In this document: positions 1 to 64,000 of the stretch, in pieces | How positions within the stretch are numbered: the stretch's first letter is position 1 | Layout: each line of letters begins with the position of its first letter | Origin: Actinomycetota bacterium | GTDB taxonomy: Bacteria; Actinomycetota; Thermoleophilia; Gaiellales; F1-60-MAGs149 | Direction of reading: 5' to 3' | Length of the DNA: 64,000 nt | NCBI GenBank assembly: GCA_026392355.1 | Contig: JAPLCF010000036.1 | Span: 129,054-193,053 of the forward strand | Program-made: the position numbers and the translations under genes | Notes under the pieces: generated by a model | Seen by the model: the letters and a program-made list of their open reading frames with translations, nothing else | Told to the model about the DNA's origin: nothing | Database searches by the model: none

Positions 1-793
1 CGATGTTGCGGGCGCCCTCGACGCCCTCGATCAGCTGCTCGAGTTGCTCGGCTTCCGGCCCGCCGGTGATGGTCGTGACAAGCCCGTCGACGACTTCGAG
101 GCGCAGCGGCTCATAGAGTGCGCCGAGGTCGGTCATCACGTACTCGAGCACCATCACGCCGTTGGTCGTGCCCTCCAGGGGTGGCAGAGAGACCTCACCG
201 CCGGGGTACGCCGAGATCTCCCCCGGGTTGCGGCAGATCGCCGTCAGCCAGGCCTTCGGGTCACGACCGAGGATCGACATTTCGAGGTCGGTACCGGCCG
301 GCGAGGTGACGTGAATGCGGTCGGCGCCGCGCAGGCGATCGGCGACGCGTTCCGCCGTCTTCCGAATCTCATGGTGGTCCGCCGTCATCGCGCCATGGGT
401 CCAAGCATCGACGGTCGAGGGCGCGTTCATTGCGCCACGCGTGCCAGCCGCCTTGGCCTCCCCGGTGGCCCGCGTGTGGTAGAGGCTGCGCTTGGTCACG
501 CTGACCACGACGTCAGCACCAGCCATGGCGGCCGCCACTGCGGACGATGGCTCAGCGCCGGAGTGCGGACGCATAGGGATGCGCACCAGCGCGGCATCGG
601 CGCCTGCTGCGAGGCCCGCGGCATAGAGGGAATTGCCGATCTGGAGATCTGCGCCGTCATCGACGATGATGACCAGCGACTCTCCCGCGCAGACGCCCAG
701 ATAGGACTCGATCACGCGCTCGGCGACCTCGTCGAGCGGTACCTCGCGCGCGGACTCGGGAGCATTGGGGGGAATCCTCGTTGCGTTCCACAT
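1..793 (-). CDS. M29 family (aminopeptidase T / NicX-like) protein; C-terminal part lies beyond the window edge
   Basis: Absent from the ORF track because it runs off the 5' edge. Manual minus-strand translation from the ATG at 793..791 gives MWNATRIPPNAPESAREVPLDEVAERVIESYLGVCAGESLVIIVDD...VTSPAGTDLEMSILGR...YPGGEVSLPPLEGTTNGVMVLEY. This resembles the thermophilic metalloprotease M29 fold. The + ORF 44..799 is its antisense shadow. Confidence 0.5.
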   Translation of the reverse strand, partial: MWNATRIPPNAPESAREVPLDEVAERVIESYLGVCAGESLVIIVDDGADLQIGNSLYAAGLAAGADAALVRIPMRPHSGAEPSSAVAAAMAGADVVVSVTKRSLYHTRATGEAKAAGTRGAMNAPSTVDAWTHGAMTADHHEIRKTAERVADRLRGADRIHVTSPAGTDLEMSILGRDPKAWLTAICRNPGEISAYPGGEVSLPPLEGTTNGVMVLEYVMTDLGALYEPLRLEVVDGLVTTITGGPEAEQLEQLIEGVEGARNI

Positions 794-2060
794 GTTTGAT
801 ATCGTATCAAATGTGAGTGGACCTCAGACAGGGCTTTCGGTGAGCGCCCACGCGCTCGCTGACGGTCACCCCGGCACGGGCCGGAGCTTCCGACTCCATC
901 GGCCTCGTTCCGGCGTCTGCGGCAACGGAACCTGCGGGCAGTGCGGCAGCGACCCCGCCACCGGCGAGGCGTTGTGCTGCACACCATCCGGAGCCCACAG
1001 CCCCAGCCGCCACGATCCACTGCGCCTGCTCGGTCTTCCCGCCGAGCGGCAGGTGCCGTGGTTCTGGGAGCGCCGGCTTCTGCGGCCGCGGGTGCTACGC
1101 GGCCGCTACCTCGGCGCGATCCGCCACCTCAGCTCCGCCCCCGGCCTGCCACCCGCTCCGAGCATCGCTGCGCCACGGCGTCGTGTCGTTGAGGTACCCG
1201 TACTCCACGTCGGCGACCCGGACCATGCCGATGACGGGGCCATGATCGTCGATGCCGACGCCGGGTCCACAGCATTCGGCGTCTACCCCGACGGCACCGT
1301 CGCGGTAACCGCGCCGGGCGAGCTGCTGGAGGTGCACTGCGAGCGACTCGTCCTCGCCACCGGCGCGCACCTGCGCCTGCCTCCGATTCTTGGCAATGAC
1401 CTGCCGGGCGTCCTCCACCTCGATGCCCTGCACCGCTACCTCGCGCAAGGCGCCGACCTCAGCGGTACGCGCGTCGCCGTGATCGCCTCGACAGATCGCC
1501 ACGCTGCGATCAGCGCGTCGCTTGACCGGCGCTGCACCGTCGTGCACCTCGGCACAGGCGCACCATCGCGCATCGTCGGGCGGAGCCGGGTCGAAGCCAT
1601 CGAGCTCGACGGTCGCACGATCACCTGCGACGTCATCGCCCTCGCGCTCGATCAGCCCGCCGTCGAGCTCGCCCTGCTCGCCGGCTCGCGCGGCATCCTC
1701 GGCCCAGGGACACTCCCCGTCGTGCTGCCCGAAGAGCTCCCGACTTGGATCGAGCTGCGCGGACGCGCCGCTGCCCGCCTGGAACTGCCGGGCTGCTCAG
1801 CGAGCCGTGATGCCTTCGCCTGCACCTGCGAGGACGTGCGCATCCGCGACCTCGAGGCCGCAGTCACCAGCGGCCTTCGAGACGTCGAACTCATCAAGCG
1901 CCGCACCGGCGCAATGACCGGATCGTGCCAGGGCAAGATCTGCCAAGGCACGGTGCTGACGGCGCTGCGCGATCTCGGCGTCGAGCCACGTCCGATCACG
2001 CCGCGCCCCTTCGCCCGCCTCACCCGCCTCGCCGACCTCGCTTGCGGGCATGACAGGTAA
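765..2060 (+). CDS. HcnB/OoxA-like FAD/NAD(P)-dependent oxidoreductase subunit with N-terminal and BFD-like C-terminal [2Fe-2S] Cys motifs
   Basis: ORF-track protein carries CGNGTCGQCG near the N-terminus and ACTCEDV...TGSCQGKIC at the C-terminus (BFD-like 2Fe-2S pattern), with a pyridine-nucleotide-disulfide-oxidoreductase-like middle. The true start is uncertain (ATG 792 or GTG 840 possible). It overlaps the next gene by 11 nt. Confidence 0.6.
   Translation: MGGILVAFHMFDIVSNVSGPQTGLSVSAHALADGHPGTGRSFRLHRPRSGVCGNGTCGQCGSDPATGEALCCTPSGAHSPSRHDPLRLLGLPAERQVPWFWERRLLRPRVLRGRYLGAIRHLSSAPGLPPAPSIAAPRRRVVEVPVLHVGDPDHADDGAMIVDADAGSTAFGVYPDGTVAVTAPGELLEVHCERLVLATGAHLRLPPILGNDLPGVLHLDALHRYLAQGADLSGTRVAVIASTDRHAAISASLDRRCTVVHLGTGAPSRIVGRSRVEAIELDGRTITCDVIALALDQPAVELALLAGSRGILGPGTLPVVLPEELPTWIELRGRAAARLELPGCSASRDAFACTCEDVRIRDLEAAVTSGLRDVELIKRRTGAMTGSCQGKICQGTVLTALRDLGVEPRPITPRPFARLTRLADLACGHDR
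795..811. promoter_or_regulatory. Candidate GntR-type operator: inverted repeat TTTGATA-TCG-TATCAAA
   Basis: AT-rich 7-bp inverted arms sit in the divergent gap between the M29-like gene and the HcnB-like gene. A near-identical 17-mer recurs at 3911..3927 next to the GntR gene. Confidence 0.45.
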
Positions 2061-3228
2061 GCGCGTCGTCATCGTCGGCGCCGGCATCGCCGGTCTGATC
2101 GCCGCCCTCGAGGCGCAGGCGGCCGGTTGCGCCGTCACCGTGCTCGAGCGGGGGTACCCCGGCGGCGGGAACTCCGGCCGCAACGTCGGCCGCATCCGCC
2201 GCATGCAGCTGACCGAGGAACTGACACGCATCTCGATCGCTGCGAGCGACTACTGGCAGCGCATCGACACGCTGCTCGGGGGGCGCAATCCGCTGCTCTT
2301 CCCCACTACGTATGCGCTCGTCCTCTACGGCGACGATGAGGCGGCCCACCTCGGTGACCTCGAGCCGATGTGGCGGGCGGTCGGCATCGACGCACGCCTG
2401 CACGACAGCGCGACGACGCTCAAGCGCATTCCCATACTGCAGGGCGGTGAACGCCCGGTCGGCTCGGTCCTCTCCTCCGCGCATCTCGTCCACCACGATG
2501 CCGCCGTACACGGCGCCTATCTGGCGGCGCTCGAGCGGGGAATTGACGTGCGGCTCGGTGTCGAGGCGCTCGGCTTCGACGTCGTCGGTGGCGCGGTCGT
2601 CGCGGTCGAGACGACTACCGGACGCATCGAGGCCGACGCCGTGATCAACGCCGCTGACTCCAAAGCCCGCGGCCTGGCCGAGACCGCCGGCGTGTCGGTC
2701 CCCACGCACCCCATGCGCCGTGAGGCGCTCGTCACACACTCGATCAAGCCGATCATGGACCAGGCCGTGACGTTCTACCGGCCGTTCGAAGGCTGGTTCA
2801 ACCAGACACTGCGCGGCGAGATCGTTGCGGGCGTGACTGACCCGGACGAGCCCGCCGGCTACAACCACGACTCGAGCCTGCAATTCGCCACGCGCACGGC
2901 GTCGCTGCTCGCGCTCAAGGCGCCGTCGCTGCTCGGACTTCACGCCGTACGACAGTGGGCCGGCACCTACGAGTACACCCCTGACCGCAGCCCCATCGTC
3001 GGCGCGTACTCCGGCGTCGAGGGCTTTTACGGACTCCACGGATGGTCCGGCCGCGGCATGCTGCTGGCCCCCGTCAGCGCAGCGTTGCTCGTGCAAGAGA
3101 TCGTCTCCGGCATCCGCGACCCGCTGATGCTCCCCTTCGCCCCGCAGCGGTTCGACGGCGTCGAGGACGAGGCCGGACCGCACGTCGACTACTACGGTGG
3201 CTACTCCTCCGTGGAGGCGGCATCGTGA
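2050..3228 (+). CDS. FAD-dependent oxidoreductase, DAO family (sarcosine oxidase beta / HcnC / OoxB-like)
   Basis: N-terminal Rossmann motif VVIVGAGIAGL and a full-length DAO-type architecture of 392 aa. Translationally coupled to the upstream HcnB-like gene. Confidence 0.8.
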   Translation: MTGKRVVIVGAGIAGLIAALEAQAAGCAVTVLERGYPGGGNSGRNVGRIRRMQLTEELTRISIAASDYWQRIDTLLGGRNPLLFPTTYALVLYGDDEAAHLGDLEPMWRAVGIDARLHDSATTLKRIPILQGGERPVGSVLSSAHLVHHDAAVHGAYLAALERGIDVRLGVEALGFDVVGGAVVAVETTTGRIEADAVINAADSKARGLAETAGVSVPTHPMRREALVTHSIKPIMDQAVTFYRPFEGWFNQTLRGEIVAGVTDPDEPAGYNHDSSLQFATRTASLLALKAPSLLGLHAVRQWAGTYEYTPDRSPIVGAYSGVEGFYGLHGWSGRGMLLAPVSAALLVQEIVSGIRDPLMLPFAPQRFDGVEDEAGPHVDYYGGYSSVEAAS

Positions 3229-3893
3229 GCGGGCTCAGCGCTGCGCGCCACGAGCCCGCTCCACGTACGGAGCGTCGCCTCGCGATGGACAATCATCACG
3301 TCGCGAGCCGCCGCAGCATCGCCGGCGAGCGCAGCCTCGAGCAGGATTCGATGCTCTCCCTGGGCGCGCTCCATGCGCCCAGGCTCCTCGCCGAACAGGC
3401 TCCGCTGGCGCCGCGCCAGCCAGGCACTGTCCCACAGCCCGCCGATCAATTCGGCCAGCGCGGTAGATGCACACGACTCGAGCGCTTCGTGGAAATCGCG
3501 GTTGGCGCGGCTGAAGGCCGCGGAATCGTCACCCGCCACCGCTCGGTCAAGCGCGGCGAAGGCCGCTTCGGCGCGCCTACGGGCCTCAGCAGTCAGGTTC
3601 GGCACGGACTGCTCCAACGCGAGCGCCTCAAGCCACATGCGCGCCGAAACCCGATCGAGGACGTCGGCGAGCGAAATCTCGGTTACTGTCGCGCCACGAT
3701 GATCTTGGATCTCGACCATACCGTCGCGCTGAAGCATCCGCAGCGCTTCGCGCACAGGCATCTCGCTGAGACCCAACTCCTCCCCGAGCTCGCGCAGCCG
3801 CAGCCGCGCACCGGGCTCGAGGCGACCATCAGCGATCCGCGCGCGGATCTCCTCGTAGGCGTAGGCGCTCTTGACAGTGGGGGCGGAGGCCAT
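3201..3893 (-). CDS. GntR family transcriptional regulator (FadR/FCD-type C-terminal domain)
   Basis: Winged-HTH segment LRELGEELGLSEMPVREALRMLQRDGMVE followed by a helical FCD-like domain. Start placed at Met12 of the track ORF (MASAPTVKSAYAYEEI...) so that the operator lies outside the coding region. Confidence 0.8.
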   Translation of the reverse strand: MASAPTVKSAYAYEEIRARIADGRLEPGARLRLRELGEELGLSEMPVREALRMLQRDGMVEIQDHRGATVTEISLADVLDRVSARMWLEALALEQSVPNLTAEARRRAEAAFAALDRAVAGDDSAAFSRANRDFHEALESCASTALAELIGGLWDSAWLARRQRSLFGEEPGRMERAQGEHRILLEAALAGDAAAARDVMIVHREATLRTWSGLVARSAEPAHDAASTEE

Positions 3894-3910
3894 TGGCCGA
3901 AGCATAAAGA

Positions 3911-3927
3911 TTCGATATCCGATCAAA
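3911..3927. promoter_or_regulatory. Candidate GntR operator TTCGATATCCGATCAAA, second copy of the 795..811 motif
   Basis: 14 of 17 positions are identical to TTTGATATCGTATCAAA. It lies in the 47-bp divergent gap between the GntR gene (start 3893) and the DAO-type oxidase gene (start 3941). Confidence 0.45.
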
Positions 3928-3940
3928 ATGGAGGAACACC

Positions 3941-5158
3941 GTGAGCATTGAGAAGATCGCCATCGTCGGCGGCGGCATCGTCGGCACCGCCTGTGCGTAC
4001 TACCTTGCCCGCGAGGGCAAGCAGGTCACCCTGTTCGAGGAGACCGTCATCGCCCACGGTGCATCAGGGCGCAACCCCGGTTTCGTCTGGCTGCATACCC
4101 GCAACCCCGGCTTCGGCCGCGAGGTCAGCCTCGCCGGACGCGAGCTGTACGACACCCTCAAGGACGAGCTGCCGCTCGACTTCGAGTTCCGCGCCAGCGG
4201 CGGCATCATCTTCTACACGACCGAGGAGCAGGGGGAAATCGTCCGAGAGTTTGTCTCCACCGTGCAGGCCGACGGCTATCCGATGGAGCACATCGACGGC
4301 GCCGAGGTGCGCCGCATGGTGCAGCCGATCCGCCAGGACGTGCTCGGTGCCTCGTACTGCCCGGCCGATGCGTGCATCAACACACCGCTGCTCGTACGGT
4401 CGTTTGCCGAGGGTGCACGACAGGCGGGCGCGGACATCCGCGAGGGCGTCGCCGTGCACAGCATCATCCAGGAAGGCGACCGCGTCGTCGGCGTCGAGAC
4501 CGCAGAGGGCCGCTTCGAGGCCGACGCGGTCGTGCTTGGCGCAGGCGCGTGGGCACGCAAGCTCGCCGATACCGTCGGCATCCAGTTGGGTGTCGGTGGC
4601 GAGCGACTCCAGGTCGCCGCAACGGTGCCTGTGCCCGAGATCAAGGTCGAGCCGCTCGTCTACGGCCCGCTCGTCACGAAGCAGTACCGCCTCTTCCGCG
4701 ATCTGCCGAGCTGGAACGCCGACCACTTCACCGAGCCCTACGAGGACGAGGCGAACATCGAGGTGCTCGAGCTCATGTCGCAGCGCAAGAACGGTGAGAT
4801 CCTGATGGGCTGCGCGATGGACTACCCGGACGAGATCGACCTACGCCCGACCGTCGAGGGCCTCGCCCGCTCGCTGCAGTCGATCGTGCAGGACTTCCCC
4901 GGTCTCCGCGGCGTCGCGGTCGACCGCGTCTGGGCCGGCGTCCTCCCGTTCACCAGTGACACGGCGCCGATCATCGACGAGCCGATCCCGGGACTCTTCC
5001 TCGGCTCGGGTCACGTCTACGGCAACGCCGCCGGTCCGATGACGGGAAAGCTGATCACCTCGCTGGTGCTGGGCCGAGAGCCCGAGATCGATCTCGAAGA
5101 GGTGCGCTTCGACCGCGCCCTCGAGATGCCCGGTTCGGGTGTCGCCGTTCGCTGGTAG
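3941..5158 (+). CDS. FAD-dependent oxidoreductase, DAO family (glycine/D-amino-acid oxidase-like)
   Basis: GTG start. N-terminal IAIVGGGIVGTACAYYLA dinucleotide-binding motif in a 405-aa DAO-type protein. Confidence 0.8.
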   Translation: MSIEKIAIVGGGIVGTACAYYLAREGKQVTLFEETVIAHGASGRNPGFVWLHTRNPGFGREVSLAGRELYDTLKDELPLDFEFRASGGIIFYTTEEQGEIVREFVSTVQADGYPMEHIDGAEVRRMVQPIRQDVLGASYCPADACINTPLLVRSFAEGARQAGADIREGVAVHSIIQEGDRVVGVETAEGRFEADAVVLGAGAWARKLADTVGIQLGVGGERLQVAATVPVPEIKVEPLVYGPLVTKQYRLFRDLPSWNADHFTEPYEDEANIEVLELMSQRKNGEILMGCAMDYPDEIDLRPTVEGLARSLQSIVQDFPGLRGVAVDRVWAGVLPFTSDTAPIIDEPIPGLFLGSGHVYGNAAGPMTGKLITSLVLGREPEIDLEEVRFDRALEMPGSGVAVRW

Positions 5159-5201
5159 GTAGGGCGCCCAGCGGCGATCAGACCTGCCGAGCGGCGGTGC
5201 C

Positions 5202-5248
5202 GCAATCAACTTTGCTTTGGTGCCAGGCACCAAAGCAAAGTTGATTGC
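5202..5248. terminator. Perfect 23-bp-stem hairpin between convergent genes (bidirectional terminator-like)
   Basis: GCAATCAACTTTGCTTTGGTGCC-A-GGCACCAAAGCAAAGTTGATTGC. It is relatively AT-rich and sits between the stop at 5158 (+) and the stop at 5252 (-). Confidence 0.5.
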
Positions 5249-5251
5249 CGA

Positions 5252-6055
5252 TCAGGACGTGCGGCCCGACCGCCAGTCGAGCAGCGCCTTGAGACCGTCG
5301 AGCGGCCACTCAGGGCCAGAGGTGCCGTAGATGAAGAACGTCGCGCCGGCATCGATGAACTGCTCGAGCTTCTCGTTCAGCTCGCCGGCGTCGGCCGGAA
5401 TCTCCTCGGCGTTGAGCATGATGCTGCGCTCGATCTCGTTGGGATCACGCCCGACGGTGGCGCAGTGCTTGTCGAGGACCTCACACTTGTGGCGGATCTC
5501 GTCGGGCGTACCGAAGCCGTGCCAGATGTCGGCGTGCTGCGCGACGAGCTTGAGCATGACCTTCTCGCCGCCTCCACCGATCAGGATCGGGATCTTGCCG
5601 CGCACCGGCGGCGGGTTGCCGATCGCCATGCGGTCCTTAATCACCGGGATGGCATCGCGGAAGGCGTGCAGGCGGGTGATCGCCGTGCCGAACTCATAGC
5701 CGAACTCGGTGTAGTCCTTCTCGAACCAGCCGGAGCCGATGCCGAGCGTCAGGCGCCCGTTCGAGATGTGGTCCACCGTGCGGGCCATATCGGCGAGCAG
5801 GTTCGGGTTGCGGTACGACATGCACGTCACGAGCGCACCAACCTCGACGCGGCTGGTGGCCTCGGCGAGCGCGGCGATCAGTGTCCAGCACTCGAAGTGC
5901 GGACCGTCCGGATCGTCGTACAGCGGATAGAAGTGGTCCCAGTTGTAGATCGCGTCGACGCCGAGCGTCTCGGCCTCGATCCACGACGCGCGCATGGCGT
6001 CATACGAGCCGTGCTGCGGTCGTGCCTGGTACCCAATGCGAATCGCTCGTGCCAT
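5252..6055 (-). CDS. LLM-class (luciferase-like) F420-dependent oxidoreductase
   Basis: 267-aa protein with the luciferase-like monooxygenase pattern (RIGYQARP..., SNGRLTLGIGSGW, IGGGGEKVMLKLVAQHADIWH). Close paralog of 6456..7259 and last gene of the cofCDE operon. Confidence 0.75.
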   Translation of the reverse strand: MARAIRIGYQARPQHGSYDAMRASWIEAETLGVDAIYNWDHFYPLYDDPDGPHFECWTLIAALAEATSRVEVGALVTCMSYRNPNLLADMARTVDHISNGRLTLGIGSGWFEKDYTEFGYEFGTAITRLHAFRDAIPVIKDRMAIGNPPPVRGKIPILIGGGGEKVMLKLVAQHADIWHGFGTPDEIRHKCEVLDKHCATVGRDPNEIERSIMLNAEEIPADAGELNEKLEQFIDAGATFFIYGTSGPEWPLDGLKALLDWRSGRTS

Positions 6056-6058
6056 GTC

Positions 6059-6451
6059 TCAGCCCATCCAGTGTTCGGAATTGACGTCCATCTCGATCTG
6101 CACGCGCGTCTCGCCCTCGCGGCGGAACGGATATGGCTTGCCGAGGTACTTCATGGAGAGATCGTCGATGCCCTGATCGCCGCCCTCCTCCGTCATCGAG
6201 ACCGTGCCGCGCAACTCGACGTAGCGATACCCGTTCTCGGGGTCGAGTGCCATGATCGTCACCCGCGGGTCTGCCTCCATGTTGCGGAACTTCGCGCGAC
6301 CGGCTGCGGTGTTGAAGACGATCCTGTCGCCTTCGACGTGCAGCCACACGACCGTGACCTGCGGATGCCCGTCGGGCCCGATGGTGGCGAGGCTGGCGAA
6401 GATCGGCTGCTCGAGCAGCACGCGAGTGTTTTCGGAGATCGGCATGCGCAT
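6059..6451 (-). CDS. PPOX-class (pyridoxamine 5'-phosphate oxidase fold) F420/FMN-dependent protein
   Basis: 130-aa protein MRMPISENTRVLLEQPIFASLATIGPDGHPQVTVVWLHVEGDRIVFNT..., typical of the split-barrel FDOR/PPOX family. Only the 3' part of track ORF 6059..6748 is used. There is a 4-nt gap to the upstream gene. Confidence 0.7.
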   Translation of the reverse strand: MRMPISENTRVLLEQPIFASLATIGPDGHPQVTVVWLHVEGDRIVFNTAAGRAKFRNMEADPRVTIMALDPENGYRYVELRGTVSMTEEGGDQGIDDLSMKYLGKPYPFRREGETRVQIEMDVNSEHWMG

Positions 6452-6455
6452 GAGC

Positions 6456-7259
6456 CTAGCGGCTCGCCTCTGTGCGACGGGCGCGCCAGTCGAGCAGCTG
6501 CCGCAGGCCGGCGAGGTCGTAGTCGGGTCCGGCGCCCGAGTAGAAGAAATACGTGGCGCCGGCCCCGACGTAGGCATCGAAGAGCGCGTCGTCGGCATCG
6601 ACCAGCTCGTGCGCCTCGAACATGATGCTGCGCTCGATCTCGGCCGGATCGCGTCCCACCGTGGCGCAATGCCTGTCGAGGACCTCGCACTTGTGGCGAA
6701 TCTCGTCGGGCGTCCCGAAGCCGTGCCAGATGTCGGCGTGCTCGGCAACGAGGCGCAGCATCACCTTCTCGCCCCCACCGCCGATCATGATCGGGATCTT
6801 GCCGTGCACCGGCGGCGGATTGCCGATCGCCATACGCTCGCGAATCACCGGCAGCGCATCGCGGAAGGCGTGCAGACGAGTGATGGCGGTGCCGAACTCG
6901 TAGCCGAACGCGGTGTAGTCCGGCTCGAACCAGCCAGATCCCAGCCCAAGCACGAGGCGACCGCCGGAGATGTGATCGACGGTGCGCGCCATGTCGGCCA
7001 AGAGGTTTGGGTTGCGGTACGAGACGCAGGTGACCATCGCGCCGATCTCCACGCGGCTCGTGGCCTCGGCTAGCGCGGCGAGCGAGGTCCAGCACTCGAA
7101 GTGCAGGCCGTCAAGATCGCTCTCGACCGGCAAGAAGTGATCGTCGTTGTAGACCGCGTCGGCACCGAGCGCCTCGGCCTCGATCCACGACGCGCGCATG
7201 CGCTCGAACGTACCGTCCTGGGGGCTGGCCTCGTAGCCAATGCGGATGGGGCGGGTCAT
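6456..7259 (-). CDS. LLM-class F420-dependent oxidoreductase (paralog of 5252..6055)
   Basis: 267 aa, colinear and highly similar to the 5252..6055 product along its whole length. Its start overlaps the cofE stop (ATGA at 7256..7259). Confidence 0.75.
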   Translation of the reverse strand: MTRPIRIGYEASPQDGTFERMRASWIEAEALGADAVYNDDHFLPVESDLDGLHFECWTSLAALAEATSRVEIGAMVTCVSYRNPNLLADMARTVDHISGGRLVLGLGSGWFEPDYTAFGYEFGTAITRLHAFRDALPVIRERMAIGNPPPVHGKIPIMIGGGGEKVMLRLVAEHADIWHGFGTPDEIRHKCEVLDRHCATVGRDPAEIERSIMFEAHELVDADDALFDAYVGAGATYFFYSGAGPDYDLAGLRQLLDWRARRTEASR

Positions 7260-7999
7260 GCGAAGAGGTCCTTGTCGCGATCGATGATGCCGCCGGTTGC
7301 GCCCTCAGCACCGGCCTCGAGCACGACGCCACGAATCAGCACCGCGGGGACGCCGCCGCTCGGGCCGAGGGCGAGCTCGGCGGCACTCGCGAGCTGATCG
7401 CCCATGTGGACCTGCGTGGAGTGGAACTCGCGTCCCGTGTCGTCGACGCGGCCGGCGTGCTCGACGACCGTGGCGAAGCCCGCCGCGCCAAGCGCGACGC
7501 CGACGGTGCCGCGGCGGAACGGACGCCCGATCGAGTCGCTGATCACGATCGCCACGTCGGCGCCAGTCGCCGCACGCAGCGCGTCGCGAAGTCCACGCGC
7601 CGAGGCATCGGGGTCAACAGGCAGCAGCGTCACGTGGTCGGCCGCATCCTGGTTGGAGCGATCCACACCAGCCGAGCCAAGCACGTGGCCTTGGGCGGTG
7701 CGGCCGATGATGAACGCGCCGCGGCTGCGCACGACCTCGGCCGACTCGCGCAGGATCACCTCGACGACGCGCGGATCGCCGCCATCAGCGGCGCGCTCCA
7801 GCGCCTCGGGCGACGGCTCGACATCGGCGAGATCGACGATGCGCCCCTCGGCCTTCGAGACCGGCTTCTGCGCCACGACCAGCACGTCGCCGTCGGCCAA
7901 TGTCTCGCCCGCGTCGGCGATCGCGCCGAGCAGCAGCGCGGCAAGGTCGTCGCCCGGACGAATGCGCGCGGCCAGCGGAATCGGGATCACCTGGATCAT
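7256..7999 (-). CDS. cofE: Coenzyme F420-0:L-glutamate ligase, single-domain CofE type
   Basis: 247-aa protein MIQVIPIPLAARIRPGDDLAALL...DVLVVAQKPVSKAEGRIV...GVDRSN... Start is at Met168 of track ORF 7256..8500, overlapping the cofD stop (ATGA). No nitroreductase-like C-terminal domain is present. Confidence 0.8.
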   Translation of the reverse strand: MIQVIPIPLAARIRPGDDLAALLLGAIADAGETLADGDVLVVAQKPVSKAEGRIVDLADVEPSPEALERAADGGDPRVVEVILRESAEVVRSRGAFIIGRTAQGHVLGSAGVDRSNQDAADHVTLLPVDPDASARGLRDALRAATGADVAIVISDSIGRPFRRGTVGVALGAAGFATVVEHAGRVDDTGREFHSTQVHMGDQLASAAELALGPSGGVPAVLIRGVVLEAGAEGATGGIIDRDKDLFA

Positions 8000-8913
8000 G
8001 CGAGCACCGCGGCGGCGAGACCCGTGCGCACGGCCGGGTCCTTCATCAGCGTCGGTACGACGATGGCGCGCATGGCGAGCGCGTCGAGGTCTGCGGCGAG
8101 TGCTGCGTCCTCCTGATCGAGCACGTATGCCCCGGCCAGCGGCTGCAGGTAGCGCGCCACACCGATCGCATCCGGGCGGTGCCCCATCGACTGGAGCATC
8201 TCGACGAGCGGTCCCTTGACGGCTTTGCCACCGATCACCGGCGAGACGGCCACGGTGTCGTCGCGGCGCGCGATCACGGCATCGCGAACGCCGGCCACGC
8301 CGAGGATCGGGTCGAGCGAAACGAACGGATTGGACGGGGCCAGCACGATGCGGTCGGCTGCGGCAATCGTCTCGAGCACGCCGGGCCCGGGCGTTGCGGC
8401 CTCGATGCCCTCGAAGCGCACGCCCGCGACGGGGTCGGCGGCACGGCGTCGGACGAGCCACTCCTGGAAGGGCAGCTCGCCGTCGTCGGTGGCGATCCAC
8501 GTCCGCAGGCGATCGTCGGTGGCAGGTAGGAGGCGCGTGGCACAGCCCCAGCGGTTGGCGACGTCGGCGGTGATCGACGACAGCGCCTCACCTGCCCGCA
8601 ACCGCCGCGTGCGCGCGACGTGCAGCGCGACGTCCTTGTCGCCGAGGATGAACCAGTCGTCCTCGCCGAGCTCGATCGCGGTGTCCATCAGGTTGCGCGT
8701 GTCGCCCGCCACACCCCAGCCATTGACCGGGTCGATGCGTCCCGTCAGCGTGTACAGCACGGTGTCGAGATCGGGCGAGATCGACAGCCCCCAGTGCTCG
8801 CAGTCGTCGCCGACGTTGCCGATCACCGTCAGCTCACCCGGCGCCAGTGCCTCGTGGAGTGTGAGCGCCATGCGCGCACCGCCCACCCCCCCGGCAATCA
8901 GCGTTACTTGCAC
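7996..8913 (-). CDS. cofD: 2-phospho-L-lactate (or EPPG) transferase CofD/FbiA
   Basis: MQVTLIAGGVGGARM N-terminus and a full-length 305-aa CofD-like protein. Located in the cofC-cofD-cofE operon. Confidence 0.85.
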   Translation of the reverse strand: MQVTLIAGGVGGARMALTLHEALAPGELTVIGNVGDDCEHWGLSISPDLDTVLYTLTGRIDPVNGWGVAGDTRNLMDTAIELGEDDWFILGDKDVALHVARTRRLRAGEALSSITADVANRWGCATRLLPATDDRLRTWIATDDGELPFQEWLVRRRAADPVAGVRFEGIEAATPGPGVLETIAAADRIVLAPSNPFVSLDPILGVAGVRDAVIARRDDTVAVSPVIGGKAVKGPLVEMLQSMGHRPDAIGVARYLQPLAGAYVLDQEDAALAADLDALAMRAIVVPTLMKDPAVRTGLAAAVLA

Positions 8914-9443
8914 GCGGCCTCGAACTCCTGCAGGTCGGCGGGCGTATCGAGATCGCGGGCCAGGCCCGGGCGCACGACGGGCGTACCGCCATGACGAGCC
9001 GCAGACCCCTCGCCGTACGACGGCGTAAAGGCGCTCGGCGGAGAGGCAGCGATGGCGTTGGTTCGGCCATCAGGCGAGGGCGCGATTGCCAGCGGGGTAG
9101 CGGCGGCCAGCAGCGCCTCGATGTCGCTCGTCTCGACATACGGAAGATCGGCCGCGATCACCACGATCGTCGACGCATCGGGATAGGCCGCGAGCCCGCG
9201 CAGCACGCTCCCCGTCAGATCCTCACCGCCATCATCGACCACGACGGTGCCGAGCTCGCGGGCCGCGATATAGGCCATCGGGTCTGACGAGACGATGGCG
9301 ACCTCGAGCCCCGCGCCCTGGCACGCATCGATGACGCGCGTGAGCAACTGCAGCGCGAGGGCATGCCGCTGCTCGGCATCGAGTACCTCGCCAAGGCGCG
9401 ACTTGGCGTCGTCGAGTGACTTGAGCGGAACCAGGGCTATCAT
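8904..9443 (-). CDS. cofC: 2-phospho-L-lactate / phosphoenolpyruvate guanylyltransferase CofC/FbiD
   Basis: N-terminal ALVPLKSLDDAKSRL motif in a 179-aa protein. First gene of the F420 operon, with a 10-nt overlap onto cofD. Confidence 0.7.
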   Translation of the reverse strand: MIALVPLKSLDDAKSRLGEVLDAEQRHALALQLLTRVIDACQGAGLEVAIVSSDPMAYIAARELGTVVVDDGGEDLTGSVLRGLAAYPDASTIVVIAADLPYVETSDIEALLAAATPLAIAPSPDGRTNAIAASPPSAFTPSYGEGSAARHGGTPVVRPGLARDLDTPADLQEFEAACK

Positions 9444-9492
9444 CCAGCGGCAGTCTACGTCCGCCGCGCGCGGGGGACGCGAAGGGAGACCC

Positions 9493-10494
9493 GTGATCCG
9501 GATCGGCTACAAGGCATCGAGCGAGCAGTTCGCTCCGCGGGAACTCCTCGAGTTCGCGGTCCACGCCGACGCGAAGGGCTGGGACACGATCGCGATCTCG
9601 GACCACTTCCAGCCGTTTCGTCATACGGGCGGCCACTCGCCGTTCTCCTTCGCCTGGATGGGCGCGCTCATCGAGCGCACGTGCCACGCGTCGATCGGCA
9701 CCAGCGTCATCACCCCGACTTTCCGCCATCACCCGTCCACGATCGCCCAGGGCTTCGCCACGCTGGCCTGCCTGGCGCCGGGCCGCATCTTCCTCGGTGT
9801 CGGCTCGGGCGAGTCGCTCAACGAGGTGCCGCCGACCGGCATCGAGTGGCCCGAAGGTCCGGAGCGCCTGAAGCGCCTGAAGGAATCGCTCGCGCTGATC
9901 CGCCAGCTCTGGAGCGAGGAGCGCGTGACGTTCGAGGGCGACTACTACTCGACGCGCAGCGCGACGATCTACGACCTGCCCGACGCGCCGCCGCCGATCT
10001 ACGTCGCTGCGGCCGCACCGATGGCGTCGCGCTACGCCGGCGCCACTGCCGACGGCTTCATCACCACGTCCGGCAAGCCGAAGGAGCTCTACACCGAGAA
10101 GCTCCTGCCGGCACTCGCCGAGGGCGCCGAGAAGGCAGGCCGCTCGCTCACCGAGCTTGACCTGCTGATGGAGATCAAGCTCTCGTACCACCCCGACCTC
10201 GATCAGGCCAAGAGCGACTGCGACTTCTGGGCACCGCTCGCGCTGCCCGCCGAGATGAAGCACGGCGTCGAGGACCCGGTCGAGCTCGAGCGGCTGTCGA
10301 AGGACCCGTCCGTCGATCCGACGAGCCGCTTCATCTGCACGAACGACCCCGACGAGGCCGTCGAACGCATTGCCGCCTACGTGGAGATGGGGTTCACGAA
10401 CCTCGTCTTCCACTACCCGGGTGCGGATCAGATCGGGTTCATCGACCGCTTCGAGGCCGACCTCCGGCCGCGCATCGCAGCGCGCTGGGGTTAG
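9493..10494 (+). CDS. fgd: F420-dependent glucose-6-phosphate dehydrogenase
   Basis: GTG start at Val67 of the track ORF, preceded by GAAGGGAG. The protein IRIGYKASSEQFAPRELLEFAV...SDHFQPFRHTGGHSPFSFAWM...GVGSGESLNE is colinear with mycobacterial Fgd1 as I recall it. Confidence 0.85.
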   Translation: MIRIGYKASSEQFAPRELLEFAVHADAKGWDTIAISDHFQPFRHTGGHSPFSFAWMGALIERTCHASIGTSVITPTFRHHPSTIAQGFATLACLAPGRIFLGVGSGESLNEVPPTGIEWPEGPERLKRLKESLALIRQLWSEERVTFEGDYYSTRSATIYDLPDAPPPIYVAAAAPMASRYAGATADGFITTSGKPKELYTEKLLPALAEGAEKAGRSLTELDLLMEIKLSYHPDLDQAKSDCDFWAPLALPAEMKHGVEDPVELERLSKDPSVDPTSRFICTNDPDEAVERIAAYVEMGFTNLVFHYPGADQIGFIDRFEADLRPRIAARWG

Positions 10495-10503
10495 GCTGCC
10501 GGG

Positions 10504-12924
10504 GTGCTGACCGACGCCGAGGCTCTCGCGCTCGCCGAAGATCCCTCGCCGGATCTGGCGACACTCTGTGCTGACGCACGCGCGCGCCGCGACGCCGCCT
10601 ACGGCGTCGTGGTGACGTACTCGCCCAAGGTCTTCATCCCGCTAACGATGCTGTGCCGGGACGTCTGCCACTACTGCACCTTCACGAAGCCCCCCAAGAA
10701 GGGCGAGCGGTCGTACCTCACGCCTGACGAGGTTGTGGCGCTGGCCGAGCAGGGCAAGGCGGCCGGGTGCCGCGAGGCGCTCTTCACCCTCGGTGACAAG
10801 CCCGAGCTCCGCTACGAGGCAGCGCGGCTCGAGCTGGCGGAGCTCGGCTTCGAGACGACCGTCGCCTATCTCGTGCACTGCATGGAGCGGGTGCTCACCG
10901 AGACCGGCCTGCTGCCCCACGCCAACCCCGGCATCCTCAGCGACGCAGAACTGGCGGCCACGCGTGCGTGGTCGCCGAGCCAGGGGATCATGCTCGAGAC
11001 GGCGAGCGCTCGGCTGAGCGAGAAGGGCATGCCGCACTACGGCTCGCCCGATAAGGAGCCCTCGGTGCGCCTCGACGCGCTGCGCCGGATGGGCGCGCAC
11101 AAGATCCCGACTACGTCGGGCATCCTGATCGGCATCGGCGAGACACGCCGCGAGCAGGTCGAGGCGCTGCTGGCGCTGCGCGAGTTGCACGCCGAGCACG
11201 GGCATCTGCAGGAGGTAATCGTCCAGAACTTCCGTGCCAAGGCCGGCACAAAGATGGTCGATGCGCCTGAGCCGTCGCTCGACGAGCACCTGTGGACGCT
11301 CGCGATGGCGCGCCTGATCCTGCCCGACGAGGTGAGCCTGCAGGCGCCGCCGAACCTCGCGCACGCCGACTTCCCGCGTCTGCTCGAAGCGGGCATCAAC
11401 GACTGGGGCGGCGTCTCGCCCGTCACGCCCGATCACGTGAACCCCGAGGCACCGTGGCCCGAGCTTGAGGTGCTGGAGGCCCGTACCAGTGAGGCCAGCC
11501 ACACGCTGCTGCCGCGCCTCACCGTGTACCCGCGCTTCCTCAACACCGAGTGGACCGAGCCCGCGCCGCTCGCCGCCGCACTCAAGCTCGCCGATGGCCA
11601 GTTGCGATCGCGCCCGCACGACGACTGGGTCAACGGCATCTCACAGTCGCCACCCGCCGCCTGGAGCGATGGACCGCCCGCCCGCCTTGGTGCGATCTCC
11701 ACCGACTTCGCCCGCGCCATCAAGCGCGCCGAGGCCGAGGAGCTGCTCGAGCTCGAGGACACCGAGGCGCTCCTGACCGCTCGCGGTCCCGAGCTCGCGC
11801 GCCTCGTCGAGCTCGCCGACCAGCGCCGCTGGGAACGCGCCGGCGATGACGTGACGTACGTCGTCTGCCGGAACATCAACTACACCAACGTCTGCTACTT
11901 CAAGTGCGGCTTCTGCGCCTTCTCGAAGGGTCGCCTCGCGGAGAACCTGCGCGGTCCCGCCTACCTGCTCGACGTCGATGAGGTCGCTCGGCGCTCGGTC
12001 GAGGCGTGGCAGCGCGGCGGCACCGAGGTGTGTCTGCAGGGCGGCATCCACCCGGGCTTCACCGGCGAGTGGTACCTCGACGTACTGCGCGCCGTGAAGG
12101 CCGCGCAGCCTGAGATCCACGTGCACGCGTTTTCGCCGCTCGAGGTCTGGCAGGGCGCGGCCACCATGCAGTGGACGCTGGCCGATTACCTGCGCCAGCT
12201 GAAGGAGGCCGGGCTCGGCAGCATGCCCGGCACCGCCGCCGAGATCCTCGACGACGAGGTCCGCGCCGTCCTCTGCCCCGACAAGGTGAACACCGAGCAG
12301 TGGCTCGAGGTGATGCGCACTGCGCACTCCGTCGGCGTGCGCACGACGGCGACGATCATGTTCGGCCACGTCGAGCGTCCCGTCCACGTGGCGCGCCACC
12401 TGCATCGCATCCGCGACCTGCAGCGTGAGACGGGTGGCTTCACCGAGTTTGTGCCGCTGCCGTTCGTGCCCGAGGAGGCGCCGATCGCGCTGAAGGGCAA
12501 GGCGCGTTACGGCCCGACCTTCGACGAGACGATCGCCCTCCACGCCACCGCGCGGCTGGCCCTCGACCCGTGGATCCCGAGCATCCAGACCTCGTGGGTG
12601 AAGCTCGGTCCCGAAGGCGCGCGCCACATGCTCGGCGCGGGCGTGAACGATCTCGGTGGCACGCTGATGGACGAGTCGATCTCACGCGCGGCGGGTGCCG
12701 CCCACGGCCAGGAGTGCCCGCCCGAGCGGATGGATGAGATCATCGCCGCCGCCGGCCGCGACGCGTACCAGCGCACGACGCTCTACGGCCGCCCCGACGC
12801 GGCGCAGGTTGCGCGCTCCTACGGCGCGCCGCCGCTCGCCGACACGACACCGCCCGCGTACGACGATCTCGGTCTCAAGCGCCCCGCGACGCTGATTCGC
12901 CCGGGCCTCGCCGGCGTCAGCTGA
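10504..12924 (+). CDS. fbiC: FO synthase, fused CofG/CofH (7,8-didemethyl-8-hydroxy-5-deazariboflavin synthase)
   Basis: 806-aa protein with two radical-SAM CxxxCxxC motifs (CRDVCHYCTF and CYFKCGFCAF), characteristic of bifunctional FbiC. Confidence 0.95.
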   Translation: MLTDAEALALAEDPSPDLATLCADARARRDAAYGVVVTYSPKVFIPLTMLCRDVCHYCTFTKPPKKGERSYLTPDEVVALAEQGKAAGCREALFTLGDKPELRYEAARLELAELGFETTVAYLVHCMERVLTETGLLPHANPGILSDAELAATRAWSPSQGIMLETASARLSEKGMPHYGSPDKEPSVRLDALRRMGAHKIPTTSGILIGIGETRREQVEALLALRELHAEHGHLQEVIVQNFRAKAGTKMVDAPEPSLDEHLWTLAMARLILPDEVSLQAPPNLAHADFPRLLEAGINDWGGVSPVTPDHVNPEAPWPELEVLEARTSEASHTLLPRLTVYPRFLNTEWTEPAPLAAALKLADGQLRSRPHDDWVNGISQSPPAAWSDGPPARLGAISTDFARAIKRAEAEELLELEDTEALLTARGPELARLVELADQRRWERAGDDVTYVVCRNINYTNVCYFKCGFCAFSKGRLAENLRGPAYLLDVDEVARRSVEAWQRGGTEVCLQGGIHPGFTGEWYLDVLRAVKAAQPEIHVHAFSPLEVWQGAATMQWTLADYLRQLKEAGLGSMPGTAAEILDDEVRAVLCPDKVNTEQWLEVMRTAHSVGVRTTATIMFGHVERPVHVARHLHRIRDLQRETGGFTEFVPLPFVPEEAPIALKGKARYGPTFDETIALHATARLALDPWIPSIQTSWVKLGPEGARHMLGAGVNDLGGTLMDESISRAAGAAHGQECPPERMDEIIAAAGRDAYQRTTLYGRPDAAQVARSYGAPPLADTTPPAYDDLGLKRPATLIRPGLAGVS

Positions 12925-13474
12925 CGCGCTGCGCGCGGGCGAGCACCACCGCTGCTGCCGCACACACGACCGCTCCACCCAGCAGCCAGCCGCCGAGGAT
13001 GTCGCTCGGCCAGTGCACGCCGAGGACGAGTCGGCTCGGTGCCATCAGAATCCCGATGGCCAGGGCCATCGCGCCGATGACGCGCGGCAGGCGGCCGCCG
13101 ACGGGAGCGAGCAGCAGGACCGCGCCGAGCACCGCCCACGACGTGATGCCGCTCATGGCGTGACCCGACGGGAACGCCGCGGTCAGCGGCTGGAAGGCCG
13201 ACTCGGACCACGACGGGCGCTCCCGACCGACCAGTTGCTTGACGAGGTTCTGCGCGGCGAAGCCGCCGATGGCGCTCCACATCAGCCACTGGGCCCACCG
13301 CCGATGCGGCCGCCAGAGCAGCGCGACGGCAACCGCCATCACCGCGGCGGTGCCGACATCGCGCGTGGCGAGGCCGAGCGAATCGGCCGGCGAGACGAGC
13401 CAGGCGGGCCGGCCGACCAGCGCGTGACCGAGCGAGCGATCCAGCTCGAGCAGGGGGCTCCACGATGACACCAC
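12917..13474 (-). CDS. PAP2 family (type 2 phosphatidic acid phosphatase-like) membrane phosphatase
   Basis: PAP2 motifs KQLVGRERP, PSGHA and SRLVLGVHWPSD. Start is uncertain. GTG 13474 is the first canonical start that does not overlap the argG remnant, but it truncates a predicted N-terminal TM helix. The track ORF extends to 13717. Confidence 0.6.
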   Translation of the reverse strand: MVSSWSPLLELDRSLGHALVGRPAWLVSPADSLGLATRDVGTAAVMAVAVALLWRPHRRWAQWLMWSAIGGFAAQNLVKQLVGRERPSWSESAFQPLTAAFPSGHAMSGITSWAVLGAVLLLAPVGGRLPRVIGAMALAIGILMAPSRLVLGVHWPSDILGGWLLGGAVVCAAAAVVLARAQRVS

Positions 13475-13547
13475 GGCGAGCCCGAGCAGCAGGAACAGCC
13501 CGAGCAGGACACCCGCCGCGATCGCGAGCGACCGGGCGCGGGGGGCG

Positions 13548-15845
<2,298 letters not shown>

Positions 15846-15849
<4 letters not shown>

Positions 15850-16856
15850 AGCTCGGCCACGAAGATCTCGGACGGCGACGCGTGCTTGAAGCGCTGGCGC
15901 TCCACCACCGCGACGCAGGCGATCGTGAGGGCGATGCCGAGCGCCTGCAGCGGTGAGAGGAGCTGACCGAGCACGAACCACGCAAGCAGCGGTGCCACGA
16001 TCGGCTCCGTCATGCCCGCCATGCTGCCTGCCCCAGCGCCAATCCGGGTGAAGCCGACGATGATCAGCGCATACGGGACGATGCTGCCGAAGACGATCGC
16101 GAAGAGCACAGCCACGCCGACCGGAATCGAGGCCTGCAGGCGACCGTCAAGCTGGGTCTGGACGGTCATCAGATCGAACGGCAGCTGCCAGAACGGCACC
16201 AGCGGCACCCAGATCAGTGCAGCCACCAGCATGCCCGCACCGGTGCGGGCCATCGGCGCCAGTGACTGCGGCTGGCGCGCACCGAGGATCGCCTGCCCCG
16301 CAAACGAGAACGCCGTCAGCAGTGCGAAGGCAATACCCACTATCGAAATGGCACCGATCCCTCCCGACCCGCCGACCACGGCCACGGCGACTCCAGCAAC
16401 GGCAAGCGCCATGGCGAGGTAGGCGAGCAACGGCAGCCGCTCGGCATGGAAGAGGCGCTGGTACGCGGCGACCAGGAGCGGGCCCGTGTAGACGATCACG
16501 AGCGCAACGGCGATGTCCATACGCGAGATCGCCTCGTAATAGAAGGCCTGGGCCAGCACGATCCCGACGAGCGCGAAGAGCGCAATCGGCACGAGATCGC
16601 GCCGCGTCAACCGCCGGGCAGCCAGCACCACGAACGGCAGCATCAGGAGCCCGGCACCGTACGAGCGGAACGCCGCCAGCTCCAGCGGCGCAACGCCACC
16701 GTCGAACGCGGCCTTGCTGATCACTCCGGTGCAGGCGAAAAGCACCGAGCCGCCGATCACCATCAGGTAGCCAGTTCGTCGGGAGATCACACCGAGCATC
16801 GTGCCTGAGCGCTGGACATACTGCGCTATGGGCCGGTCAAAGTTCGACGGGCGCAT
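15846..16856 (-). CDS. EamA/DMT-superfamily transporter (paralog 2 of 3)
   Basis: Same architecture as its neighbours. The alternative start at Met20 (16799) is equally plausible. Confidence 0.7.
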
Positions 16857-17832
16857 CCGGCGCGTCGATCCGGCGCGTCCGGATCCGCGCCGCCTCGACC
16901 ACCAGGATCGCCGTCACCGTCAACCCGATGCCAACCATCTGGAGCCCCGCGAGATACTGCCCCAGCAGCGCCCAGGCCACGGCAGCGGCGAGCACCGGTT
17001 CGGACATGCCGACCACGCTCGATGCGCCCGCCCCCACCAAGCTCGTACCGGCGACCCAGGCCACGAAGACACCAACCGACCCGATCAGGATCGCAAAGGC
17101 GATGGCGACCCAGAGCGGCATCGAGAAGCCGAGCCCCCCGGTGAAGCTCGCCGTCGCGCCGAGCAGATCGAAGGGCAGCGTCCACGGCGGCACGATCACG
17201 CAGAACGCCACGGCGGCGGCCACCATGCTGGCTGCCGTTCGCGCGAGCGGCGGTAGCTCCGTCGGCAGACGTGCCGCGAGAATCACCGAAACGCCGTAGG
17301 CGATCATCGAGATGGTCGCGAAGATCAGCCCACGCATGGTGATGCCACCGATGCCACCCCCGGCAACTGCGAGCGCGACACCACCGATGGCGACGACGAT
17401 CGCGGCGTACGCGTATACCGGGAGCGTCGCGCCCAGATACACCCGCTCGTACAGCGTCACGAAGATGGGCGCCGTGAAGATGATCACCAGCACGATGGCC
17501 ACGTCGGAATCCTGAAACGCGATGAAGGCAGTGCCCTGCCCGAGCACCAGCCCAATCACGGCGAAGGCGGCGATCGGCAACAGATGCGAGCGGCGAATCC
17601 GCCGAAGCACCGGGATCAGGAAGACCAGAAGGATGAGCCCGCCGCCGTAGATGCGTGTAGCCGAGAGTTGCAGTGGCTCGACCCCCGTATCGATGATCAG
17701 ACGAGCGAAGACCACGTTGAATGCGGCTAGCGCCGCCGAGGTGAAGACGAGGATGTAGCCAAGCACCACGAGGTTCGAACGCGAGGAGGTGGTGCGTGCC
17801 GACGCCACGTCAGCACCGTACCGCGCACGCAC
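16837..17832 (-). CDS. EamA/DMT-superfamily transporter (paralog 3 of 3)
   Basis: 331-aa multi-TM protein and first gene of the co-directional eamA x3 - argG remnant - PAP2 string. Confidence 0.7.
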   Translation of the reverse strand: MRARYGADVASARTTSSRSNLVVLGYILVFTSAALAAFNVVFARLIIDTGVEPLQLSATRIYGGGLILLVFLIPVLRRIRRSHLLPIAAFAVIGLVLGQGTAFIAFQDSDVAIVLVIIFTAPIFVTLYERVYLGATLPVYAYAAIVVAIGGVALAVAGGGIGGITMRGLIFATISMIAYGVSVILAARLPTELPPLARTAASMVAAAVAFCVIVPPWTLPFDLLGATASFTGGLGFSMPLWVAIAFAILIGSVGVFVAWVAGTSLVGAGASSVVGMSEPVLAAAVAWALLGQYLAGLQMVGIGLTVTAILVVEAARIRTRRIDAPDAPVEL

Positions 17833-17881
17833 CCATCTCCGCCTACGTATCAGTCGCAGGCGCGCCGGTTACGCTCCCGAC

Positions 17882-18340
17882 ATGAGCAACGAGAAGACCC
17901 TGTTCCTCGAGGACCTGCCCGTCGGGACCGTCCTCACGTCGTCGGCCCGCACGATCTCGGCCCAGGACATCAGCGACTACTGCGACCTGTCCGGCGATCA
18001 CAACCCGCTGCACAAGGACGACGAGTGGGTGCGCGCCAACACGCCGTTCGAGCAGCGCATCGCGCACGGCCTGCTCGTGCTCGGCGCGTCGTCCGGCACG
18101 CCGTGCCCGGAGATGGATGCGCTGCTGATCATCGCCTACCTCTCCGAGTCGCGGAACTTCAAGGCGCCGACGTACCCGGGCGAGTCGATCGTCACGGAGT
18201 GGAAGGTCGTTGAGAACCGCGCGTCGAAGTCGAAGCCCGATCAGGGGCTCGTCACGTTCGCCGTCACCTGTACCAAGCAGGACGGCACTGTTGTGCAGGA
18301 CGGCGAGGATCTGCTGCTCGTCGCCAAGCGGCCAAGCTGA
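17882..18340 (+). CDS. MaoC-like (R)-specific enoyl-CoA hydratase / hotdog-fold dehydratase
   Basis: Hydratase motif SGDHNPLHKD in a 152-aa hotdog-size protein. ATG is at Met32 of the track ORF. Confidence 0.75.
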   Translation: MSNEKTLFLEDLPVGTVLTSSARTISAQDISDYCDLSGDHNPLHKDDEWVRANTPFEQRIAHGLLVLGASSGTPCPEMDALLIIAYLSESRNFKAPTYPGESIVTEWKVVENRASKSKPDQGLVTFAVTCTKQDGTVVQDGEDLLLVAKRPS

Positions 18341-18357
18341 GCCCCCGAAAACGACAC

Positions 18358-18391
18358 AGGGGCGGAACGGCCCTACGGCCGAACCGCCCCT
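18358..18391. terminator. GC-rich hairpin between convergent maoC-like and trpB2 genes
   Basis: AGGGGCGGaaCGGCC-ctac-GGCCGaaCCGCCCCT. A second small stem, ACGCCCG-ccCTA-CGGGCGT, lies at 18428..18446. Confidence 0.45.
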
Positions 18392-18476
18392 GCTGTCGTC
18401 GACGTACGTGCTCAGTGCGCACTTCCGACGCCCGCCCTACGGGCGTACGTCATTCGTACGCGCTGCTCACGCCCGT

Positions 18477-19838
18477 CTACGCGATAGCCGGCAGACCCTC
18501 GAGGCTCTTCGCCGCGGCGTCGAGCTCCGACTGCGGCAGCTCGATGTCCTCCATCGTGCCGCTGAAGAACGCGTCGTAGGCGGCAAGGTCGAAGTTGCCG
18601 TGACCGCAGAGGTTGAACAGGATCGTCTTGGAGACGCCCTCCTCGCGGGCCCGCTCGACCTCGGCAACGACTTGACGAATCGCATGCGTCGGCTCGGGCG
18701 CCGGGATGATGCCCTCGGTGCGGGCGAAGCGCACGGCCTCGGTGAAGCACTCGCGCTGCGGATAGGCGACGGCCTCGATCAGGCCGAGGTTCAGCAGGTG
18801 CGAGACCATCGGCGCAGCGCCGTGGTAGCGCAGGCCACCCGAGTGAATCGTGTCGGGGATGAAGCCGTGGCCGAGCGTATGCATCGGCATCAGCGGCGTC
18901 AGCTGCGCCGTGTCGCCGAAGTCGTAGCCGTAGTGGCCGCGCGTCAGCGTCGGGCAGGCGGCGGGCTCGACGGCCACGACGCGGATGTCCTTGCCAGCGA
19001 TCTTGTCGGCGAGGAACGGGTACGCAATGCCGGCGAAGTTCGAACCACCGCCGACGCAACCGACGACGACGTCGGGGTACGCCCCGGCCTCCTTCAGCTG
19101 CTCCTGGGCCTCCTGACCGATGACCGTCTGGTGCAGCAGCACGTGGTTGAGCACCGAGCCGAGCGCGTACTTGGTGTCATCGCGCGTGGCGGCGTCCTCG
19201 ACGGCTTCGGAGATCGCGATGCCGAGGCTGCCGGGGCAGTTCGGGTCGGTCTCGAGGATGGCGCGGCCGGCGTTCGTGTCCATCGACGGGCTGGCGACGA
19301 TCGAGCCGCCCCACGTCTCGATCATGGAGCGGCGGAACGGCTTGGCGTCGTACGACGCACGCACCTGGTAGACCTTGATCTCAAGGTCGAACTGGGCGCC
19401 CGCGAAGGACAGGGCCGAGCCCCACTGGCCTGCGCCAGTCTCGGTTGCGATGCGCTTGACGCCCTCCTGCTTGTTGTACCAAGCCTGCGGAATGGCGGTG
19501 TTCGGCTTGTGCGAGCCGGCCGGCGAGGTGCCCTCGTACTTGTAGAAGATCTTGCAGTCCGTGCCGAGCGCGGCCTCGAGGTTCTCGGCCCGCAGGAGCG
19601 GCGTCGGGCGCCACATCGCGAGCACGTCGCGGATCGGGTCGGGAATCGCGATCTCGCGCTCGGCCGAGACCTCCTGGCCGATCAGCGCCATCGCGAACAG
19701 CGGCGCAAGGTCGTCGGGACCAATCGGCTGGCCGGTGCCGGGGTGCAGCGGCGGGGGCGGCATGCTCGGCAGGTCGGCGGCAATGTTGTACCAGTGGCGC
19801 GGGACCTGATCGTCCTTGAGCGAGTACTTGCGAGTCAT
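18477..19838 (-). CDS. trpB: TrpB2-type tryptophan synthase beta-like PLP enzyme
   Basis: 453 aa, the long TrpB2 form. PLP-lysine motif GSHKPNTA with HWYNIAADLP at the N-terminus. No trpA is adjacent. Confidence 0.85.
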   Translation of the reverse strand: MTRKYSLKDDQVPRHWYNIAADLPSMPPPPLHPGTGQPIGPDDLAPLFAMALIGQEVSAEREIAIPDPIRDVLAMWRPTPLLRAENLEAALGTDCKIFYKYEGTSPAGSHKPNTAIPQAWYNKQEGVKRIATETGAGQWGSALSFAGAQFDLEIKVYQVRASYDAKPFRRSMIETWGGSIVASPSMDTNAGRAILETDPNCPGSLGIAISEAVEDAATRDDTKYALGSVLNHVLLHQTVIGQEAQEQLKEAGAYPDVVVGCVGGGSNFAGIAYPFLADKIAGKDIRVVAVEPAACPTLTRGHYGYDFGDTAQLTPLMPMHTLGHGFIPDTIHSGGLRYHGAAPMVSHLLNLGLIEAVAYPQRECFTEAVRFARTEGIIPAPEPTHAIRQVVAEVERAREEGVSKTILFNLCGHGNFDLAAYDAFFSGTMEDIELPQSELDAAAKSLEGLPAIA

Positions 19839-19913
19839 GCGATGTTCCCTTTCAGGGACGTGGCAACAGTTAGTGCCGGGATGCTAGCCGGTTTTCGCCG
19901 ATTTGCAGGGAAA

Positions 19914-21083
19914 TCAGCCGACGTGCACGAGCAGCGCCTGACCCTGCCCAACGCCGATGCACGCGGCGACGAGGCCGGTACCGCCGCCGCGACGCTGCAG
20001 CTCGCGCACGCAATCGAGGATCAGGCGCGGCGCCGATGCACCGAGCGGGTGGCCGTACGCGATCGCGCCGCCGTGCACGTTGACGCGCTCCTCGTCGATG
20101 CCGTCGATCTCGTGCAGCACGGCGAGCGGTACGGCGGCGAATGCCTCCTGCAGCTCCCAGACGTCGATGTCGGCAGGCGTGAGGCCCGCCTTGGCAAGCA
20201 GCGCGCGGATCGCGGGGACGGGTGCGTACCCGAACTCCTGGGGGGCGACGCCGACAGTGATGCTCTGGCCGATGCGCGCGAGCGGCTGCCAGCCGCGCTC
20301 ACTACAGGCCTGCTCGCCGGCCACCAGCATCGCCAGCGCGCCATCGTTAATCGGCGAGGAGTTGCCTGCCGTGACGATGCCGTCTTTCGTGAAGGCCGGC
20401 TTCAGCTCGGCAAGCCCCTCGAGGGTGGTGTTCGGGCGGATGCTCTCGTCGCGCGTGACACCCGCGACCTCCATCACCACGTCGTCGTGCAGACCCGCCT
20501 CCCAGGCGGCGTGGGCACGCGCGTGGCTGCGCACCGACCACGCATCCATCTGCTCGCGGGTGATGCCAAGGCGCACCCCCGTCTGCTCGGCGGCAGCGCC
20601 GAGCGACAGCAGCCACTCCTCCGGCATCGCCGTGTTGACCATGCGCCAGCCGACGGCGGTCGAATGCAACTTCATGTCGCGCGGCAGCGCGTCATCGGGC
20701 TTCTGCAGGATAAACGGTGAGCGACTCATGCCCTCCACGCCACCGGCGATGACGACGTCGGCGTCGCCGCAGCGGATCATGCGCGAGCCCTGGATCACCG
20801 CCTCGCCGCCCGAACCGCAGAGGCGATTGACCGTAACGCCGGGCACCGAGACGGGCAGCCCGGCCAAGAGCAGCGCCATGCGGGCCACATTGCGGTTGTC
20901 CTCACCGGCCTGATTCGTGTCGCCCATCAGCACCTCGTCGATCTGGGCCGGATCAAGCTCGGGATGGCGGGCGATCAGCTCGCGAATCGGCAGCGCAGCG
21001 AGATCATCAACACGTACGGCACTCAGCCCCCCGCGGTTCTTGCCAAAGGGCGTGCGGACGGCATCGACGATGAAGGAGTCCAT
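19914..21083 (-). CDS. Acetyl-CoA C-acyltransferase (thiolase)
   Basis: Active-site NRLCGSG and C-terminal ACIGVGQG thiolase signatures, 389 aa. Confidence 0.9.
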   Translation of the reverse strand: MDSFIVDAVRTPFGKNRGGLSAVRVDDLAALPIRELIARHPELDPAQIDEVLMGDTNQAGEDNRNVARMALLLAGLPVSVPGVTVNRLCGSGGEAVIQGSRMIRCGDADVVIAGGVEGMSRSPFILQKPDDALPRDMKLHSTAVGWRMVNTAMPEEWLLSLGAAAEQTGVRLGITREQMDAWSVRSHARAHAAWEAGLHDDVVMEVAGVTRDESIRPNTTLEGLAELKPAFTKDGIVTAGNSSPINDGALAMLVAGEQACSERGWQPLARIGQSITVGVAPQEFGYAPVPAIRALLAKAGLTPADIDVWELQEAFAAVPLAVLHEIDGIDEERVNVHGGAIAYGHPLGASAPRLILDCVRELQRRGGGTGLVAACIGVGQGQALLVHVG

Positions 21084-21134
21084 GGCGCGGCAGCCTACCG
21101 GTTCCGCGCTAGTCGCCGCTGGTAGCCTCGGCGC

Positions 21135-21770
21135 ATGACCGATCGCACCCCCGCTCCGGTCGAATTGAGCGACCTGCTCGGCCGCCGGCTGTCGGGCGGG
21201 GTCAAGGTCGCCGATCTACTCGTGCTGGCTGAAGGCCCGGCCTGGGAGGTCCGGGCGATCGTCACCCGGGACAACGTCTACGAAGCGCACTGGGAGCATG
21301 GCGAGCTGGCACTCGGCACTGTCGTCATGCCAACCGGCCTGACCTCGCTAAAGCACGACGTCCTCGACCGTCAGGTCGTGGACACCGACGACCGTCGCGT
21401 GGTGCGCGTCGGCGACGTGGCGCTCCTGCCTGTGGCTGGCCGGCTCGAGGCAGTGGCCCTCGAGGTTGGGCTCCGCCCCGTCTTTCGCCGCGTTGGGCTG
21501 CATGTGATCGCACGGCGTCATCGCGAGGACCTGCTCGAGCTCGACGACGTGACCATCACCGAGAGCTGCGTCGTCGCGCACGCCTCGCATGCCCGCGTGG
21601 CGAAGATCGAAACGCATCACCTCGCGCGGCTGATCCGTCGCCTGCCGCACCGGATGAAGCACGACGTGCTCGCGCAGCTGCCCGAGGAACGCAGCCGCGA
21701 GGTCCGCGCGCACATGCTGCACAGGCCGCACCGTCCGCACCTGCGTCGCTTCCGGGTGCCCCGTGCGTAA
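21135..21770 (+). CDS. Hypothetical protein (PRC-barrel / MgtE-N-like), coupled to the Nramp transporter
   Basis: 211-aa ORF with good GC3. Its 8-nt overlap with the downstream Nramp gene suggests co-translation. The function call is weak. Confidence 0.4.
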   Translation: MTDRTPAPVELSDLLGRRLSGGVKVADLLVLAEGPAWEVRAIVTRDNVYEAHWEHGELALGTVVMPTGLTSLKHDVLDRQVVDTDDRRVVRVGDVALLPVAGRLEAVALEVGLRPVFRRVGLHVIARRHREDLLELDDVTITESCVVAHASHARVAKIETHHLARLIRRLPHRMKHDVLAQLPEERSREVRAHMLHRPHRPHLRRFRVPRA

Positions 21771-22992
21771 ACGCGTTGCTATCTTCCTGGCGATTCTCGG
21801 CCCCGGCCTGATCGCCGGCCTGTCTGACGACGACCCGGCTGGCATCACCACGTACGCCGTGATGGGCGCCGACCATGGCTACGCGCTTTTGTGGGTGCTC
21901 GTCGTCGCGACCGGAATGCTCGTGCTCTACCACCTGCTCGGCGTGCGGATCGGCGTCGCCACCGGCCAGGGCATGATCGGACTCGTACGCGAGCGCTATG
22001 GCGTGCGTATCGGCGGCGCGATTCTCGTGTGTCTGCTGGTCGCCAACCTCGGCACGCTGGCCGCCGAGTACGCCGGCATCGCCGCCGCGCTGGGCATGGT
22101 CGGGATCCCGCGCGAGCTCTCGGTGCCAGCCGCAGCGATCATCATCACGCTGCTCGTGATCCGCTCGTCGTTCCATCTCGTCGAGCGCGTCCTGCTGGCG
22201 CTCGGCGCCCTGCTCGCCTCGTACATCCTGGCCGGCCTGCTCGCCCACCCCGACTACGGCGCGACACTGCACGGGCTGATGGTTCCGGGCACGAGCGGCA
22301 ACACGGGCGCGCTGATCACCGCCGTCGCCGTCGTCGGCACGACGATCGCGCCGTGGGGCCTGTCGTTCATCCAGTCGTACGCCGTCGACAAGCGCATCAA
22401 GGCCGAGCAGTTGAAGGCCGAGAACGTCGACATCGTCAGCGGCGCCGTGCTGACCGGCGCCATTGGCCTCTTCGTCGTCGTGGCGTGCGCGGCGACACTC
22501 CATGCCACGGGGACATCGATCGAGAACGCAGCCGACGCGGCAATCGCACTCGAGCCGCTCGCCGGCAATCTCGCCGGCACGCTCTTTGGCGTCGGCCTCC
22601 TCGCCGCTGGCACGCTCGCCGCGGCCGTCGTCCCGCTCTCGACCGGATACTCCGTGTCCGAGGCGGTCGGCATGGAGGCGCGCATCGATGACTCCTTCCG
22701 TGAGGCCCCGCTCTTCTACGGCACGTTCGTCGTGATGACCGCACTCGCGGCTCTGATCGTGGCGCTGCCGTTTATCCCGCTCCTGCCGATCCTATTTCTG
22801 TCGCAGGTGCTCAACGCGATCCTGCTCGTGCCGATCCTGATCGCGCTTGCGCGCGTCGGTGGCGATGGGCGCGTGATGGGAAGCCTCAAGGTTGGGCGAC
22901 TGCAGAAATGGCTGCTGTGGGCGGGCGCCATCGGGCTCGGCATCACGAGCGCCGTGCTGATCGCCACGCTCCTGCTCGATCTCATCCCGTAG
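21763..22992 (+). CDS. mntH: Nramp-family divalent metal cation transporter
   Basis: 409-aa polytopic protein with an N-terminal GPGLIAGLSDDDPAGI motif, typical of the Nramp/MntH family. Confidence 0.8.
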   Translation: MRKRVAIFLAILGPGLIAGLSDDDPAGITTYAVMGADHGYALLWVLVVATGMLVLYHLLGVRIGVATGQGMIGLVRERYGVRIGGAILVCLLVANLGTLAAEYAGIAAALGMVGIPRELSVPAAAIIITLLVIRSSFHLVERVLLALGALLASYILAGLLAHPDYGATLHGLMVPGTSGNTGALITAVAVVGTTIAPWGLSFIQSYAVDKRIKAEQLKAENVDIVSGAVLTGAIGLFVVVACAATLHATGTSIENAADAAIALEPLAGNLAGTLFGVGLLAAGTLAAAVVPLSTGYSVSEAVGMEARIDDSFREAPLFYGTFVVMTALAALIVALPFIPLLPILFLSQVLNAILLVPILIALARVGGDGRVMGSLKVGRLQKWLLWAGAIGLGITSAVLIATLLLDLIP

Positions 22993-23036
22993 AACGACAG
23001 TCGCCCGGTCGTTGCCGCGGCGGTACCATCCCGGGC

Positions 23037-24314
23037 ATGCAGCGCCCCCTCCCTCGCGAGGCCTTCCTTCGTGAAGACACGTACGCCAAGACACGTCTCC
23101 CGGTGGACTTCGCCTGGACGCTGATCCCTGATGCGTACACGACGCAAGACTTCCATGAGGTCGAGCAGCAAGAGGTCTTCGCCAAGAGCTGGGTCCCGGT
23201 CTGCGTGACCGACGAGGTGCGCGAGCCCGGCGACTTTCTCGTCGTCGAGGTCGCGGGCCGCTCGATCATCGTGGCGCGCAACGCTGAGGGCGAGCTGCGC
23301 GCACACCACAACGTCTGCCGCCACCGCGGCGCCCGTCTCTGTGAGGGCACGGGACACGTCAAGCGCTTCTTCTCGTGCCCGTACCATGCGTGGGCCTACG
23401 ACCTCGACGGGAAGTGCCTCGGCACGCCACTGTTCACGCCCGAGAGTGAGGTGCCCGTCGAGGCCCGCGTGGCCTTCGACATGGCCGACGTCAAGGCCTT
23501 CGATAAGGACGAGATGGGCCTGCACCCGGTGCGCGTCGCCGAGTGGAACTTCCTCGTCTTCGTCTGCCTCGATCCCGCAACGCCCGAGCTGGAGCACGAG
23601 CTCGGCGATCTGACCGAGCGCCTCGCCGGCTATCGCCTCGGCGAGTACCGCCTGCAGCGCCGCGTCGAGTACGACATCAAGGCCGACTGGAAGCTGATCG
23701 GCGAGAACTTCATGGAGTACTACCACCTGCCGTGGGTGCACCCTGCGCTGGTCAAGGTCTCGCCGATGGACGATCACTACCGCTGGCAGGGGCCGGGAAA
23801 GTATGTCGGCTTCTGCACGTGGCCGATCGCGGCGAACACCGACGACGGCGGCTGGAAGGGCCTGCCGCCCGTCACGTTCGTCGAGGGCCAGGATGCCGAA
23901 GCCGCGCGTTTCATCTGGCTGTTCCCCAACATCGCGATCAACGTGATGGCCAATCACGTGGTACTGCTGCTGGCGCGTCCCGATGGTGTCGGGCACACCG
24001 CCGAGGTCGTCTACCTCCTGACGCACCCCGACTCGATCGCCGCAAGCGCCGACCCCGAGGCCGAGATCGATTCCCTCATGACGTTCTGGGACGAGGTCAA
24101 CAAAGAGGACATCGGCATCGTCGAGCGCGTCCAGGATGGCCTGTGCAACCCCGCCTACGAGGGCGGTCGCATGTGTTACCGCTTCGAGGAGTCGTGCCAC
24201 CGCTTCCAGAACATGGTGATCGATCGCATGTTGGGCATCGCCACGATTCCCGCCGGCGATGATGCCGAGACGGTGCGGATGTTCGGCCCCCGCGACAAGG
24301 CAGAGCAGGCATGA
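23037..24314 (+). CDS. Rieske [2Fe-2S] non-heme iron oxygenase alpha subunit (choline-monooxygenase / GbcA-like class)
   Basis: Rieske motif CRHRGARL...CPYHAWAY, then a catalytic domain with NFMEYYHLPWVHP. Start is at Met44 of the track ORF. No beta subunit or reductase is adjacent. Confidence 0.8.
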   Translation: MQRPLPREAFLREDTYAKTRLPVDFAWTLIPDAYTTQDFHEVEQQEVFAKSWVPVCVTDEVREPGDFLVVEVAGRSIIVARNAEGELRAHHNVCRHRGARLCEGTGHVKRFFSCPYHAWAYDLDGKCLGTPLFTPESEVPVEARVAFDMADVKAFDKDEMGLHPVRVAEWNFLVFVCLDPATPELEHELGDLTERLAGYRLGEYRLQRRVEYDIKADWKLIGENFMEYYHLPWVHPALVKVSPMDDHYRWQGPGKYVGFCTWPIAANTDDGGWKGLPPVTFVEGQDAEAARFIWLFPNIAINVMANHVVLLLARPDGVGHTAEVVYLLTHPDSIAASADPEAEIDSLMTFWDEVNKEDIGIVERVQDGLCNPAYEGGRMCYRFEESCHRFQNMVIDRMLGIATIPAGDDAETVRMFGPRDKAEQA

Positions 24315-25093
24315 CCGAGCAGCCATCGCACCATCAGCACCTCGATGAACCACGGCGACAGTTCGGTCGCCGCTGGCTGGACCTGACGAGCGAGAACCAC
24401 ATCCTGGTCGCGCCGTTCATCTCGCTTGCGGCGTTCATCTGCATCGCCCTCGGCAACAAGTCAATCGTCGCGGCACTGATCGCGTTGCTCCTGCAGAGCG
24501 CGCTCTTCCAGATCGCCGTTGTGGCGCACATCCGCCAGCCGCAAGTGCGTCGCATCGCGTACATCACGGCACCGTTTCTCATCATTGCCATCGTGATAAT
24601 CGCGGGCGCACTCGCGCGTCTCGTCGGGGTGGACTCCGGCCGGTTCGTCCTGATGGCCTTCAGTGCTGGACTCACGCTCGGCGTGATCGTCCGCATCTTC
24701 GGTCGTGTCGCGAAGGCACCGATCATCAACGCGGGCGTGGTCGTCAACGCCGTCACGGTCTATCTGATGCTCGGGCTGTTCTTCGCCTACGTCTACATGT
24801 CGTTGAGCGCCGCAGCGGGCGAGGCGTTCTTCGCCCAAGGTTCCGACCAGCCGACCACGGTCTTCCTCTACTTCTCGTACGTCACGCTCGCGACCGTCGG
24901 CTACGGCGACTTCACCCCAGCGTTCAACGCAGGACGCTTCGCGGCCGTCGCCGAGGGCCTGATGGGTCAGCTGTACCTCGTCACCGTGCTCGCGCTGATC
25001 GTGAGCAACCTCGGTCGTCAACGCAACGGGTCGATGGTGCCGCTGGAGAAGTCCAGCGACACCACCCCCACCGATGATTCCCTAAAGGACTAG
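24311..25093 (+). CDS. Potassium channel family protein (two-TM pore domain with extra N-terminal TM helices)
   Basis: Selectivity filter TVGYGD. The start ATG overlaps the Rieske oxygenase stop (ATGA). Confidence 0.8.
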   Translation: MTEQPSHHQHLDEPRRQFGRRWLDLTSENHILVAPFISLAAFICIALGNKSIVAALIALLLQSALFQIAVVAHIRQPQVRRIAYITAPFLIIAIVIIAGALARLVGVDSGRFVLMAFSAGLTLGVIVRIFGRVAKAPIINAGVVVNAVTVYLMLGLFFAYVYMSLSAAAGEAFFAQGSDQPTTVFLYFSYVTLATVGYGDFTPAFNAGRFAAVAEGLMGQLYLVTVLALIVSNLGRQRNGSMVPLEKSSDTTPTDDSLKD

Positions 25094-26730
25094 GCGCCGA
25101 TCGCGCGCTTGCGGCGCTTGTGCCGCAGCTTCGCGGCCGCGGCCTTGCCCGGCGTCGGCTTGCCCGGCTTAGGAGCCTCGGGCGTGCCGTTGGTGTGCAC
25201 CGAGCGGTTCGACTGCTGATGCTTATGGTGCTCGCGGCTCGTGCTCTCGCCGCGGGCCTCGACCTTCTCGCCGTGACGGGGCTTGTCGCCATGACGCGGC
25301 TTGTCGCCGTGGTGCGGCTTGTCGCCGTGCGAGGGACGGTCACTACTGCGCGGACGATCATCACGCTGCGGCTTGTCACCGTAGGCCGGACGGTCGCCAC
25401 TGCGCGGACCATCATCACGCTTCGGCTTGTCGCCGTGGGACGGGCGGTCACCGCTACGCGGACGATCGTCACGACGCGGCTTGTCGCCGTGATGCGACTT
25501 GCGATCCTCGTGGCGCTTCTCGGCCTTCAGCTCGTGCTTGGCGATGGCATCGATGCGCTCGGCATCGACCGGCGGGCGCTTGGCGTCGACGCGGACGGGC
25601 TTGATCTCGCCGAGCAGGTCGAGGTCGACGGGCGTGATCTGCGCGTCGAGCTTGAGCTGGCTGAGGAGCTTGCGGACGGGATGCTCGTCCTGCTTGCCGA
25701 CGAAGCTGACGACCAGGCCGTCCTCGCCGGCACGGCCGGTGCGGCCCGAGCGATGGACGTAGTCGGCCTTGTCGGCCGGCGGGTCGAAGTGCACGACGCA
25801 CGAGACGTCATCGACGTGGATGCCGCGAGCGGCGACGTCGGTGGCGCAGAGGACCGGCATGCGGCCCTTGGTGAAGGCGTGCAGGGCACGGTCACGCTGC
25901 GACTGCGAGCGGCCGCCGTGCAGGTTGGCCGCGCCAACGCCAGCGGCGTTGAGCTTCTTGGCCAGACGATCGACGCCGTGCCGGGTACGGCAGAACGCGA
26001 TCACCGTACCGGTGCGCAGAACGAGGTCGACGAGCAGGTCGACGCGGTCGTCCGGCTTGACCTTCCAGAAGTAGTGCGTGACGTCGCCGACCGAACGCTC
26101 CTCGGCGACCGCCTCGTGGCGGACCGGGTTGTTCTGGTACTCACGGGCGACCTTCTCGACCTCGCCGTCGAGCGTGGCGGAGAAGAGCAGCGTCTGGCGG
26201 TTCGGCTGAACCTGGTCGAAGAGGCGGCGGACGACGGGCAGGAAGCCCATGTCGGCCATGCGGTCGGCCTCGTCGAGCACGACGATGTGGACGTCGGAAA
26301 GATCGACATCACGGCGCTGGATCAGGTCCTCGAGGCGGCCGGGGCACGCCACGAGGATCTCAACACCGCGGCGAAGCGCGCTCTGCTGCGCGCCATAGCC
26401 GGTGCCGCCGTAGACGGCAGCGCACTTGAAACCACGCGTTGCTGCGAGCGGCTCGACCTCGCGCATGATCTGCTCGGCGAGCTCGCGCGTCGGGGCGAGG
26501 ATCAGCGCAGTCGGGCGCTTCGGCTTGGCGGGCTTAACCTGCGCGGCGACGGCGAGGCCGAAGGCGATGGTCTTGCCCGAGCCCGTGGGGGCACGGCCGG
26601 TGACGTCGAGGCCCTGGAGGGCGTCGGGGATGGTGTATTCCTGGATCGGGAACGGGGCCTCGATGCCCTTGCGCGCCAGTACGGCCGCAAGGTCAGCAGG
26701 CACACCGAGATCGGTGAACGAGGTGGTCAT
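25090..26730 (-). CDS. DEAD-box ATP-dependent RNA helicase with a repetitive basic C-terminal tail
   Basis: Motifs APTGSGKT, VLDEADRM and SAT. Start is at Met86 of the track ORF, preceded by AGGAG. The C-terminal about 135 aa are low-complexity. Confidence 0.9.
   Translation of the reverse strand: MTTSFTDLGVPADLAAVLARKGIEAPFPIQEYTIPDALQGLDVTGRAPTGSGKTIAFGLAVAAQVKPAKPKRPTALILAPTRELAEQIMREVEPLAATRGFKCAAVYGGTGYGAQQSALRRGVEILVACPGRLEDLIQRRDVDLSDVHIVVLDEADRMADMGFLPVVRRLFDQVQPNRQTLLFSATLDGEVEKVAREYQNNPVRHEAVAEERSVGDVTHYFWKVKPDDRVDLLVDLVLRTGTVIAFCRTRHGVDRLAKKLNAAGVGAANLHGGRSQSQRDRALHAFTKGRMPVLCATDVAARGIHVDDVSCVVHFDPPADKADYVHRSGRTGRAGEDGLVVSFVGKQDEHPVRKLLSQLKLDAQITPVDLDLLGEIKPVRVDAKRPPVDAERIDAIAKHELKAEKRHEDRKSHHGDKPRRDDRPRSGDRPSHGDKPKRDDGPRSGDRPAYGDKPQRDDRPRSSDRPSHGDKPHHGDKPRHGDKPRHGEKVEARGESTSREHHKHQQSNRSVHTNGTPEAPKPGKPTPGKAAAAKLRHKRRKRAIGA
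25264..25497. repeat. In-frame tandem repeats inside the helicase tail (54-nt unit x3, then 15-18-nt HGDKP units)
   Basis: Encodes HGDKPRRDDRPRSGDRPS / HGDKPKRDDGPRSGDRPA / YGDKPQRDDRPRSSDRPS, then HGDKPH-HGDKPR-HGDKPR-HGEK. Confidence 0.8.
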
Positions 26731-26893
26731 GGAACTCCTATCGAGCAGTTCGCGCGCTCGAGTTGATTCCAGAGCGGGCGCATCCCCGGGGTACGTCGAC
26801 GGGTTCGCCGACAGCCAGGAACGTCCTCCTACGGTATCAGCGGTTTGTGGAACCGGCGGCATAGACCTGCCACACCCCGGTATCGTCCCTGCC

Positions 26894-28000
26894 ATGGATC
26901 GCCATCCCGATACCGCGCTTGTGCAGGGCGGGCGCCCGGAGGGTCCGGGCGCGATGCTCAACACGCCCATCGTGCTCAATAGCACCTACCGCGTCGGTGG
27001 CGACCTCAGCTACGGCCGCTCGGGCAACGAGACGTGGGAGGCCTTTGAGTCGGTGATGGGCGAGCTCGAAGGCGGTAGCGCCGTCGCGTTCGCCAGCGGG
27101 ATCGCCGCGGCGACGGCTGTGCTGGACCTCGTGCCGATCGGCGGCACGATCGTCGCGCCAATCTCGCTGTACATGGGCCTCTGGAGCCAGCTCAAGGAGC
27201 GCGCCAAGGACGGCCGCGCCAACGTGCATTTCGTCGATCAGACCGATGTCGATGCGTTGCTGACCGCCGCGCAGGGCGCCGACCTCGTCTGGATCGAGAC
27301 GCCGAGTAACCCGCTGATGCAGATCGCGGACATTGCCGCGATTGCCGAGGGCCTCGATGACTCCACGCTGCTCGCTGTCGACGGCACCTTCACGACGCCG
27401 CTGCTGCAGCAGCCGCTGGCGCTCGGTGCCGACCTGGTCGTCCACAGCGCGACGAAGCTGATCGGCGGCCATGCCGACCTGCTGATGGGCGTCGTGATCG
27501 GGAGCGACGAACTCGCGGAGAAGCTCCGCGACAAGCGCTATGCCCACGGCGCCACGCCGGGGTCGCTCGAAGCGTTCCTCGCACTCCGCGGCTTGCGCAC
27601 CTTGGCGGTCCGGCTCGAGCGTGCGCAGGCAAACGCCCAGGCGATCGCGGAGTTCCTCGCCGAGTCGAATCACGTGACGTACGTGCTCTACCCCAGCCTG
27701 AGCTGGCACAAGGGTCATGCCCTCGCCGCCAAGCAGATGCAGGGGTTCGGCACGATGCTCTCCTTCGAGCTCGCCGCCGGGCACGAGACAGCAGAGCGCC
27801 TCTGCAACGCCACGCAAGTCTTCGCCAACGCCACGAGCCTCGGTGGCGTCGAGTCGCTAATGGAGGTGCGCGGCAACCGCGAGTCGGAGCGCGCGATGGG
27901 TACGCCGCATGCGCTGATTCGCGTCTCCGCCGGCATCGAGCACTGCGACGACTTGATCGCGGACCTCACGCAGGCGCTTGCCATCGCCCACCAGGGCTAG
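26894..28000 (+). CDS. Cys/Met-metabolism PLP enzyme (cystathionine gamma-synthase/lyase family)
   Basis: PLP-lysine motif HSATKLIGGH in a 368-aa protein. Start is at Met157 of the track ORF. Confidence 0.8.
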   Translation: MDRHPDTALVQGGRPEGPGAMLNTPIVLNSTYRVGGDLSYGRSGNETWEAFESVMGELEGGSAVAFASGIAAATAVLDLVPIGGTIVAPISLYMGLWSQLKERAKDGRANVHFVDQTDVDALLTAAQGADLVWIETPSNPLMQIADIAAIAEGLDDSTLLAVDGTFTTPLLQQPLALGADLVVHSATKLIGGHADLLMGVVIGSDELAEKLRDKRYAHGATPGSLEAFLALRGLRTLAVRLERAQANAQAIAEFLAESNHVTYVLYPSLSWHKGHALAAKQMQGFGTMLSFELAAGHETAERLCNATQVFANATSLGGVESLMEVRGNRESERAMGTPHALIRVSAGIEHCDDLIADLTQALAIAHQG

Positions 28001-28014
28001 GGCAGGTCGGCCCG

Positions 28015-28644
28015 GTGGCCAAAGACCTGCCGATCGGGAAGCTCCTCCGCGAGTGCGGTTTCGCATCCGACACCGCGCAGGCCGCAGGACGTGAGGCCCT
28101 CGACGCGGCTGGTGTGACACGTCCGGGCAAGGACCGCATCGTCGAGTGGAAGCGACCCGACGTCGTCGCGGTCCTCAAGGCACGCGTCACGCTGCTCTGC
28201 GCACCATGCCGCGAGGCCGGGCTCGGTAACGACTACCCGGAGGCGATCACGGCCGGAGCCGGCGACCGCTGCGTCGTCTGCGAGGGCAGCGCCACCCGAC
28301 GTGGTGCGCTGATTCTGACCCGCGCCTGCCAGCGTGCGCGCTTCCATCGGGTGATCTTCGTCGGCGGTAACCCCGACGTCCATCGTGAGCTGCCGCTGCT
28401 CCTGGGTAACGACCTCGACGTCCGCGTCGTCGATGGCATGACATCGCGGCCGGGGCGTGACGTCCAGCGCGAGATCGACGGCTGCGACGTTGTCGTACTG
28501 CTTGGCTCGACCGAGATCAGCCACACGGTCAGCGCCACCTGGGCGGGGCCAAAGACGGTCGCGACTCAGTCTCGCGGTATCAGTGCGTTCCTGCTCGAAG
28601 CGGCCGAGAAGATCGACGCCCGCGCCGGCCGCGCTGGACTCTGA
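28015..28644 (+). CDS. Hypothetical protein with two CxxC pairs and a DUF2325-like C-terminal domain
   Basis: CAPC and CVVC motifs followed by RVIFVGGNPD...CDVVVLLGSTEISH. I judged the antisense ORF 27997..28818 a shadow. Confidence 0.4.
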   Translation: MAKDLPIGKLLRECGFASDTAQAAGREALDAAGVTRPGKDRIVEWKRPDVVAVLKARVTLLCAPCREAGLGNDYPEAITAGAGDRCVVCEGSATRRGALILTRACQRARFHRVIFVGGNPDVHRELPLLLGNDLDVRVVDGMTSRPGRDVQREIDGCDVVVLLGSTEISHTVSATWAGPKTVATQSRGISAFLLEAAEKIDARAGRAGL

Positions 28645-28699
28645 GCCCACAGGCAGGTACCTTGACCGCGCAGTCAGGATTATCGAGGAGAGGTTCCCC

Positions 28700-30022
28700 A
28701 TGCATGACGTCATCGTGATCGGCGCCGGCTTTGCCGGTTGCTCCGCGGCCCGCGAGGTACGTCGAGCCGGCAAGACGCCACTGCTCCTCGAGGCGCGCGA
28801 CCGCATTGGCGGCCGCACGTGGACCTCGGACTGGGATGGCCAGCGGTTCGAGCGCGGCGGTAACTACTTTCACTGGTTCCAGCCCCACCTCTGGACCGAG
28901 GTCATGGCCGCCGGCGTCACGCCGCTCGCGCCGCCCACCGGCGACCCCGTGCACTGGACCGTCAATGAGCAACTCCGTAGCGGCACCCGCGCCGAGCGCG
29001 AGGCCATCAACGAGTCTGCCTGGAACAAGTACAACGCGGGCTCGTGGGAGATCCTCCCCGAGCCGCACGCACCCCTGCGCCACCCCGACCGCATCGCCCG
29101 GCTCGACGCCATGACGATCCAGGAACGGATCGACGAGCTCGACCTGACCGACGATGAGCGCGCGCTCCTGATGGTGGAGTGCGAGGGCGTGGCGAGCGGA
29201 CACCTCAACGATGCCGGCGCCCTCTCGGTGATGCGCTGGCATGCGCTGTCTGGACACACGCTGGCTGGCACGCAAGAGGCTGCAGGCGGCTACACGATCG
29301 CCGAGGGCACGCTCGCCTTCCTGCAGCCGATCCTCGACGCCGCCGCCTGCGAGTTGCGACTCGAGGCGCCGATCGAGGCCATCGAGCAGGAGGACGACCG
29401 CGTCGTCGTCACGCTGCGGTCCGGCGAGGCGCTGGCAGCCCGCGCGTGCGTCGTGACTGTGCCGCTCAACGCGCTCGGGGCGATCCGCTTCGAGCCAGGC
29501 CTGTCAGAGGTGAAGCGGTCGGGCATTGCTCTCGGACAGGCGGGCATTGGCAGCAAGGTGATGCTCAAGGTGCGCACGTCCGGCGGCCCGGTCTCGGGCA
29601 TGCACCCGAATCACCCCTTCGGCTTCCTCGGCACGATCTTCGATCTGCCCGGCGACGAGCAGATCCTTGTGTGCTTCGGCCACGACGGTGACGAGATCGT
29701 CGATGGCGACCTCGCCTGGGCGCAGCGCGAGCTCGACCGGGCGATCCCCGGCTGCGAGGTGATCGGCATGAATTACCACGACTGGAAGTCCGATGAGTTC
29801 TCGCAGGGCACCTGGGGCGTGCACCGCCCAGGCTGGTACACGACCCACCACGCCGAGATGCAGCGCCCAGAGGGTCGCGTGATCCTCTCCAACTCCGACG
29901 CTGGGCAGGCTTCGTCGATGGGGCGATCGAGTCGGGCACGCACGGTGGCCGCTGGGCGGCCGCGCAGATGTAGTCCGAACCTTTTCCAGACCATAACCAG
30001 ACCAATTTGCAATTTGGTCTGA
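28700..30022 (+). CDS. Flavin-containing amine oxidase (MAO/putrescine oxidase-like) with an apparent C-terminal frameshift
   Basis: MHDVIVIGAGFAGCSAAREV...LEARDRIGGR N-terminus. After ...ILSNSD (about 29899) the conserved C-terminus WAGFVDGAIESGTHGGRWAAAQM* is encoded in another frame, ending at 29973. Confidence 0.7.
   Translation: MHDVIVIGAGFAGCSAAREVRRAGKTPLLLEARDRIGGRTWTSDWDGQRFERGGNYFHWFQPHLWTEVMAAGVTPLAPPTGDPVHWTVNEQLRSGTRAEREAINESAWNKYNAGSWEILPEPHAPLRHPDRIARLDAMTIQERIDELDLTDDERALLMVECEGVASGHLNDAGALSVMRWHALSGHTLAGTQEAAGGYTIAEGTLAFLQPILDAAACELRLEAPIEAIEQEDDRVVVTLRSGEALAARACVVTVPLNALGAIRFEPGLSEVKRSGIALGQAGIGSKVMLKVRTSGGPVSGMHPNHPFGFLGTIFDLPGDEQILVCFGHDGDEIVDGDLAWAQRELDRAIPGCEVIGMNYHDWKSDEFSQGTWGVHRPGWYTTHHAEMQRPEGRVILSNSDAGQASSMGRSSRARTVAAGRPRRCSPNLFQTITRPICNLV
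29986..30021. promoter_or_regulatory. Candidate HutC/GntR operator array: CCAGACCA-taa-CCAGACCA plus a 24-bp near-palindrome CAGACCAAtTTGCAAtTTGGTCTG
   Basis: AT-rich patch 40-75 nt upstream of the first BMC-operon gene. The palindrome pairs at 11 of 12 positions. The half-site resembles DasR/HutC-type TGGTCT/AGACCA boxes. Confidence 0.5.
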
Positions 30023-30061
30023 TATTCGGTACCTTCCGGTCCGTACCCTCGGAAGGCATCG

Positions 30062-31354
30062 ATGTACGACTACGGATTCTTCTCGTACGACTCGAAGGCG
30101 GACATGCTGGAGCGCTCCCGCGCGTTCTGGAATCCCGACAAGACCGACTTCTGGCAGGACGCCGGCATCGACCTCGTGATCGATCGCCGCGAGGGCTACT
30201 ACCTCTGGGACATGGCTGGCCGCCGCCTGATCGACGTGCACCTCAACGGCGGCACGTACAACCTCGGCCACCGCAACCCCGAGCTAATCGCCACGCTCGA
30301 GCAGGCCATGCAGCACTTCGACATGGGCAACCATCACTTCCCGTCGCTCGCGCGCACCGCACTGGCCGAGGCGCTCGTCAAGACGTGCGCCCCGAACATG
30401 CGCCGCGTGATCTACGGCGCCGCGGGCGGCGAGGCGATCGACATCGCGATCAAGACGGCGCGTCACACCAAGCAGCGTCGCAAGATCGTCTCGCTGATCA
30501 AGGCGTACCACGGCCACACCGGCCTCGCCGTCGGCACGGGTGACGACCGCTTCTCGAAGCTCTTCCTCGCAGACCACCCCGAGGAGTTCATCAACGTCCC
30601 GTTCAACGATCTCAACGCGATGGAAGACGCGCTCAAGGGCCGCGACGTCGCCGGCGTGTTGATCGAGTCGATTCCCGCGACGTACGGCTTCCCACTCCCC
30701 GAGCCCGGCTACCTCCAGGGCGTCAAGCGCCTCTGCGAGCAGTACGACACGCTCTACATCGCCGACGAAGTGCAGACCGGCCTGATGCGCACGGGCGAGA
30801 TGTGGTGCATCTCGAAGTCGGGCGTCGAGCCGGACATCATGGTCATCGGCAAGGGCATCTCCGGCGGCATGTACCCGCTCTCGTGCGTCGTCGTCTCCGA
30901 GGAGTGCTCGGCCTGGCTCAAGGAGGACGGCTTCGGCCACATCACCACGGTCGGCGGTTCGGAACTCGGCTGCATCGTCGGGATGAAGGTCCTCGAGATC
31001 TGCGGCCGGCCCGAGGTGCGCTCGATGGTGCACTACATGGCCGAGCGCTTCCAGCAGGGCCTGCGCCAGATCCAGGAGATCTACCCCGACTGGTTCGTCG
31101 GCATCCGCCAGGACGGCGTCGTGATTGGCCTCGAGTTCAACCATCCCACCGGCGCGAAGATCGTGATGAAGCATCTTTACGCGCACGGCATCTGGGCGAT
31201 CTTCTCCACGCTCGATCCGCGCGTCCTGCAGTACAAGCCCGGCATCCTGCTGAGCCCCGAGCTGGTCGACGAGATCCTCGACCGCACGGAGATCGCCATT
31301 GGCAAGGCCTACGCCGAGTGGAAGTCCATGTCGCGCCAGGCGGTGACGGCATGA
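30062..31354 (+). CDS. Class-III aminotransferase-fold PLP enzyme (candidate amino-alcohol O-phosphate phospho-lyase of the BMC pathway)
   Basis: 430 aa with DEVQTGLMRTG and the VIGKGISGG PLP-lysine region. First gene of the BMC operon, ATGA-coupled to the aldehyde dehydrogenase. Confidence 0.8.
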   Translation: MYDYGFFSYDSKADMLERSRAFWNPDKTDFWQDAGIDLVIDRREGYYLWDMAGRRLIDVHLNGGTYNLGHRNPELIATLEQAMQHFDMGNHHFPSLARTALAEALVKTCAPNMRRVIYGAAGGEAIDIAIKTARHTKQRRKIVSLIKAYHGHTGLAVGTGDDRFSKLFLADHPEEFINVPFNDLNAMEDALKGRDVAGVLIESIPATYGFPLPEPGYLQGVKRLCEQYDTLYIADEVQTGLMRTGEMWCISKSGVEPDIMVIGKGISGGMYPLSCVVVSEECSAWLKEDGFGHITTVGGSELGCIVGMKVLEICGRPEVRSMVHYMAERFQQGLRQIQEIYPDWFVGIRQDGVVIGLEFNHPTGAKIVMKHLYAHGIWAIFSTLDPRVLQYKPGILLSPELVDEILDRTEIAIGKAYAEWKSMSRQAVTA

Positions 31355-32877
31355 GCATGATCGAGCTGGAGCGCCGCGATCCTCCCGGGGCCGCCCGCGC
31401 CGCGATGATGCTGCAGCGCGCCCACTGGGCCGCCGAGACCTTCGCGCGCTATGACCGCACCCGCGTCGTGCGCATCCTTGACGCCGTCGCCGAGGCCGCC
31501 GAGGCCCACGCCGAGCGCTATGCCGAGGAGGCCGTTGCCGAGACCGGCATGGGCGTCGTCGAGCACAAGGTCCTTAAGAACCGCATGCTCTCACGCGGCC
31601 TCTGGGACCACTATCGCGATCACGATTTCGTGAGCCCGCGCATCGACCACGACGCCAAGATCCTCGAGCTGCCCCGCCCCGCCGGCGTGATCTTCGCGCT
31701 CACGCCCGTCACGAACCCCGTCGCCACCGTGTACTTCAAGGTGATGCTCGCCCTGATGACGCGCAACGCGATCGTCGTGAGCCCGCATCCCGGTGCCAAG
31801 CACGTCTGCGCCGACGCCGTCCGCATGCTGTCCGACGCCGCCGTCCGCGCCGGCGCCCCTGACGGCTGCATCCAGATTGTCGAAGAGCCCTCGATCCCGC
31901 TGATCGAGGCGCTGATGACCGACCCGACGACCGACGTCGTCGTGGCGACCGGCGGTGGCGCCGTCGTGCGCGCCGCGTATCGCTCGGGCAATCCCGCCCT
32001 CGGCGTGGGTCCTGGCAACGTGCCCTCGTTCGTCGACGCCACGGCCGACATCGCTGCGGCCGCGCGGCACATCATCGACTCCAAGTCGTTCGACCACTCC
32101 ATCCTCTGCACCAACGAGTCGGTCGTGATCGTCGAAGAGGAGGTCGCCGACCAGCTCGAGCGCGAGCTGCGCAAGCACGGCGGCCACATCGTCGACGCCA
32201 GCGAGGTTGAGCAGGTGCGCGAGCACCTCTTCCCCAACGGCCACATGCGCCTCGACCTGATCGGCAAGAGCGCACTCGAGCTGGCCGAGGCCGCGCAGCT
32301 GAAGGTGCCCGCGAACACGCGCGTGCTGATCGCACCGTTCTCGCTCGTCGTCCCCGAGGAGCCGCTGGCGCACGAGAAGCTGTTCCCGCTGCTGGGCCTC
32401 GTCCGCGTGCCCAATACGCGCGCCGGCATCTCGGCCGCCCAGGCGATGCTGCGCATCACCGGCGCCGGCCACTCGGCCTCGATCCACTCGCGCAGCGCAC
32501 GGACGATCATGGCCTACGGCGCCGCGGTCAAGGTCCTGCGCGTGTCGGTCAACGTCGGCAACAGCCTCGGCTCGGCCGGCGCACTGACGAACCTCTCGCC
32601 CACGATGACGATCGGCACCGGCTTCTACGGCCGCTCGTCGGTTGGCGAGAACCTCGAGCCGCGCCACCTGATCAACCTGATGCGCGTCGCGTACAACGCC
32701 GACGCCTCCGTGCCCTTCGACGACTTCACCGGCCTTGAGCCGTGGGTCCTCGAGGCGGCCGCCACACCCATCGCCGCGCCCGTCGAGCACGCGCCGGCCG
32801 CACCCGAAACCGACCTGCTGCGCGAGGAGATCCGCAAGGTGATCCTCGAGGAGCTCAAGGAGCTGACCCGTCAGTGA
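31351..32877 (+). CDS. CoA-acylating aldehyde dehydrogenase (PduP/EutE-like) with C-terminal encapsulation-peptide-like helix
   Basis: Start is at Met184 of track ORF 30802..32877. The catalytic region has FDHSILCTNE. The tail is an Ala/Pro linker plus the amphipathic DLLREEIRKVILEELKELTRQ. Confidence 0.85.
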   Translation: MSMIELERRDPPGAARAAMMLQRAHWAAETFARYDRTRVVRILDAVAEAAEAHAERYAEEAVAETGMGVVEHKVLKNRMLSRGLWDHYRDHDFVSPRIDHDAKILELPRPAGVIFALTPVTNPVATVYFKVMLALMTRNAIVVSPHPGAKHVCADAVRMLSDAAVRAGAPDGCIQIVEEPSIPLIEALMTDPTTDVVVATGGGAVVRAAYRSGNPALGVGPGNVPSFVDATADIAAAARHIIDSKSFDHSILCTNESVVIVEEEVADQLERELRKHGGHIVDASEVEQVREHLFPNGHMRLDLIGKSALELAEAAQLKVPANTRVLIAPFSLVVPEEPLAHEKLFPLLGLVRVPNTRAGISAAQAMLRITGAGHSASIHSRSARTIMAYGAAVKVLRVSVNVGNSLGSAGALTNLSPTMTIGTGFYGRSSVGENLEPRHLINLMRVAYNADASVPFDDFTGLEPWVLEAAATPIAAPVEHAPAAPETDLLREEIRKVILEELKELTRQ

Positions 32878-33494
32878 GTAACGCAACCGCCGTCGAGCTC
32901 CGCTCCTGCATCTACCTCGATCAGCTGCAGCCGCAGACCATGTGTTACCTCGGCTCCTGGATCAAGGGCCGCCTGCCGCGCGCCGGCATGGCCGCCCAGA
33001 TCATCGAGGTCGCACCGGGTCTCGACATCGAGGCACTCACCGACGTCGCGCTCAAGCACGACCGCGTCGAGGCCGGCATCCTGTTCGTCGAGCGCACCTT
33101 CGGCTACCTCGAGATGCACTCGCTCTCGCCCGCCGCCGTCAAGTCGGCCACCAGCGCCGTGCTCGACGCGCTCGACCTGTCGGGTCGCGACTCGATCAAG
33201 CCGAAGATCCTGGCCAAGAAGGTCATCTCGCGCGTCGACGGCCAGCACGCCTTCCTGATCAACCGCAACAAGATCGGCTCGATGCTCCTGCCGGGTGAGT
33301 CGCTGTTCGTACTCGAATGCCAGCCCGCCTCGTACGCGATCCTCGCGACGAACGAGGCCGAGAAGGCCGCCGACATCAAGGTGATCGACTACCGCATGAT
33401 CGGCGCCACCGGCCGCGTCTACCTGTCCGGCGAGGAGGCCAACGTCCGCGCTGCGGGCGAGGCCGCCGTCGCAGCGCTGGAGGCAATCGCGTGA
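32874..33494 (+). CDS. BMC shell protein, tandem BMC-domain (BMC-T-like), paralog 1
   Basis: 206 aa with a GTGA-coupled start. Two BMC-like halves are visible (AAQIIEVAPGLDIEALTDVALK... and SLFVLECQPASYAILATNEAEKAADIKVI...GRVYLSGEEANVRAAGEAA). Confidence 0.7.
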   Translation: MSNATAVELRSCIYLDQLQPQTMCYLGSWIKGRLPRAGMAAQIIEVAPGLDIEALTDVALKHDRVEAGILFVERTFGYLEMHSLSPAAVKSATSAVLDALDLSGRDSIKPKILAKKVISRVDGQHAFLINRNKIGSMLLPGESLFVLECQPASYAILATNEAEKAADIKVIDYRMIGATGRVYLSGEEANVRAAGEAAVAALEAIA

Positions 33495-34060
33495 GCGAAG
33501 CCCCCGTCAACGAGAGCACCGAGATGCACGCGGCGCTGAAGACTGCGCTTGCCGAGCTCCTGCCCGACATGCTGCGCGAGCATCAGGCGGCTCCGGTCGC
33601 CCAGGTGCCTGCACCGCCCGTCGCGCAGACGCTGCGCCCGAGCACCTGGCACCCGTCGCAGCAGGCGCCCGATCCGGCGGGCAACGCCGCTCCCGCCCCC
33701 GCTGCCGCACCGGCCGCCGGGGGCGCCGTCGAGCAGGTGCGTCTCAAGGACGACCGCGACCTCGACACGTTCGTGCGCTCGCTGGCACGCCGCCTCGAGC
33801 ACCCGGCCGAGCGCGCCGCGATTGCCGCGGGCCACATCCGCTTCACCATGACGGGCCACGGCACACCTGCCGCCGCGCCTGCACCCGCCACGAGCGGTAC
33901 CGAGCGCATCGAGCGCGGTGCCGTCACCGAGCGCATCATCGAGCGCGCCGCCGAAAACGGTGGCGTCCTCGTGCTCGGCCCCAAGGCCGTGCTCACGCCG
34001 ATGGGCAAAGATCGCGCCCGCGCACTCGGCGTCCAGATCCAGAGGGAGGCAGCATGCTGA
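33491..34060 (+). CDS. BMC-associated hypothetical protein (N-terminal amphipathic helix, Pro/Ala linker, small C-terminal domain)
   Basis: 189 aa. GTGA-coupled upstream, and its end overlaps the BMC-P start by 7 nt. Contains MHAALKTALAELLPDMLRE, then a P/A-rich stretch, then ...GAVTERIIERAAENGGVLVLGPKAVLTPMGKDRARALGVQI. Confidence 0.6.
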   Translation: MSEAPVNESTEMHAALKTALAELLPDMLREHQAAPVAQVPAPPVAQTLRPSTWHPSQQAPDPAGNAAPAPAAAPAAGGAVEQVRLKDDRDLDTFVRSLARRLEHPAERAAIAAGHIRFTMTGHGTPAAAPAPATSGTERIERGAVTERIIERAAENGGVLVLGPKAVLTPMGKDRARALGVQIQREAAC

Positions 34061-34293
34061 AAGGCACCGTGACCGGATCCGTGTGGTCGACCAAGCGCGT
34101 CGACGATATGCCACACGGAGCGTTTCTTGAGGTAGAGCTCGAAGGCGGCGCCTCGATCGTCGCGTTCGACATTCTCGGCTCGGGGGTCGGCGAGCGGGTC
34201 CTCGTCGCCACCGGCTCTGTCGCCGCCGCGCGGTTTGCGCCGGCCCACCCGCCGATCGATGCACTGATCGTCGGCCTGATCGACCAGTCCTAG
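34054..34293 (+). CDS. BMC vertex pentamer protein (BMC-P; EutN/CcmL/PduN family)
   Basis: 79 aa: MLKGTVTGSVWSTKRV...VAFDILGSGVGERVLVATGSVAA...IDALIVGLID matches the EutN/CcmL pattern. Confidence 0.85.
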   Translation: MLKGTVTGSVWSTKRVDDMPHGAFLEVELEGGASIVAFDILGSGVGERVLVATGSVAAARFAPAHPPIDALIVGLIDQS

Positions 34294-34341
34294 ACCCACA
34301 TTCATCACGCACGTCCAGTTCGAGATCCAAGGAGGGATCAC

Positions 34342-34617
34342 ATGTCTGAAGCACTCGGAATGATCGAGACCAAGGGGTACGTCGCCGCACTCGCCGCCGC
34401 GGACGCCATGGTCAAGGCCGCCAACGTGACCATCGTCGGTCGCGAGGAGGTCGGTGACGGGCTCGTCGCCGTCGTCATCCAGGGCGACGTCGGTGCCGTC
34501 AAGGCTGCCACGGAGGCCGGCTCGGAGACCGCTGCAACGGTCGGCGAGCTCGTGTCCGCGCACGTCATCCCGCGCCCGCACGCCGAGCTCGGCAAGCACT
34601 TCACGGCCGGCAAGTAA
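34342..34617 (+). CDS. BMC shell hexamer protein (BMC-H; PduA/EutM/CcmK-like)
   Basis: 91 aa: [31 protein letters not shown]...[13 protein letters not shown] is the canonical BMC domain. AAGGAGGG RBS lies upstream. Confidence 0.95.
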
Positions 34618-34627
34618 GGAGCACCCG

Positions 34628-35272
34628 ATGGCCGGACCGGATATCGAACTGCGCGTCTACCTCCCCATCCCCGAGCTGCGTCGGCAGTTCGCGGCCTACA
34701 TGGGGACGCCGACGCGCGCTCGTGGCTACCCGCCGATGGAGGGCGAGCACGCTCTCATCGTCGAGGTCGCTCCCGGTCTGGCCATCGAGCGCGTTATCGA
34801 CCTCGCGCTCAAGGCCGTGCCTGAGGTCGAGCCCGGCATCCTCTTCGTGGAGCGCCAGTTCGGCGTCCTCGAGCTGCATGCCAAGGACGCGGAGACGGTT
34901 GAGCGCGCCGGTGCGGCGATTCTCGCCGGCATCAACGCCGAGCCGTCGCATCAGCTGAAGCCCCGCATCCTCTACTCGGATGTGATCGAGGACATCACCG
35001 ATCAGCACGCGGTGATCGTCAACCGCAACCGCCAGGCCTCGATGGTCCTGCCGGGCGAGTCGCTGCTCGTCTACGAGATGGCACCCGCACTGTTCGCAGC
35101 CATGGCAGCCAACGAGGCCGAGCGCGTCGCCCCGGACGTCACGGTCGTCGATATCGCGATGATCGGTGCGACCGGTCGCATCTACATGAGCGGCAAGACC
35201 GAGAGCGTCCTCAAGGCCCGCGACGAGATCACGCGCGTACTTGAGGCCGTCGTCGGCCGCGACCACGGATAG
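34628..35272 (+). CDS. BMC shell protein, tandem BMC-domain (BMC-T-like), paralog 2
   Basis: 214 aa, colinear with the 32874..33494 product (IELRVYLP...ALIVEVAPGLAIERVIDLALK...SLLVYEMAPALFAAMAANEAERVAPDV...GRIYMSGKTESVLKARDEI). AAGGAG RBS. Confidence 0.7.
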   Translation: MAGPDIELRVYLPIPELRRQFAAYMGTPTRARGYPPMEGEHALIVEVAPGLAIERVIDLALKAVPEVEPGILFVERQFGVLELHAKDAETVERAGAAILAGINAEPSHQLKPRILYSDVIEDITDQHAVIVNRNRQASMVLPGESLLVYEMAPALFAAMAANEAERVAPDVTVVDIAMIGATGRIYMSGKTESVLKARDEITRVLEAVVGRDHG

Positions 35273-35273
35273 G

Positions 35274-35370
35274 TGCTCCGAAGGGGTCAGACCCTTTTGG
35301 AGCATCGCATCATTGCGGTCTATTTCAGCGTCGTCCGGATGCTCCAAAAGGGTCTGACCCCTTCGGAGCA
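35274..35370. repeat. MITE/REP-like palindromic element, copy A (perfect 33-bp arms, 31-nt spacer)
   Basis: TGCTCCGAAGGGGTCAGACCCTTTTGGAGCATC ... GATGCTCCAAAAGGGTCTGACCCCTTCGGAGCA. It begins 1 nt after the BMC-T2 stop codon and is related to the element at 57877..57980. Confidence 0.75.
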
Positions 35371-35371
35371 T

Positions 35372-35391
35372 CGGTCTGGTCGAACAGACCG
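35372..35391. promoter_or_regulatory. Second GGTCTG/CAGACC palindrome: CGGTCTG-gtcgaa-CAGACCG
   Basis: 7-bp perfect inverted arms 40 nt upstream of the kinase gene. It shares the half-site with the 29986..30021 array. Confidence 0.4.
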
Positions 35392-35431
35392 GATACCCAT
35401 ATACTCCTGCCCCTGAGGAGAGGTGGAGCCC

Positions 35432-36424
35432 ATGGCAGAGGTCGTGGATCAAGACGAGGTTGATCGCTTGGCGCAGGCCGCGCTTGCGCACTACGACGTG
35501 TCGCCGGGTTGCACCCTGCAGCTGATCAACCTGTCCGAGAACTGGACGTATCGCGTCGAGGATCCCGACTCTGGCACGACCTATGCCCTGCGCGTGCACC
35601 GTACGGGGTACCACACGCCCGCGGAAATCGCCTCCGAGCTGCTGTGGATCGACGCGCTCCAGCAGGATGACGTCGTCGGCACGGTTACCCCGCTGCCTGC
35701 GCGCTCCGGCGAGCGCGTGATCCAGATGGCGACGGAGACCCTGCCCGAGCGGAGCGTCGTGCTGTTCGCATGGGAGGAAGGCGCGCCGCCCGACCCCGAT
35801 GCCGACCTGATCCCGGTCTACCGCACGCTCGGCGCGATCAGCGCTGGCATGCACGAACACGCCCGCGGCTGGCAGCAGCCTGCGGCGTTTACCCGCTTCA
35901 GCTGGGACTTCGACACCGCGCTCGGCCCGCAGGGCCACTGGGGCCCGTGGCAGGACGCCGTCGGCCTCGACGACGAGAAGCGCGACCTCTTCCAGCGCAC
36001 GGTCGACGTCGTCGATCAACGCCTGCAGGCCTACGGCAAGGGGCCCGAGCGCTATGGCCTGATCCATGCCGACATGCGCCCCGCCAACGTGTTGGTGCTC
36101 GGCGACGACGTTCGGGCCATCGATTTCGACGACTGCGGCGCCGGCTGGTTCATGTACGACTTCGCGACCACGATCTCGTTCATCGAAGAGCACCCGATGG
36201 TGCCGGAGTGGCGCGCGTCGTGGCTCGAGGGCTATCGCTCGGCCGGCACGCTCAGCGCGAAGGACGAGGCCGAGCTCGACACCTTCGTGATGCTGCGCCG
36301 CATGATGCTGCTCTGCTGGGTCGGCTCGCATTACGCCCATGCCATCGAGGCGCAGGAACTCGGCGCCGATTTCACGCTCGCCACGTGTCCGCTTGCGGAG
36401 ACGTATCTCTCGCACTACGCCTGA
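35432..36424 (+). CDS. Aminoglycoside-phosphotransferase-fold kinase (candidate 1-amino-2-propanol kinase)
   Basis: Catalytic loop GLIHADMRPANVL and IDFDD metal-binding motif. ATG 35432 is preferred over GTG 35423 because of the spacing to the GAGGAG RBS. Confidence 0.8.
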   Translation: MAEVVDQDEVDRLAQAALAHYDVSPGCTLQLINLSENWTYRVEDPDSGTTYALRVHRTGYHTPAEIASELLWIDALQQDDVVGTVTPLPARSGERVIQMATETLPERSVVLFAWEEGAPPDPDADLIPVYRTLGAISAGMHEHARGWQQPAAFTRFSWDFDTALGPQGHWGPWQDAVGLDDEKRDLFQRTVDVVDQRLQAYGKGPERYGLIHADMRPANVLVLGDDVRAIDFDDCGAGWFMYDFATTISFIEEHPMVPEWRASWLEGYRSAGTLSAKDEAELDTFVMLRRMMLLCWVGSHYAHAIEAQELGADFTLATCPLAETYLSHYA

Positions 36425-36440
36425 CCAGGAGGTCACCACC

Positions 36441-37220
36441 ATGAGCAAGATGTTCAACTCCCTCGAGGGCCGCAGCGTCCTCGTCACCGGCGGCACCAAG
36501 GGCATTGGCCTCGGCATCGCCCGCGTCTTCGCCGATGCCGGCTGCAAGGTCACCGTCGCCGGTCGTGATGAGGCCACGGGCGCAGCCGCTGTCGAGTCGC
36601 TCGGCGCGAACGCGTCGTTCGTCAAGGGCGACGTCAGCCGCGCAGCCGACTGCAAGCGCATCGTCGAAGAGACCGTCGCGCTGCAGGGAGGCCTCGACGT
36701 GCTCTGCGCCAACGCCGGCATCTTCCCCGAGTGCCGCCTCGAGGAGATGACCGAGGAGGCGCTCGACCTGATGCTCGACACGAACCTCAAGGGCAACATC
36801 CTCTCCGTCGCGCATGCCATTCCCGCGCTCGCGAAGTCGGGCCACGGCCGCATCATCCTGACGTCGTCGATCACCGGTCCGTTCACGGCGATCCCCGCGC
36901 TGTCGCACTACGGCGCGTCGAAGGCCGGCCAACTGGGCTTCATGCGCGGTGCTGCGATGGAGCTCGCGCCCAAGAAGATCACGATCAACGCGGTGCTGCC
37001 GGGCAACATCCTGACCGAGGGTCTGGTTGGGCTCGGCGAGGACTACCTGCGCACGGCGGCCGAGTCGATCCCGCTGGGCAAGCTCGGCGACCTCGAGGAC
37101 ATCGGCTACGCCGCGATGTTCCTCGCCACCGACGAGGCCAAGTTCATCACCGGCCAGACGATTGTCGTCGACGGCGGCCAGACGCTGCCCGAGGCGCCGT
37201 CGGCCATGGAGGCGATCTGA
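36441..37220 (+). CDS. Short-chain dehydrogenase/reductase (candidate amino-propanol/aminoacetone dehydrogenase)
   Basis: TGGTKGIG cofactor motif, NAG, and the catalytic YGASK. AGGAGG RBS lies upstream. Confidence 0.85.
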   Translation: MSKMFNSLEGRSVLVTGGTKGIGLGIARVFADAGCKVTVAGRDEATGAAAVESLGANASFVKGDVSRAADCKRIVEETVALQGGLDVLCANAGIFPECRLEEMTEEALDLMLDTNLKGNILSVAHAIPALAKSGHGRIILTSSITGPFTAIPALSHYGASKAGQLGFMRGAAMELAPKKITINAVLPGNILTEGLVGLGEDYLRTAAESIPLGKLGDLEDIGYAAMFLATDEAKFITGQTIVVDGGQTLPEAPSAMEAI

Positions 37221-37282
37221 GCACAACCACGCCAACGGGCGATAAGGGTGCCGCCGGGCAACTCGGCCCGGCCGGCATCGGC

Positions 37283-38020
37283 GTGCGCGATCGGATCCTG
37301 AGCGAGATCGCCAGTGGTGCGCTCGCACCCGGTGAGCGCCTCGGTGGCGAGCGCGATCTCGCCGAGCACTACGGCGTCAGTCGCTCCACGCTGCGTGCCG
37401 CGCTGGGCGCACTCGAGACGATGGGCGCCGTGCGCCGACAGTCGGGCCGCACCGGTGGCACGTTCGTTGCCGCCCGCAAGGTCGAGCGCGACCTGCGCAG
37501 CATGGCCGGCCTGCCGTCGTATCTCCGACGCCAGGGCTTCTCGGCTGATGCCCGCGTGCTGTCGACCGCCACGATCGAAGCCGATGCCGAGACGGCCGCA
37601 GCGCTCGACGTTGCGGTCGGTGCGCTCGTGCTCGAGATCGTGCGCGTGCGTCTTGCCGACGGCGAGCCGATCTCCTACGAGCGCGCGCGCTTCCCCGCCG
37701 CGCGCTTCGCCGGCATGCTCGACCACGGCCTCGGCGGCTCGCTCTACGAGTTGCTGCAGAGCGAGTTCGACGTGAAGCCCGGCGAGGCAATGGAGCAGAT
37801 CGAGATCGTCGGCGCCGGCTCGGCCGAGGCGAAAGTGCTCGAGGTCAAGCGCTCCACGCCACTGGTCGCAATCATCCGCACCGCCTGGGACCGCGACGGC
37901 CGCCCGTTTGAGCACTCGCACGACCTGTTCCGCTCCGACCGCGTACGCATCGTCGTGCGCACGCCCGCCGGCGAATCGGCCGCCCGTGGCGTGGCGAGCA
38001 CGATCGAGGTCGTGGCATGA
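37283..38020 (+). CDS. GntR family regulator, HutC subfamily (UTRA effector domain)
   Basis: HTH ERDLAEHYGVSRSTLRAALGALETMGAVRRQSGRGTF-like segment followed by a UTRA-like domain. Start is GTG at Val185 of the track ORF. CTG 37217, overlapping the SDR stop, is an alternative. Confidence 0.75.
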   Translation: MRDRILSEIASGALAPGERLGGERDLAEHYGVSRSTLRAALGALETMGAVRRQSGRTGGTFVAARKVERDLRSMAGLPSYLRRQGFSADARVLSTATIEADAETAAALDVAVGALVLEIVRVRLADGEPISYERARFPAARFAGMLDHGLGGSLYELLQSEFDVKPGEAMEQIEIVGAGSAEAKVLEVKRSTPLVAIIRTAWDRDGRPFEHSHDLFRSDRVRIVVRTPAGESAARGVASTIEVVA

Positions 38021-38958
38021 CCGAGCACCGCATCTCCCGCGACCTGCCCACGCACCGTCGCTGGGACGTGGATGTCCCCCCGGTCGTGATGGCGCAACCT
38101 GGCGACGTGATCGTCGCCGAGACCGACGACTTCGCCGCGGGCCAGATCACCCGCGACTCGCCGGCCTCCGCGCTGCTCGAGGTCGACTTCGACCTGATCT
38201 ACCCGCTGGCCGGCCCGATCCACGTCGAAGGTGCCGAGCCGGGCGACGCACTGGCGATCGAGATCCTCGGCTTCGAACTGCCCGACTGGGGCTGGTCGTG
38301 CATCATCCCCGGCTTCGGCCTGCTGCCGCCCGGCGAGTTTCCCGACCCCGTCCTGCGCATCTTCGACCTGACGGACGGCGACACAACGCAGCTCTGTCCG
38401 GGCGTGCGCATTCCGATCGAGCCGTTCTGCGGCACGATGGGCGTCCCCGGCCCGGGCATGAGGGACGCGCCGATTCCGCCGCCCCATGCCGGTGGCGGCA
38501 ACGTCGATTGTCGACACCTGACCGCTGGCACCACGCTCTACCTTCCCGTCGGTGCCCCGGGCGGTCTGTTCTCGCTGGGTGATGCTCACGCTGCACAGGG
38601 CGATGGCGAGGTTGCGATCGCCGGTATCGAGTGCGCGATGACCACCCGCATTCGGGTCGATGTCGTCAAGGGCATGGATATCCCCGCGCCCCAGCTGCGC
38701 CGGCCAGCGGGCTCCCTGACACCGCGAGTCGACCACGCCGGCTGGTTCGCGACGACCGGTGTCGAGACCGATCTGATGGAGGGTGCCCGCAGTGCCGTGC
38801 GGGCGATGATCGACCATCTCGTGCGCGAGCGCGGGCTGTCGCGCGAGGACGCCTACATCCTTTGCGCGCTGGCCGGCGACCTCAAGATCACCGAGGTGGT
38901 CGATGCGCCGATGTGGATGGTCGGGTGCTTCATGCCCGACGCCGTCTTCACCGGATAG
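38017..38958 (+). CDS. Acetamidase/formamidase family (FmdA/AmdA) amidase
   Basis: 313 aa with LAGPIHVEGAEPGD...GGNVDCRHL...LFSLGDAHAAQGDGE, as in the FmdA_AmdA family. The ATG overlaps the regulator stop (ATGA). Confidence 0.8.
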   Translation: MTEHRISRDLPTHRRWDVDVPPVVMAQPGDVIVAETDDFAAGQITRDSPASALLEVDFDLIYPLAGPIHVEGAEPGDALAIEILGFELPDWGWSCIIPGFGLLPPGEFPDPVLRIFDLTDGDTTQLCPGVRIPIEPFCGTMGVPGPGMRDAPIPPPHAGGGNVDCRHLTAGTTLYLPVGAPGGLFSLGDAHAAQGDGEVAIAGIECAMTTRIRVDVVKGMDIPAPQLRRPAGSLTPRVDHAGWFATTGVETDLMEGARSAVRAMIDHLVRERGLSREDAYILCALAGDLKITEVVDAPMWMVGCFMPDAVFTG

Positions 38959-39060
38959 GCGTTCTGACAATACCCGCGGATTGAGGGTTCAAAACCGCCA
39001 CTTTTTCTGGTTCAATCCCGTCAGAGAACGTGGCATTTGCCACGGGGAGAAGGAGGATTT

Positions 39061-40593
39061 ATGACCGACCACCACGGAGTGGGTGTCGGGCGTCAGGGGA
39101 CGATCGAGACGGTCTCGATCTCCGACACGGACGCCGGCCGACTCAAGCCCGGGGCCATCGGCCTGATGGGCGTCATCTTCGTCGCCGTCACGGGAGCCGC
39201 GCCGATCTCGGCCATGCTCTTCAACGTGCCGTTCGCGACGGGCTTCGGCACCGGCTACTACACACCGGCTGCCTTTCTCTTTGCCGCCGTCGTGCTGACG
39301 ATCTTCTCGGTCGGCTACGTCGCGATGGCGAAGGAGATCAGCGCTGCTGGCGGCTTCTACTCGTTCATCTCGCACGGCCTCGGCCAGGCCCTCGGCCTCG
39401 CCACGGGCATCTGCGGTGCCGTCGCCTACGCCCTCTTCGAGGTGTCGCTGCTCGGCGGTTTCTCGTACTTCTTCTCGACGAACTTCAATTCATGGTTCGG
39501 CTGGGAGATTCCGTGGATCCTGCCCGCGGTGGTTGCCGCAGTCTTGATTGCCGTGCTCTGCTGGTTCGACGTTGAGCTGTCGGTCAAGGTGCTTGGTGTC
39601 GCGCTCATCAGCGAGATCATCATCCTCGTCATCTTCGACGTGCTGGTCTTCGGCCAGGGTGGCAGCGACACGGGCATTGCGTACGACTCGATCAACGTGT
39701 TCAAGCTGACCGATCCGGGCGTCGGCCTGGCCGCCGGCGTCGGCGTCTTCTTGGCGTTCTGGTCGTGGGTCGGCTTCGAGGCGATCCCGAACTACGCGGA
39801 GGAGTCGAAGGACCCGAAGCGCAACGTCGTACGCGCCACGATGATCTCCGTGATCGGGCTCGGCGTCGGCTACGTGATCACCGCGGTCGCGTTCGAGTCG
39901 GCCTTCCCGAAGGACCAGGTTGTCGAGGCGGCACAGGATCCGGCTGGTCCGTTCTTCGTCGCCATGGAGGCCTTCGGCACGCCCTGGCTGGCGACGATCA
40001 TGCAGATCCTGATCCTGACCGGCGCGTTCGCCTGCGCCATGGCCTTCCACAACGTCGCGATGCGGTACTTCTACGCGATGGGCCGTGAGGGCATCCTGCC
40101 CTCGAAGCTCGGCAGCACGCACCCCAAGCACAAGGTGCCGCACGTCGCCAACATCACGGCGCTCGTCGTGGCGCTCGTGATCATGCTGATCTGGGGCATC
40201 TTCTCGGGCTTCGGCTTCGGCGAGGCCTTCGACACCGCGTACGTCCGCATCTACACGATGATGGCCGTGCAGGGCGTGGTCTGGATCCTCGCGATTCAGG
40301 CGCTGTGTGCCGTCGCGATCATCGTGTGGTTCCGCAAGGACGGTCGCAAGGGCAACCCGCTCACCACGATCATCTGCCCGATTCTCGCGATCGTCGGCCA
40401 GGTGTTCGCGATCTTCCTGCTCTTCAAGAACATCGACACGCTCGCCGGCACGATCTCGTACGTGCAGGCGATCGCGCCGATCGCCGTGATCCTCGTGATC
40501 GTGGCGCTCGTCTACGCCTTCGTGCTCCGCAGCACGAACCGCGAGAAGTTCGACCGCATCGGCCGCGTCATCGACGACACGGGCGACCTGTAG
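39061..40593 (+). CDS. APC-superfamily amino acid/amine permease
   Basis: 510-aa polytopic protein. ATG at Met9 of the track ORF is preceded by AGGAGGA. Confidence 0.8.
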   Translation: MTDHHGVGVGRQGTIETVSISDTDAGRLKPGAIGLMGVIFVAVTGAAPISAMLFNVPFATGFGTGYYTPAAFLFAAVVLTIFSVGYVAMAKEISAAGGFYSFISHGLGQALGLATGICGAVAYALFEVSLLGGFSYFFSTNFNSWFGWEIPWILPAVVAAVLIAVLCWFDVELSVKVLGVALISEIIILVIFDVLVFGQGGSDTGIAYDSINVFKLTDPGVGLAAGVGVFLAFWSWVGFEAIPNYAEESKDPKRNVVRATMISVIGLGVGYVITAVAFESAFPKDQVVEAAQDPAGPFFVAMEAFGTPWLATIMQILILTGAFACAMAFHNVAMRYFYAMGREGILPSKLGSTHPKHKVPHVANITALVVALVIMLIWGIFSGFGFGEAFDTAYVRIYTMMAVQGVVWILAIQALCAVAIIVWFRKDGRKGNPLTTIICPILAIVGQVFAIFLLFKNIDTLAGTISYVQAIAPIAVILVIVALVYAFVLRSTNREKFDRIGRVIDDTGDL

Positions 40594-40603
40594 GCCAACC
40601 CAC

Positions 40604-40631
40604 GGGGTCCGCTCCTTCGGGGGCGGGCCCC
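40604..40631. terminator. GC-rich hairpin between convergent permease and FAD oxidase genes
   Basis: GGGGTCCGC-tccttcgggg-GCGGGCCCC with one wobble/mismatch, located 11 nt after the permease stop. Confidence 0.4.
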
Positions 40632-40644
40632 GATCCCTACCGGG

Positions 40645-41979
40645 CTACTGCGTCTTGGCGATGGCGGCGGCCTGCCGCGCGGTCCACACCGACGTCTCCG
40701 CGTACCACGTGCCGAGGTAATCGCCTGCGAGATGGATACGCCCAAGCGGCTCCATCAGCGCGGGCTGGATGCGGCTGCGCCCGACGAACGGGTACGGGAT
40801 GCCCGGGTCGACGCGGTGCAGCAGACGCTCGACGACATGGCCCTTCAGCTCGGGCAGCGTGTCCTCGAGGTCGCGCTGGAAGAGATCGAGAATCGCCTCA
40901 TCCGAGTCGCCGACAATGCGCCGTGCGAGGTTGGCCGTGGCGTACGTCATGAAGCTCGATCCCTTCACGCGCTTGGGCATCAGGACGTTACCCATGTTGA
41001 AGAGCATCGACGTCGCGCGGTCCGGTGTCGCGATCGCGTAGATGTCGTCCCAGCGCCGGGGGCCGTCCTCATCCGTGAGGAACGCGGCGGAGATCATCGG
41101 GCCGTAGGTAATCGCGCGCAGGGCGGCATCCGTCGCGGCGGGCAGACCCTCGACGATCTCTGCGGTCACGTGCGATGGCGCGGTGACGATCGCAGCCTTG
41201 GCGCGCAGGGTTCGGCGCGTGCCGTTGTCGTCGCACTCGACCGTCACGCCGTCGGCGTCTTGTGCCACGCACGTCACGTTGACACCAAACCGGATGCGGT
41301 CGCCGTGCGGGGCAGCCAGGCCATCGATCAGCGTCTGCGGCCCACCGACAATGTTGCGGCCGAGGCCGTCCTCCTGATTCCACGCCAGGTGGAAGTAGCC
41401 GACGCCATAGCCGGCCGCGATCTGCTCGGGCTCGCCCGTGCCACGCGTGAGCGTGCAGCGAAAGAACGCGTCGACCTCGGGCTGTAGTACCCCGAGCTTC
41501 TGCGTGAACGACTGGTCGTCCATGAAGTCGAGCATGCGCTGCTGCAGCGCGGCGGGCTCCTCGCCCGGGCGCGGCTTCGCCATCTCGCCATACTCGGCGA
41601 CGAGCTTCCGCAGCTTCAGGCCGGTGCGCACGAACGACGCGCGGCCACCCAGCGAGATCGGCAGCTTGAACGGATACAGCTCGAGCGGCCCCTCGGCCAC
41701 CAGCTTGCCCTTGTACGAGACGCCCGTCAGCACGCCAGGGATGTCGCGCGGCTCGGCACCGACCTCGTGCATCAGCGTGCCCGCCGCAGAGTTGTCGCCG
41801 GCGTAGACGTGCGCGCCGAGATTGAGCCACAGATCGCCACGCGCCTCGGAGCGAATGCGGCCCCCAACGCGGTTGGCACGCTCGAGCACCACGACGTCGC
41901 GATCGCGCAGATCCCACGCGGCGCTGAGCCCGGCGATGCCGGCGCCGATCACGATGACATCGTGCTGCTCCGGCTCCAT
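40645..41979 (-). CDS. FAD-dependent amine oxidase-like oxidoreductase (paralog A)
   Basis: [18 protein letters not shown]...LERANRVGGR N-terminus, 444 aa. Colinear with the 42926..44284 product. Confidence 0.75.
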   Translation of the reverse strand: MEPEQHDVIVIGAGIAGLSAAWDLRDRDVVVLERANRVGGRIRSEARGDLWLNLGAHVYAGDNSAAGTLMHEVGAEPRDIPGVLTGVSYKGKLVAEGPLELYPFKLPISLGGRASFVRTGLKLRKLVAEYGEMAKPRPGEEPAALQQRMLDFMDDQSFTQKLGVLQPEVDAFFRCTLTRGTGEPEQIAAGYGVGYFHLAWNQEDGLGRNIVGGPQTLIDGLAAPHGDRIRFGVNVTCVAQDADGVTVECDDNGTRRTLRAKAAIVTAPSHVTAEIVEGLPAATDAALRAITYGPMISAAFLTDEDGPRRWDDIYAIATPDRATSMLFNMGNVLMPKRVKGSSFMTYATANLARRIVGDSDEAILDLFQRDLEDTLPELKGHVVERLLHRVDPGIPYPFVGRSRIQPALMEPLGRIHLAGDYLGTWYAETSVWTARQAAAIAKTQ

Positions 41980-41999
41980 GTGGAGAGCCTAGCGCCGCG

Positions 42000-42929
42000 C
42001 TACGGTCGCAGCGCGGCGGCGATCGCCGAGACGCCCGCGGGCGTGACGCCACAGCAGCCGCCGATCAACGTTGCACCGGCCGCAGTCCAGGAGCGCACGG
42101 TGTCAGCCGGGAAGCCGCCGGCGCCACCAACGGCCCACTCGCGCGCCATGCCGTCCCAGACGCGACCGTCGTTCGGATAGACGATCACGGCGAGCTCGGG
42201 TGCCGCGGTGCGACAGCGTTCGATCAGCTCGAGCACGTGCTCGGGGGCCGTGCAGTTGCAGCCGACCGCGCGGATGCCCGGGGCGTCCTTGATGCGCGCG
42301 ATGGCGTCCTCGATGGGCGAGCCGTCGGCGATGTGCCCGCCATCACGGCACTGGAACGAGACCCACGCGGCAGGACCCGCGAACTCATCCTGCAGGCGCG
42401 CAATCGCGTCGGCCTCGAGCAGGTTCGGGATCGTCTCCCACGCGAGCACGTCGGGGCCGGGGCCGAGCAGGGCGGCCACACGCGGGCGGTGGAAGCGAAC
42501 GATCTCCTCGACGCCGGCGCCCTCGTAGTCGCCCGTGTACTCCTGGCCGTTCGCCATCATCGCGCCGTACGGGCCGAGCGAGGCGGCGACGAGCGTGAAC
42601 GGCGCGTCGGGCTGCTCGCGCTCGAACGAGACGCGCGCTGCCTGCGCGAGCGTGACGCTCGTGGCGATCAGGCGATCGGCATCAGCGGCGGGAATGCCGG
42701 CCGTCGCGAAGGTCTCTTGGCTGGCCTGGTACGACGCGGTGATGGAAACGCGCGCGCCGGCCCGCAGGTAGTTGAGGTGCACGGCCTCGACCGCGGCGGG
42801 GCCATCCTCGAGCAGGCGCGCCGACCAGAGATCGCTCGACAGGTCGTAGTCCAGCGCCTCGAGCTCGGTCGCGAAGCCACCGTCGATCGTGACGGGACCC
42901 TCGTTGATCAGGTCATCGATCGCGCTCAT
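42000..42929 (-). CDS. mmuM: Homocysteine S-methyltransferase
   Basis: 309 aa with C-terminal zinc-ligand motifs VGCNC and GGCCG. Start is at Met24 of the track ORF, overlapping the upstream stop (ATGA). Confidence 0.85.
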   Translation of the reverse strand: MSAIDDLINEGPVTIDGGFATELEALDYDLSSDLWSARLLEDGPAAVEAVHLNYLRAGARVSITASYQASQETFATAGIPAADADRLIATSVTLAQAARVSFEREQPDAPFTLVAASLGPYGAMMANGQEYTGDYEGAGVEEIVRFHRPRVAALLGPGPDVLAWETIPNLLEADAIARLQDEFAGPAAWVSFQCRDGGHIADGSPIEDAIARIKDAPGIRAVGCNCTAPEHVLELIERCRTAAPELAVIVYPNDGRVWDGMAREWAVGGAGGFPADTVRSWTAAGATLIGGCCGVTPAGVSAIAAALRP

Positions 42930-44284
42930 GCGTCGAGCTGTTGCTTGACGTTCTCGGCCGACCACGCGCCGGTGCGCGCCGCGGTCTCGGCGTACCACGA
43001 CCCAAGGTAGTCGCCGGCGAGGTGAATGCGCCCGATGGGCTGCGTCAGCGCAGGCTGCAGCTTGCCGCGGCCGACGTGCGGGAACGGCAGGCCGCCGTCG
43101 ACCTTGCGCAGCACGCGCTCGACGATGCGGCCCTTGATCTCGGGGAGCACCTCCTCGAGATCGCGCTGGTAGGCGTCGAGCACCGCCTCGTCCTCCATCG
43201 CCAGCGCCTGCTTGCCCAGATCGGCGACGGCGTAGACCATGAAGCTCGTCCCCTTGCCGCGCGGCGCACCGGTGGCGCGCAGGATGTTGTCCATGTTGAA
43301 GAGCATCGTGATCGAGCGATTCGGCGTGGCGATCGCGTAGACGTCATCCCATGGCTGCGGGCCGTCCTCATCGGTGAGAAACGCGGCGCAGACGTTCGGG
43401 CCGTAGCGGAGCTCGTGCATCGCGCCGAGCATGTCGGCGGGCAGGCCCTCGACGATCTCACGCGTGACGAACGCCTGCGACGAGACGACGGCGGCCTTGG
43501 CACGAATCGATCGCTGCTCGCCCGCCTGCGTGTACTCGACTGTCACACCATCGGCGTCCTGCGCCACGCGCGTCACCTCAGCGCCAAGGCGCATGCGATC
43601 GCCATGCGGTGCCGCCAGCGCGTCCATCAGCGTCTGCGTGCCACCGACGATGTTGCGTCCCATGCCACCGGTCTTGTCCCAAACCATGTGGAAGTAGCCG
43701 ATGCCGTAGCCCGCGGCGATCTCCTCGGGCTCGCCCGTACCGCGCGTGAGCGTGCAGCGGAAGAACGCGTCGACCTCGGGGGACAGCGGTCCGAGCGCGT
43801 CCATCGCCGAGTGATCGTCCATGTAGTTGAGCATCCGCTGCTGGCGCTGCGGCAGCGTCTCGCCGGGGACGGGCGCCTGCATTTTGGCGTACGCCGCGAC
43901 GTGGCGCCGGAGCTTGAGGCCCGTGCGCATGAACTCCAGCTTGCCGCGCCACGAAATTGGCAGACGGAACGGATAGAGCTCGACGCGGCCGTTCGTCACG
44001 CGCTTGCCCTTGTACGAGATGCCGGTCAGCGTGCCGGGAATGTCCATCGCCACCGCGCCCGACTCACGTACGAGCCGGCCGACAGCAGAATCGTCGCCCG
44101 CGAACACATGCGCACCGAGGTTGAGCCAATGCTCGCCGCGCGGCACGGACATCAGCCGGCCGCCGACGCGATCAGTTGACTCGAGGACGATCGGTTCGCG
44201 ATCGCGCAGGTCCCACGCGGCCGACAATCCGGCCATGCCCGCGCCGATCACGACGACGTCGGTGATCTCCTGCGCTTCAGCCAC
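42926..44284 (-). CDS. FAD-dependent amine oxidase-like oxidoreductase (paralog B)
   Basis: [18 protein letters not shown]...[10 protein letters not shown], 452 aa. It shares long identical blocks with paralog A ([33 protein letters not shown]). Confidence 0.75.
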
Positions 44285-44356
44285 GGCACGATGCTACCCG
44301 TTCCCGACAGGCGATCGGCCCATCGGTGGAACGCCGTAGACTTCCCGGGACCGAAG

Positions 44357-45916
44357 ATGACGATTCTCCCCACCCACATCGACCGCGGCGACGCGCAGTT
44401 CGTCGCCCGCACGGCGGAGATGGATGCCTTGATCGCGCTGCTGGCCGAGCGCCGGGCGCACGTCGCCGCCGGTGGGTCCGAGGCGGCGCGCGAGAAGCAC
44501 CGCGGCCGCGGCAAGCTGCTGGCCCGCGAGCGCATCGACCGCCTCGTCGATCCGGACGGCGCCTTCCTCGAACTCGGTGCCCTCGCCGCGTGGGAGCAGT
44601 ACGACGGCGTCGTACCGTCCGCCGGGATCGTCACGGGTATCGGCGTCGTCGAGGGGCGAGCCTGCGTGATCGTCGCCAACGACGCGACGGTCAAGGGCGG
44701 CACGTACTACCCCCTCACCGTCAAGAAGCACCTGCGGGCGCAAGAGGTTGCACTCGAGAACCGGCTGCCGTGCATCTACCTCGTCGACTCGGGCGGGGCG
44801 TTCCTGCCGATGCAGGCCGACGTCTTCCCCGATCGCGACCACTTCGGCCGCATCTTCTACAACCAGGCCCGCATGTCGCAGGAGGGCATCGCGCAGATCG
44901 CCGCGGTGATGGGCTCCTGCACCGCTGGCGGCGCCTACGTGCCGGCGATGAGCGACGAGACGATCATCGTGAAGGGCACCGGCACGATCTTCCTTGGCGG
45001 CCCGCCACTGGTGAAGGCCGCCACGGGCGAGGAGGTGACGGCCGAGGACCTCGGCGGCAGCGCCGTCCACACCCGCATTTCCGGCGTGGCCGACCACGAA
45101 GCGATCGACGATGAGCACGCTCTCGCCCTGGTGCGCGAGGCCATCCGCACGCTTGGCCCCGCGCCCGCACCGACGTGGACCGTCGACGAGCCCGAGGCAC
45201 CGCTGCACGACCCCGAGGACCTGCTGGGGATCGTGCCTGTTGACTACCGCGTGCCGTACGACGTGCGCGAGGTGATCGGCCGCATCGTCGACGGCAGCCG
45301 CTTTCACGAGTTCAAACGCGAGTACGGCGAGACGCTGGTGTGCGGCTTCGCCTCGATCGAAGGCCAGCCCGTCGCGATCCTCGCCAATAACGGCGTGCTC
45401 GTCTCGGCCGCCGCGCTCAAGGGCGCACACTTCGTCGAACTCGCCTGCCAGCGCAAGATTCCGCTCGTGTTCCTGCAGAACATCACGGGCTTCATGGTCG
45501 GCACGCGTGCCGAGCACGGCGGCATCGCCAAGGACGGCGCCAAGCTCGTCACCGCCGTGTCGTGTGCACAGGTGCCGAAGTTCACCGTCGTCATCGGCGG
45601 CTCGTTCGGTGCCGGCAACTACGGCATGTGCGGCCGCGCCTTCCAGCCCCGCCAGTTGTGGGCCTGGCCGAATGCGCGCACCGGCGTGATGGGTGCCGAG
45701 CAGGCCGCGCTGGTGCTGGCGCAGGTCGGCAGCGATGCTGCCGAGGAGGCCCGTGTGCGTCTCGAAGAGGAGAGCGACGCGTACTTCTCGACCTCGCGCC
45801 TCTGGGATGACGGTCTGATCGACCCGCGCGACACGCGCCGCGTCCTCGCCTTGGGTATCGCCGCCGCTGGTAGCGCCCCCGTCCCCGCGCCGAGCTTCGG
45901 CGTGTTCCGGATGTAG
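44357..45916 (+). CDS. Methylcrotonyl-CoA carboxylase beta (carboxyltransferase) subunit
   Basis: [19 protein letters not shown]...[24 protein letters not shown]...[13 protein letters not shown]...[16 protein letters not shown]. Start is at Met23 of the track ORF. Confidence 0.85.
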
Positions 45917-45918
45917 TC

Positions 45919-46674
45919 GTGGGCACTGCGATCTCCACCACCCGCGATGGTCACGTGCTGCGCATTACCCTCACGCGCGCCGATCGCCGCAACGCGTTCG
46001 ACGGGTCGATGGTCGACGAGCTGACGGCCGCCTTCGGCGACGTCGGTGATGCTCGGGCCGTGCTGCTCACGGGCGATGGGCCAAGCTTCTCCGCCGGCGC
46101 CGACCTCGACTGGATGCGCGCGAGCGTCGACCTCTCGCCCGAGCAGAACCTCATGGAGGGCCAGCGCCTCGCCACGCTCTTCGCGGCGATCGACGGCTGC
46201 CCCGCACCTGTCGTCGCCGCCGTCCATGGCCACGCGATCGCCGGTGGTGCCGGACTCGTCGCGACCTGCGACATCGCCGTCGCCGCACCGGGCACGAAGT
46301 TCGGCTTCACCGAGACGCGCATCGGGCTGATCCCCGCCACGATCTCGCCTTACGTGATCGGCCGCATCGGCACGACCGCGGCGCGGCGCTATCTGCTGAC
46401 GGCAGAGTTGTTCGACGCCGCGGAGGCACTGCGTATCGGACTGATCAGTGCCGTTGCCGACGATCCGGCCGCCGAGGCCGAGCGCATCGTTGAGACGCTG
46501 TGCAGCGTCGGCCCCGCCGCCGTGCGCGCCACCAAGCGCATCATCCGCGAGCGTCCGAGCAACGACGAGCTGGCGCGTTTGATCAGCGAGGTGCGTGCGT
46601 CGGCTGAGGGCCAGGCGGGACTCCGTGCACTACTCGACGGAGAGGACCCGCCGTGGCGATCCGCTCCGTCCTGA
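45919..46674 (+). CDS. Enoyl-CoA hydratase/isomerase family (methylglutaconyl-CoA hydratase-like)
   Basis: Crotonase motifs FSAGADL and HGHAIAGGAGL, 251 aa. Located between the two carboxylase subunits. Confidence 0.8.
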   Translation: MGTAISTTRDGHVLRITLTRADRRNAFDGSMVDELTAAFGDVGDARAVLLTGDGPSFSAGADLDWMRASVDLSPEQNLMEGQRLATLFAAIDGCPAPVVAAVHGHAIAGGAGLVATCDIAVAAPGTKFGFTETRIGLIPATISPYVIGRIGTTAARRYLLTAELFDAAEALRIGLISAVADDPAAEAERIVETLCSVGPAAVRATKRIIRERPSNDELARLISEVRASAEGQAGLRALLDGEDPPWRSAPS

Positions 46675-48257
46675 TCGCCAACCGCGGCGAGATCGCCGCA
46701 CGCATCGCCCGTACCTGTCGCGAGCTCGGCATCGAGTCGGTCGCCCTCCAGGCGCCCGACGACCGCGACGCCTTCCATACCCGCGCCTGCGACCGCGTGA
46801 TCGATGTCGCCTCGTATCTCGACGCCGACGCAATTGCCGCTGCGGTGCGCGAGAGCGGTGCCGACGCCGTGCACCCGGGCTACGGGTTCTTGTCGGAGCG
46901 CGCCGAGGCAGCCCGCGCCGTCGAGGCGGCTGGTGCGATCTGGATTGGCCCCACCCCTGACGTCCTCGAGCGCGCCGGCGACAAGCTGGAGGCCAAGGCG
47001 ATTGCCGAAGCCGCCGGCGTCCCCGTGTTGCCGCAGGGCGATCCCGCGGTCGTCGGCTATCCCCTCCTGCTGAAAGCCGCAGCTGGCGGCGGCGGGCGCG
47101 GCATGCGCATCGTGCGCTCGGCCGACGAGCTCGACGAGGCTCGCGCCGCCGCGTCGCGCGAGGCCGAGAGTGCCTTCGGCGACGGCCGCGTCTACGCCGA
47201 GCGGCTTGTCGAGCGCCCGCACCACGTCGAGATCCAGCTGCTTGCCGATGCCCACGGCGGCGTCATCTCGCTCGGCGAGCGCGACTGCTCGATCCAGCGC
47301 CGGCACCAGAAGGTGCTCGAGGAGAGCCCCTCGCCGATCGTCGATGACGCGCTGCGTGCCCGCCTGGACGACGCTGCGATCGCCTTCGCCCGCGCGGCCG
47401 GCTACTGCGGCGCCGGCACCGCCGAGTTCCTCGTGACCGGCGATGAGATCTGGTTCCTCGAGCTCAACGCGCGCATCCAGGTCGAACATCCCGTCACCGA
47501 AGCGGTTACTGGGATCGACCTGATCGCGGAGATGATCCGCATCGCCGACGGCGGCCACGTGCCCGCAGCGCCGACGCCGAGTGGCCACGCAATCGAGGTG
47601 CGCCTCTACGCCGAGGACCCACTCACGTTCCTGCCGCGTGTTGGCCTGCTGCGCGAGCTTGCCCTGCCCGAGGGCATCCGCATCGATCTCGGCATCGCGG
47701 CGGGCGACCAGGTGCCAACGGGCTACGACCCGATGATCGCCAAGCTGATCGCGCATGGTGAGACGCGCAACGAGGCACTCACCCGCCTGACTGCCGCGCT
47801 CGATGCCACCCGCGTCGCGGGCGTGATCACCAACCTGCCGTTCCTGCGCTGGCTCGTGCGGCAACCCGACGTCATCGCCGGCACGGCAACCACCGCCTTC
47901 CTCGAAGACCACCCGCCGCTCACCGCGCGCCGTGCACCGAGCGGCGCCTTCGCCGGCGCCTGGCGCCTCGGTACCGGCTCGACCGCGCACTTCCCCGTGC
48001 CGCAGTCGCCCGATTGGACGGCCGTGGCCGGTAGCGGCGACGGTCGCCTGATCGCGCCGATGCCCGGCGTCGTCCTCTCGCTCGCCGTTACCGCCGGCCA
48101 GCAGGTCGCCGAGGGCGAACTCATCGCCGTGCTCGAAGCGATGAAGATGGAGCACCGCCTCGAGGCGCCATTCGCCGGCACCGTCGCCGAGCTCGGCATC
48201 AGCGAGGGCGCCTTCATCGACGCCGGCGCACTGATCGCCGCAATCGACCCCTCCTAG
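46653..48257 (+). CDS. Acyl-CoA carboxylase alpha subunit (biotin carboxylase + BCCP), unusually short
   Basis: N-terminus VLIANRGEIAARI. The ATP-grasp core and the C-terminal biotinylation motif EAMKME are present. The protein is only 534 aa. Confidence 0.85.
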   Translation: MAIRSVLIANRGEIAARIARTCRELGIESVALQAPDDRDAFHTRACDRVIDVASYLDADAIAAAVRESGADAVHPGYGFLSERAEAARAVEAAGAIWIGPTPDVLERAGDKLEAKAIAEAAGVPVLPQGDPAVVGYPLLLKAAAGGGGRGMRIVRSADELDEARAAASREAESAFGDGRVYAERLVERPHHVEIQLLADAHGGVISLGERDCSIQRRHQKVLEESPSPIVDDALRARLDDAAIAFARAAGYCGAGTAEFLVTGDEIWFLELNARIQVEHPVTEAVTGIDLIAEMIRIADGGHVPAAPTPSGHAIEVRLYAEDPLTFLPRVGLLRELALPEGIRIDLGIAAGDQVPTGYDPMIAKLIAHGETRNEALTRLTAALDATRVAGVITNLPFLRWLVRQPDVIAGTATTAFLEDHPPLTARRAPSGAFAGAWRLGTGSTAHFPVPQSPDWTAVAGSGDGRLIAPMPGVVLSLAVTAGQQVAEGELIAVLEAMKMEHRLEAPFAGTVAELGISEGAFIDAGALIAAIDPS

Positions 48258-48323
48258 GACATTTTAGATCCGGATCCGATTTGTCCCTCAGCGGGACAGA
48301 ATGGATCCGGATCCAGAATGTCC
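48257..48323. terminator. Long imperfect hairpin between convergent genes, containing GGATCCGGATCC
   Basis: GGACATTTTAGATCCGGATCCGATTTGTCCC-tcagc-GGGACAGAATGGATCCGGATCCAGAATGTCC. About 26 of 31 positions pair. Each end touches a stop codon. Confidence 0.45.
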
Positions 48324-49456
48324 TACAGCCCGAGGCTGCGGGCGATCACGAGGCGCTGCACCTCGTTGGTGCCCTCGCCGATCTCGAGCACCTTCTGGTC
48401 GCGGTAGATACGCGAGATCGGGTACTCGTCCATGTAGCCGTAACCGCCGTGGATCTGGACGGCCTCGTTGACCGCGCGGTTCGACGCCTCGCCGGTGTAG
48501 AGCTTCGCGATCGCAGCCTCCTGCGCGTACGGGCGGCCCTGGTCCTTCAGCCACGCTGCGCGGTAGACCAGCGCACGGGCTGCGGCGAGCTCGACGGCCA
48601 TGTCGGCGAGTTTGAACTGGATCGCCTGGAACTTCGCGATCGGCCGGCCGAACTGGTTGCGCGACTGCGCGTACGCGAGCGAGAGGTCGTAGGCGGCCTG
48701 CATCGTGCCGAGGCCCATCGCGGCGATCGACACGCGACCGCCATCGAGGATCTGCAGAAACTGCTTGAAGCCCACGCCGCGCGGGCCGAGCAGGTTCTCC
48801 TCGGGCACGAGCACATCGGCGAACGTCAGCTCGCGCGTATCGGAGGCGTGCCAGCCGATCTTGTGCAGCGGTGCGCTCTGCGTGTACCCCGGCGTGCCGT
48901 TGGGCACGATGATCGTCGAGATCTCGTCTTCCCCGGTCCGCGTCGTGATCGTCACCAACTTGGTGATGTCGGTGCCCGAGTTGGTGATGAACATCTTGGA
49001 GCCGTTGATCCGCCACTGGCCATTCTCGAGCTCGGCGTGCGTACGCGGGTTGCCCGCGTCGGAGCCAGCCTCGGGCTCGGTCAGACCAAAGGCCGCAAGA
49101 CGCTGGCCCGAGACGAGCTCCGGCAGCCACTGCTCCTTCTGGGCATCGGTGCCAAAGAGGTAGATCGGCATCGTGCCAAGCGACGTGTGCGCGGCAACGG
49201 TCACGCCGACGGAGGCGTCGATGCGCGTCAGCTCCTCGACCGCGATCGCATAGAGCAGCGTGTCGCCACCTGCCCCGCCGATCGCCTCGGGGAACGGAAT
49301 GCCCATCAGCCCGAGCCCCGCCATCTCCTCGACGATCTCGTACGGGAAGCGATGCTCGCGATCGATCTCCTCCGCGATCGGCCCGATCCGTGTCTCGGCG
49401 AAGTCGCGCACTACGGCGCGGAAGTCTTCGTACTCAACTGGCAGATCGAGATCCAT
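48323..49456 (-). CDS. Acyl-CoA dehydrogenase (isovaleryl-CoA dehydrogenase-like)
   Basis: 377-aa ACAD with GLTEPEAGSD and C-terminal IYEGTNE-like EIGEGTNEVQRLVIAR. Convergent with the carboxylase cluster. Confidence 0.85.
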   Translation of the reverse strand: MDLDLPVEYEDFRAVVRDFAETRIGPIAEEIDREHRFPYEIVEEMAGLGLMGIPFPEAIGGAGGDTLLYAIAVEELTRIDASVGVTVAAHTSLGTMPIYLFGTDAQKEQWLPELVSGQRLAAFGLTEPEAGSDAGNPRTHAELENGQWRINGSKMFITNSGTDITKLVTITTRTGEDEISTIIVPNGTPGYTQSAPLHKIGWHASDTRELTFADVLVPEENLLGPRGVGFKQFLQILDGGRVSIAAMGLGTMQAAYDLSLAYAQSRNQFGRPIAKFQAIQFKLADMAVELAAARALVYRAAWLKDQGRPYAQEAAIAKLYTGEASNRAVNEAVQIHGGYGYMDEYPISRIYRDQKVLEIGEGTNEVQRLVIARSLGL

Positions 49457-49547
49457 CGGGCGCTCCTCGCGAGGGGCGCGTCACTCGCGCCAATGGCGGC
49501 AGCATATCGGGCACCCCGCGTCCTGAGCGTGACGCCCGACTGCGCGT

Positions 49548-51056
49548 ATGCTCCCGGCTGTGACCCGCGTCAACGGCAGTGGCTCCCCCAGAATCGCGAT
49601 CATCGGTGCCGGCTTTAGCGGCATCGGCATGGCGATGCGCCTCAAGCAGGCGGGCATCACCAGCTTCACGATCTACGAGGCGGCGCCCGAGGTTGGCGGC
49701 ACGTGGTTCCACAACTCGTACCCCGGCGCGGCCTGCGACATCGGCTCGCACCTGTACTCGTTCTCGTTCAAGCGCAACCACGAGTGGACGAAGACGTACG
49801 CCGGCCACGAGGAGATCCTCGAGTACCTGAAGGCGTGCATGCGCGAGGAGGACCTCTACCCGCAGACGCGGCTGAGCACCCCGATCGAAAGCGCCGCGTA
49901 CGACGACGCGTCGAGCACGTGGACGCTGACGACCGGCGATGGTGAGCAGATCGCGACCGACGTCGTGATCTTCGGCTGTGGCCAGCTCAACGAGCCGGTC
50001 CGCCCGAACATCCCGGGCCTCGACGACTTCCAGGGCCACATGTTCCACTCGGCCCGCTGGGACCACGAGTACGACCTGACGGGCAAGCGCGTCGCCGTGA
50101 TTGGCAACGGTGCGAGCGCGGCGCAGTTCGTCCCCGAGGTTGCCAAGGCGGCTGGGCACCTGACGGTGCTGCAGCGCTCGAACTCCTGGATCGTCCCGCG
50201 CCGCGACTTCCCGTACAGCGAGACGCAGAAGCGCCGCTTTCGGAAGCTCCCGGGCGTCGAGACGCTGCACCGGCTCGGCATCTTCTGGTTCAACGAGCAG
50301 GGCTTCCTCGCCTTCCGCCCCGGCCAGAAGTGGTGGGGCCTGATCCAGGGCTCCGACAAGGCCGAGGAATGGCAGAACATCGCACTGCGCCACCTCGAGA
50401 AGCAGGTGCCCGACCCGGAACTACGCGCCCGCCTGACGCCCGACTACGGCATCGGCTGCAAGCGCGTGCTGCTCTCGAACGACTGGTACCCCACGTTGCA
50501 GCGTGATGACGTCGACCTCGTCACCGACCGCATCACGCGTGTCACGGCCGACTCGATCGAGACCGAAACCGGTACTGTCGGCCCGCTCGACGCAATCATC
50601 CTCGGCACCGGCTTCGACTCGACGAAGTTCATGTCGACGGTGAAGATCACGGGTGCGGACGGCCGTGACCTCGCCAGCGCTTGGGCCGACGGCCCGCAGG
50701 CGCACCTTGGCATCACCGTCGCAGGCTTCCCGAATCTGTTCATGCTCTACGGCCCGAACACGAACCTCGGGCACGGCACGATCATCTTCATGATCGAGTG
50801 CCAGATCCGGTACATCCGCAAGTGCATCCAGAAGATGCGCCGCGACCACCTCAAGGTGCTGACGGTCAACCCGGCCGCGCAGGCGCGCTTCAACGACGAG
50901 CTGCAGCAAGACCTCGCCAAGTCGGTCTGGGCCAGCGGCTGCGCGTCCTGGTACGTGACGAGCGACGGCAAGGTGCTCAACAACTGGTCGGGCTTCATGC
51001 TCGGCTACTGGAAGCGCACCCTGCGGCCCGACTTTGACGACTTCATCACGGCCTAG
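49548..51056 (+). CDS. Baeyer-Villiger-type flavin-containing monooxygenase
   Basis: FAD motif IIGAGFSG, BVMO fingerprint FQGHMFHSARW and a second Rossmann motif VIGNGASA. Confidence 0.85.
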   Translation: MLPAVTRVNGSGSPRIAIIGAGFSGIGMAMRLKQAGITSFTIYEAAPEVGGTWFHNSYPGAACDIGSHLYSFSFKRNHEWTKTYAGHEEILEYLKACMREEDLYPQTRLSTPIESAAYDDASSTWTLTTGDGEQIATDVVIFGCGQLNEPVRPNIPGLDDFQGHMFHSARWDHEYDLTGKRVAVIGNGASAAQFVPEVAKAAGHLTVLQRSNSWIVPRRDFPYSETQKRRFRKLPGVETLHRLGIFWFNEQGFLAFRPGQKWWGLIQGSDKAEEWQNIALRHLEKQVPDPELRARLTPDYGIGCKRVLLSNDWYPTLQRDDVDLVTDRITRVTADSIETETGTVGPLDAIILGTGFDSTKFMSTVKITGADGRDLASAWADGPQAHLGITVAGFPNLFMLYGPNTNLGHGTIIFMIECQIRYIRKCIQKMRRDHLKVLTVNPAAQARFNDELQQDLAKSVWASGCASWYVTSDGKVLNNWSGFMLGYWKRTLRPDFDDFITA

Positions 51057-51073
51057 GCAGTACGGTTGCTTCC

Positions 51074-52702
51074 ATGAACCGACGCACTGTCATCTCCGGT
51101 GGGCCGATCCTCACGATGGGCGCCGAGATGCGCGCCGAGGCCGTCGCAGTTCTCGACGAGCGCATCCTCCATGTCGGCTCGCTCGAGGAGTGCCGAGATG
51201 CGGCAGGCCAGGGGTCGGTCGAGTTCGATCTCGGTGGCCGCACGCTGCTGCCGGGCTTCGTCGACGCGCATACGCACCCGCTGATGCTCGGCCAGTGCGC
51301 GGCGTGGGTCGACTGCGCGCCACCCGAGGTGACGACGATCGATGCGCTCGTCGAGATGCTCGGTCGTCGCCGCGATTCGCTGCCGCCGACTGCCGACGTC
51401 TGGGGCTTCGGTGTGCACCACGGCGACCTTGACGTGCGGCGCAATCCGGAGCGCACCGACCTCGACCGCGTCGCCACCGACCGCGTCGTCGCCGTGATGC
51501 ACCGCTCGGGCCACGGCGTGATGGTCAACAGCTACTGCCTGACGATGAACGGCATCACGAAGGACCTGCCGGATCCAGCTGGCGGCCGCATCGAGCGCGA
51601 CGAGCAGGGCAACCCGACGGGTGTCATGTGGGACGCCGCGATCGACTTGATCACCGGCCCCGAGGGTGTCAAGACACTCAACCACGGCCCCAATATCCAC
51701 ATCCCCGACGCCCCCGAGCGACTGGTCGACTTGCTCTGCAACGCGCAGACGATGCTGCTCAAGGCGGGCGTCACGTCGGTCACCGACTGTCAGGTGACGC
51801 GCCGCGAGATGGAGACGTACCTGCTGGCTCGTGACGACGGGCGCCTCCAGCTACGGGCCTCGATGCTCACGCTCTCGACACTGCTCGAGGTGCTCGTCGA
51901 GCTCGGCCTTCGCGCCCGCCTCGGCGACGACCACCTTGCCTTCGCCGGCCTCAAGCTCGACGCCGACGGCACGCTGACAGGGCTGACCGCGTACTTCGAG
52001 AGCGGCTATCGCTTCGACCCCTGCCACCACGGCCAGCTGTACCACGAGCCCGAAGAGCTACGGCGACTGATTCGCCGCGCCCACCGGTTCGGGCTGCAGA
52101 CGGGAACGCACGCGCAGGGTGACTCTGCCATCCAGATCGTCCTCGATGCCGTCACCGAGTCGCTTGCCGATGTCGACCGCAAGGATCACCGCCACCGCAT
52201 CGAGCACTGCGGCATGCCATCGCCCGACCAGATCCACCGCATCGCGGAGCTCGGCATCTACCCGGTCCCGCAGCCGACGCACGGGTATCTCGTCGGCGAC
52301 GCGCTGCTCGAGGCGCTGGGCGAGAGCGCCAACCGCTACAACCCCTACGGCGAGTTCCGCGACGCCGGCGTGCCGATCGTGCTCTCGTCGGACACGCCGG
52401 TCTCCGGCCCCGATCCGATCGAGGCGATCTGGGCGGCCGCGACCCGCGAGACGCGTTATGGCTCGACCCTCGGCACGCCCGAGCAGCGCATCTCGGTAGA
52501 ACAGGGCCTGCGCGGGTACACGATCAACGGTGCTGCTGCGACCAAACGCGACCACGTCGTCGGCTCGATCGAGCCGGGCAAGCTGGCCGACTTCGCGATC
52601 CTGACGGGCGATCCACTCGGAGTCGCGATCGACGACCTGCGCTCGATCCGCGTCGAAGACACCTGGGTCGACGGCGCGCCCGTCGACTTCAGCCGGCTCT
52701 AG
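51074..52702 (+). CDS. Amidohydrolase-3 family metal-dependent hydrolase
   Basis: LLPGFVDAHTHP metal-binding HxH motif and a 542-aa YtcJ-like architecture. Confidence 0.75.
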   Translation: MNRRTVISGGPILTMGAEMRAEAVAVLDERILHVGSLEECRDAAGQGSVEFDLGGRTLLPGFVDAHTHPLMLGQCAAWVDCAPPEVTTIDALVEMLGRRRDSLPPTADVWGFGVHHGDLDVRRNPERTDLDRVATDRVVAVMHRSGHGVMVNSYCLTMNGITKDLPDPAGGRIERDEQGNPTGVMWDAAIDLITGPEGVKTLNHGPNIHIPDAPERLVDLLCNAQTMLLKAGVTSVTDCQVTRREMETYLLARDDGRLQLRASMLTLSTLLEVLVELGLRARLGDDHLAFAGLKLDADGTLTGLTAYFESGYRFDPCHHGQLYHEPEELRRLIRRAHRFGLQTGTHAQGDSAIQIVLDAVTESLADVDRKDHRHRIEHCGMPSPDQIHRIAELGIYPVPQPTHGYLVGDALLEALGESANRYNPYGEFRDAGVPIVLSSDTPVSGPDPIEAIWAAATRETRYGSTLGTPEQRISVEQGLRGYTINGAAATKRDHVVGSIEPGKLADFAILTGDPLGVAIDDLRSIRVEDTWVDGAPVDFSRL

Positions 52703-52806
52703 CCGGCAGCAGCACCGCGGAAGACCACGCAGCGATCAGCGGCAGGACACGGAACCACAGGGCGTCACGTCGATGACGCTTGTGTTCCCCCGCAATCGAG
52801 GAGCCG

Positions 52807-52923
52807 ATGATGTCCCCGCAGACGTCCCCCCAGCCTATCTCGCCGCCGACCCGCCTCTTCGCGATCGGTTTTGTGATCGGCCTGTGCATTGTGGCGGTCA
52901 CGCTTTGGATCGCGACCGCCTGA
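52807..52923 (+). CDS. Candidate small membrane protein (38 aa), below the ORF-track size cut-off
   Basis: Manual translation gives MMSPQTSPQPISPPTRLFAIGFVIGLCIVAVTLWIATA*. A GAGGAG RBS lies 4-5 nt upstream, third-codon positions are GC-rich, and there is one clear TM segment. Confidence 0.3.
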   Translation: MMSPQTSPQPISPPTRLFAIGFVIGLCIVAVTLWIATA

Positions 52924-53024
52924 CGCATCTCCGTCACCGTGTGACCGGCGCCACTTGACGCACCGTGGTTCCCCGCCACAATGACGAGGCGGCGGCACCT
53001 GCCGCACCGTGGAGAGGGGGCCGG

Positions 53025-53693
53025 GTGAGAATTGCAGTTCTAGACGATGAACCGTTCTTCCGGCACCTCCTCGCCCGCTCGCTGGTCGGCTCGGCGGACA
53101 TCAAGCAGGTCGATGAGTACGGTACGGCCGCCGAACTGATCGAGGCACTGCCAACGACACAACCGGATGCGGCCATCCTCGATCTCGTGCTCGCCGAAGG
53201 GCAGCCACTCAACAGTCCAGACGGAGGACTGGCCGCAGGTATGAAGGTGCGCGAGTTGGTGCCGGGCTGCGGGATCGTGATCCTGTCGAACCACGCCAGC
53301 GCCGAGGTGCTTGCGCGGCTGCCGGAGGAGCAACTCGGCGGCTGGGCCTATCTGCTGAAGCGTCGTACGGATGACATCGCCGACGTCGTCCGCGCGCTCG
53401 ACGTCACGCGGGCGGGCGAGACGATGATCGACCCTGCAATCATCGTGGAGGCCGGTCGCACGACGCTTGGGCATGATCACTTGTCCGCACACCAGTTGCG
53501 CGTACTAGAACTGCTCGCGGGCGGCGCGAGCAACGCCACGATCGCGGACGCATGCAACACCACCACGAAGTCGATCGAGCACGCAATCACCGGCATCCTC
53601 AGCGCCCTGCAGATCGATGCCCGCGACCAGACGACCAACGCGCGCGTGCTGGCCGCCACCGCCTACATCCGCCTGATCGGCGCAACTTCGTGA
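53025..53693 (+). CDS. NarL/FixJ (LuxR-type HTH) response regulator
   Basis: Receiver motifs VLDDEP and AAILDLVL. The C-terminal LuxR HTH is LSAHQLRVLELLAGGASNATIADACNTTTKSIEHAI. GTG start at Val21 of the track ORF. Confidence 0.85.
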   Translation: MRIAVLDDEPFFRHLLARSLVGSADIKQVDEYGTAAELIEALPTTQPDAAILDLVLAEGQPLNSPDGGLAAGMKVRELVPGCGIVILSNHASAEVLARLPEEQLGGWAYLLKRRTDDIADVVRALDVTRAGETMIDPAIIVEAGRTTLGHDHLSAHQLRVLELLAGGASNATIADACNTTTKSIEHAITGILSALQIDARDQTTNARVLAATAYIRLIGATS

Positions 53694-55693
53694 ACCAACG
53701 ACGTGTGCTCTTCCGTGCGCGCGCGGCACTCAGCCGACTGCCGGGACGGCACGGGTTTGGTCTGATTCCCTGGATCGTGCCGTTGCTCTTCGGGCTGGCG
53801 GGCGCACCCGTCGCGACGGAAGGACCCGACGAGGCGGGTTGGATTCTCGCCATCAGCATCGCGCACGTCGCAGCCTGGATCGCACAGGGCATCGTGCTGC
53901 TCATCATCCGCAGGCGCGCGCTTCGCCTGCCGCCGACGCCGCGCGGCGGACTCGTCGCGATCGCCCTGTTCGCCCTGATTGGCGCGATCGGCGGAGTCGT
54001 CCAGGCCGCAGTACTCAGTCGCACGGAGCTTGCCGACCCGCCGCAATTCATCGCGCCCACCACAGTGGTGCTCTTCTCGATCCTGACCTGGGTCTGCACA
54101 GCCAGCATCGTCGCGTTTGCGTTCTCCTGGCGGGATCAGCTGGCTGACTCACTACGCGCGTCAGAGCTGCACGCAGCCAGAACGCGCGACGCTCTCGCCC
54201 GCTCCACGGCACTGGAGGCACAGCGCCGAGCCGTGGTTGCGCGCCTCCTACGCCAACACACGATCCCCGCACTGGCGGAGATTGATGCCGCCGTGCGTAA
54301 CACCTCAGGCACCGCGGCCGCACAGCAGGCTGCAGACGCGATTGAGCGCTTGGCGCGCGATGACATCCGCAGCGCCTCCCACCTACTGCATCCCGTCACC
54401 GCAGCACACTCCCTGCCATCGGCGCTGGCACTGGCCTCTCGCCTGTGTGGCCTTCCCGGCACCGGCAGTGGGATCGAGGCTGAGGTGCCGATCTCGCCGG
54501 ACGTCGGCGACCGCGTGACGCTGACGGTGTTGGACCTGCTGCTCGACGATGAACCGGCTCGCCCGTGCCCTCCGCTGCAGGCCGCCCTCAGTGCCGATCA
54601 CCGAACCGTCAGCATCACACTCGACCCCGAGCGGACTGTCTGCATCCCGCTTGAGGCCGATGCAAATACCGCAGTTGCCTTCACACCGACCCCGCGTTGG
54701 CACCAGATCGCGCCGGCCCCCTTCGGCATGCCCTGGGTCGCAATCGCGCTGCTGAATGCCTTCAGCGTGCTCGCGGCGACCCTCGCCGCGGGCTCGGGGC
54801 TCTGGCTCGCAGCATTCGCGGACATGGCGGTGATCACCGTCGGCACGGCAGCGCTCGACCGTCTGCTCCGCACGCACGCCATTCAGCGGCTCTCGGCCCG
54901 CCGACAATGGCTGCTGATCGCCGTCATCGTGGCCGCCATCGGCGCGGCCGCCGGCGCAGTATGGGGCACGATGATCGATGGCGAGACCGCGTCGCTGACG
55001 GTGTTGGGGCTCGTCTGCGCACTCAGCATGGGACTGTTCCTGCCGGGCATCCGCGTCTGGGCATCCGCCGTCCGTCGCCTGCGAGCCGACGTCGTGCTCG
55101 CCGATCTGGCGGTCGGTGCCTCAGCGGCCCGCCAACGTGTCCGCGACCTCGAGTCATCGACCGCCGCGGCTGAGGCGCTACACGCGACCGTGCAGAGCCA
55201 GCTACTGGGTGTCGCCGGTGCCATTGGCTCGGATGCGCCTGACGACCTGCGAGCAATGGCCCTCGGTAAGCTCGATGACGTCGTGCGCAGCGCACTGCCC
55301 GCTATCGCGACGCAGCTCGAGACGATCCTTCCCGAGGAGGAGATCGCATTGCTGGACGCACCCGCGTTGTCGTCGCTGTGGCCGGAGGTCGCCATCACGA
55401 TGCAGGTACCGAACAATCTGCCGCAGTCGGCACTCAAGCTGATCAACTCGGTGGTGGTCGAGGCCGTGGGCAACGCCGTGCAGCACGGGCATGCGGATGC
55501 GATCGATGTGCAGGCCACGCTGTGGCCCGGCGCATTGGAGATCACCGTCGAGGATGACGGCATCGGCGTCGATACGAGCGCGACCGACGGGCTCGGGCTG
55601 TCAGCAATTCGTTCGATCGCTAGCGAATTCTCCCTGCGCCCCGGGCCCGCTGGAGGTTCGCGTCTGGACCTGCGCCTGCCCTACTTCGCCTGA
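53690..55693 (+). CDS. Membrane sensor histidine kinase (HisKA_3-type), apparently internally duplicated
   Basis: GTGA-coupled to the regulator. There are two multi-TM blocks. The H-box-like EALHATVQSQLLG and a HATPase_c domain (VEAVGNAVQHG...VEDDGIGV...GLGL) occur only in the C-terminal half. Confidence 0.75.
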   Translation: MNQRRVLFRARAALSRLPGRHGFGLIPWIVPLLFGLAGAPVATEGPDEAGWILAISIAHVAAWIAQGIVLLIIRRRALRLPPTPRGGLVAIALFALIGAIGGVVQAAVLSRTELADPPQFIAPTTVVLFSILTWVCTASIVAFAFSWRDQLADSLRASELHAARTRDALARSTALEAQRRAVVARLLRQHTIPALAEIDAAVRNTSGTAAAQQAADAIERLARDDIRSASHLLHPVTAAHSLPSALALASRLCGLPGTGSGIEAEVPISPDVGDRVTLTVLDLLLDDEPARPCPPLQAALSADHRTVSITLDPERTVCIPLEADANTAVAFTPTPRWHQIAPAPFGMPWVAIALLNAFSVLAATLAAGSGLWLAAFADMAVITVGTAALDRLLRTHAIQRLSARRQWLLIAVIVAAIGAAAGAVWGTMIDGETASLTVLGLVCALSMGLFLPGIRVWASAVRRLRADVVLADLAVGASAARQRVRDLESSTAAAEALHATVQSQLLGVAGAIGSDAPDDLRAMALGKLDDVVRSALPAIATQLETILPEEEIALLDAPALSSLWPEVAITMQVPNNLPQSALKLINSVVVEAVGNAVQHGHADAIDVQATLWPGALEITVEDDGIGVDTSATDGLGLSAIRSIASEFSLRPGPAGGSRLDLRLPYFA

Positions 55694-55707
55694 CGCCTCC
55701 GCCGGAG

Positions 55708-56949
55708 CTACGAGCGCGAGGCGACGGGCAGTTCGCCCTGACGCGGCAGCTCGAGGCGCTCCCAGACGTCGGCCAGTCCGGCGATGAGCGCCTGGACGTC
55801 GGCATCGGTGTGGAGCGGGCTCGTCGTGATGCGGAACCGCTCGGTGCCGCGCTCAACCGTCGGGTAGTCGATCGGCTGCACGTACACGCCGTGATGGTCG
55901 AGCAGGAGCTTGGCGGCCTCGCGACAACGCAGCGGATCGCCAAGGATCACCGGGATCAGATGGCTGTCGGTGTCGAGCGTCGGAATGCCCGCCGCGTCGA
56001 TCAGGCCGTGCACCTCCGCTACGCGAGAGTGCAGTGCAATGCGCTCCACGTCGCTGGTGCGGAGGTGGCGGATGCTGGCATGTGCCGCTGCCACGACGAC
56101 CGGGGCGAGCGAGGTGGTGAAGATGAAGCCGGTGCCGTACGAACGGATCAGGTCGATCAGCCGCGCCGAACCCGTGATGTACCCGCCCATCGCACCGACG
56201 GCCTTGCCGAGCGTGCCCTGGACGATGTCGATCTCGCCCTCGAGGCCCTCACGCGCCACGACACCAGCACCCTCGGGCCCGTACATGCCGACGGCGTGTA
56301 CCTCGTCGACGAACGTGAGCGCGTTGTAGCGCTTGGCGACGTCGGCGAGCTCGGCGATCGGGGCGATGTCGCCGTCCATCGAGTAGACCGACTCGAACGC
56401 GACGACACGGGCGCGCGAAGGGTCCTCGTCGCGCAGCAGCTGCTCGAGGTGCGCGGCGTCGTTGTGCCGGAAGACGCGCACCGTCGCGCCGCTGCGACGC
56501 ATGCCCTCAATCATCGAGTTGTGGTTGTTGGCGTCGGAGTAGATGACGCACTCGGGCAGGATGCTGCCGAGGACGGCAAAAGACGTAAAGTTCGCGACCC
56601 AGCCGGACGAGAAGAGGAGCCCGGCCTCCTTGCGATGCCAGTCCGCGAGCTCGCGCTCGAGCGCCACGTGCATCACCGTGGTACCAGAGATGTTGCGCGT
56701 GCCGCCGCTGCCGGCGCCATAGGCCGATGCCTCAGTCACCGCCTCGATCACCGCGGCGTTGGCCGCCATGCCGAGATAGTCGTTCGAGCACCAGACCGCG
56801 ACCGTACGGGTCGTCCCGTCGGGTGCGTGCAGCATCGCGCTGGCCGTACCGGGGATGCGCTCGATCTCGGCAAACGATCGATAGCGGCCCTCGGTCTTCA
56901 GACGCTCAATGGCGTCATCGACGATGCCGGAATAGTCCACGGACGGCAC
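55708..56949 (-). CDS. hemA: 5-aminolevulinate synthase (alpha-oxoamine synthase family)
   Basis: ALAS-specific blocks [59 protein letters not shown] and [20 protein letters not shown]. Confidence 0.85.
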
Positions 56950-56987
56950 TCTAACCCGACTCGCTCAGACAGTCCTGAGGTCGCCGG

Positions 56988-57842
56988 CTAGCCCGCGGCC
57001 CACGTGGACAGCGCCGTCCACCCGGCGGCCGTCGTGGTGGCGAGGTCGTAGAGGCTAAAGCCGTTGGCGCCGGCGTCGCGCGCGCCCCGCGCGGCGGCGT
57101 CAAGATTTGCTGCCGACAGCCCACCCGCAAGGCCGCTGATCACGTGCACTGGCAGCGCCTGATCGCCGGTCAGATCGCGTGGCTTCTGCGTGCAGCCAGC
57201 CGTCATCGTGTACATCGCCTGGGGGCTCAATTTGCGCGGTGCGTAACACATCGGCAGCACTGCGTCTGCGTTCTTCTGGATCTCCGCCCAGGGGAAGATC
57301 GGCCAGTAGTTACTGGTCGGATTCGGCGTGATTGCGCCGATCGGGGTTTGCGGATAGGTCGCGCGCAGCCATGCCACCAGGGCGCCAGCGCGCTGCGAGC
57401 GCAGCTTCGGATTCTTGACGTAGGTGGCCTCGATGTCGACCGCGACGCCGTCGACCGCCTCGGTTCCGCCGATCGCGAGCGCGGCAGCAAGCCGGCGCTG
57501 ATCCACCTTCGGCTTCTGGAAGCCCGGGAGGTACCACGGGACGACGCGAATGCCTGCGGCGTGCGCGAGCGTGACGAGCTGCTTCAGAGGGGCGGGGTTC
57601 ACAACGTCGACCTTGCTCTTCGCGTTAGCCGTCTCGACGTAGATGACGGAAACGCCCTGCTGCTGCGCGGTCGTGACAACGCTGGTCGGGTTCTTCTCGA
57701 GCGCATCCCAGATATCGATCCACACGCCGGTCCCCGAGAACACCGCGGCGCGGGCGGGCTCAGCTCCGGCCGTCGGAGCGACCAGACCAAGCGCGAGCGC
57801 GATCAGGGCGAGCAATGGGACGACGCGGCGCATGGCTCGCAT
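56988..57842 (-). CDS. Secreted hypothetical protein (TIM-barrel glycoside-hydrolase-like, DUF4015-like)
   Basis: Signal peptide MRAMRRVVPLLALIALALGLVAPTAGAEP. The function call is weak. Confidence 0.4.
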   Translation of the reverse strand: MRAMRRVVPLLALIALALGLVAPTAGAEPARAAVFSGTGVWIDIWDALEKNPTSVVTTAQQQGVSVIYVETANAKSKVDVVNPAPLKQLVTLAHAAGIRVVPWYLPGFQKPKVDQRRLAAALAIGGTEAVDGVAVDIEATYVKNPKLRSQRAGALVAWLRATYPQTPIGAITPNPTSNYWPIFPWAEIQKNADAVLPMCYAPRKLSPQAMYTMTAGCTQKPRDLTGDQALPVHVISGLAGGLSAANLDAAARGARDAGANGFSLYDLATTTAAGWTALSTWAAG

Positions 57843-57876
57843 CCTACGTGTGGTTCGGGATGGTGATCAGCCGTGT

Positions 57877-57980
57877 GAATGCTCCAAAGGGGTCAGACCC
57901 TTCTGGAACATGACGGCAATCCTCATAGTCGTGGAGACGTTCTCCATGTTCCAGAAGGGTCTGACCCCTTTGGAGCATTC
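57877..57980. repeat. MITE/REP-like palindromic element, copy B (perfect 36-bp arms, 32-nt spacer)
   Basis: GAATGCTCCAAAGGGGTCAGACCCTTCTGGAACATG ... CATGTTCCAGAAGGGTCTGACCCCTTTGGAGCATTC. The right arm abuts or overlaps the GntR stop codon (57979..57981). Confidence 0.75.
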
Positions 57981-58737
57981 ACGCACCGAGGTGATCGGCC
58001 AGCGAGCGTGCAGCCGCGGCCGCCTCGGCTTTCGGATCGACCGGCTGCTGCTGCGACTCCGCGTAGGCGAGCAGTGCCTGGCGGGCGCGGTTGCTGTGGT
58101 GCAGGAGCAGACGCGCGAGCTCGTCACCATCATCGGCGCGGATCGCAGCGATCATCTGATGGTGCTCGGACTGCGCGTGATCCTGCTCATTGAGCACGCT
58201 GACCGCGACCCGCGAGTACGAATCCATCAGCGTGAGCACGCGCCCGGCGGCATCGGCGAAGTACGGCATGCCGGACAGCCGGTGCAGCTCTTGGTGAAAG
58301 GTGTAGTTGCGGTCGGACCACGTCTCGGGATCCAGGTCGTCCATCGCGTCAACGAGCCCGCTCAGCAGCTCGAGGTCGGAGGCCGTGGTGTTGCTGACGA
58401 TGCTGGGTGCCATGTGCGACTCAAGCAGCGCGCGCAGGGTCCAGACCTCATCCACCTCGTGTGGCTCGAGCTCCGTAACCTTCGCGCCGCCGTCGTCGGA
58501 GAACGTCACGAGACCTTCGGCCGCTAGCGCGTGCAGTGCCTCGCGCACGGGAATGCGACTGACGCCCATGGCCTCGGCGATCGAGGCCTGGATCAGCGGC
58601 TGGCCGGGGGCGAGTAGTCCCTGACGGATGCCCTCCCGTAGGACCTCGGCAATCGCCGGCTTGCTGCCGGTGCGCGTCGTCTCAGCCTTGGCGTTCATAG
58701 CCAGCGATCGTACAGGGCTGCGGTCGGAAATGGGCAT
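57979..58737 (-). CDS. GntR family transcriptional regulator (FadR/FCD-type)
   Basis: HTH IQASIAEAMGVSRIPVREALHALAAEGLV plus a helical C-terminal domain. The start is either Met102 (58737) or Met115 (58698) of the track ORF. Confidence 0.75.
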   Translation of the reverse strand: MPISDRSPVRSLAMNAKAETTRTGSKPAIAEVLREGIRQGLLAPGQPLIQASIAEAMGVSRIPVREALHALAAEGLVTFSDDGGAKVTELEPHEVDEVWTLRALLESHMAPSIVSNTTASDLELLSGLVDAMDDLDPETWSDRNYTFHQELHRLSGMPYFADAAGRVLTLMDSYSRVAVSVLNEQDHAQSEHHQMIAAIRADDGDELARLLLHHSNRARQALLAYAESQQQPVDPKAEAAAAARSLADHLGA

Positions 58738-58746
58738 TTGCAATTG

Positions 58747-58758
58747 AGTGTATACACT
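58747..58758. promoter_or_regulatory. Perfect 12-bp palindrome AGTGTATACACT (GntR-type GT..TA..AC operator candidate)
   Basis: Centred in the divergent gap between the GntR gene and the hydantoinase gene. AT-rich within GC-rich DNA. Confidence 0.5.
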
Positions 58759-58816
58759 GTATGCTCTCGCAGCAAGAGCTGCCCTTCTGGCAGCGGGACG
58801 CAGGAGAGCAGCAACC

Positions 58817-61800
58817 GTGAAGCGCATCGGAGTAGACGTCGGCGGCACCTTCACCGACTTGATCCTCGTGGACGAGGAAGCCGGCAAGATCACCGTCGAC
58901 AAGGTCCCGTCCACTCCCGACGATCCGGCTCGCGGCGTGGTCGAGGGCATCAACCGCCTCTGCGAGAAGGCCGGCGTGCAGCTGTCGGAGATCGACAACC
59001 TCCTGCACGGCACGACCGTCGCCACCAATATCGCGCTCACGCATCAGGGTGCATCCGTCGGCCTGATCACCACCGAGGGCTTCCGCGACATCCTCCACAT
59101 CGCGCGCCACAAGAAGCCGCTCAACTTCTCGATCCAGCAAGACCTGCCGTGGCAGGCCCGCCCGCTTGTCAAGCGCCGCCACCGCCGCGTCGTCGCCGAG
59201 CGCGTGACCGCGCCGCACGGCGAAATCGTCACGCCGCTCGATGAGGACGCCGTCCGCCGCGAGGTGCGCCTGCTCAAGGAGTCGGGCGTCGAGGCCGTCG
59301 CCGTCTGCTTCTTGCACTCGTACCTCAACGGCGCGCACGAGCACCGCGTGTCGGAGATCATCTCGGAGGAGTTTCCCGAGGCCTACCAGTCGATCTCGAG
59401 CGATGTGATCCCGCTCTACCGCGAGTATGAGCGCTTCTCGACCGTCGCGCTCAACGCTTTCGTCGGCCCCAAGGTCTCCACGTACCTCGACCGCTTTGCG
59501 ACCGCGATGAAGGACGCTGGCTTCAAGCACGGCGTCCAGCTGATGCAGTCGTCCGGTGGCATGGCGACCGTCGAGTCGGCCTCACGCCGCCCCGTCAACC
59601 TGCTCATGAGCGGCCCCGTGGCGGGCCTGATCGGTGGCATCTGGGCGGGCAAGATGGCCGGCTACGACAGCGTCATTACCCTCGACATCGGTGGCACCTC
59701 CGCCGACGTCGGCGTGGCGGCTGGCGGCCAGATGCGCATGCGCCACCTGCTCGACACGAAGGTCGGCGACTACCAGGCGATGGTGCCGATGGTCGACATC
59801 GACACGATCGGTGCCGGTGGCGGCTCGATCGCGTACGTCGACGAGGGCGGCGTCTTCCGCGTCGGTCCGCAGTCGGCCGGTGCCGATCCTGGCCCCGCCT
59901 GTTACGACCGCGGTGGTACGGACCCCACGTCGACTGACGCCCAGGTCTTCCTCGGCCGCCTGCGCCCCGAGCGCGGCCTCGTCGGTGGTGGCCTCGCGCT
60001 CAAGCCCGAGCTCGCCAAGACGGTGATCGAGCAGCTGGCCGGCGAGGTCGACATGACGCCGGAGCAGGCCGCCCTCGGCGCCCTGCAGATCCAGAAGTTC
60101 GGCATGACGCAAAACATCGAGATCAACTCGGTGCGCCGCGGCTACGACCCGCGCGACTTCACGCTCGTCGCCGCCGGTGGTGCCGGCCCGCTGTTCTCCT
60201 GCGACGTCGCCCTCGAGCTCGAGATCCCACGCGTCCTCGTGCCGCCGCATCCGGGCATCGTTGCCGCGACGGGCCTGCTTGCCACGGACCTCCAGCACGA
60301 GTTCGTCGGCACGGAGCGCCAGGCCGTCGCCACGCTCGACGCCCCGCGCCTGCAGGCCAAGTTCGACGAGCTCGTCGCCCAGGCCGTCGGCCAGCTCGAC
60401 GCCGACGCGGTGCCCGAGGATCGTCGCCTGATCCGCCGCCTCGCCGACTGCCGCTACGCCGGCCAGGGCTACGAGGTGCGCTTCGACGTTCCCGCCGGCG
60501 ACCCCGGCCGCGCCGGCTGGACCGACGAGCTGGTCGAGGCGTTCCACATCGCCCACGAGGGTGAGTACGGCCACCGCTTCGACGCCCCGGTCGAGATCAT
60601 CAACATCCGCGTCGTTGGCATCGGCCGCATCGACGAGCTGAAGTGGCCCGAAGCCGAAGCCGGTAACGGCGACCTCTCTGCCGCACTGATCGAGACGCGC
60701 CCCGTCGTGTTCGACGTCGACGGTGACGCGCAGTCCTGCCCGACGCCGTTCTACGAGCGTGAGCACCTCAAGGCGGGCGACCGCATCGAGGGTCCGGCAA
60801 TCATCGAGCAGTACGACACGACGACGATCGTGCCCCCGGGCTTCGTCGTCGAAGTCGACACGTACGGCAACCTCGTGATCGACGTGTCCGCGCGCATCGA
60901 GGCCCGGCGCTCGAAGGGCGGCGATGCCGGCCTCGCGCAGCCGATCCTCATGCGCGTGATCGGCGGCGCGTTCAACGCCATCGCCAAGGAGATGGCGGGC
61001 GTGCTCTACCGCATGTCCTACTCGTCGATCATCCGCGAATCCGAGGACCTCGGCGCAGGCCTGTTCGACCCGCAGGGCAACAACATCGCAGAGTCCGACT
61101 CAACGCCGATGTTCATGGGCGCAATGCCGAAGATCGTCAAGGGCGTCATCTCCCTGCTGGGCGACGACATCCATCCGGGCGACATCATCCTGCACAACGA
61201 CCCGTACCTCGGCGCGACGCACTCGCCCGACGTCGCGATCGTGATGCCCGTCTTCCACGACGGCGAGCTGATCGGCTTCTCGGGTGCCTCCGCGCACCTG
61301 CTCGACATCGGCGGCGCCTTCCCGGGCCTCGCCATCGACCTGGTCGACAACTGGTCTGAGGGCAACATCTACCGCGCGGTCAAGCTGGCCGATAAGGGTG
61401 TCTGGCAGGAGTCGCTGTTCAAGCACATCCTCGAGAACACCCGCACTCCCACCCACAACCGCGGTGACATCGAGGCGATGATCGCTGCGTGCGAGCGCGC
61501 CAAGAATCGCTTCGCGGAACTCGCGGGCCGCTACGGCACTGAGGCTGTCTTGGGTGCCGCCAACCACTGGATGGACTACGCCGAGCGCATGCTCCGCCAG
61601 GAGATCGCGAAGGTGCCGGACGGCGAGTACGGCCCCGAGTACGGCTGGCTCGACGACGACGGCCGCAACCGCGGTGAGAAGCTGCCGATCAAGGTCGTCG
61701 TGCGGATCGAGGGCGACAAAATGGTCGTCGACCTGACGGGCTCGAGCCCCGAGGTACCGACCGGCTACAACTGCCCGTTCGAGGGCACGACCGTGTCCGG

Positions 61801-62689
61801 CATGACGTTCATTGCGCGCATGATGTTCCTCGACGAGGCGACGTTCCCGGTCTTCGTGCCGCAAAACGAAGGCATGCTCCGGCCGGTCGAGGTGATCGCA
61901 CCCGAGGGCACGATCTACAACCCGAAGTACCCGCGCGCCTGCTTCGCCCGCTTCTCGCAGGCCCAGCGCGCGGTCGACCTCGTGCTCCGCGCACTCGCGC
62001 CGGTGATCCCGAACCAAGTCACGGCCGGCAACTCGGCGCACATCCACTTCCTCTCCTACTCCGGCTACGTCGAGGAGGAAGGCGAGTACTGGGTGTACCT
62101 CGAGGTCGACGAGGGCTCGTATGGCGGTCGTCCCGATCGCGACGCGATGGACTCTGTCGACAACCTGATCGCCAACACGCGCAACAACCCGATCGAAGAG
62201 CTCGAGTGGCGCTTCCCGATGCGGACCGACCGCTACGAGCTGCGCGACGAGCCGGCTGCGGCGGGCAAGTGGCGCGGCGGCATCGGCATCGTTCGCGTCA
62301 ACACGTTCCTGACCGACACGATCGTCACCTGCGAGGGCGAGCGTCATGAGTCCGACCCGCCGTGGGGCATCTTCGGCGGCCACGAGGGCCTCAACGGCTC
62401 GATGGTGCGCAACCACGGCCGCCCCGACGAGGAGTCCTGGTACAGCAAGGTCACCGGCTCGCAACTGAAGGCCGGCGACAGCCTTCAGATCACCGTCCCC
62501 TCGGGCGGTGGCTACGGCGACCCGCTCGACCGCGACCCCGCGCTGGTTCGTGATGACGTCCTCGACGAGTTCACCACGCGTGACCTCGCCGAGCAGGACT
62601 ACGGCGTCGTGCTCGTCGGAGAGGGCCTCACCCTCGCCGTCGATCAGGACGCAACCGACCGCCTGCGCGCCGAAAAGCGCAAGGCCTAA
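58817..62689 (+). CDS. Fused hydantoinase A / hydantoinase B (N-methylhydantoinase / 5-oxoprolinase family, ATP-dependent)
   Basis: GTG start at Val24 of the track ORF, 10 nt after AGGAG. The N-terminus is RIGVDVGGTFTDL (HyuA). The C-terminal half is HyuB-like (DPILMRVIGGAF...). Total length is about 1290 aa. Confidence 0.85.
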   Translation: MKRIGVDVGGTFTDLILVDEEAGKITVDKVPSTPDDPARGVVEGINRLCEKAGVQLSEIDNLLHGTTVATNIALTHQGASVGLITTEGFRDILHIARHKKPLNFSIQQDLPWQARPLVKRRHRRVVAERVTAPHGEIVTPLDEDAVRREVRLLKESGVEAVAVCFLHSYLNGAHEHRVSEIISEEFPEAYQSISSDVIPLYREYERFSTVALNAFVGPKVSTYLDRFATAMKDAGFKHGVQLMQSSGGMATVESASRRPVNLLMSGPVAGLIGGIWAGKMAGYDSVITLDIGGTSADVGVAAGGQMRMRHLLDTKVGDYQAMVPMVDIDTIGAGGGSIAYVDEGGVFRVGPQSAGADPGPACYDRGGTDPTSTDAQVFLGRLRPERGLVGGGLALKPELAKTVIEQLAGEVDMTPEQAALGALQIQKFGMTQNIEINSVRRGYDPRDFTLVAAGGAGPLFSCDVALELEIPRVLVPPHPGIVAATGLLATDLQHEFVGTERQAVATLDAPRLQAKFDELVAQAVGQLDADAVPEDRRLIRRLADCRYAGQGYEVRFDVPAGDPGRAGWTDELVEAFHIAHEGEYGHRFDAPVEIINIRVVGIGRIDELKWPEAEAGNGDLSAALIETRPVVFDVDGDAQSCPTPFYEREHLKAGDRIEGPAIIEQYDTTTIVPPGFVVEVDTYGNLVIDVSARIEARRSKGGDAGLAQPILMRVIGGAFNAIAKEMAGVLYRMSYSSIIRESEDLGAGLFDPQGNNIAESDSTPMFMGAMPKIVKGVISLLGDDIHPGDIILHNDPYLGATHSPDVAIVMPVFHDGELIGFSGASAHLLDIGGAFPGLAIDLVDNWSEGNIYRAVKLADKGVWQESLFKHILENTRTPTHNRGDIEAMIAACERAKNRFAELAGRYGTEAVLGAANHWMDYAERMLRQEIAKVPDGEYGPEYGWLDDDGRNRGEKLPIKVVVRIEGDKMVVDLTGSSPEVPTGYNCPFEGTTVSGMTFIARMMFLDEATFPVFVPQNEGMLRPVEVIAPEGTIYNPKYPRACFARFSQAQRAVDLVLRALAPVIPNQVTAGNSAHIHFLSYSGYVEEEGEYWVYLEVDEGSYGGRPDRDAMDSVDNLIANTRNNPIEELEWRFPMRTDRYELRDEPAAAGKWRGGIGIVRVNTFLTDTIVTCEGERHESDPPWGIFGGHEGLNGSMVRNHGRPDEESWYSKVTGSQLKAGDSLQITVPSGGGYGDPLDRDPALVRDDVLDEFTTRDLAEQDYGVVLVGEGLTLAVDQDATDRLRAEKRKA

Positions 62690-62724
62690 CCCCACCCACA
62701 CGAACGACCCCAGGAGGAATACCC

Positions 62725-63420
62725 ATGAGCGAACTGCAGGAGATGCTCGACAAGATCTTCGCGGAGGACAGCGAGCTGTATCAGCAGCGCGGCTTCCAGC
62801 GGCGCATCGGCTTCGGCACGCGCCCCGCGATTCTCAACATCGATCTCGCCAACGCGTGGACGCACCCCGGCAACAAGTTCACGTGCGATCACATGGACAC
62901 GATCATCCCGGCCACCGAGCGCCTGCTCGAGGCGGCCCGCGCCAAGAACGTCCCCGTCGTGCACACCACCACCGCGTACAAGAAGACGACGCGCGGCGAG
63001 TGGAGCGACATGGGCCTCTGGCACAACAAGATCCCCGTCGATGTTCTCGAAGAGGGCTCGTGGGAGGCCGCGATCGACGAGCGCCTGCTGCGCGATGAGG
63101 ACCTCGTGATCTGCAAAAAGCGCGCCAGCGGCTTCCACGGCACGTACATGCAGGGCTTTCTGTCGGCGCACCGCGTCGACACGGTGATCGTGACCGGCGT
63201 GACGATGGCCGGCTGCGTCCGCCACACGGTCGAGGACGCCATCGCGTATGGCTTCCGCCCGATCGTCCCCCGCGAGTGCGTCGGCGACCGCGTGGCCGGC
63301 GTCGTGGAATGGAACCTGTTCGACATCGATGCCAAGTTCGGCGACGTCATGGGCGTCGACGAGGTCATCACGTACCTCAACGGCATCGAGCCGTTCGACG
63401 GCAACACCGTCGTCGCGTAA
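62725..63420 (+). CDS. Isochorismatase-family cysteine hydrolase (N-carbamoylsarcosine amidase-like)
   Basis: Candidate D-K-C triad context: ILNIDLANAW, ICKKRASGF and VTGVTMAGCVRHT. 231 aa. Confidence 0.7.
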   Translation: MSELQEMLDKIFAEDSELYQQRGFQRRIGFGTRPAILNIDLANAWTHPGNKFTCDHMDTIIPATERLLEAARAKNVPVVHTTTAYKKTTRGEWSDMGLWHNKIPVDVLEEGSWEAAIDERLLRDEDLVICKKRASGFHGTYMQGFLSAHRVDTVIVTGVTMAGCVRHTVEDAIAYGFRPIVPRECVGDRVAGVVEWNLFDIDAKFGDVMGVDEVITYLNGIEPFDGNTVVA

Positions 63421-63426
63421 CGCTTC

Positions 63427-63472
63427 GGCGTCCAGGTCCGGCAGCACGTCCCAGCTGCCGGACCTGGACGCC
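63427..63472 (+). terminator. Rho-independent terminator-like hairpin (perfect 19-bp stem)
   Basis: GGCGTCCAGGTCCGGCAGC-acgtccca-GCTGCCGGACCTGGACGCC followed by GTTTACGTGTT. It lies 7 nt after the stop at 63420. Confidence 0.6.
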
Positions 63473-63523
63473 GTTTACGTGTTCTAGGGCAGGAGCCCGC
63501 CCACCTCGCAGCGAATGAGGGAG

Positions 63524-64000
63524 ATGATTGGGTTGACTGTGAATCGCCCGCCCGCCCTCATCCTCGTCGTCGCCCTCGCGCTCACCGCAGCGCTGCTAGC
63601 CGGCTGCGGCATGTCTTCGCTGAAGGACAGCGAGACCGCGACCGAGGCCAAGGCGGCCGACGCCGCCGTCGCGGCGGAGCGTACCGCTGAGCCGACGAGC
63701 TCGGAAGAGGCCCTACCCGTCAGCGCCGACGCAACGATGGAAGAAACGCCCGCTGCCGACAACACCGGCGCCTGGAACGTCATCCAGAGCGGTGCCCAGA
63801 CCTTCGCCGGCCGCCTCGACCAGGCCAACCAGAGCGTCGCGTCGTGCCAGACCGACGCCGCCGCGGGTGCCGACTTCGATGCCTGCGTCGGTAAGGCGTA
63901 CACGGCAATCGCCGATGCAGCCACCGAGCTCGTCGGCACCGTCGACCAGGCGCTGACCACGACCGACGGCCAGTGTCGCGATGCGTTGGCCACGCTGCGT
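63524..64000 (+). CDS. Putative lipoprotein; C-terminus beyond the window edge
   Basis: Absent from the track because there is no stop in the window. Manual translation gives MIGLTVNRPPALILVVALALTAALLAGCGMSS... with an LLAGC lipobox. The start could also be TTG 63533 or GTG 63539. The antisense ORF 63484..63993 is a shadow. Confidence 0.55.
   Translation, partial: MIGLTVNRPPALILVVALALTAALLAGCGMSSLKDSETATEAKAADAAVAAERTAEPTSSEEALPVSADATMEETPAADNTGAWNVIQSGAQTFAGRLDQANQSVASCQTDAAAGADFDACVGKAYTAIADAATELVGTVDQALTTTDGQCRDALATLR

Follow-up and report, generated by a model that had tools for sequence, protein, structure and literature searches.

Known shell-cargo linkers include CcmN, CsoS2, and PduB(1-37), from carboxysomes and Pdu compartments. 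Experiments have established that PduM and the N-terminus of EutQ link shell and core (PMC12108088, PMC9132943, PMC12487888). Residues 1 to 23 of PduM direct proteins to the core, and deletion of pduM partly separates core and shell and enlarges the compartments (PMC12108088, PMC9132943). PduM is a very low-abundance protein, and in Salmonella without PduB residues 1 to 37 it co-localized with cargo, not shell (PMC9132943). In EutQ, residues 9 to 41 (H1/H2) bind the shell, and residues 1 to 99 connect the shell with cargo (PMC12487888). A 2025 study described PduM as without known homology outside Pdu compartments (PMC12108088), and we found no link between PduM and RMM in the literature searched.

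The window analyzed here (64,000 nt of contig JAPLCF010000036.1 from an Actinomycetota bacterium) contains a locus that fits RMM1/AAUM, the aminoacetone type of microcompartment, for which we used the RMM1 locus description in Supplementary Data 2 of PMC8217296. Based on Pfam and PDB matches, the locus encodes a class-III aminotransferase, an aldehyde dehydrogenase (AldDH, assigned through PF00171), two BMC-Tdp, a single BMC-H, and a single BMC-P; an APH-type kinase, an SDR, a GntR regulator, and an amino-acid permease were also identified with Pfam. The GTG start of the first BMC-T overlaps the AldDH stop, and the second BMC-T is 45% identical to the first. The C-terminal helix of AldDH is likely an encapsulation peptide and possibly a partner, in the enzyme core, of the protein that is the subject of this analysis: an uncharacterized product, here called X, encoded between the first BMC-T and BMC-P (Table 1).

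X is a genuine, conserved gene, with evidence far beyond chance, and it is translationally coupled to both BMC-T and BMC-P, as was originally predicted for this 189-aa frame. The TGA of the 5' BMC-T (33492-33494) shares bases with the X start codon, GTG at 33491-33493, in the sequence GTGA, and the BMC-P ATG at 34054 precedes and overlaps the X stop at 34058-34060 (ATGCTGA). The in-frame GC3 of 0.86 is like that of the neighbor genes. Across 78 complete orthologues, the distance between the X stop and the BMC-P start was -7, -4, -1, or 0 nt in all but one (77/78). A C-terminal Cys is found in 44 of the 78, and all 44 have the 7-nt GCATGCTGA-type overlap. We rejected a role for this residue as a metal or redox ligand: its codon falls within the ATG-CTG start of BMC-P, and mycobacterial and Rhodococcus orthologues terminate in T, K, or R.

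We found 212 relatives of X using the window protein as the query and 2,793 using a mycobacterial orthologue, and the family comprises ∼2,800 clusters at 90% identity or 820 at 50% identity. Every relative is labeled “hypothetical,” and a Pfam domain is absent from all of them. The 80 genome loci that we retrieved range from Gaiellales to Mycobacterium and Rhodococcus, and in every one X lies between BMC-T and BMC-P, and it is directly 5' of BMC-P in each locus reaching the pentamer gene (Gaiellales, Mycobacterium, Rhodococcus, and Pseudonocardia). The order AT3-AldDH-T1-X-P-H-T2-APH-SDR recurs in every retrieved locus spanning those genes. The original prediction had left room for X having no homologue in other RMM-type loci; clearly the opposite was found, as X was universal and fixed in position in these 80 loci. 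In this set, we saw homologues in RMM loci only, and a tblastn search of X against plasmids gave no match.

The neighbors of X match MSM0275, MSM0273, and MSM0271 in the PDB. Because the position between BMC-T and BMC-P is fixed in 80 loci, we identify X as the counterpart of Mycobacterium smegmatis gene 0274, which was passed over by structural work and by the BMC catalog. The HMM-name table of that catalog gives msmeg_0269, 0271 to 0273 and 0275 to 0277, and 0279 as RMM counterparts, with 0274 absent; for PduM, it lists neither an RMM nor a EUT counterpart. MSMEG_0274 was not found mentioned in the literature searched.

X is built from five parts: an amphipathic helix, a Pro/Ala tether, a middle domain, a second linker, and a C-terminal module (Table 1). 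The original prediction, which quoted the N- and C-terminal sequences correctly, described only three parts and missed the middle domain, which is separate, strongly conserved, and well folded, and the second linker. Its amphipathic helix is present, but the helix as quoted begins at residue 12, not 1, and the Pro/Ala-rich linker that it put at ∼60 residues exists but measures about 46. The helix has invariant L20, L24, and P25 (alignment A1) and a hydrophobic moment of 0.48, vs 0.47 for the PduP signal sequence; a helix of the same type occurs in all X orthologues and also in PduM and TIGR02536 proteins. The tether differs in length among orthologues, and its residues 47 to 76 have pLDDT values of <50 in the AF2 model, as do residues 125 to 134 of the second linker. 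Within the tether, V39, P40, A41, P42, P43, R49, and P50 are invariant and W53 is nearly so (A1); the corresponding motif, VPAPPxxxxxRPxxW, is found in 42 of 78 orthologues, in the Thermoleophilia-type clade only.

The folded part of X amounts to ∼95 residues in two tiny subdomains. The first, the middle domain, is modeled by AF2 with strands at residues 79 to 84 and 116 to 121 and helices at 88 to 102 and 105 to 112 (pLDDT about 80 to 92), and all of the 46 sequences compared share D88, L91, F94, R96, L98, G114, and F118. Pfam, NCBIfam, and PDB profile searches returned no significant relatives of this domain. In 10 members of the 46, the domain matched PF09119 (SicP-binding), but below the cutoff (best E = 0.0016); we judged these matches spurious, as PF09119 describes a segment of effectors that is non-globular and comes from an unrelated context. 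The second subdomain, the C-terminal module, has the pattern GAVTERxxxxAAxxGxxLVLxPxAVLTPxxxDxARxLGVxI and is modeled with strands at residues 137 to 145, 159 to 168, and 182 to 185 and helices at 147 to 156 and 170 to 179, with pLDDT values of >90.

Table 1. Features of the X gene, its product, and the adjacent shell and enzyme genes in the window
Feature	Residues	Position	Strand	Basis or remark
AldDH C-terminal amphipathic helix DLLREEIRKVILEELKELTRQ, after Pro/Ala linker		32812..32874	+	Hydrophobic moment 0.63
BMC-T, double-stacking, orthologue of MSM0275		32874..33494	+	PDB 5L39, E = 4.6e-85
GGAGG ribosome-binding site of X		33479..33483	+	Within BMC-T end, 7 nt 5' of GTG; read from sequence
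X CDS (uncharacterized, 189 aa)		33491..34060	+	Translation, homologues, fixed position
N-terminal amphipathic helix, encapsulation-peptide-like	7-32, core 12-31 MHAALKTALAELLPDMLRE	33509..33586	+	AF2 helix 7-32
Flexible Pro/Ala-rich tether	33-78	33587..33724	+	57% Pro plus Ala (composition)
VPAPPxxxxxRPxxW motif within tether	39-53	33605..33649	+	Conserved columns in A1
Middle domain, strand-helix-helix-strand	79-121	33725..33853	+	AF2; specific to X family
Second short Pro/Ala-rich linker	122-136	33854..33898	+	Composition
C-terminal ∼45-residue strand-helix-strand-helix-strand module, predicted shell-docking	137-186	33899..34048	+	
X/BMC-P overlap zone		34044..34060	+	GGGAGG 34044-34049 and ATG 34054 within last X codons (..REAAC-stop)
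BMC-P pentamer, orthologue of MSM0273		34054..34293	+	PF03319; PDB 5L37, E = 6.7e-28
BMC-H hexamer		34342..34617	+	PF00936, E = 2e-27
Second BMC-T, orthologue of MSM0271		34628..35272	+	PDB 5SUH, E = 4.9e-93

Direct searches of Pfam and NCBIfam with X gave nothing above threshold, and comparison of the X family profile with PDB sequences yielded only a chance tail-fiber match (E = 1.2). When the AF2 model was compared with PDB structures in Foldseek, no score fell below E = 0.3; the structures matched were generic strand-helix fragments, e.g., from HcgD and eIF5B. Relatives of the C-terminal module were recovered by profile-profile comparison. Against pooled modules of PduM, TIGR02536, EutQ, and adenosyltransferases (ATRs), the X module scored 95.4% in hhalign (P = 1.8e-8), with some selection bias in the pooled alignment, which was put together by eye from protein termini. 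In a shuffle control of this comparison, the best of 200 reached 17, vs 46.3 observed. When the window's 823 six-frame segments were searched with an HMM built from the non-X modules, X was the sole match (E = 0.0062), and in a search of 10,351 segments, the HMM recovered 74 orthologues and zero non-X segments at E ≤ 1. Based on these comparisons, we conclude that the module of X shares ancestry with the C-terminal ends of PduM and TIGR02536 and with the H1/H2 region at the N-terminus of EutQ, the homology to these proteins being confined to ∼43 residues.

PduM (family models PF15953 [PDU_like] in Pfam and TIGR04493/NF011957 in NCBIfam) resembles X in several respects. It is similar in size (163 aa vs 162 to 189 aa in the X family), begins with an amphipathic helix, has no enzyme domain, and terminates in a helix-and-strand module with the same order of elements in the AF2 models; pduM is directly 5' of pduN, as X is of BMC-P. 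The X family aligned with real PduM sequences at 69.6% in hhalign over the full length (P = 4.2e-5) and at 89% with the PduM C-terminus alone (P = 2.3e-6); outside the last ∼43 residues, the whole-length alignment had no statistical support. The family models matched X members only under threshold (PF15953 in 1 of 46, E = 0.14; NF011957 in 3 of 46, best E = 0.006; TIGR04493 in 2 of 46, best E = 0.0083), and searches of the PduM models with the window protein gave no match. Unlike PduM, in which a compact alpha/beta body (residues 24 to 120) directly follows the helix, X has in its place a disordered Pro/Ala tether of ∼46 residues and an unrelated middle domain of 43 residues. Genetics and imaging have shown what PduM does, whereas the function of X is predicted by comparison.

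TIGR02536 (“eut_hyp”), an ethanolamine utilization protein family from EUT2 loci of Firmicutes and Fusobacteria that is itself uncharacterized, shares with X the N-terminal amphipathic helix, a corresponding C-terminal module (...ITEQDVEKL..FILPKGSFLTPLAKDYLQENRISI), and gene position: in Listeria, C. difficile, and Cetobacterium, its gene comes directly 5' of EutN. Its central region is larger than, and unrelated to, that of X. The TIGR02536 model matched 32 of 46 X members below threshold (best E = 0.0014), and in scored examples, X reached 12 to 15 bits, from the C-terminal module only, against a cutoff of 152.6 bits.

Residues 145 to 185 of X aligned with residues 5 to 47 of a single EutQ sequence (P = 7e-4), and hhalign gave 90.9% (P = 1.2e-6) against three EutQ-type N-termini; regions of this type occur in EutQ (EUT1) and in EutQ-like cupin proteins (GRM loci). 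By sequence homology, X carries a EutQ-type H1/H2 module, and shell binding by its copy is predicted from this similarity. The module order is reversed: EutQ has the module at its N-terminus, ahead of cargo-binding helices and a cupin acetate-kinase domain, whereas X has it at the C-terminus, with the cargo-type helix at the N-terminus and no cupin (no match to PF06249, which Escherichia coli EutQ matches at E = 5e-70). The EutQ region homologous to the X module has EutM and EutL as binding partners (PMC12487888). In Salmonella, PduM tracked cargo, not shell, when PduB 1-37 was missing, so the PduM copy is at most a putative shell binder; the shell-docking role predicted for the module is drawn from one source, the EutQ result.

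The original prediction likened the tail of X to the N-terminal domain of some BMC-associated ATRs. The motif noted does occur at the N-termini of ATRs from Listeria, C. difficile, and Cetobacterium, and these align strongly with TIGR02536 C-termini (P = 4.9e-11) and EutQ-type N-termini (P = 4.6e-8) in hhalign, but the direct comparison of X with the PduO/EutT-type ATR N-terminal module was not significant (hhalign P = 0.13 and 0.15), so any relationship would be transitive, through the TIGR02536 and EutQ-type modules. In ATRs and EutQ, the module is an appendage, not the catalytic domain.

The layout of X also recalls the encapsulation peptides of PduP, PduD, and EutC, in which an amphipathic helix of ∼18 residues is joined to a flexible linker. 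The putative targeting helix of X is attached to a non-enzymatic protein, unlike those of cargo. The cargo-or-scaffold architecture originally proposed holds for the helix and linker, but X is not BMC cargo, because it has no enzyme domain. X would have the same job as CcmN, CsoS2, and PduB(1-37), connecting core with shell by way of a flexible segment, although they differ in domain content and we detected no sequence relationship.

By analogy with these systems, we consider it somewhat probable that X is the RMM/AAUM counterpart of PduM, acting as a low-copy core-to-inner-shell coupler that helps the shell close at a defined size. The N-terminal helix, acting like the PduM signal sequence, would take X into the cargo condensate beside the aldehyde dehydrogenase with its own C-terminal helix. 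The C-terminal module would attach to tiles of the shell, as its homologue in EutQ does to EutM and EutL, and the tether would bridge the gap from core to shell. Overlap with the pentamer gene may hold expression low and tied to BMC-P. The earlier suggestion that the protein could be a scaffold or assembly factor finds support in the homology of the module to PduM, TIGR02536, and EutQ and in the synteny of 80 RMM1 loci.

The other readings that we weighed are less probable. X might recruit or chaperone BMC-P to vertices, or time capping, instead of tethering cargo, in which case the fixed place of its gene just 5' of BMC-P would stem from X and the pentamer being direct partners. PDU1, EUT2, and RMM1 loci have a PduM-type gene directly 5' of the pentamer gene, the X and BMC-P genes usually overlap in RMM loci, and the enlarged or elongated compartments seen after pduM deletion suggest a role in size or closure. 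However, PduM is found with the enzyme core and its loss parts core from shell, neither EutM nor EutL, the partners of the homologous EutQ region, is a pentamer, and the gene overlap may merely set expression level; we consider this role unlikely. Less likely still, X could be the main scaffold, nucleating the RMM enzyme core as CsoS2 or CcmM would, with the disordered Pro/Ala region and its conserved short motif driving multivalent condensation of AldDH and the aminotransferase. The length of that region, the invariant VPAPPxxxxxRPxxW in one clade, the amphipathic terminal helices on both X and AldDH, and the absence of other scaffold candidates from RMM loci would fit such a role. Each motif is single-copy, though, and therefore X is not multivalent as CsoS2 is; moreover, the motif is missing in mycobacterial and Rhodococcus orthologues, the linker is highly variable in length, and the relative PduM is very scarce (PMC9132943).

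We regard as very improbable that X is an encapsulated catalyst or cofactor protein, e.g., for the CoA or NAD+ recycling apparently missing from RMM loci, which lack phosphotransacylase and alcohol dehydrogenase (PMC4207490). Although ATRs and EutQ carry the module at the N-termini of enzymes, it is an appendage there, and X offers few folded residues and no enzyme-family match in Pfam, NCBIfam, or PDB profile searches; most of its residues that never vary are hydrophobic or are Gly, Arg, Asp, or Glu, and its folded domains have no invariant Cys or His and no recognizable cofactor-binding motif. That X is merely an open frame arisen by chance where GC-rich DNA separates two shell genes has a negligible likelihood, even with long spurious ORFs on both strands of the high-GC DNA here, and was already refuted by conservation, given thousands of homologues under clear purifying selection (domains conserved, linkers variable), coding-type GC3 in frame, a ribosome-binding site, a position fixed in 80 of 80 loci, and domains that AF2 folds confidently.

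RMM/AAUM compartments are common in soil and freshwater Actinobacteria and, to our knowledge, are the sole microcompartments known in mycobacteria. We tentatively suggest, as a possibility, that PduM, TIGR02536, the EutQ N-terminus, and the X family are versions of one ancient, pentamer-gene-adjacent part that links metabolosome core to shell. If so, aldehyde-processing microcompartments of very different chemistry would follow a common assembly rule, and the ∼45-residue module could act as a portable shell-targeting tag. The apparent reuse of one small module across compartment types is of practical interest for cargo-loading engineering, and the connection of the X family with PduM, with TIGR02536, and with the portion of EutQ that binds the shell makes X a concrete candidate for the core-shell tether of RMM compartments.

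The 189-codon ORF under study (here X), with its stop codon, lies between a BMC-T gene and the BMC-P pentamer gene, and its location, quoted peptide sequences, and coupling on both sides agree with the original prediction when read from the sequence and its translation. X begins with a GTG at 33491 that overlaps the TGA ending the BMC-T gene before it (GTGA), with GGAGG 7 nt 5′ of the GTG, and its TGA stop at 34058 to 34060 overlaps the BMC-P ATG at 34054 (ATGCTGA), the BMC-P ribosome-binding site GGGAGG falling inside the last X codons. GC3 in the X frame is 0.86, similar to that of neighboring genes. Further upstream, 4-nt overlaps like that of X also link the aminotransferase gene to the aldehyde dehydrogenase gene and the latter to BMC-T. 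The five genes thus form one coupled chain, which points to close coupling of the cargo and shell genes at the level of translation.

X sits in a typical RMM1/AAUM locus. Based on Pfam annotation, the gene order is class-III aminotransferase (AT3), aldehyde dehydrogenase (AldDH), BMC-T (T1), X, BMC-P (P), BMC-H (H), second BMC-T (T2), APH-type kinase (APH), and short-chain dehydrogenase (SDR), with genes for a GntR/UTRA regulator, an acetamidase-like protein, and an amino-acid permease downstream. The acetamidase/formamidase-family gene and two flanking flavin amine oxidases may be clade-specific feeder enzymes of an amino-ketone or amino-alcohol pathway. The shell proteins match the solved Mycobacterium smegmatis structures MSM0275, MSM0273, and MSM0271 in PDB, and X is therefore the positional counterpart of gene 0274. 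That gene is outside the M. smegmatis structural inventory, and the HMM-name table of the BMC catalog has msmeg_0269, 0271-0273, 0275-0277, and 0279 but not 0274. The second BMC-T had no Pfam BMC match at E ≤ 0.01. The aldehyde dehydrogenase end, DLLREEIRKVILEELKELTRQ, is likely a C-terminal encapsulation peptide; no obvious terminal extension is present on the aminotransferase, the kinase, or the short-chain dehydrogenase. Elsewhere in the window, the ORF listing includes a DEAD-box-helicase-like ORF (25090-26985, minus strand) that carries a long tail of degenerate repeats at its C-terminus (HGDKPRRDDRPRSGDRPS...).

Features of the RMM locus and parts of X
Feature	Position	Strand	Evidence or detail
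Flavin amine oxidase (PF01593), flanking	28700-30022	+	Pfam
Overlap chain aminotransferase-aldehyde dehydrogenase-BMC-T-X-BMC-P	31351-34060	+	ATGA, GTGA, GTGA, ATGCTGA
Aldehyde dehydrogenase C-terminal Pro/Ala-rich linker, then amphipathic helix DLLREEIRKVILEELKELTRQ	32740-32874	+	Translation
X ORF	33491-34060	+	Sequence, translation
X helix	residues 7-32		Family alignment, AlphaFold2 model
X disordered tether, 57% Pro plus Ala	residues 33-78		Family alignment, AlphaFold2 model
VPAPPxxxxxRPxxW motif in X tether	33605-33649	+	Invariant within otherwise variable Pro/Ala-rich stretch
X strand-helix-helix-strand domain, confidently folded	residues 79-121		Family alignment, AlphaFold2 model
X second linker, short	residues 122-136		Family alignment, AlphaFold2 model
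X strand-helix-strand-helix-strand module	residues 137-186		AlphaFold2 model, pLDDT >90
Last X residues (..REAAC), encoded by BMC-P ribosome-binding site and start codon	34044-34060	+	Sequence
Second BMC-T, MSM0271 orthologue	34628-35272	+	PDB 5SUH, E = 4.9e-93; 45% identical to first BMC-T
Acetamidase/formamidase-family gene	38017-38958		Pfam
Flavin amine oxidase (PF01593), flanking	40645-41979	-	Pfam

The possibility that X has no homologue in other RMM loci fell away decisively, as orthologues occur in such loci from Gaiellales to Mycobacterium. We found 212 relatives at E ≤ 0.001 in a clustered protein collection, 820 clusters at 50% identity by profile search, and 2,793 clusters at 90% identity starting from the mycobacterial orthologue; all named clusters among the 2,793 are labeled “hypothetical,” and no cluster among them carries a Pfam domain. 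One genome was scanned per species, which yielded 215 confirmed loci, and synteny was read from the best 80 (Gaiellales, Thermoleophilia, Solirubrobacterales, Nocardioidaceae, Lapillicoccus, Pseudonocardia, Rhodococcus, and many Mycobacterium and Mycolicibacterium). Among these 80, the order AT3-AldDH-T1-X-P-H-T2-APH-SDR holds in every locus spanning those genes, and X precedes BMC-P wherever the pentamer gene was reached. Of 78 complete orthologues, 77 have an X stop codon that overlaps or directly adjoins the start of BMC-P. X is a real, conserved gene. One metagenomic representative of the 50%-identity clusters (P0147) has the first ∼80 BMC-H residues in frame with the middle and C-terminal portions of X; this may be either a true fusion of genes or a chimera made in assembly.

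X had been described as an N-terminal amphipathic helix, a linker, and a C-terminal domain; the quoted sequences stand, but the description was incomplete, since the family alignment and AlphaFold2 model resolve five parts. The most invariant family residues (D88, L91, F94, R96, L98, G114, and F118) are all in the middle domain, for which no relative was detected. The tether motif VPAPPxxxxxRPxxW, which may be a short docking motif, is present in 42 of the 78 orthologues compared, strictly conserved in the Thermoleophilia/Gaiellales/Solirubrobacterales clade and not found in Mycobacterium or Rhodococcus. Of the 78 orthologues, 44 have a C-terminal Cys, all of them with the 7-nt ATGCTGA overlap; orthologues with other overlap types lack it. 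Given that its TGC codon lies inside the BMC-P ATG-CTG start, this seemingly “invariant” residue looks as if it is kept by the gene overlap and not for a function of the cysteine.

Direct searches with X gave no significant match in Pfam, NCBIfam, or PDB by sequence, nor did Foldseek of the X model against PDB; the lead to EutQ and PduM came from the C-terminal motif. We compared X with E. coli EutQ, 108 PduM proteins, and TIGR02536, adenosyltransferase, and EutQ-like sequences from annotated Listeria, C. difficile, Cetobacterium, and Enterococcus records; the Salmonella PduM sequence was confirmed to be a full-length PF15953 member (E = 6e-61). In the alignment of the X and PduM families (hhalign 69.6%, P = 4.2e-5) the extreme C-termini pair up, and the PduM AF2 model (pLDDT 91) ends in a helix-and-strand order matching X; outside the C-terminal module, no significant similarity to PduM was found. 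An NCBIfam scan of 46 X members gave sub-threshold matches to TIGR02536 (n = 32), NF011957 (PduM; n = 3), and TIGR04493 (PduM family; n = 2). X lies below the curated threshold of every named family.

We then pooled 26 non-X modules (C-termini of PduM and TIGR02536-type proteins, N-termini of EutQ-type proteins and adenosyltransferases) in an alignment built by inspecting protein termini. X matched this pool over about 43 residues (hhalign 95.4%, P = 1.8e-8; 89.9% without PduM), scoring 46.3 versus ≤17 for 200 column shuffles. An HMM of the non-X modules hit the X ORF alone among 823 six-frame window segments (E = 0.0062; next E = 2.3) and recovered 74 X orthologues (best E 6.8e-7) and no non-X segment at E ≤ 1 among 10,351 segments of 80 RMM loci. 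Separately, X matched EutQ-type N-termini (P = 1.2e-6), PduM C-termini (P = 2.3e-6), and EUT2 TIGR02536-type C-termini (P = 3.4e-4). The likeness to adenosyltransferase N-termini noted in the original prediction holds only transitively: directly against X P = 0.13, but strong relationships link the adenosyltransferase module to the TIGR02536 (P = 4.9e-11) and EutQ-type (4.6e-8) modules. The ∼45-residue module is N-terminal in EUT2 adenosyltransferases, a GRM-locus EutQ-like cupin protein, and a GRM-locus hypothetical protein (L083 5059-5814; L085 2876-3637; L086 3395-4153; L084 6896-7462 and 9001-9606), with no Pfam annotation of that stretch in three proteins scanned. EUT2-type EutQ proteins are without it, and those loci have a TIGR02536 gene instead. 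By sequence comparison, X has a single homologous module in common with PduM, TIGR02536 proteins, and EutQ and is a member of none by their own criteria.

PduM, TIGR02536 proteins, and the same-position Cetobacterium protein also combine this C-terminal module with an amphipathic N-terminal helix, as in ETLQRIVEEIVSRL and LDALIKAVTEEVMRRL, which resemble DALRQLVREVVREAV of mycobacterial X and ALKTALAELLPDMLRE of the window X. Residues 1-23 of Salmonella PduM form a signal sequence sufficient for core targeting and required for wild-type encapsulation levels, and PduM loss causes partial core/shell separation and enlarged compartments (PMC12108088; PMC9132943). EutQ residues 9-41, homologous to the X module, are required for shell association; EutQ binds EutM and EutL, and its residues 1-99 connect shell with cargo (PMC12487888). 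By analogy, X is probably a PduM-like core-shell tether: its N-terminal helix would join the cargo condensate, its C-terminal module would bind shell tiles, and the disordered tether would connect condensate and shell. The aldehyde dehydrogenase of this locus likewise has an amphipathic helix, at its C-terminus and behind a Pro/Ala linker. When PduB 1-37 is absent, PduM is found with cargo, not shell (PMC9132943), so the proposed shell docking by X rests on the EutQ result. As with X, pduM is directly 5′ of the pentamer gene (pduM-pduN) and TIGR02536 genes are directly 5′ of EutN in three genera; a pentamer-specific assembly factor is a possible but clearly less likely reading. That X nucleates the condensate as a scaffold appears unlikely, a catalytic or cofactor role is highly improbable, and a spurious ORF is excluded. 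X is a real, widespread component of RMM/AAUM microcompartments, earlier without an assigned role, and as a putative tether its working mode would be most like that of PduM.

Follow-up and report, generated by a model that had tools for sequence, protein, structure and literature searches.

Is a perfect inverted repeat that stands directly behind the last shell gene of a microcompartment (BMC) operon part of the way in which the operon is expressed, or is it a repeat that has only lately arrived there? The question is raised by a 97-nt element within a 64,000-nt stretch of DNA, referred to here as the window, from an uncultured organism; the nearest named relatives of the window proteins are found in Gaiellales/Thermoleophilia MAGs. 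The preliminary description of this DNA considered both possibilities, an attenuator or mRNA-stability element that sets shell:enzyme stoichiometry and a recent mobile insertion. The evidence set out below favours the second, and the element is probably a non-coding, dispersed REP-doublet (REPIN-like) repeat that recently entered the RMM operon and a second intergenic site 22.6 kb away.

The element and its second copy in the window

The first copy (copy 1) is found in an RMM-type BMC locus, the first part of which comprises a class-III aminotransferase, an aldehyde dehydrogenase, BMC-T, an unknown gene, EutN, BMC-H and BMC-T, and which continues 3' of copy 1 with an APH-family kinase, an SDR, a GntR/UTRA regulator and an FmdA-type amidase. 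As first described, the element stands between the shell/core genes and the accessory enzyme genes, with the shell genes on its 5' side and the kinase/SDR genes on its 3' side, and it starts 1 nt past the stop codon of the last shell gene, the TAG being at 35270-35272 and the element running from 35274. The gene at 33317-34060, which is conserved in the shell cluster between BMC-T and EutN (orthologues of 183-190 aa, e.g. L122:8142-8705 in a relative), has no assigned Pfam family in the window or in any relative and may be an uncharacterised RMM component. An F420-related cluster (5252-12924) with CofD, a CofG/CofH-type radical-SAM fusion and three luciferase-like oxidoreductases precedes the BMC locus, and the remainder of the window carries the usual metabolic genes of a chromosome (F420 biosynthesis, luciferase-like oxidoreductases, thiolase, Nramp, DEAD helicase, acyl-CoA dehydrogenase and hydantoinase). 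Neither the window nor the corresponding loci of relatives yielded a transposase or an integrase. The features at the two sites are the following.

34628..35272, + strand: last shell gene before copy 1, 214 aa, BMC-T-like; orthologues carry PF27545 CsoS1D_N
35274..35370, no strand assigned: copy 1, palindromic doublet of 97 nt (left arm, 31-nt spacer, right arm)
35274..35306, no strand assigned: left arm of copy 1, a REP-like unit; 14-bp palindrome with two G.T positions around GGGGTC-A-GACCC
35307..35337, no strand assigned: spacer of copy 1, 31 nt; unrelated to the spacer of copy 2 or to any other sequence examined
35338..35370, no strand assigned: right arm of copy 1, matching the reverse complement of the left arm exactly; the two asymmetric positions are A.C
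35372..35391, no strand assigned: conserved palindrome CGGTCTGGTCGAACAGACCG immediately 3' of copy 1, also present in relatives without the element
35432..36424, + strand: APH-family kinase, first gene past copy 1; RBS GAGGAGAGG at 35415-35423, conserved TATACT at 35400-35405
56988..57833, - strand: secreted protein, 281 aa, no assigned family, downstream of copy 2
57862..57872, no strand assigned: GGTGATCAGCC, an imperfect direct copy of GGTGATCGGCC (57990-58000); does not abut copy 2
57875..57982, no strand assigned: copy 2, doublet of 108 nt (38-nt arms at 57875-57912 and 57945-57982, 32-nt spacer at 57913-57944)
57979..58737 (start approximate), - strand: GntR/FCD regulator on the upstream side of copy 2; the right arm of that copy contains its TGA stop (57979-57981), which is TAG in relatives

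The two arms of copy 1 are, as had been claimed, 33 nt long, 100% complementary and 31 nt apart. Compared as direct repeats they are only 85% identical, at a spacing of 66 nt, and the second arm is therefore an inverted and not a direct copy of the first. Each arm taken alone is an imperfect palindrome centred on GGGGTC-A-GACCC; at 33 nt it falls within the size of a REP unit, a short (20-40 nt) imperfect palindrome, and it folds on itself with a 14-bp stem. The 12-mer core GGGGTCAGACCC occurs at four sites in the window when up to one mismatch is allowed, against 0.41 expected (none of 100 shuffles gave four), and for the complete 33-nt arm 0.00 chance occurrences are expected. The spacers were compared with local and foreign sequence as possible captured DNA and gave chance 10-12-mers only, and an 8-mer that the spacer has in common with the ancestral segment replaced at the site (see below) did not extend.

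The element was also encountered in an independent assembly from the same population, a Logan contig of 1157 nt (SRR20698643, L121), which is the only other contig found with the exact kinase of the window (100% identical) and whose sequence opens at the inner edge of the right arm of copy 1, with the first base of that arm. Since this contig begins exactly at the right arm, the element is not an artefact of one assembly. Short-read assembly breaks within the inverted repeat in this case, and such elements may accordingly be under-represented in metagenome assemblies.

The related copy that had been noted 22 kb away lies at 57875-57982, 22.6 kb off, and its 38-nt arms are again 100% complementary around a spacer of 32 nt. 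The arms of the two copies differ at 4 of 33 positions, each of which is mirrored, and so compensated, in the partner arm; the spacers are unrelated in sequence and near-equal in length (31 and 32 nt). These are the two copies in the 64-kb window, and both are intergenic, lie between co-directional genes and adjoin the stop codon of the upstream gene.

Orthologous junctions in relatives

Orthologous loci were obtained via homologues of the flanking proteins, in relatives that span 70-96% protein identity. Alignment indicated that copy 1 is not at the orthologous junction in any of the relatives whose kinases are 95%, 92%, 78% and 70% identical (L122-L135). The distance from the shell-gene stop to the kinase start is 159 nt in the window, 82 nt at 95% and 92% kinase identity, and 34-38 nt at 78% and 70%. 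At this site the window carries a G, the 97 nt and a T in place of 22 nt (CGACCAGACCGCAGCACGAAAA in the 95% relatives), a stretch that in the latter lies between the stop and the conserved palindrome CGGTCTGGTCGAnCAGACCG. Copy 2 is likewise not at the orthologous site in relatives with a GntR regulator 96%, 91% and 87% identical (L146-L152), where a gap of 30 nt corresponds to 145 nt in the window. The ancestral site, ...GCG TAG GC ATCCCGAACC..., has here become ...GCG TGA A[TGCTCC...GGAGCA]T TCAC ACGGCTGATCACCAT CCCGAACC..., with replacement of about 5 nt; with this change of TAG to TGA the stop codon of the GntR/FCD gene is now provided by the outer arm of the element. Approximately 15 extra nucleotides past copy 2 include an imperfect direct copy of GGCCGATCACC, which itself lies 9 nt upstream of the stop.

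Comparison of filled and empty sites revealed no target-site duplication at copy 1 or copy 2 (flanks GGATAGG/TCGGTCT and CAGCCGT/GCACCGA), a feature that the preliminary description had proposed to look for along with the presence of the element in orthologous BMC loci, from which it proved absent in all relatives recovered. Both copies are missing from every close relative recovered, and we therefore regard them as recent, lineage-specific insertions and not as a conserved part of the RMM-type operon; with no element in any sampled relative, a gain in the lineage of the window is the parsimonious account. The recent insertion envisaged in the preliminary description is in this respect supported at both sites. 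In the orthologous pair L138/L141 the spacers are homologous (~80% identical by eye) and one member carries two uncompensated mismatches in its arms, which shows that arms gain uncompensated mismatches with time, and the perfect arms of the window copies thus fit a young age.

Neither insertion is clean, copy 1 involving a replacement and copy 2 a replacement, a change of stop codon and extra nucleotides, and such replaced and extra nucleotides at both sites are not what a simple transposition model predicts. What is seen at copy 2, a local duplication that is no canonical target-site duplication, points to microhomology or template switching. The insertion point in both empty sites reads NTAG; as there are two events and the stop codon was itself replaced in one of them, a targeting of TAG stops by the ends of the element is to be taken as a lead only.

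The sequence that follows copy 1 has a history of its own. The palindrome CGGTCTGGTCGAnCAGACCG and an invariant TATACT stand ~30 nt before the kinase start (window 35372-35405; L122:9919-9975; and the equivalent in L128). In the 92-95% relatives a third half-site, CGACCAGACCG, lies upstream and pairs with the conserved palindrome as an 11-bp hairpin 4 nt past the shell-gene stop; in the window the element took the place of this third half-site, and the 70-78% relatives are without the whole palindrome/TATACT block. The half-sites TGGTC/GACCA resemble operators of HutC/DasR-type GntR regulators, and a GntR/UTRA gene is present in the operon. The palindrome together with TATACT could serve the kinase-SDR-GntR-FmdA unit as an operator or promoter inside the operon.

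Relation to known repeats and a core found in many phyla

The preliminary description had called the element a palindromic REP/MITE-like repeat, and the palindromic repeat type is supported by comparison with the REPINs, the RAYT (TnpA-REP) associated REP doublets of Pseudomonas and Enterobacteria, in which two inverted short imperfect palindromes also form one long hairpin. In REPINs the spacer is less conserved than the REPs, its length and the capacity to form the hairpin are critical and compensatory changes are common (PMC3116915), and the spacers of REP dimers vary in sequence but not in length (PMC3733652); the window copies share the constant spacer length, the poorly conserved spacer sequence and the compensatory arm changes. 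They further resemble REPINs in being extragenic and near gene 3' ends, in lacking a target-site duplication and in the occurrence of solo units beside doublets.

There are also differences. RAYT-type REPs are defined by a 5' tetranucleotide, GT[AG]G or CGTC, that marks the hairpin foot (PMC6006769, PMC3733652), whereas the outer feet of the window elements read ATAGG, ACCGA and GTGAA, neither tag being present, and over 147 elements the tags were not enriched (GT[AG]G in 6.5% against 5.5% of controls, CGTC in 2.7% against 6.1%). REPINs are scattered over extragenic space in tens to hundreds of copies, and the 64 kb of this genome hold two. Their cognate RAYT is a Y1 HUH gene that is present once in the same genome and in most cases has REPs on its flanks. 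No RAYT was found here either: RAYT-sized ORFs bracketed by cores gave no Y1_Tnp match in Pfam, and searches with E. coli RayT by phmmer and jackhmmer returned no homologue among 11,033 ORFs (1.24 Mb, including 64 kb of this genome). The window elements also come from an uncultured Gaiellales-like actinobacterium, are built of units that are palindromic almost throughout and have arms of perfect complementarity; moreover, REPINs are said to persist and to be passed on mainly by vertical inheritance, whereas the two window copies are missing from 95-96% relatives. Because the GT[AG]G/CGTC tag is absent and no RAYT was found, we call the element REPIN-like and do not file it as a member, and we describe it as a new, untagged actinobacterial variant of the known REP-doublet class.

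The BIMEs of E. coli, such as the malE-malF and yjdMN REP hairpins, are also inverted palindromic units between co-transcribed genes, but their sequences are unrelated, they are Y/Z heterodimers with defined linker motifs, and the window hairpin is far longer and perfect. Intrinsic (Rho-independent) terminators have in common with the element a GC-rich stem-loop directly past a stop codon; the element differs from them in having no U-tract on either strand and a far longer stem (33-38 bp), in being repeated elsewhere and in being missing from orthologous operons. This class was rejected, as no U-tract is present and no terminator-like site was detected in 34900-35700 or 57600-58300. A scan for sigma-70 promoters at both copies found none, Rfam gave no match in the window at the gathering thresholds (permissive searches returned miRNA-precursor-like noise of 13-24 bits against thresholds of 47-380), and blastn of both copies against plasmids and phages gave no match.

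The relatives carry their own variants on the common core, at a low density of one each in 15-20 kb. One of them (L128) has a solo 33-nt palindrome, GGTTCCGTTTGGGGTCAGACCCCAAACGGAACC, and in another (L135) a longer inverted repeat encloses a pair of units whose core is a variant; in this 70% relative, outer arms of ~29 nt (GCATTTTTGATGGAGGCGGCAGACAAGATTC...) enclose the variant cores GGGGTCAGGCCC / GGGGCCTGACCCC at ~460-615, upstream of a CYTH/CHAD gene. A Gaiellales MAG (L087) and other actinobacterial MAGs (L034, L109 and L077) display the same design, ATG....RAAGGGGTCAGACCCTTY....CAT, with outer stems that differ and co-vary. The family-specific arm pattern was found at only 8 loci in the metagenome collection, solo hairpins included, and one of these is a proteobacterial contig with BIME-like clusters.

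The core itself extends much further. A scan with one genome per species found two GGGGTC-W-GACCCC cores at the right spacing at no fewer than 120 loci, where a pattern of 24 specified bases is estimated to give ~0.1 chance matches, and the phyla among the matches listed include Actinomycetota, Alpha-, Beta- and Gammaproteobacteria, Planctomycetota, Bacillota, Acidobacteriota, Gemmatimonadota, Spirochaetota and others. At these loci each lineage has its own flanking stems and loops and the 13-nt core is kept, a conservation that is partly ascertainment since the set was chosen on the core. Outside the core, arm-to-arm complementarity in 140 elements is 0.50-0.64 compared with 0.28-0.31 for shuffled partners, and self-pairing per unit is 0.40 compared with 0.28. 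In a smaller collection, of viral contigs, scanned with identical geometry, the real core gave 4 loci (3 independent; L153-L156) and five composition-matched palindromic control cores gave 0 matches each; small as these numbers are, they point to a true recurrence of the core. Elements within -20 to +10 nt of the stop of a long ORF number 56 of 141, against 18 +/- 3.8 at random positions, a control that is not conditioned on intergenic positions, so that the excess shows little beyond a location that is intergenic and at gene 3' ends. A test for elements inside long ORFs was uninformative, high-GC DNA being full of spurious ORFs. Clustering of ~4,800 ORFs from 128 loci found only housekeeping superfamilies in place of a gene that travels with the elements; the recurring neighbours are ABC transporters, NtrC-type regulators, SDR, acyl-CoA dehydrogenase, acetyl-CoA synthetase, aldehyde dehydrogenase and PurK. 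A full-text literature search for the core sequence returned unrelated primers and viral sequences only.

Several lineages have peculiarities that we record separately. Nearly every intergenic gap holds the core in Parapusillimonas (L097) and Halomonas (L023 and L076). In betaproteobacterial loci (L022, L028, L051, L056, L062, L088, L119 and L139) the arm by the core carries TTATCCACA / TGTGGATAA, which is part of the inverted repeat and corresponds to the consensus DnaA box. Hyphomicrobiaceae loci (L038, L046, L089 and L092; also L007, L024 and L103) have a common arm, GGGGTCAGACCCCTCGC, and loops that are unrelated in sequence but exactly 32 nt long (27-31 nt in others), the length being fixed and the sequence free. 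Perfect 80-nt arms surround the core at L024:1-190, reaching the contig start, and a 100-nt perfect palindrome without a loop surrounds it at L020:6083-6182; these extreme palindromes could be real or could be fold-back assembly artefacts. It is conceivable, and we put this forward tentatively, that the GGGGTC-W-GACCCC doublets form an undescribed, untagged REP-like superfamily across many phyla, with stems that co-vary by lineage around an invariant 13-nt apex.

Spread of the element and consequences for the operon

The mechanism that we propose is that the element would spread as a hairpin-forming unit by a structure-dependent route, which could be single-strand HUH-type transposition like that of IS200/RAYT-type elements (the route proposed for REPINs) or could involve recombination between copies or template switching from one to another; cut-and-paste DDE transposition would not be the route. 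The short stretch replaced at copy 1 and the duplicated local sequence at copy 2 are more readily reconciled with template switching than with clean transposition.

Folding predictions agree with the claim of a very stable RNA hairpin, giving -72.7 kcal/mol (z = -14.3) for the 97 nt of copy 1, -101 kcal/mol (z = -9.3) when its flanks are included, and -82.1 kcal/mol for copy 2. Folded singly as RNA, the left arm of copy 1 reaches -22.6 kcal/mol (14-bp stem, two G.U) and the right arm -15.3 kcal/mol (A.C at the same positions), and the one long hairpin is thus far stabler than two arm hairpins (-72.7 against about -38 kcal/mol).

Any effects on the operon would be incidental, the transcript being expected to form a 33-bp perfect duplex with its foot 1 nt from the shell-gene stop. 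By analogy with the REPs of E. coli, the hairpin could block 3'-5' exonucleases or partly terminate read-through into the kinase/SDR genes. It might, by similar analogy, offer a site to RNase III, of which a 33-bp perfect duplex is a textbook substrate, or impede the terminating ribosome, which would have to melt the foot 1 nt from the stop; Liang, Rudd and Deutscher reported in 2015 that a REP no more than about 15 nt from the stop codon lowers expression of the gene before it. The REPs of E. coli act as partial terminators and as stabilisers of upstream mRNA in a context-dependent manner, with positions that vary between strains (bioRxiv 10.64898/2026.03.23.713779; malE-malF model, PMC5927463). 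A secondary influence of the hairpin on mRNA stability, on read-through or on termination would be plausible by this analogy, but as the candidate effects oppose each other the net change in shell:enzyme ratio is not predictable from sequence, nor, with the hairpin flush with the stop codon, is the direction of any effect.

A stronger claim would be that the hairpin is a selected cis-regulatory RNA element that lowers the kinase and SDR relative to the shell/core genes or stabilises the shell-gene segment. This is unlikely in our assessment, even though the predicted hairpin is very stable and lies exactly at the shell/enzyme boundary, and REP hairpins are known to favour expression of the upstream gene. 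The smaller 11-bp hairpin past the same stop in the 92-95% relatives does mean that a junction hairpin recurs in the clade, yet the element is in none of the orthologous operons, and the 70-78% relatives, with their 34-38 nt gap, are without any hairpin. The same element also stands at the unrelated locus of the GntR/FCD and secreted-protein genes, there is no U-tract, and the downstream palindrome and TATACT hint at a separate promoter/operator for the kinase which, if real, would make attenuation less relevant. The attenuator of shell:enzyme stoichiometry that had been suggested finds, for the same reasons, no support as a conserved feature and may instead be a side effect, and as the element is missing from the relatives' operons, the hairpin cannot be the ancestral design of the operon.

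Other origins for the repeat were weighed against the same data. A MITE, which derives by deletion from a DDE-transposase insertion sequence and is moved in trans via its terminal inverted repeats (TIRs), would likewise be small and non-coding with perfect terminal inverted repeats, at least two copies and a presence/absence polymorphism, and MITEs with long inverted repeats (Correia, ERIC, Nezha and RUP) are also hairpin-forming, dispersed and sometimes within operons. These, however, have target-site duplications and/or a parent IS and a conserved internal sequence, none of which was seen for the window element; its 'TIRs' are the whole element, each internally palindromic, and no IS with matching ends (TGCTCCRAAGGGGTC) was found in the window, related loci, plasmids or phages. 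We consider the MITE origin improbable and rejected it because no target-site duplication is present and because the internal sequences are unrelated; copies of one MITE would not be expected to have spacers as different as these. The dimensions of two ~33-nt repeats with one 31-32-nt spacer, and the direct-repeat reading given above, recall a minimal CRISPR-like array, to which we assign next to no probability; the arms are exact inverted copies, an orientation that effectively refutes it and on which it was rejected, the whole repeat is palindromic, the window contains no cas genes, the spacers match no other sequence examined and the copies have no phage or plasmid match. It is quite unlikely, too, that the arms are paired sites for a widely conserved DNA- or RNA-binding host protein (a nucleoid, topology or processing factor) that reads GGGGTC-W-GACCCC, the sites being selected and spread by recombination. 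The 6-1-6 palindromic core is indeed kept while the flanking stems vary among lineages, it occurs in many phyla, and it outnumbers the control cores (4 against 0) in viral contigs, but no gene for such a protein recurs beside the elements, the sites are not kept at orthologous positions and the cross-phylum set was picked on the core, so that part of this conservation is ascertainment. To our knowledge, no protein is known to read this palindrome.

Taken together, the data argue for a REPIN-like repeat that has recently entered the operon, and they imply that the hairpin does not belong to the means by which RMM microcompartments fix their shell:enzyme ratios, since in close relatives the same operon operates in its absence. 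Populations that are near-isogenic but differ in having or lacking a perfect 33-bp hairpin directly at the shell-gene stop constitute a natural experiment that could reveal changes of expression inside the operon. The known range of the REP-doublet architecture now takes in an uncultured Thermoleophilia-type actinobacterium and also elements that lack the GTAG/CGTC tag. The part most worth pursuing is the 13-nt palindromic core that is common to the paired hairpins of many phyla. Should the superfamily be true, an unrecognised mobilising enzyme or host factor would read the apex and not the GTAG/CGTC foot, and the window would show a young member from an actinobacterium, shortly after it had inserted; the sharing of the core, if it is not convergence, points to a recognition system as yet unknown.

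Follow-up and report, generated by a model that had tools for sequence, protein, structure and literature searches.

A predicted classical 5-aminolevulinate synthase at a conserved locus in a Thermoleophilia sub-lineage of the Actinomycetota

The open reading frame described below, in the window (the whole 64-kb stretch of DNA that was analysed), was confirmed at the level of sequence to be a genuine 5-aminolevulinate synthase (ALAS) of the ordinary type. ALAS supplies the heme precursor in one step and is best known from Alphaproteobacteria and mitochondria. The reading preferred here, which is given a probability of roughly 0.7, is that this classical ALAS is a core gene of a Thermoleophilia/Gaiellales sub-lineage, acquired by an old transfer from an alphaproteobacterium-like source, vertically inherited since then and associated with no natural-product cluster. 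The enzyme would be PLP-dependent and would condense glycine and succinyl-CoA to 5-aminolevulinate (ALA), which would feed heme and other tetrapyrroles. Long ago, an alphaproteobacterium-like donor would have passed the gene horizontally to an ancestor of the sub-lineage, where it would since have been inherited as a chromosomal core gene under purifying selection, outside any natural-product cluster. What we infer from sequence comparison is the catalysis, the supply of ALA to tetrapyrroles, and how old the transfer is and which way it went; ALA from glycine and succinyl-CoA, destined for tetrapyrroles, is the most likely product, following an ancient transfer.

55708..56949, minus strand: predicted 5-aminolevulinate synthase, classical non-cyclising type; maximal ORF of 413 aa with a GTG start

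A second in-frame GTG at 56940 would give a protein of 410 aa beginning MDYSG, compared with MDYNL in the Rhodobacter capsulatus (R. capsulatus) ALAS, and 410 aa is the length of many ALAS homologues. Because both the N terminus and the length fit, the true start is probably GTG 56940 rather than the start of the ORF.

The relationship of the protein to the alpha-oxoamine synthases was studied with curated family models. The ALAS (EC 2.3.1.37) equivalog model TIGR01821 (NCBIfam) matched at 561.7 bits, well over its cutoff of 338.55, with residues 5-403 placed on positions 2-401 of the 402 in the model. The BioF model TIGR00858 (330.4 bits, cutoff 426.45) and the Kbl model NF005394 (295.7 bits, cutoff 460) stayed under their cutoffs, so the protein was assigned to neither family; the same held for TIGR01822, used as a test of Kbl/BioF membership (244.3 bits, cutoff 493), and for the serine palmitoyltransferase (SPT) models, which scored 208-245 bits against cutoffs of 500-670. 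Among solved structures, ALAS 7x98 scored highest at 444 bits, followed by 2bwn, the R. capsulatus ALAS, at 433 bits, with Kbl, BioF and SPT structures at 217 bits or less. The protein consists of one Aminotran_1_2 domain, about 400 aa in length.

When the protein was aligned to 2bwn, R21, N54, T83, N85, I86, S87, S137, H142, S189, D214, H217, T245, K248, T365 and R374 were all identical. These residues include the Schiff-base lysine K248 together with the PLP-binding residues H142, D214, H217, T245 and S189. The glycine determinants were also retained, T84, S88, N56 and R373 of the window protein being equivalent to T83, S87, N54 and R374 of R. capsulatus, and of these we take N54 and R374 (R. 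capsulatus numbering) to be the glycine-carboxylate binders. All four of R21, T83, N85 and I86, which bind the succinyl-CoA carboxylate in the structure from R. capsulatus (Astner et al. 2005, cited in PMC9356726), were kept. Thr83 and Ser/Ala87 have been described as determinants of glycine specificity (PMC9356726). At positions 83/87/149/365 the window protein carries T/S/M/T. Position 149 is Ile in R. capsulatus and Leu/Val in the cyclising ALAS enzymes (cALAS), and Met149 is also present in many alphaproteobacterial sequences of the tree described below. The T83/S(A)87/T365 signature was present in 15/15 sequences examined from the clade of the window gene and its sister group. The preliminary description had read the protein as a genuine ALAS and set it apart from Kbl and BioF, and the model scores and the residues shared with 2bwn support that assignment.

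Homologues 72-97% identical to the window protein (at least 23 clusters, hundreds of sequences) formed a monophyletic clade in 100/100 bootstrap replicates, and the grouping of this clade with a sister group at 59-63% identity was likewise recovered in 100/100. Clade members carry the names of Thermoleophilia, Gaiellales or Actinomycetota MAGs, and the clade, known from MAGs and metagenome contigs alone, was seen only in Thermoleophilia/Gaiellales-type genomes. These belong to actinobacteria of freshwater and soil that are uncultured, and a single variant recurs on 107 assembled contigs. Carriers of clade members include GCA_049433345.1, GCA_039742095.1, GCA_039742395.1, GCA_046766335.1, the assemblies of CAINDT01, JBIIFR01 and JAUMCA01 and the one with MEI6689582.1, while the sister group is represented in GCA_025360225.1 and on a 1.46-Mb contig in ERZ25039488. 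The sister group also lies in Thermoleophilia-like genomes, one of its neighbouring genes matching Thermoleophilia best. Outside the clade, no sequence of more than 63% identity was found, and an exact look-up of the window protein itself matched no record. The nearest outside relatives were alphaproteobacterial HemA proteins, and identity to cALAS, AlmA-type enzymes (~47%) and human ALAS2 was 46-48%. The labelled cALAS and AlmA references were taken from plasmid records, and the shortened second ALAS copy of Streptomyces NBC_01591 was left out of the references. A phage origin of the gene was considered and rejected, the best viral ALAS (from viral contigs) being only 53% identical.

The tree was built by neighbour-joining with Kimura distances, and since its backbone supports were about 0-20%, no claim is made on nesting inside or outside the Alphaproteobacteria. 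The median identity between the clade and the Alphaproteobacteria, 53.7%, was below the lowest value between alphaproteobacterial sequences in the sample (56.5%), and the clade was excluded by the alphaproteobacterial references in 61/100 replicates and included in 39/100. Because of these two results, the gene may have its origin outside the crown Alphaproteobacteria. The phylogenetic placement against HemA and cALAS that had been proposed at the outset thus gave a clade of its own at 100/100 with alphaproteobacterial HemA nearest to it, although the deeper branching was weak. NCBI already labels several of these MAG proteins 5-aminolevulinate synthase, and a literature search for ALAS in Thermoleophilia or Gaiellales returned no paper on these proteins.

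The surroundings of the gene were then compared between related loci (L numbers). The features of the window used in this comparison are as follows.

48323-49456, minus strand: acyl-CoA dehydrogenase (ACAD; Pfam), conserved flank
49548-51056, plus strand: FMO-like monooxygenase (Pfam), conserved flank
51074-52702, plus strand: Amidohydro_3 protein (Pfam), conserved flank
52965-53693, plus strand: LuxR-type response regulator (Pfam Response_reg/GerE)
53552-55693 (ORF), plus strand: histidine kinase (Pfam HATPase_c)
56988..57842, minus strand: predicted secreted 284-aa protein (signal peptide, then TIM barrel), 38 bp upstream of ALAS
57873..57983, no strand: long perfect palindromic hairpin between the GntR and 284-aa genes
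57979..59040 (maximal ORF), minus strand: GntR/FCD-family regulator (Pfam GntR and FCD)
58748..63420, plus strand: fused hydantoinase A/B (oxoprolinase-like, 1313 aa) and isochorismatase-family hydrolase (Pfam), the other conserved flank

A conserved order of hydantoinase, GntR regulator, ~280-aa protein, ALAS, amidohydrolase, FMO and ACAD was found in members down to 77-82% identity. The ACAD, FMO and Amidohydro_3 genes (48323..52702) lie in identical order beside ALAS in L082, L083, L085 and L120. On the other side, the hydantoinase/isochorismatase flank shares 83.6% nucleotide identity with L003 over 4.3 kb, and its genes are also present in L085 and L120. In many assemblies made independently from different samples, the ALAS gene sits mid-contig at this one locus, surrounded by actinobacterial genes. 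Its GC3 of 0.88 equals that of its neighbours and the genome background, and its dN of 0.134-0.136 falls within the 0.083-0.166 of the flanking genes and is matched by that of the ACAD/FMO/Amidohydro_3 flank, with dN/dS of 0.04-0.27. The gene is a syntenic, vertically inherited gene of the whole Thermoleophilia sub-lineage and is under purifying selection.

The genome had been described beforehand as actinobacterial in type, and this was upheld both by the closest loci, which belong to Thermoleophilia/Gaiellales MAGs, and by the fused fbiC and the cofC/cofD F420 genes carried in the window. Since F420 genes and actinobacterial flanks are found on the same contigs, it is unlikely that the ALAS contigs are mis-binned alphaproteobacterial DNA. 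The gene had also been said to stand alone, and the preliminary description had allowed that its reading would fail if the host lineage used ALAS routinely. The gene does lie outside any C5N cassette, but it is no isolated oddity, being syntenic in a Thermoleophilia sub-lineage, and routine use is partly what was found, given that the gene is vertical throughout that sub-lineage.

Partner and pathway genes were sought by Pfam scans and with the PS00455 pattern. No acyl-CoA (AMP-binding) ligase, amide synthase, PKS or NRPS was found in the 64-kb window, while the Streptomyces loci L086 and L087, used as positive controls, gave true AMP-ligase hits; the earlier statement that no ligase or amide synthase accompanies this ALAS therefore stands for the window. 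A lone six-frame match to PS00455 in the window was discarded as spurious, as it is out of frame with the response-regulator ORF that it overlaps. No heme or tetrapyrrole gene was found in the window or in 12 related actinobacterial loci, and because of this the pathway role of the ALAS is argued from the identity of the enzyme itself. Alphaproteobacterial hemA, too, is usually a stand-alone gene.

Other products are conceivable for an ALAS-like enzyme in an actinobacterium. The cALAS type is the commonest ALAS homologue in actinomycetes, with 87% of PCR-positive strains putatively encoding it (PMC4525017), and the window covers just 64 kb of the genome; the protein might then be a cyclising ALAS making the C5N unit (2-amino-3-hydroxycyclopent-2-enone), the genes for the ALA-CoA ligase and amide synthase lying in another part of the genome. 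However, in the two major producer groups the C5N genes, three in number, show tight linkage (PMC4525017), whereas no AMP-binding enzyme, PKS or NRPS lies in the window, and the cALAS markers T83S, I149L/V and T365S are replaced here by T, M and T. Genuine Streptomyces controls show S/L/S at these positions together with a neighbouring AMP-ligase, the S. clavuligerus cALAS, for instance, reading S/G/L/S at 83/87/149/365 beside such a gene. Identity to cALAS is 46-48% compared with 54% to alphaproteobacterial HemA, and a cyclising function is considered highly improbable. Homologues of AlmA, which uses serine rather than glycine with succinyl-CoA to give alaremycin-type ALA-analogue antibiotics, have been reported from C5-route members of Streptomyces, Bacillus and the Gammaproteobacteria (PMC9356726), and so a non-alphaproteobacterial 'ALAS' could in principle be of the AlmA type. 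Against this, the window protein has Thr and Ser, as ALAS does, where AlmA has its determinants Ser82 and Gly86, and an S82T substitution in AlmA lowered serine activity to 0.3% (PMC9356726). The AlmA cassette of N-acetyltransferase, oxidoreductase and MFS genes, present in Parageobacillus L088, is absent after the window gene, and the AlmA-type reference is only ~47% identical; an AlmA-like activity is given a minimal chance. The Parageobacillus hemA itself (pGEOTH01, L088), which lies in an alaremycin-like cluster, reads S/G/I/T at 83/87/149/365, and the reference signatures match the markers published in PMC4525017 and PMC9356726.

Another alternative is an alpha-oxoamine synthase with other substrates, either Kbl/BioF/SPT-like or using a new acyl-CoA, that might for example feed an aminoacetone-type microcompartment locus ~20 kb away. 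The family is mechanistically versatile, the syntenic block includes an RMM-type microcompartment (30-37 kb in the window, ~8 kb from ALAS in L120), and position 149 is Met and not Ile; but Met149 is shared with many alphaproteobacterial ALAS, the Kbl, BioF and SPT scores are far under curated cutoffs with the ALAS model far over its own, and the succinyl-carboxylate and glycine residues R21, T83, N85, I86 and S87 are kept, leaving this alternative a small chance. The classical Thr83/Ser87/Thr365 set, which differs from those of cALAS and AlmA, thus speaks against two of the roles suggested in the preliminary description, namely a C5N-type product and another 2-amino-3-oxo acid. Lastly, the gene could be a recent and sporadic horizontal import with no settled role, like the Streptomyces 'blue-branch' hemA, or a contaminating alphaproteobacterial fragment. 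Foreign classical ALAS genes in non-conserved context are documented in actinomycetes (PMC4525017, 'The Blue Branches'), and the present data all come from MAGs. In this case, the mid-contig position, which recurs at one locus across many assemblies made independently from different samples, a GC3 equal to that of the neighbours, a divergence that tracks the flanking genes, and identities of at most 63% outside the clade and 53% in viral contigs all point the other way. The synteny and the comparison of rates largely refute a recent import, and very little likelihood is left to it.

The ordinary ALAS preferred here most resembles alphaproteobacterial HemA (2BWN, 7X98), with which it shares a length of ~400 aa, a single Aminotran_1_2 domain, identical catalytic, PLP, glycine and succinyl-CoA residues and a stand-alone gene, at 50-53% identity to the structures and up to 57% to others. 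It differs in its host, which belongs to a Gram-positive-type class of Actinomycetota (Thermoleophilia), and in forming a separate clade at 100% bootstrap; in the Alphaproteobacteria, ALAS is the sole ALA route. The 'blue-branch' hemA genes of Streptomyces and Nocardia (Petrickova et al. 2015, PMC4525017) are likewise classical, non-cALAS, actinobacterial and free of a C5N operon, but they are sporadic and in non-conserved context, sometimes within a stretch of several kb that is the same as DNA of proteobacteria or Bacillus, indicative of recent transfer (PMC4525017), whereas the window gene is syntenic, ameliorated and vertical across its sub-lineage. The cALAS enzymes (AsuD2, ORF34, MoeC4 type; S. 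clavuligerus pCLA1, L086) share the superfamily and substrates, Actinomycetota hosts and ~46-48% identity with the window protein, but have Ser83, Leu/Val149 and Ser365 and a linked ALA-CoA ligase and amide synthase in place of Thr83, Met149 and Thr365 without such neighbours. AlmA, the alaremycin synthase (Kawaguchi et al. 2022, PMC9356726), is also ALAS-like, ~47% identical and found in non-alphaproteobacterial hosts in which the C5 route is expected; unlike the window protein, which has Thr/Ser and none of the cassette genes, it carries Ser82/Gly86, prefers serine and is accompanied by N-acetyltransferase, oxidoreductase and MFS genes.

In reviews and textbooks the Shemin route is given to Alphaproteobacteria and to the majority of eukaryotes other than plants, and the C5 route to all remaining bacteria (PMC10991733 Table 1; PMC11480375). 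The earlier remark that actinobacteria normally take the C5 route agrees with reviews, which give that route to Gram-positive bacteria (PMC10991733, Table 1). The ALAS genes known in actinobacteria either encode cyclising enzymes within antibiotic clusters or were imported recently and sporadically (PMC4525017). The present gene, by comparison, is a classical ALAS that an abundant, uncultured lineage of actinobacteria has long kept in a single chromosomal place. The predicted chemistry of the enzyme is ordinary, and the interest of the gene depends on whether the C5 route has been replaced or supplemented. The ALAS probably provides a second route beside GluTR/HemL, in which case the host would be a stable two-route organism, which would not be surprising. 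That ALAS is the only source of ALA, the C5 route having been lost, is a tentative possibility. Should GluTR/HemL be missing, bacteria would have exchanged C5 for Shemin a second time, independently; the case would serve as a natural experiment on the reasons for the switch and would help, as a new anchor, to root the ALAS/AlmA/cALAS tree. A fuller version of this idea, in which the Thermoleophilia sub-lineage swapped C5 for Shemin, as the first Gram-positive-type lineage known with a housekeeping ALAS, presumably combined with coproporphyrin-dependent heme synthesis ('Shemin + CPD'), and in which the ALAS clade lies outside the crown Alphaproteobacteria, is thought unlikely. If true, it would bear on why ALAS holders have been confined to the Alphaproteobacteria and on the place of origin of ALAS (the AlmA-seed hypothesis, PMC9356726).

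The immediate neighbours were as the preliminary description had given them: a histidine kinase gene runs convergently and has its stop at 55693, leaving 14 bp to the ALAS stop, and a protein with a signal peptide is encoded 38 bp upstream on the ALAS strand. The two-component pair is present in L001 (ALAS 95% identical) and L002 (92%) and absent from L082, L083, L085 and L120, where ALAS directly adjoins Amidohydro_3. The pair is thus a lineage-recent insertion between ALAS and the amidohydrolase, outside the ALAS unit.

The gene for the 284-aa protein is probably cotranscribed with ALAS, and the two are paired in L003, L082, L083, L085 and L120. The protein gave no Pfam match, even at E=10, and its 181 homologues are all hypothetical proteins of Gaiellales/Actinomycetota MAGs. 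An AF2 model made from the MSA reached a pLDDT of 91, against 35 for single-sequence AlphaFold, and was an 8x beta/alpha barrel, which Foldseek matched to GH164 (TM 0.67-0.70) and also to GH18, SleL and PslG. The predicted fold therefore resembles a glycoside-hydrolase-like TIM barrel, the matches being generic and pointing to no specific family. A functional module of ALAS and this protein was considered and rejected, because relatives of the 284-aa protein at ~51% identity sit elsewhere without an adjacent ALAS and the sister-group ALAS genes are preceded by a different, unrelated 243-aa gene. The protein is linked to ALAS by synteny alone, and both this neighbour and the two-component pair are incidental.

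Upstream of ALAS and on its strand lies the GntR regulator gene, from which the hydantoinase/oxoprolinase gene diverges. Because the regulator's orthologues are 232-252 aa long, its real start is probably near 58.7 kb. An orthologue occupies the equivalent position in L003, L085 and L120, with tandem 4x amplification in L120/L121.

The same block also includes genes for sarcosine-oxidase-like or DMGDH-like proteins, amine oxidases and a homocysteine S-methyltransferase, and in L084 ALAS is adjoined by a DMGDH-like gene; a link of ALAS to glycine-producing catabolism is suggestive only. The RMM-type microcompartment locus at 30-37 kb was a separate observation in this region, at ~20 kb from ALAS in the window and ~8 kb in L120.

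The hairpin between the GntR and 284-aa genes had a predicted RNA fold of -88.8 kcal/mol (z = -13), and comparison with Rfam returned only sub-threshold miRNA-hairpin artefacts. A related copy is present at 35283-35361, for a chance expectation of 0. The element is a REP/MITE-like intergenic repeat, and it possibly acts as a transcription barrier.

The ORF at 55708-56949 had been described as a true 5-aminolevulinate synthase (ALAS), distinct from Kbl and BioF, and this assignment was borne out by family models, solved structures and conserved residues. The translated protein scored 561.7 bits against the NCBIfam model TIGR01821 (5-aminolevulinate synthase; cutoff 338.55), which was covered nearly end to end, and stayed below cutoff for BioF (330.4 bits; 426.45), Kbl (295.7 bits; 460) and serine palmitoyltransferase (208-245 bits; 500-670). 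The top solved structures were all ALAS (7x98, 444 bits; R. capsulatus 2bwn, 433; human ALAS2, 377), while those of Kbl, BioF and serine palmitoyltransferase gave at most 217 bits. Mapping onto 2bwn, whose numbering is used below except for AlmA itself, revealed identity at the lysine that forms the Schiff base (K248), at H142, D214, H217, T245 and S189, which bind PLP, at N54 and R374, which bind glycine, and at R21, T83, N85, I86 and S87, which serve succinyl-CoA binding and specificity. The ALAS mechanism is established for the family and, because the catalytic residues are conserved, would be expected here: glycine would bind PLP as an external aldimine, which would be deprotonated, condense with succinyl-CoA in a Claisen reaction and be decarboxylated to ALA, and this ALA would feed tetrapyrrole synthesis. 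A normal ALAS is the best-supported reading of the sequence.

The kind of ALAS was explored at positions 83/87/149/365. Cyclising ALAS (cALAS) of C5N clusters are marked by T83S, I149L/V and T365S (PMC4525017), and AlmA, the serine-using enzyme of alaremycin synthesis, has Ser82/Gly86 where ALAS has Thr/Ser(Ala), its serine activity falling to 0.3% upon S82T substitution (PMC9356726). Labelled controls of the two types were taken from plasmid records, and gave S/G/L/S for the S. clavuligerus pCLA1 gene, which is divergent from an AMP-ligase, S/S/L/S for the Streptomyces NBC_01591 gene, and S/G/I/T for hemA of Parageobacillus pGEOTH01, downstream of which lie genes for an N-acetyltransferase, an oxidoreductase and an MFS protein. 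The window ALAS reads T/S/M/T. It thus has Thr83/Met149/Thr365 instead of the Ser83/Leu149/Ser365 of the S. clavuligerus cALAS, and Thr83/Ser87 instead of the Ser83/Gly87 of the AlmA-type Parageobacillus protein, whereas it differs from R. capsulatus ALAS (T/S/I/T) only at position 149, where Met is also frequent in alphaproteobacterial ALAS. The window ALAS therefore carries the classical, glycine-specific, non-cyclising signature. By every membership test that sequence allows the protein grouped with ALAS, and it fell outside cALAS, AlmA, Kbl and BioF by the tests applied for these; it belongs to the classical HemA-type family and would work as its members do.

The gene and its neighbours are arranged as follows.

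55708..56949, minus strand: ALAS, maximal ORF of 413 aa with a GTG start
52965-55693, plus strand: LuxR-type response regulator and histidine kinase, convergent on ALAS
56988-57842, minus strand: 284-aa signal-peptide protein, 38 bp upstream of ALAS on the same strand
Upstream of the 284-aa gene: GntR/FCD regulator (Pfam)
Divergent: fused hydantoinase A/B (oxoprolinase-like) and isochorismatase-family gene (Pfam)
Far side of the two-component pair: Amidohydro_3, FMO-like monooxygenase and acyl-CoA dehydrogenase (Pfam)

The ALAS ORF has a GC3 of 0.88, in line with other window genes. Its real start is probably a second in-frame GTG at 56940, since this gives MDYSG..., parallel to the MDYNL... 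of R. capsulatus ALAS, and a protein of 410 aa, as in many homologues. The preliminary description's picture of an ALAS convergent with a two-component system, adjoining a secreted protein and standing apart from any C5N ligase or amide synthase was recovered in full. When nearly every plausible gene of the 64 kb was scanned against Pfam, none proved to encode an AMP-binding ligase, an amide synthase, a PKS, an NRPS or a heme-pathway enzyme. A six-frame PROSITE AMP-binding scan, which detected the ligases of the Streptomyces control loci, gave one match in the window; it is out of frame with an overlapping response-regulator ORF and was taken as spurious. Between the GntR and 284-aa genes lies a perfect palindrome with a stem of ~39 bp (57873-57983; -88.8 kcal/mol, z = -13), with a second related copy at 35283-35361. 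Rfam returned only sub-threshold miRNA-hairpin artefacts for this element, which is likely a REP/MITE-like repeat of the genome.

The inheritance of the gene was studied by comparison with related loci. The order hydantoinase, GntR, ~280-aa protein, ALAS, then opposite-strand Amidohydro_3 and FMO genes and the acyl-CoA dehydrogenase (ACAD) recurs in full in L082/L083 (ALAS 79% identical), L085 (81%) and L120/L121 (82%); in L003 (77%) the ~280-aa/ALAS pair recurs with the GntR and hydantoinase genes. The two-component pair occurs only in the window and in its nearest relatives, L001 and L002; in the other loci ALAS directly borders the amidohydrolase gene, so the pair was inserted recently. Nei-Gojobori dN between the window and L082 or L085, respectively, was 0.136 and 0.134 for ALAS, 0.119 and 0.123 for the amidohydrolase, 0.151 and 0.166 for FMO, and 0.114 and 0.083 for ACAD. 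Since these values are alike and ALAS dN/dS is 0.04-0.27, ALAS has diverged at the pace of its flanking genes and is under purifying selection; with its host-like GC3, it does not resemble a recent import. The context of the 'blue-branch' classical hemA genes of Streptomyces is not conserved (PMC4525017), whereas that of the window ALAS is. In L120 (4977-9159) and L121 (4976-9159) four tandem copies of the GntR/FCD regulator precede the 281-aa gene and ALAS; 39-aa short 'ORFs' between the copies in L120 may be the same palindromic element.

No Pfam family matches the 284-aa protein, and its homologues number only 181, every one a hypothetical protein from the same part of Actinomycetota. AlphaFold with a 40-sequence alignment confidently predicted an eight-fold beta/alpha barrel (pLDDT 91, pTM 0.86), structurally nearest to glycoside hydrolases, with GH164 beta-mannosidase at TM 0.67-0.70, and also matching GH18 chitinase, SleL, PslG and generic TIM barrels; a D-G-x3-D-x-E motif is invariant in the family. 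The gene evolves faster than ALAS (dN/dS 0.31-0.42). A functional module with ALAS was considered and rejected, because relatives of ~51% identity sit elsewhere without ALAS nearby and an unrelated Gly/Pro-rich 243-aa protein precedes the more distant ALAS genes of the sister group (below); we conclude that the pairing is synteny.

Among the best 80 matches in species-representative genomes, only three were close: one at 95% in an 'uncultured actinobacterium' (Lake Loclat), one at 92% in a Gaiellales MAG (Lake Mendota) and one at 75% in a Thermoleophilia MAG. The remainder were alphaproteobacterial, at 51-56%. A collection of 5.8 billion proteins held a compact group at 72-97% identity (the window clade; 23 or more clusters at the 90% level, some of them holding 147-165 members, with a single sequence present on 107 contigs), a second group at 59-63% (the sister group), and then the alphaproteobacterial bulk at 54-58%. 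Named window-clade members are Thermoleophilia, Gaiellales, Actinobacteria or Actinomycetota MAGs. Together with the F420 genes listed here, which support the actinobacterial identity of the contig, these matches uphold the host proposed earlier.

Within 7996-12924, minus strand: cofD and cofC
9295-10494: F420-dependent luciferase-like oxidoreductase
10504-12924: fused FO synthase fbiC

Fused fbiC, cofC/cofD and an RMM-type microcompartment locus fit an actinobacterium.

Neighbour-joining trees (Kimura distances, MAFFT alignments, 100 replicates) recovered the window clade, and its union with the sister group, in 100/100 replicates each, and the R21/T83/S(A)87/T365/K248 signature was present in 15/15 sequences examined from the two. 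The wider clade also appears Thermoleophilia-like, because GlgX, a conserved neighbour of one sister-group ALAS (1.46-Mb contig), is among named sequences most similar to those of Thermoleophilia MAGs (51-54%) and next to those of other Actinomycetota, and sister-group loci have a GC of 69-73%. Median ALAS identity was 62.9% among Alphaproteobacteria (minimum 56.5%), 56.3% from sister group to Alphaproteobacteria, 53.7% from window clade to Alphaproteobacteria and 46-48% from window clade to cALAS, AlmA-type or human ALAS2. In the proposed placement against alphaproteobacterial HemA and Streptomyces cALAS, the clade was closer in identity to the former; the alphaproteobacterial references excluded the ALAS clade in 61 replicates and included it in 39, on a weak backbone. 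An old transfer from an alphaproteobacterium-like donor is the most economical reading; the window ALAS clade may branch outside crown Alphaproteobacteria. No viral ALAS closer than 53% to the window ALAS was found. Sister-group genes have their own conserved context (L092 9253-11697; L117 3171-5797), with the 243-aa secreted protein upstream, a divergent OmpR-type response regulator and kinase, and an ATC_hydrolase-family gene downstream.

As to role, the long persistence of the gene, at rates typical of core genes, speaks for an important function. Against this, no heme gene was linked to ALAS in any locus examined. Coexistence of ALAS with the C5 route (GluTR and HemL) is favoured, at a probability of roughly 0.6-0.7; loss of that route, leaving ALAS as the sole ALA source, is a tentative alternative. 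The surroundings of ALAS, namely a P450 operon, a DMGDH-like neighbour and glycine/methylated-amine genes, are suggestive. In the sister-group locus L081 (ALAS 60%; 1.46-Mb contig), P450, ferredoxin, ferredoxin reductase, Asp/Glu racemase and, last, ALAS are tightly packed on one strand as an apparent operon (6524-11203), an arrangement that might tie the supply of ALA to a heme enzyme. Methylated-amine/glycine metabolism genes recur round the ALAS block (window 765-5158 and 40645-44284; L084 666-7814, where a DMGDH-like gene directly adjoins ALAS): DAO-FAO_M-GCV_T dimethylglycine/sarcosine-dehydrogenase-like genes, sarcosine-oxidase-like genes, several flavin amine oxidases, a DDAH-like gene and a homocysteine S-methyltransferase. 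Their recurrence may hint at glycine-rich metabolism. In the window block, many genes would be expected to release glycine or act on methylated amines. Full-text searches turned up no publication dealing with ALAS in Thermoleophilia or Gaiellales, although several MAG proteins of the clade are already named 5-aminolevulinate synthase by NCBI; what is new here is the host and inheritance pattern of a classical ALAS.

Other loci were noticed in the window.

13548-14945, minus strand: argG (argininosuccinate synthase), interrupted by an in-frame stop
30062-37220, plus strand: RMM-type bacterial microcompartment (BMC) locus with class-III aminotransferase, aldehyde dehydrogenase, BMC shell proteins, APH-family kinase and SDR
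34054-34293, plus strand: EutN pentamer of this locus
39037-40593: amino-acid permease, part of the RMM-type set
44291-48257, plus strand: carboxyltransferase, enoyl-CoA hydratase and biotin carboxylase/BCCP set, adjoining an acyl-CoA dehydrogenase

Compared with E. coli ArgG, ~30 residues are missing at the argG stop, and the interruption marks a pseudogene or else comes from an error in the assembly. The RMM-type locus resembles the mycobacterial aminoacetone/1-amino-2-propanol microcompartment, and in L120/L121 no more than ~8 kb separates the same SDR-APH-BMC genes from ALAS. The carboxylase set, also present in L082, is methylcrotonyl-CoA carboxylase-like and, since it adjoins the acyl-CoA dehydrogenase, suggests a leucine/isovalerate-type catabolic block in the ALAS syntenic region.

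Follow-up and report, generated by a model that had tools for sequence, protein, structure and literature searches.

To our knowledge, REPIN–RAYT systems have been studied almost wholly in Gammaproteobacteria. In Pseudomonas fluorescens SBW25, REPINs are doublets of REP sequences that form hairpins and go together with RAYT transposases, and compensatory changes are common in them (Bertels & Rainey 2011, PMC3116915). TIRYT genes are flanked by GGGGWSAS repeats, and among these TIR families there are self-complementary ones that form dimers and are present in moderate numbers (Di Nocera et al. 2013, PMC3733652). Enzymes of TnpA-REP subclass 2.1 carry a C-terminal helix-turn-helix (HTH) domain (HTH_23, HTH_28 or Bac_DnaA_C), and no REP-like sequences were reported near their genes (Quentin et al. 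2018, PMC6006769). In the literature covered here, genes of the HTH-bearing class are described either with 'terminal inverted repeats' alone or without repeats. Our literature search found no mention of REP, REPIN or RAYT elements in Thermoleophilia or Actinobacteria, nor of Gaiellales in the work searched on TIRYT or subclass 2.1, and the combination of a REPIN-type element with a RAYT/TIRYT-type partner is without earlier description for this lineage in that literature. Here we describe what is very probably a clean example of a REPIN–RAYT system in an uncultured high-GC actinobacterial lineage, in which the partner appears to be an HTH-bearing transposase.

The window (the whole stretch of DNA that was analysed, 64 kb long and 68% GC) contains two copies of a palindromic element, A and B. 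Their parts and neighbouring genes, in window coordinates, are as follows.

34454–35272, plus strand: gene without a Pfam match upstream of copy A; its TAG stop codon abuts the element
35274–35306: copy A left arm, 33 nt, without the outer 3 nt of the family unit
35307–35337: copy A spacer, 31 nt, a diverged, reverse-oriented form of the family spacer consensus (..GGCAGACCGACA..)
35338–35370: copy A right arm, 33 nt, complementary to the left arm throughout; the unit runs on to 35372
35423–36424, plus strand: phosphotransferase (APH) family gene downstream of copy A; likely ATG at 35433, about 60 nt past the element
56988–57842, minus strand: gene downstream of copy B on the same strand, from the list of open reading frames; its start lies 32 nt from the element
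57875–57912: copy B left arm, a REP-like unit GAATGCTCCAAAGGGGTCAGACCCTTCTGGAACAT with the tip GGGGTCAGACCC, an imperfect palindrome in itself
57913–57944: copy B spacer, 32 nt, unrelated to the copy A spacer and to the family spacer consensus
57945–57982: copy B right arm, reverse complement of the left; the TGA stop codon of the GntR/FCD gene falls within its outer end
57979–59040, minus strand: GntR/FCD-family regulator gene upstream of copy B (Pfam GntR and FCD)

Copy B is a perfect inverted repeat over 57875–57982, with 38-nt arms at 100% complementarity. A preliminary description of this DNA had given perfect arms of 36 nt (57877–57912 and 57945–57980), which are contained in the 38-nt arms, and a 32-nt spacer, which we confirmed. 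A 36-nt arm match arose in 0 of 100 dinucleotide-preserving shuffles of the window, and BLAST of copy B against 72,556 plasmids returned no match. Copy A (35274–35370), with perfect 33-nt arms around a 31-nt spacer, is the sole other copy in the window; these two, within 64 kb, are the only ones visible from the window's own genome. Over the shared 33 nt, the arms of the two copies differ at positions 7 (G/A), 24 (T/C), 29 (G/A) and 33 (C/G). Four differences had indeed been claimed, but one of them ('G28A') was placed one position off. Aligning both copies also showed that every change is mirrored in the partner arm (4/4) and that the two spacers are unrelated, as first described. On its own, however, the comparison of A with B proves little about compensation, because most mirrored differences are sub-family markers inherited with whole doublets that were copied or replaced, and are therefore not independent compensatory events. 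The short reading frames in the copies (for example, MLQRGQTLLEH) do come out of the arms, in agreement with their earlier dismissal as repeat artefacts; as coding sequences they are ruled out, being repeat-derived and overlapping the GntR gene on the opposite strand.

Each arm is also an imperfect palindrome, for example TGCTCCGAAGGGGTC-A-GACCCTTTTGGAGCA, a feature that the preliminary description had missed. Since the arms are individually near-palindromic, the element is an inverted doublet of hairpin units of about 35 nt, REP-like in form, plus a spacer, which is the architecture of a REPIN. As single-stranded DNA, copy B is predicted to fold into one long hairpin (−52.9 kcal/mol, z = −15.9), as is copy A (−45.6 kcal/mol, z = −12). 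A single arm alone folds weakly (−7 to −7.6 kcal/mol as single-stranded DNA; copy B left arm, −7.0).

We scanned one genome per species for the shared core CCNAAGGGGTCAGACCCTTNTGG, a pattern that had to match exactly over its 21 bases in one arm or both. This gave 81 loci from four Thermoleophilia/Gaiellales metagenome-assembled genomes (MAGs; Actinomycetota, freshwater metagenomes) and one unrelated low-GC MAG. The window is 90–91% identical over kilobases to loci of two of the four, and so derives from a species closely related to them. A tolerant search of the scanned loci and the window counted 123 units, with 61 in the sampled loci of MAG ELA480 alone. These units make up 51 inverted doublets and about 5 genuine singlets; the remainder are a few tandem extras and a dozen units cut by contig ends, which indicates that assemblies break inside the repeat. 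Paired units were inverted in 51 of 52 cases, the exception being a direct, same-strand pair (L028). In all 51 doublets the GGGGTCAGACCC arm precedes its complement, and 49–62 nt separate the 16-nt cores. The structured, multi-copy palindromic element that had been proposed from two copies is thus borne out by 51 doublets across related Thermoleophilia/Gaiellales genomes. For the annotation of these MAGs the repeats matter in two ways: they break metagenome assemblies, many contigs ending inside them, and they yield spurious short open reading frames.

GGGGTCAG is present in every unit and fits GGGG[AT][CG]A[CG]. The family consensus, GTGCGGATGTTCCAAAGGGGTCAGACCCTTTTGGGACATGCGCG, contains neither GTAG nor CTAC, and a classical GTAG-tagged REP of the E. 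coli or Pseudomonas type was rejected on this ground. Arm types mostly follow the genome. GTC/GAC accounts for 18 of 19 units in the Mendota MAG and GCT for 4 of 4 in the window; ELA480 carries a mixture. About 20 of 50 spacers share the consensus ..ACGGAT.TCGGCAGACCGACAGCGCC.CT, and therefore whole doublets, spacer included, have been copied. We sought the source of the copy B spacer among the related loci and found no donor. In the low-GC MAG ('Eubacterium sp. RUI101') the repeat reads AATTTGCCAAAGGGGTCAGACCCTTTTGGTAAATT, and no Y1 transposase was found in its sampled loci.

To measure how the arms vary together, we aligned the 50 complete doublets; pair counts in this alignment refer to cells and not to independent events, as the sequences are related by copying. 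In the long arm-to-arm hairpin, 98.1% of cells were paired, compared with 92.6% in the local hairpins within arms; both percentages lean high, because the exact core required in one arm leaves decayed copies under-sampled. Two-sided changes occurred in 16 of 35 arm-to-arm pairs (123 cells), a pair count that was reached in 0 of 500 shuffles. Within arms, two-sided changes were confined to 2 pairs per arm, a count reached in 307 of 500 shuffles. The two covarying base pairs of each arm take the forms TC/GA, CT/AG, TT/AA, CG/CG and TG/CA. Mirrored arms had been taken to reflect hairpin maintenance or copying of one arm from the other rather than random decay, and the arm-to-arm pairing and its shuffle test agree with this. 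Of 50 doublets, 23 had perfect 35-nt arms, 18 had one mismatch and 9 had two or more. Deviations from the consensus were mirrored in 123 cases and unmirrored in 42, so that uncompensated mutations, which at similar frequency would have pointed to neutral decay, are the rarer kind. The mirrored deviations are mostly sub-family markers (two variable base pairs and one T/C position). Decay does occur, with at least one mismatch in 27 of 50 doublets, but it is not the dominant signal.

The same alignment contains a strand asymmetry. One position of the unit is conserved as G.T on one strand (46 of 50, as G-U) and is an A.C mismatch on the other (0 of 50 paired), an asymmetry that matters for single strands only. 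It bears on the idea that the elements are double-stranded binding sites or cruciforms, bound by a dimeric HTH regulator, a nucleoid protein, gyrase (as at E. coli BIMEs) or some other protein of the host, and that their symmetry reflects dimer binding rather than single-strand folding. Each arm is a near-perfect dyad within an element that is itself a dyad, copy B adjoins a GntR-family regulator gene, and the associated transposase described below bears an HTH domain. We nevertheless consider such a role very improbable. The units lie beside unrelated genes at dozens of sites, the conserved G.T makes the two strands non-equivalent in a manner irrelevant to a duplex, and arm-to-arm mirroring extends across 35 nt, even where the local dyad is broken.

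The most direct evidence came from orthologous sites, at which relatives of about 90% identity have counterparts of both window copies. Such shared, occupied sites amount to a natural experiment on how hairpin arms stay complementary, the candidates being selection on replication, in-place conversion or both. At locus A, flanks were 88–93% identical to the orthologue L076 and the spacer 73%, and the one difference between the arms was an exchange of CT and TC, matched by AG and GA, that recurs in all four half-arms. Next to the stop codon, an indel of 9 nt relative to L076 trims the left arm of the window copy; the tight contact of copy A with the stop goes with this indel, which the earlier reader had missed. 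A further orthologous pair, L042 and L068, had a conserved spacer (76%) and a four-fold symmetric change of a single base pair. At locus B, the unusual outer ends (GAATG) are common to the window and L061, the spacers share 53% identity, roughly what chance gives, and are unrelated, and the inner arm positions carry four mirrored differences from the orthologue. It looks as if the inner arms and spacer of locus B were replaced in place. In a third genome, the orthologous site of locus B holds a single unit, and a singlet as the orthologue of a doublet was seen in two cases. The arms stay palindromic while the spacers diverge or are replaced; thus, the arms neither decay like spacers nor drift independently.

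Empty orthologous sites were sought in about 0.5 Mb of related loci, to define the boundaries and target site of the element, but none turned up, and neither excision products nor very recent duplicates were found. Mobility is therefore something that we infer, and the replacement of spacers at fixed sites suggests turnover and is not proof of movement. These observations also fit an account in which the elements are dead relics of a once-mobile, MITE-like palindrome that is decaying neutrally, the symmetry of A and B being inherited from two palindromic sources. The mismatches in 27 of 50 doublets, the 42 unmirrored deviations, the singlets where relatives have doublets, the missing empty sites and identical recent duplicates, and the preponderance of sub-family markers among mirrored differences would all be expected of relics. 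What makes this account improbable is the contrast between arms and spacers: orthologous spacers are 73–76% identical or unrecognisable, yet the 35-nt arms differ at mirrored positions only, whereas many unmirrored changes would be expected in arms that decayed neutrally as fast as the spacer. In addition, arm type is homogenised within genomes, as in the single type of the Mendota units, and the HUH and Tyr motifs of the transposase are intact across lineages.

Both copies abut stop codons, as the preliminary description had stated. The TAG at 35270–35272, which ends the open reading frame 34454–35272(+), lies 1 nt before the arm of copy A, and in copy B the right arm overlaps, at its outer end, the TGA of the GntR/FCD gene (57979–57981, minus strand). 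Copy B is probably intercistronic, because the start of the downstream gene is 32 nt away. Across the family, at least one gene 3′ end faces the element in 35 of 51 doublets, a stop codon lies within 15 nt of the element end in 18 of 51, and 2 of 51 sit between two gene starts (all from crude, GC3-based gene calls). Placement at 3′ ends is therefore a tendency and not, as the question had been framed, something that always holds. No promoter-like or terminator-like sites were called in a scan of 57500–58300 around copy B, the Rfam scan of the whole window gave 0 matches at the gathering score, and an intrinsic terminator was rejected, as no T run follows either copy.

Hairpins after stop codons between co-directional genes may affect the 3′ ends of upstream mRNAs or translation termination. 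A stronger form of this idea is that the elements persist chiefly as RNA or DNA signals of the host, with their transposon origin secondary; they could shield upstream mRNA from 3′ exonucleases, attenuate read-through from one co-directional gene into the next or slow termination on the upstream open reading frame. E. coli REP hairpins stabilise upstream mRNA, and REPs within about 15 nt of a stop codon reportedly lower expression through ribosome stalling. Both window copies lie 0–1 nt from a stop, between same-strand genes, both sites are occupied in species of about 90% identity, and the family-wide counts given above lean the same way. We hold a mainly regulatory function to be rather unlikely, although it may coexist with the REPIN reading. 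The stems are followed by no T/U run, no terminator-like site was called and no Rfam family matched; where intergenic regions are short, any 100-bp insertion is likely to land near a stop, and the contact of copy A with its stop accompanies a secondary 9-nt indel. Nor does a host signal need wholesale replacement of its spacer, or repeats on both sides of a transposase gene.

Such a gene is present in the relatives. In MAG ELA480, L055:1441–2208 encodes a 255-aa protein between two doublets, one about 80 nt upstream and the other beginning at the stop codon and followed by two extra tandem arms. The protein matches Pfam Y1_Tnp (32 bits; cut-off, 23) and, at its C terminus (residues 217–246), HTH_23 (27.9 bits; cut-off, 24.6). 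Against the NCBIfam model NF047646, 'REP-associated tyrosine transposase', it scored 70 bits (E = 1.8e-19); as this is below the curated cut-off of 80 bits, equivalog status was ruled out and the protein is a relative of the modelled family. Its best match in the PDB was E. coli TnpA-REP (4ER8, 24 bits), with which the HUH and Tyr motifs align. NHxH and Y..NP are invariant in nine aligned homologues, and the HTH domain was found in the Thermoleophilia homologues and is absent from the aligned gammaproteobacterial ones.

The database holds 82 homologues, several of them named RayT by JGI. Many sit on contigs of 0.9–2 kb, as expected if flanking repeats stop assembly. REP units adjoin the genes of homologues at 91, 78, 58, 52 and 44% identity, and do so on both sides except in the 91% homologue (L082), where the 927-bp contig ends 9 nt after the gene and a unit is seen on the upstream side only. 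Counting L055, units flank the gene on both sides in L055, L083–L088 and L092–L094. A second homologue at 44% (P0014; L095/L096) had no unit matching the tip pattern used. The lower stems vary by lineage (..GATGTCCC.., ..GATGTCAC.., ..GCGTGAC.. and ..GATTTCGTG..), and the tip GGGGTCAGACCC(C) is kept. A short-chain dehydrogenase, aconitase, Asp/Glu racemase and copper amine oxidase recur in the neighbourhood of the transposase, which fits vertical inheritance of the gene. Among distant homologues in Gammaproteobacteria, GGGG(T/A)CAGACCCC hairpins occur nearby: the Halomonas homologue has GGGGACAG or GGGGTCAG alongside, with hairpins on both sides of the gene, and in two other genomes one hairpin lies about 750 nt upstream of the homologue.

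A cognate RAYT/TnpA(REP)-like transposase, for which the preliminary description had suggested looking, therefore exists in relatives as a doublet-flanked gene, but none lies in the 64-kb window, where motif regular expressions, tblastn and the family HMM found no Y1/RAYT gene. The association accordingly holds for relatives of about 90% identity and for more distant lineages rather than for this genome. One motif match to a RAYT, in L027, was spurious. By domain architecture and repeat motif, the transposase would be of the TIRYT / TnpA-REP subclass 2.1 type.

Taking the arms, the family and the transposase together, we are highly confident that copies A and B belong to a REPIN family with a cognate RAYT-type Y1/HUH enzyme, putatively of the TIRYT / TnpA-REP subclass 2.1 type. 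Each would be a non-autonomous mobile element of about 100 bp, composed of two inverted units of about 35 nt with the tip GGGGTCAGACCC and a spacer of about 30 nt, of a family that appears to be spread through genomes of the window's own lineage, freshwater Thermoleophilia/Gaiellales (Actinomycetota). What we infer is that the enzyme recognises the repeat, that the element moves, and why its arms mirror each other. If it works like E. coli TnpA-REP and IS200/IS605, the transposase would recognise the individual REP hairpin on single-stranded DNA and cut and rejoin beside it, and the doublet, folding into one long hairpin, would move or be copied as a whole. Three processes could account for the mirrored arms: whole doublets may descend from master copies that were already palindromic; copies that lose complementarity may cease to propagate and decay to singlets; and recombination or gene conversion with other family members may overwrite resident copies where they stand. 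Arm maintenance would then be a mix of selection at the level of the element, which lets only doublets with two sound and complementary units spread, and overwriting through gene conversion or transposase-mediated exchange.

The GGGGTCAGACCC hairpin was seen in Actinomycetota, in the low-GC 'Eubacterium' MAG and in Gammaproteobacteria. The idea of rewriting in place comes from two- and four-fold symmetric arm changes at fixed sites and from segments of inner arm plus spacer that appear swapped. We offer, tentatively and as less likely true than false, the broader proposal that this hairpin is a conserved single-stranded DNA recognition module of HTH-bearing subclass 2.1 (TIRYT) enzymes across phyla, and that in the Gaiellales lineage REPINs are rewritten in place by the enzyme or by repeat-guided recombination. 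If rewriting in place were true, REPIN populations would evolve in concert without net transposition. The system is chiefly relevant to work on REPIN evolution or on unexplained HTH-bearing Y1 proteins.

Compared with described systems, the family agrees in plan with the REPINs of SBW25 (PMC3116915), as it does in its ratio of doublets to singlets and in how its spacers behave. Shared with them are two inverted REP units and a spacer of about 100 bp in total, the doublet as the main form with singlets as remnants, extragenic dispersal, a long hairpin predicted for single-stranded DNA, compensatory changes across that hairpin, and a Y1/HUH gene flanked by matching repeats in a neighbourhood conserved across relatives. 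Unlike the REPINs of Gammaproteobacteria, the family belongs to Thermoleophilia and has no GTAG tag, and its arms are unusually long and often perfect (33–38 nt). The transposase differs from Group 2/3 RAYTs in its C-terminal HTH and in its distant relationship (24 bits to E. coli TnpA-REP).

With the REPs and BIMEs of E. coli, the family has in common imperfect palindromic units of about 35 nt, a conserved non-Watson–Crick position and placement after gene ends; the enzyme shares the fold family of 4ER8, with aligned catalytic motifs. The E. coli REPs, however, differ in sequence from the family, which has no GTAG; they form mosaic BIMEs with defined linkers rather than near-perfect 100-bp palindromes, and their enzyme, at 165 aa, is without the HTH extension carried here. 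DDE-derived MITEs (Correia, Nezha-type) are likewise short, non-coding and multi-copy, with terminal inverted repeats and hairpin potential. Here, by contrast, the repeats flank a Y1 and not a DDE transposase and the arms are themselves hairpins. A DDE-type MITE was rejected, as the flanks of copy A (..GGATAG / TCGGTC..) and copy B (..CAGCC / GCACCG..) are not direct repeats, that is, there is no target-site duplication.

In the TIRYT / subclass 2.1 group, as here, the transposase is long and combines HUH and Tyr motifs with an HTH_23-like domain at the C terminus. The GGGGTCAG of the repeats beside the gene fits GGGG[AT][CG]A[CG], as TIRYT repeats do. Unlike the subclass 2.1 genes of Quentin et al., however, the gene in this lineage is flanked by repeats that are the hairpin units of a dispersed doublet family.

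Among homologues of the 255-aa RAYT-type Y1 transposase of Gaiellales MAG ELA480 (locus L055), those at L083-L088 share constant RAYT neighbours, encoding a short-chain dehydrogenase, aconitase, an Asp/Glu racemase and a copper amine oxidase. This neighbourhood is retained across lineages, at protein identities as low as 44%, and the precise slot taken by the RAYT gene within it varies from genome to genome. At L083:3769-3795, and also in L084 and L085, the RAYT ORF overlaps the downstream REP unit at its 3' end, so that the repeat encodes the C-terminal residues of the protein (..DVTKGSDPFVT). In ELA480, the right arm of the doublet occurs three times in tandem 3' of the RAYT gene (L055:2286-2396), with a period of 43 nt. 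Close RAYT homologues lie mostly on metagenome contigs of 0.9-2 kb that carry the repeat at their start or end, including L082 and L092-L094. As these contigs are short and start or end in the repeat, REPINs systematically break the short-read assemblies of these organisms.

A second RAYT-like gene is present in ELA480:

L053:7495-7998, minus strand, RAYT-like gene truncated by the locus edge

Its protein shares 31% identity with the L055 protein and matches NF047646 (E 1e-10). Hairpins with GGGGWSAS, the published motif of repeats flanking TIRYT genes, are absent after this gene; a unit of about 47 nt in 3-4 tandem copies follows instead (L053:7150-7495). The same MAG also contains an inverted pair of another hairpin repeat, whose tip, GCAAAGGGGCCAGGCCCCTTTGC, differs (L054:3742-3785; L012:2-17).

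Near the gammaproteobacterial transposase homologues, GGGG(T/A)CAGACCCC hairpins were found in Halomonas, Methylotuvimicrobium and one further genome:

L089:600-607, 1390-1397 and 2250-2257, hairpin sites
L090:738-745, hairpin site
L091:745-752, hairpin site

These homologues sit amid toxin–antitoxin genes (PIN, HicAB and MazE).

The MAG 'Eubacterium sp. RUI101', which has a GC content of 33-40% and belongs to a phylum other than that of Gaiellales, has its own dispersed repeat, AATTTGCCAAAGGGGTCAGACCCTTTTGGTAAATT:

L004, L005, L006, L014, L026, L027, L030, L039, L040, L043, L046, L048, L056, L060, L066, L070, L072, L077 and L079, repeat loci

Both singlets and same-strand doublets of this repeat are present; in the doublets, the spacer is palindromic and about 28 nt long. 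Its 23-nt hairpin core is identical to that of the Gaiellales family, including the G.T position. No Y1 transposase was detected in the RUI101 loci, in which approximately 200 kb was sampled.

Two other palindromic features lie in the window, the second being a double palindrome unrelated to the REPIN copies:

5202-5248, perfect palindrome, 23-nt arms on either side of a single central nucleotide (GCAATCAACTTTGCTTTGGTGCC / complement)
48255-48325, double palindrome, GGACA..GATCCGGATC..TGTCC twice, inverted, with a 5-nt centre

The perfect palindrome occurs once in the window and in none of the fetched loci; for the double palindrome, no further copies were found in the window or the fetched loci. 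The double palindrome starts at a TAG stop codon, and its architecture is the same as that of a REPIN.
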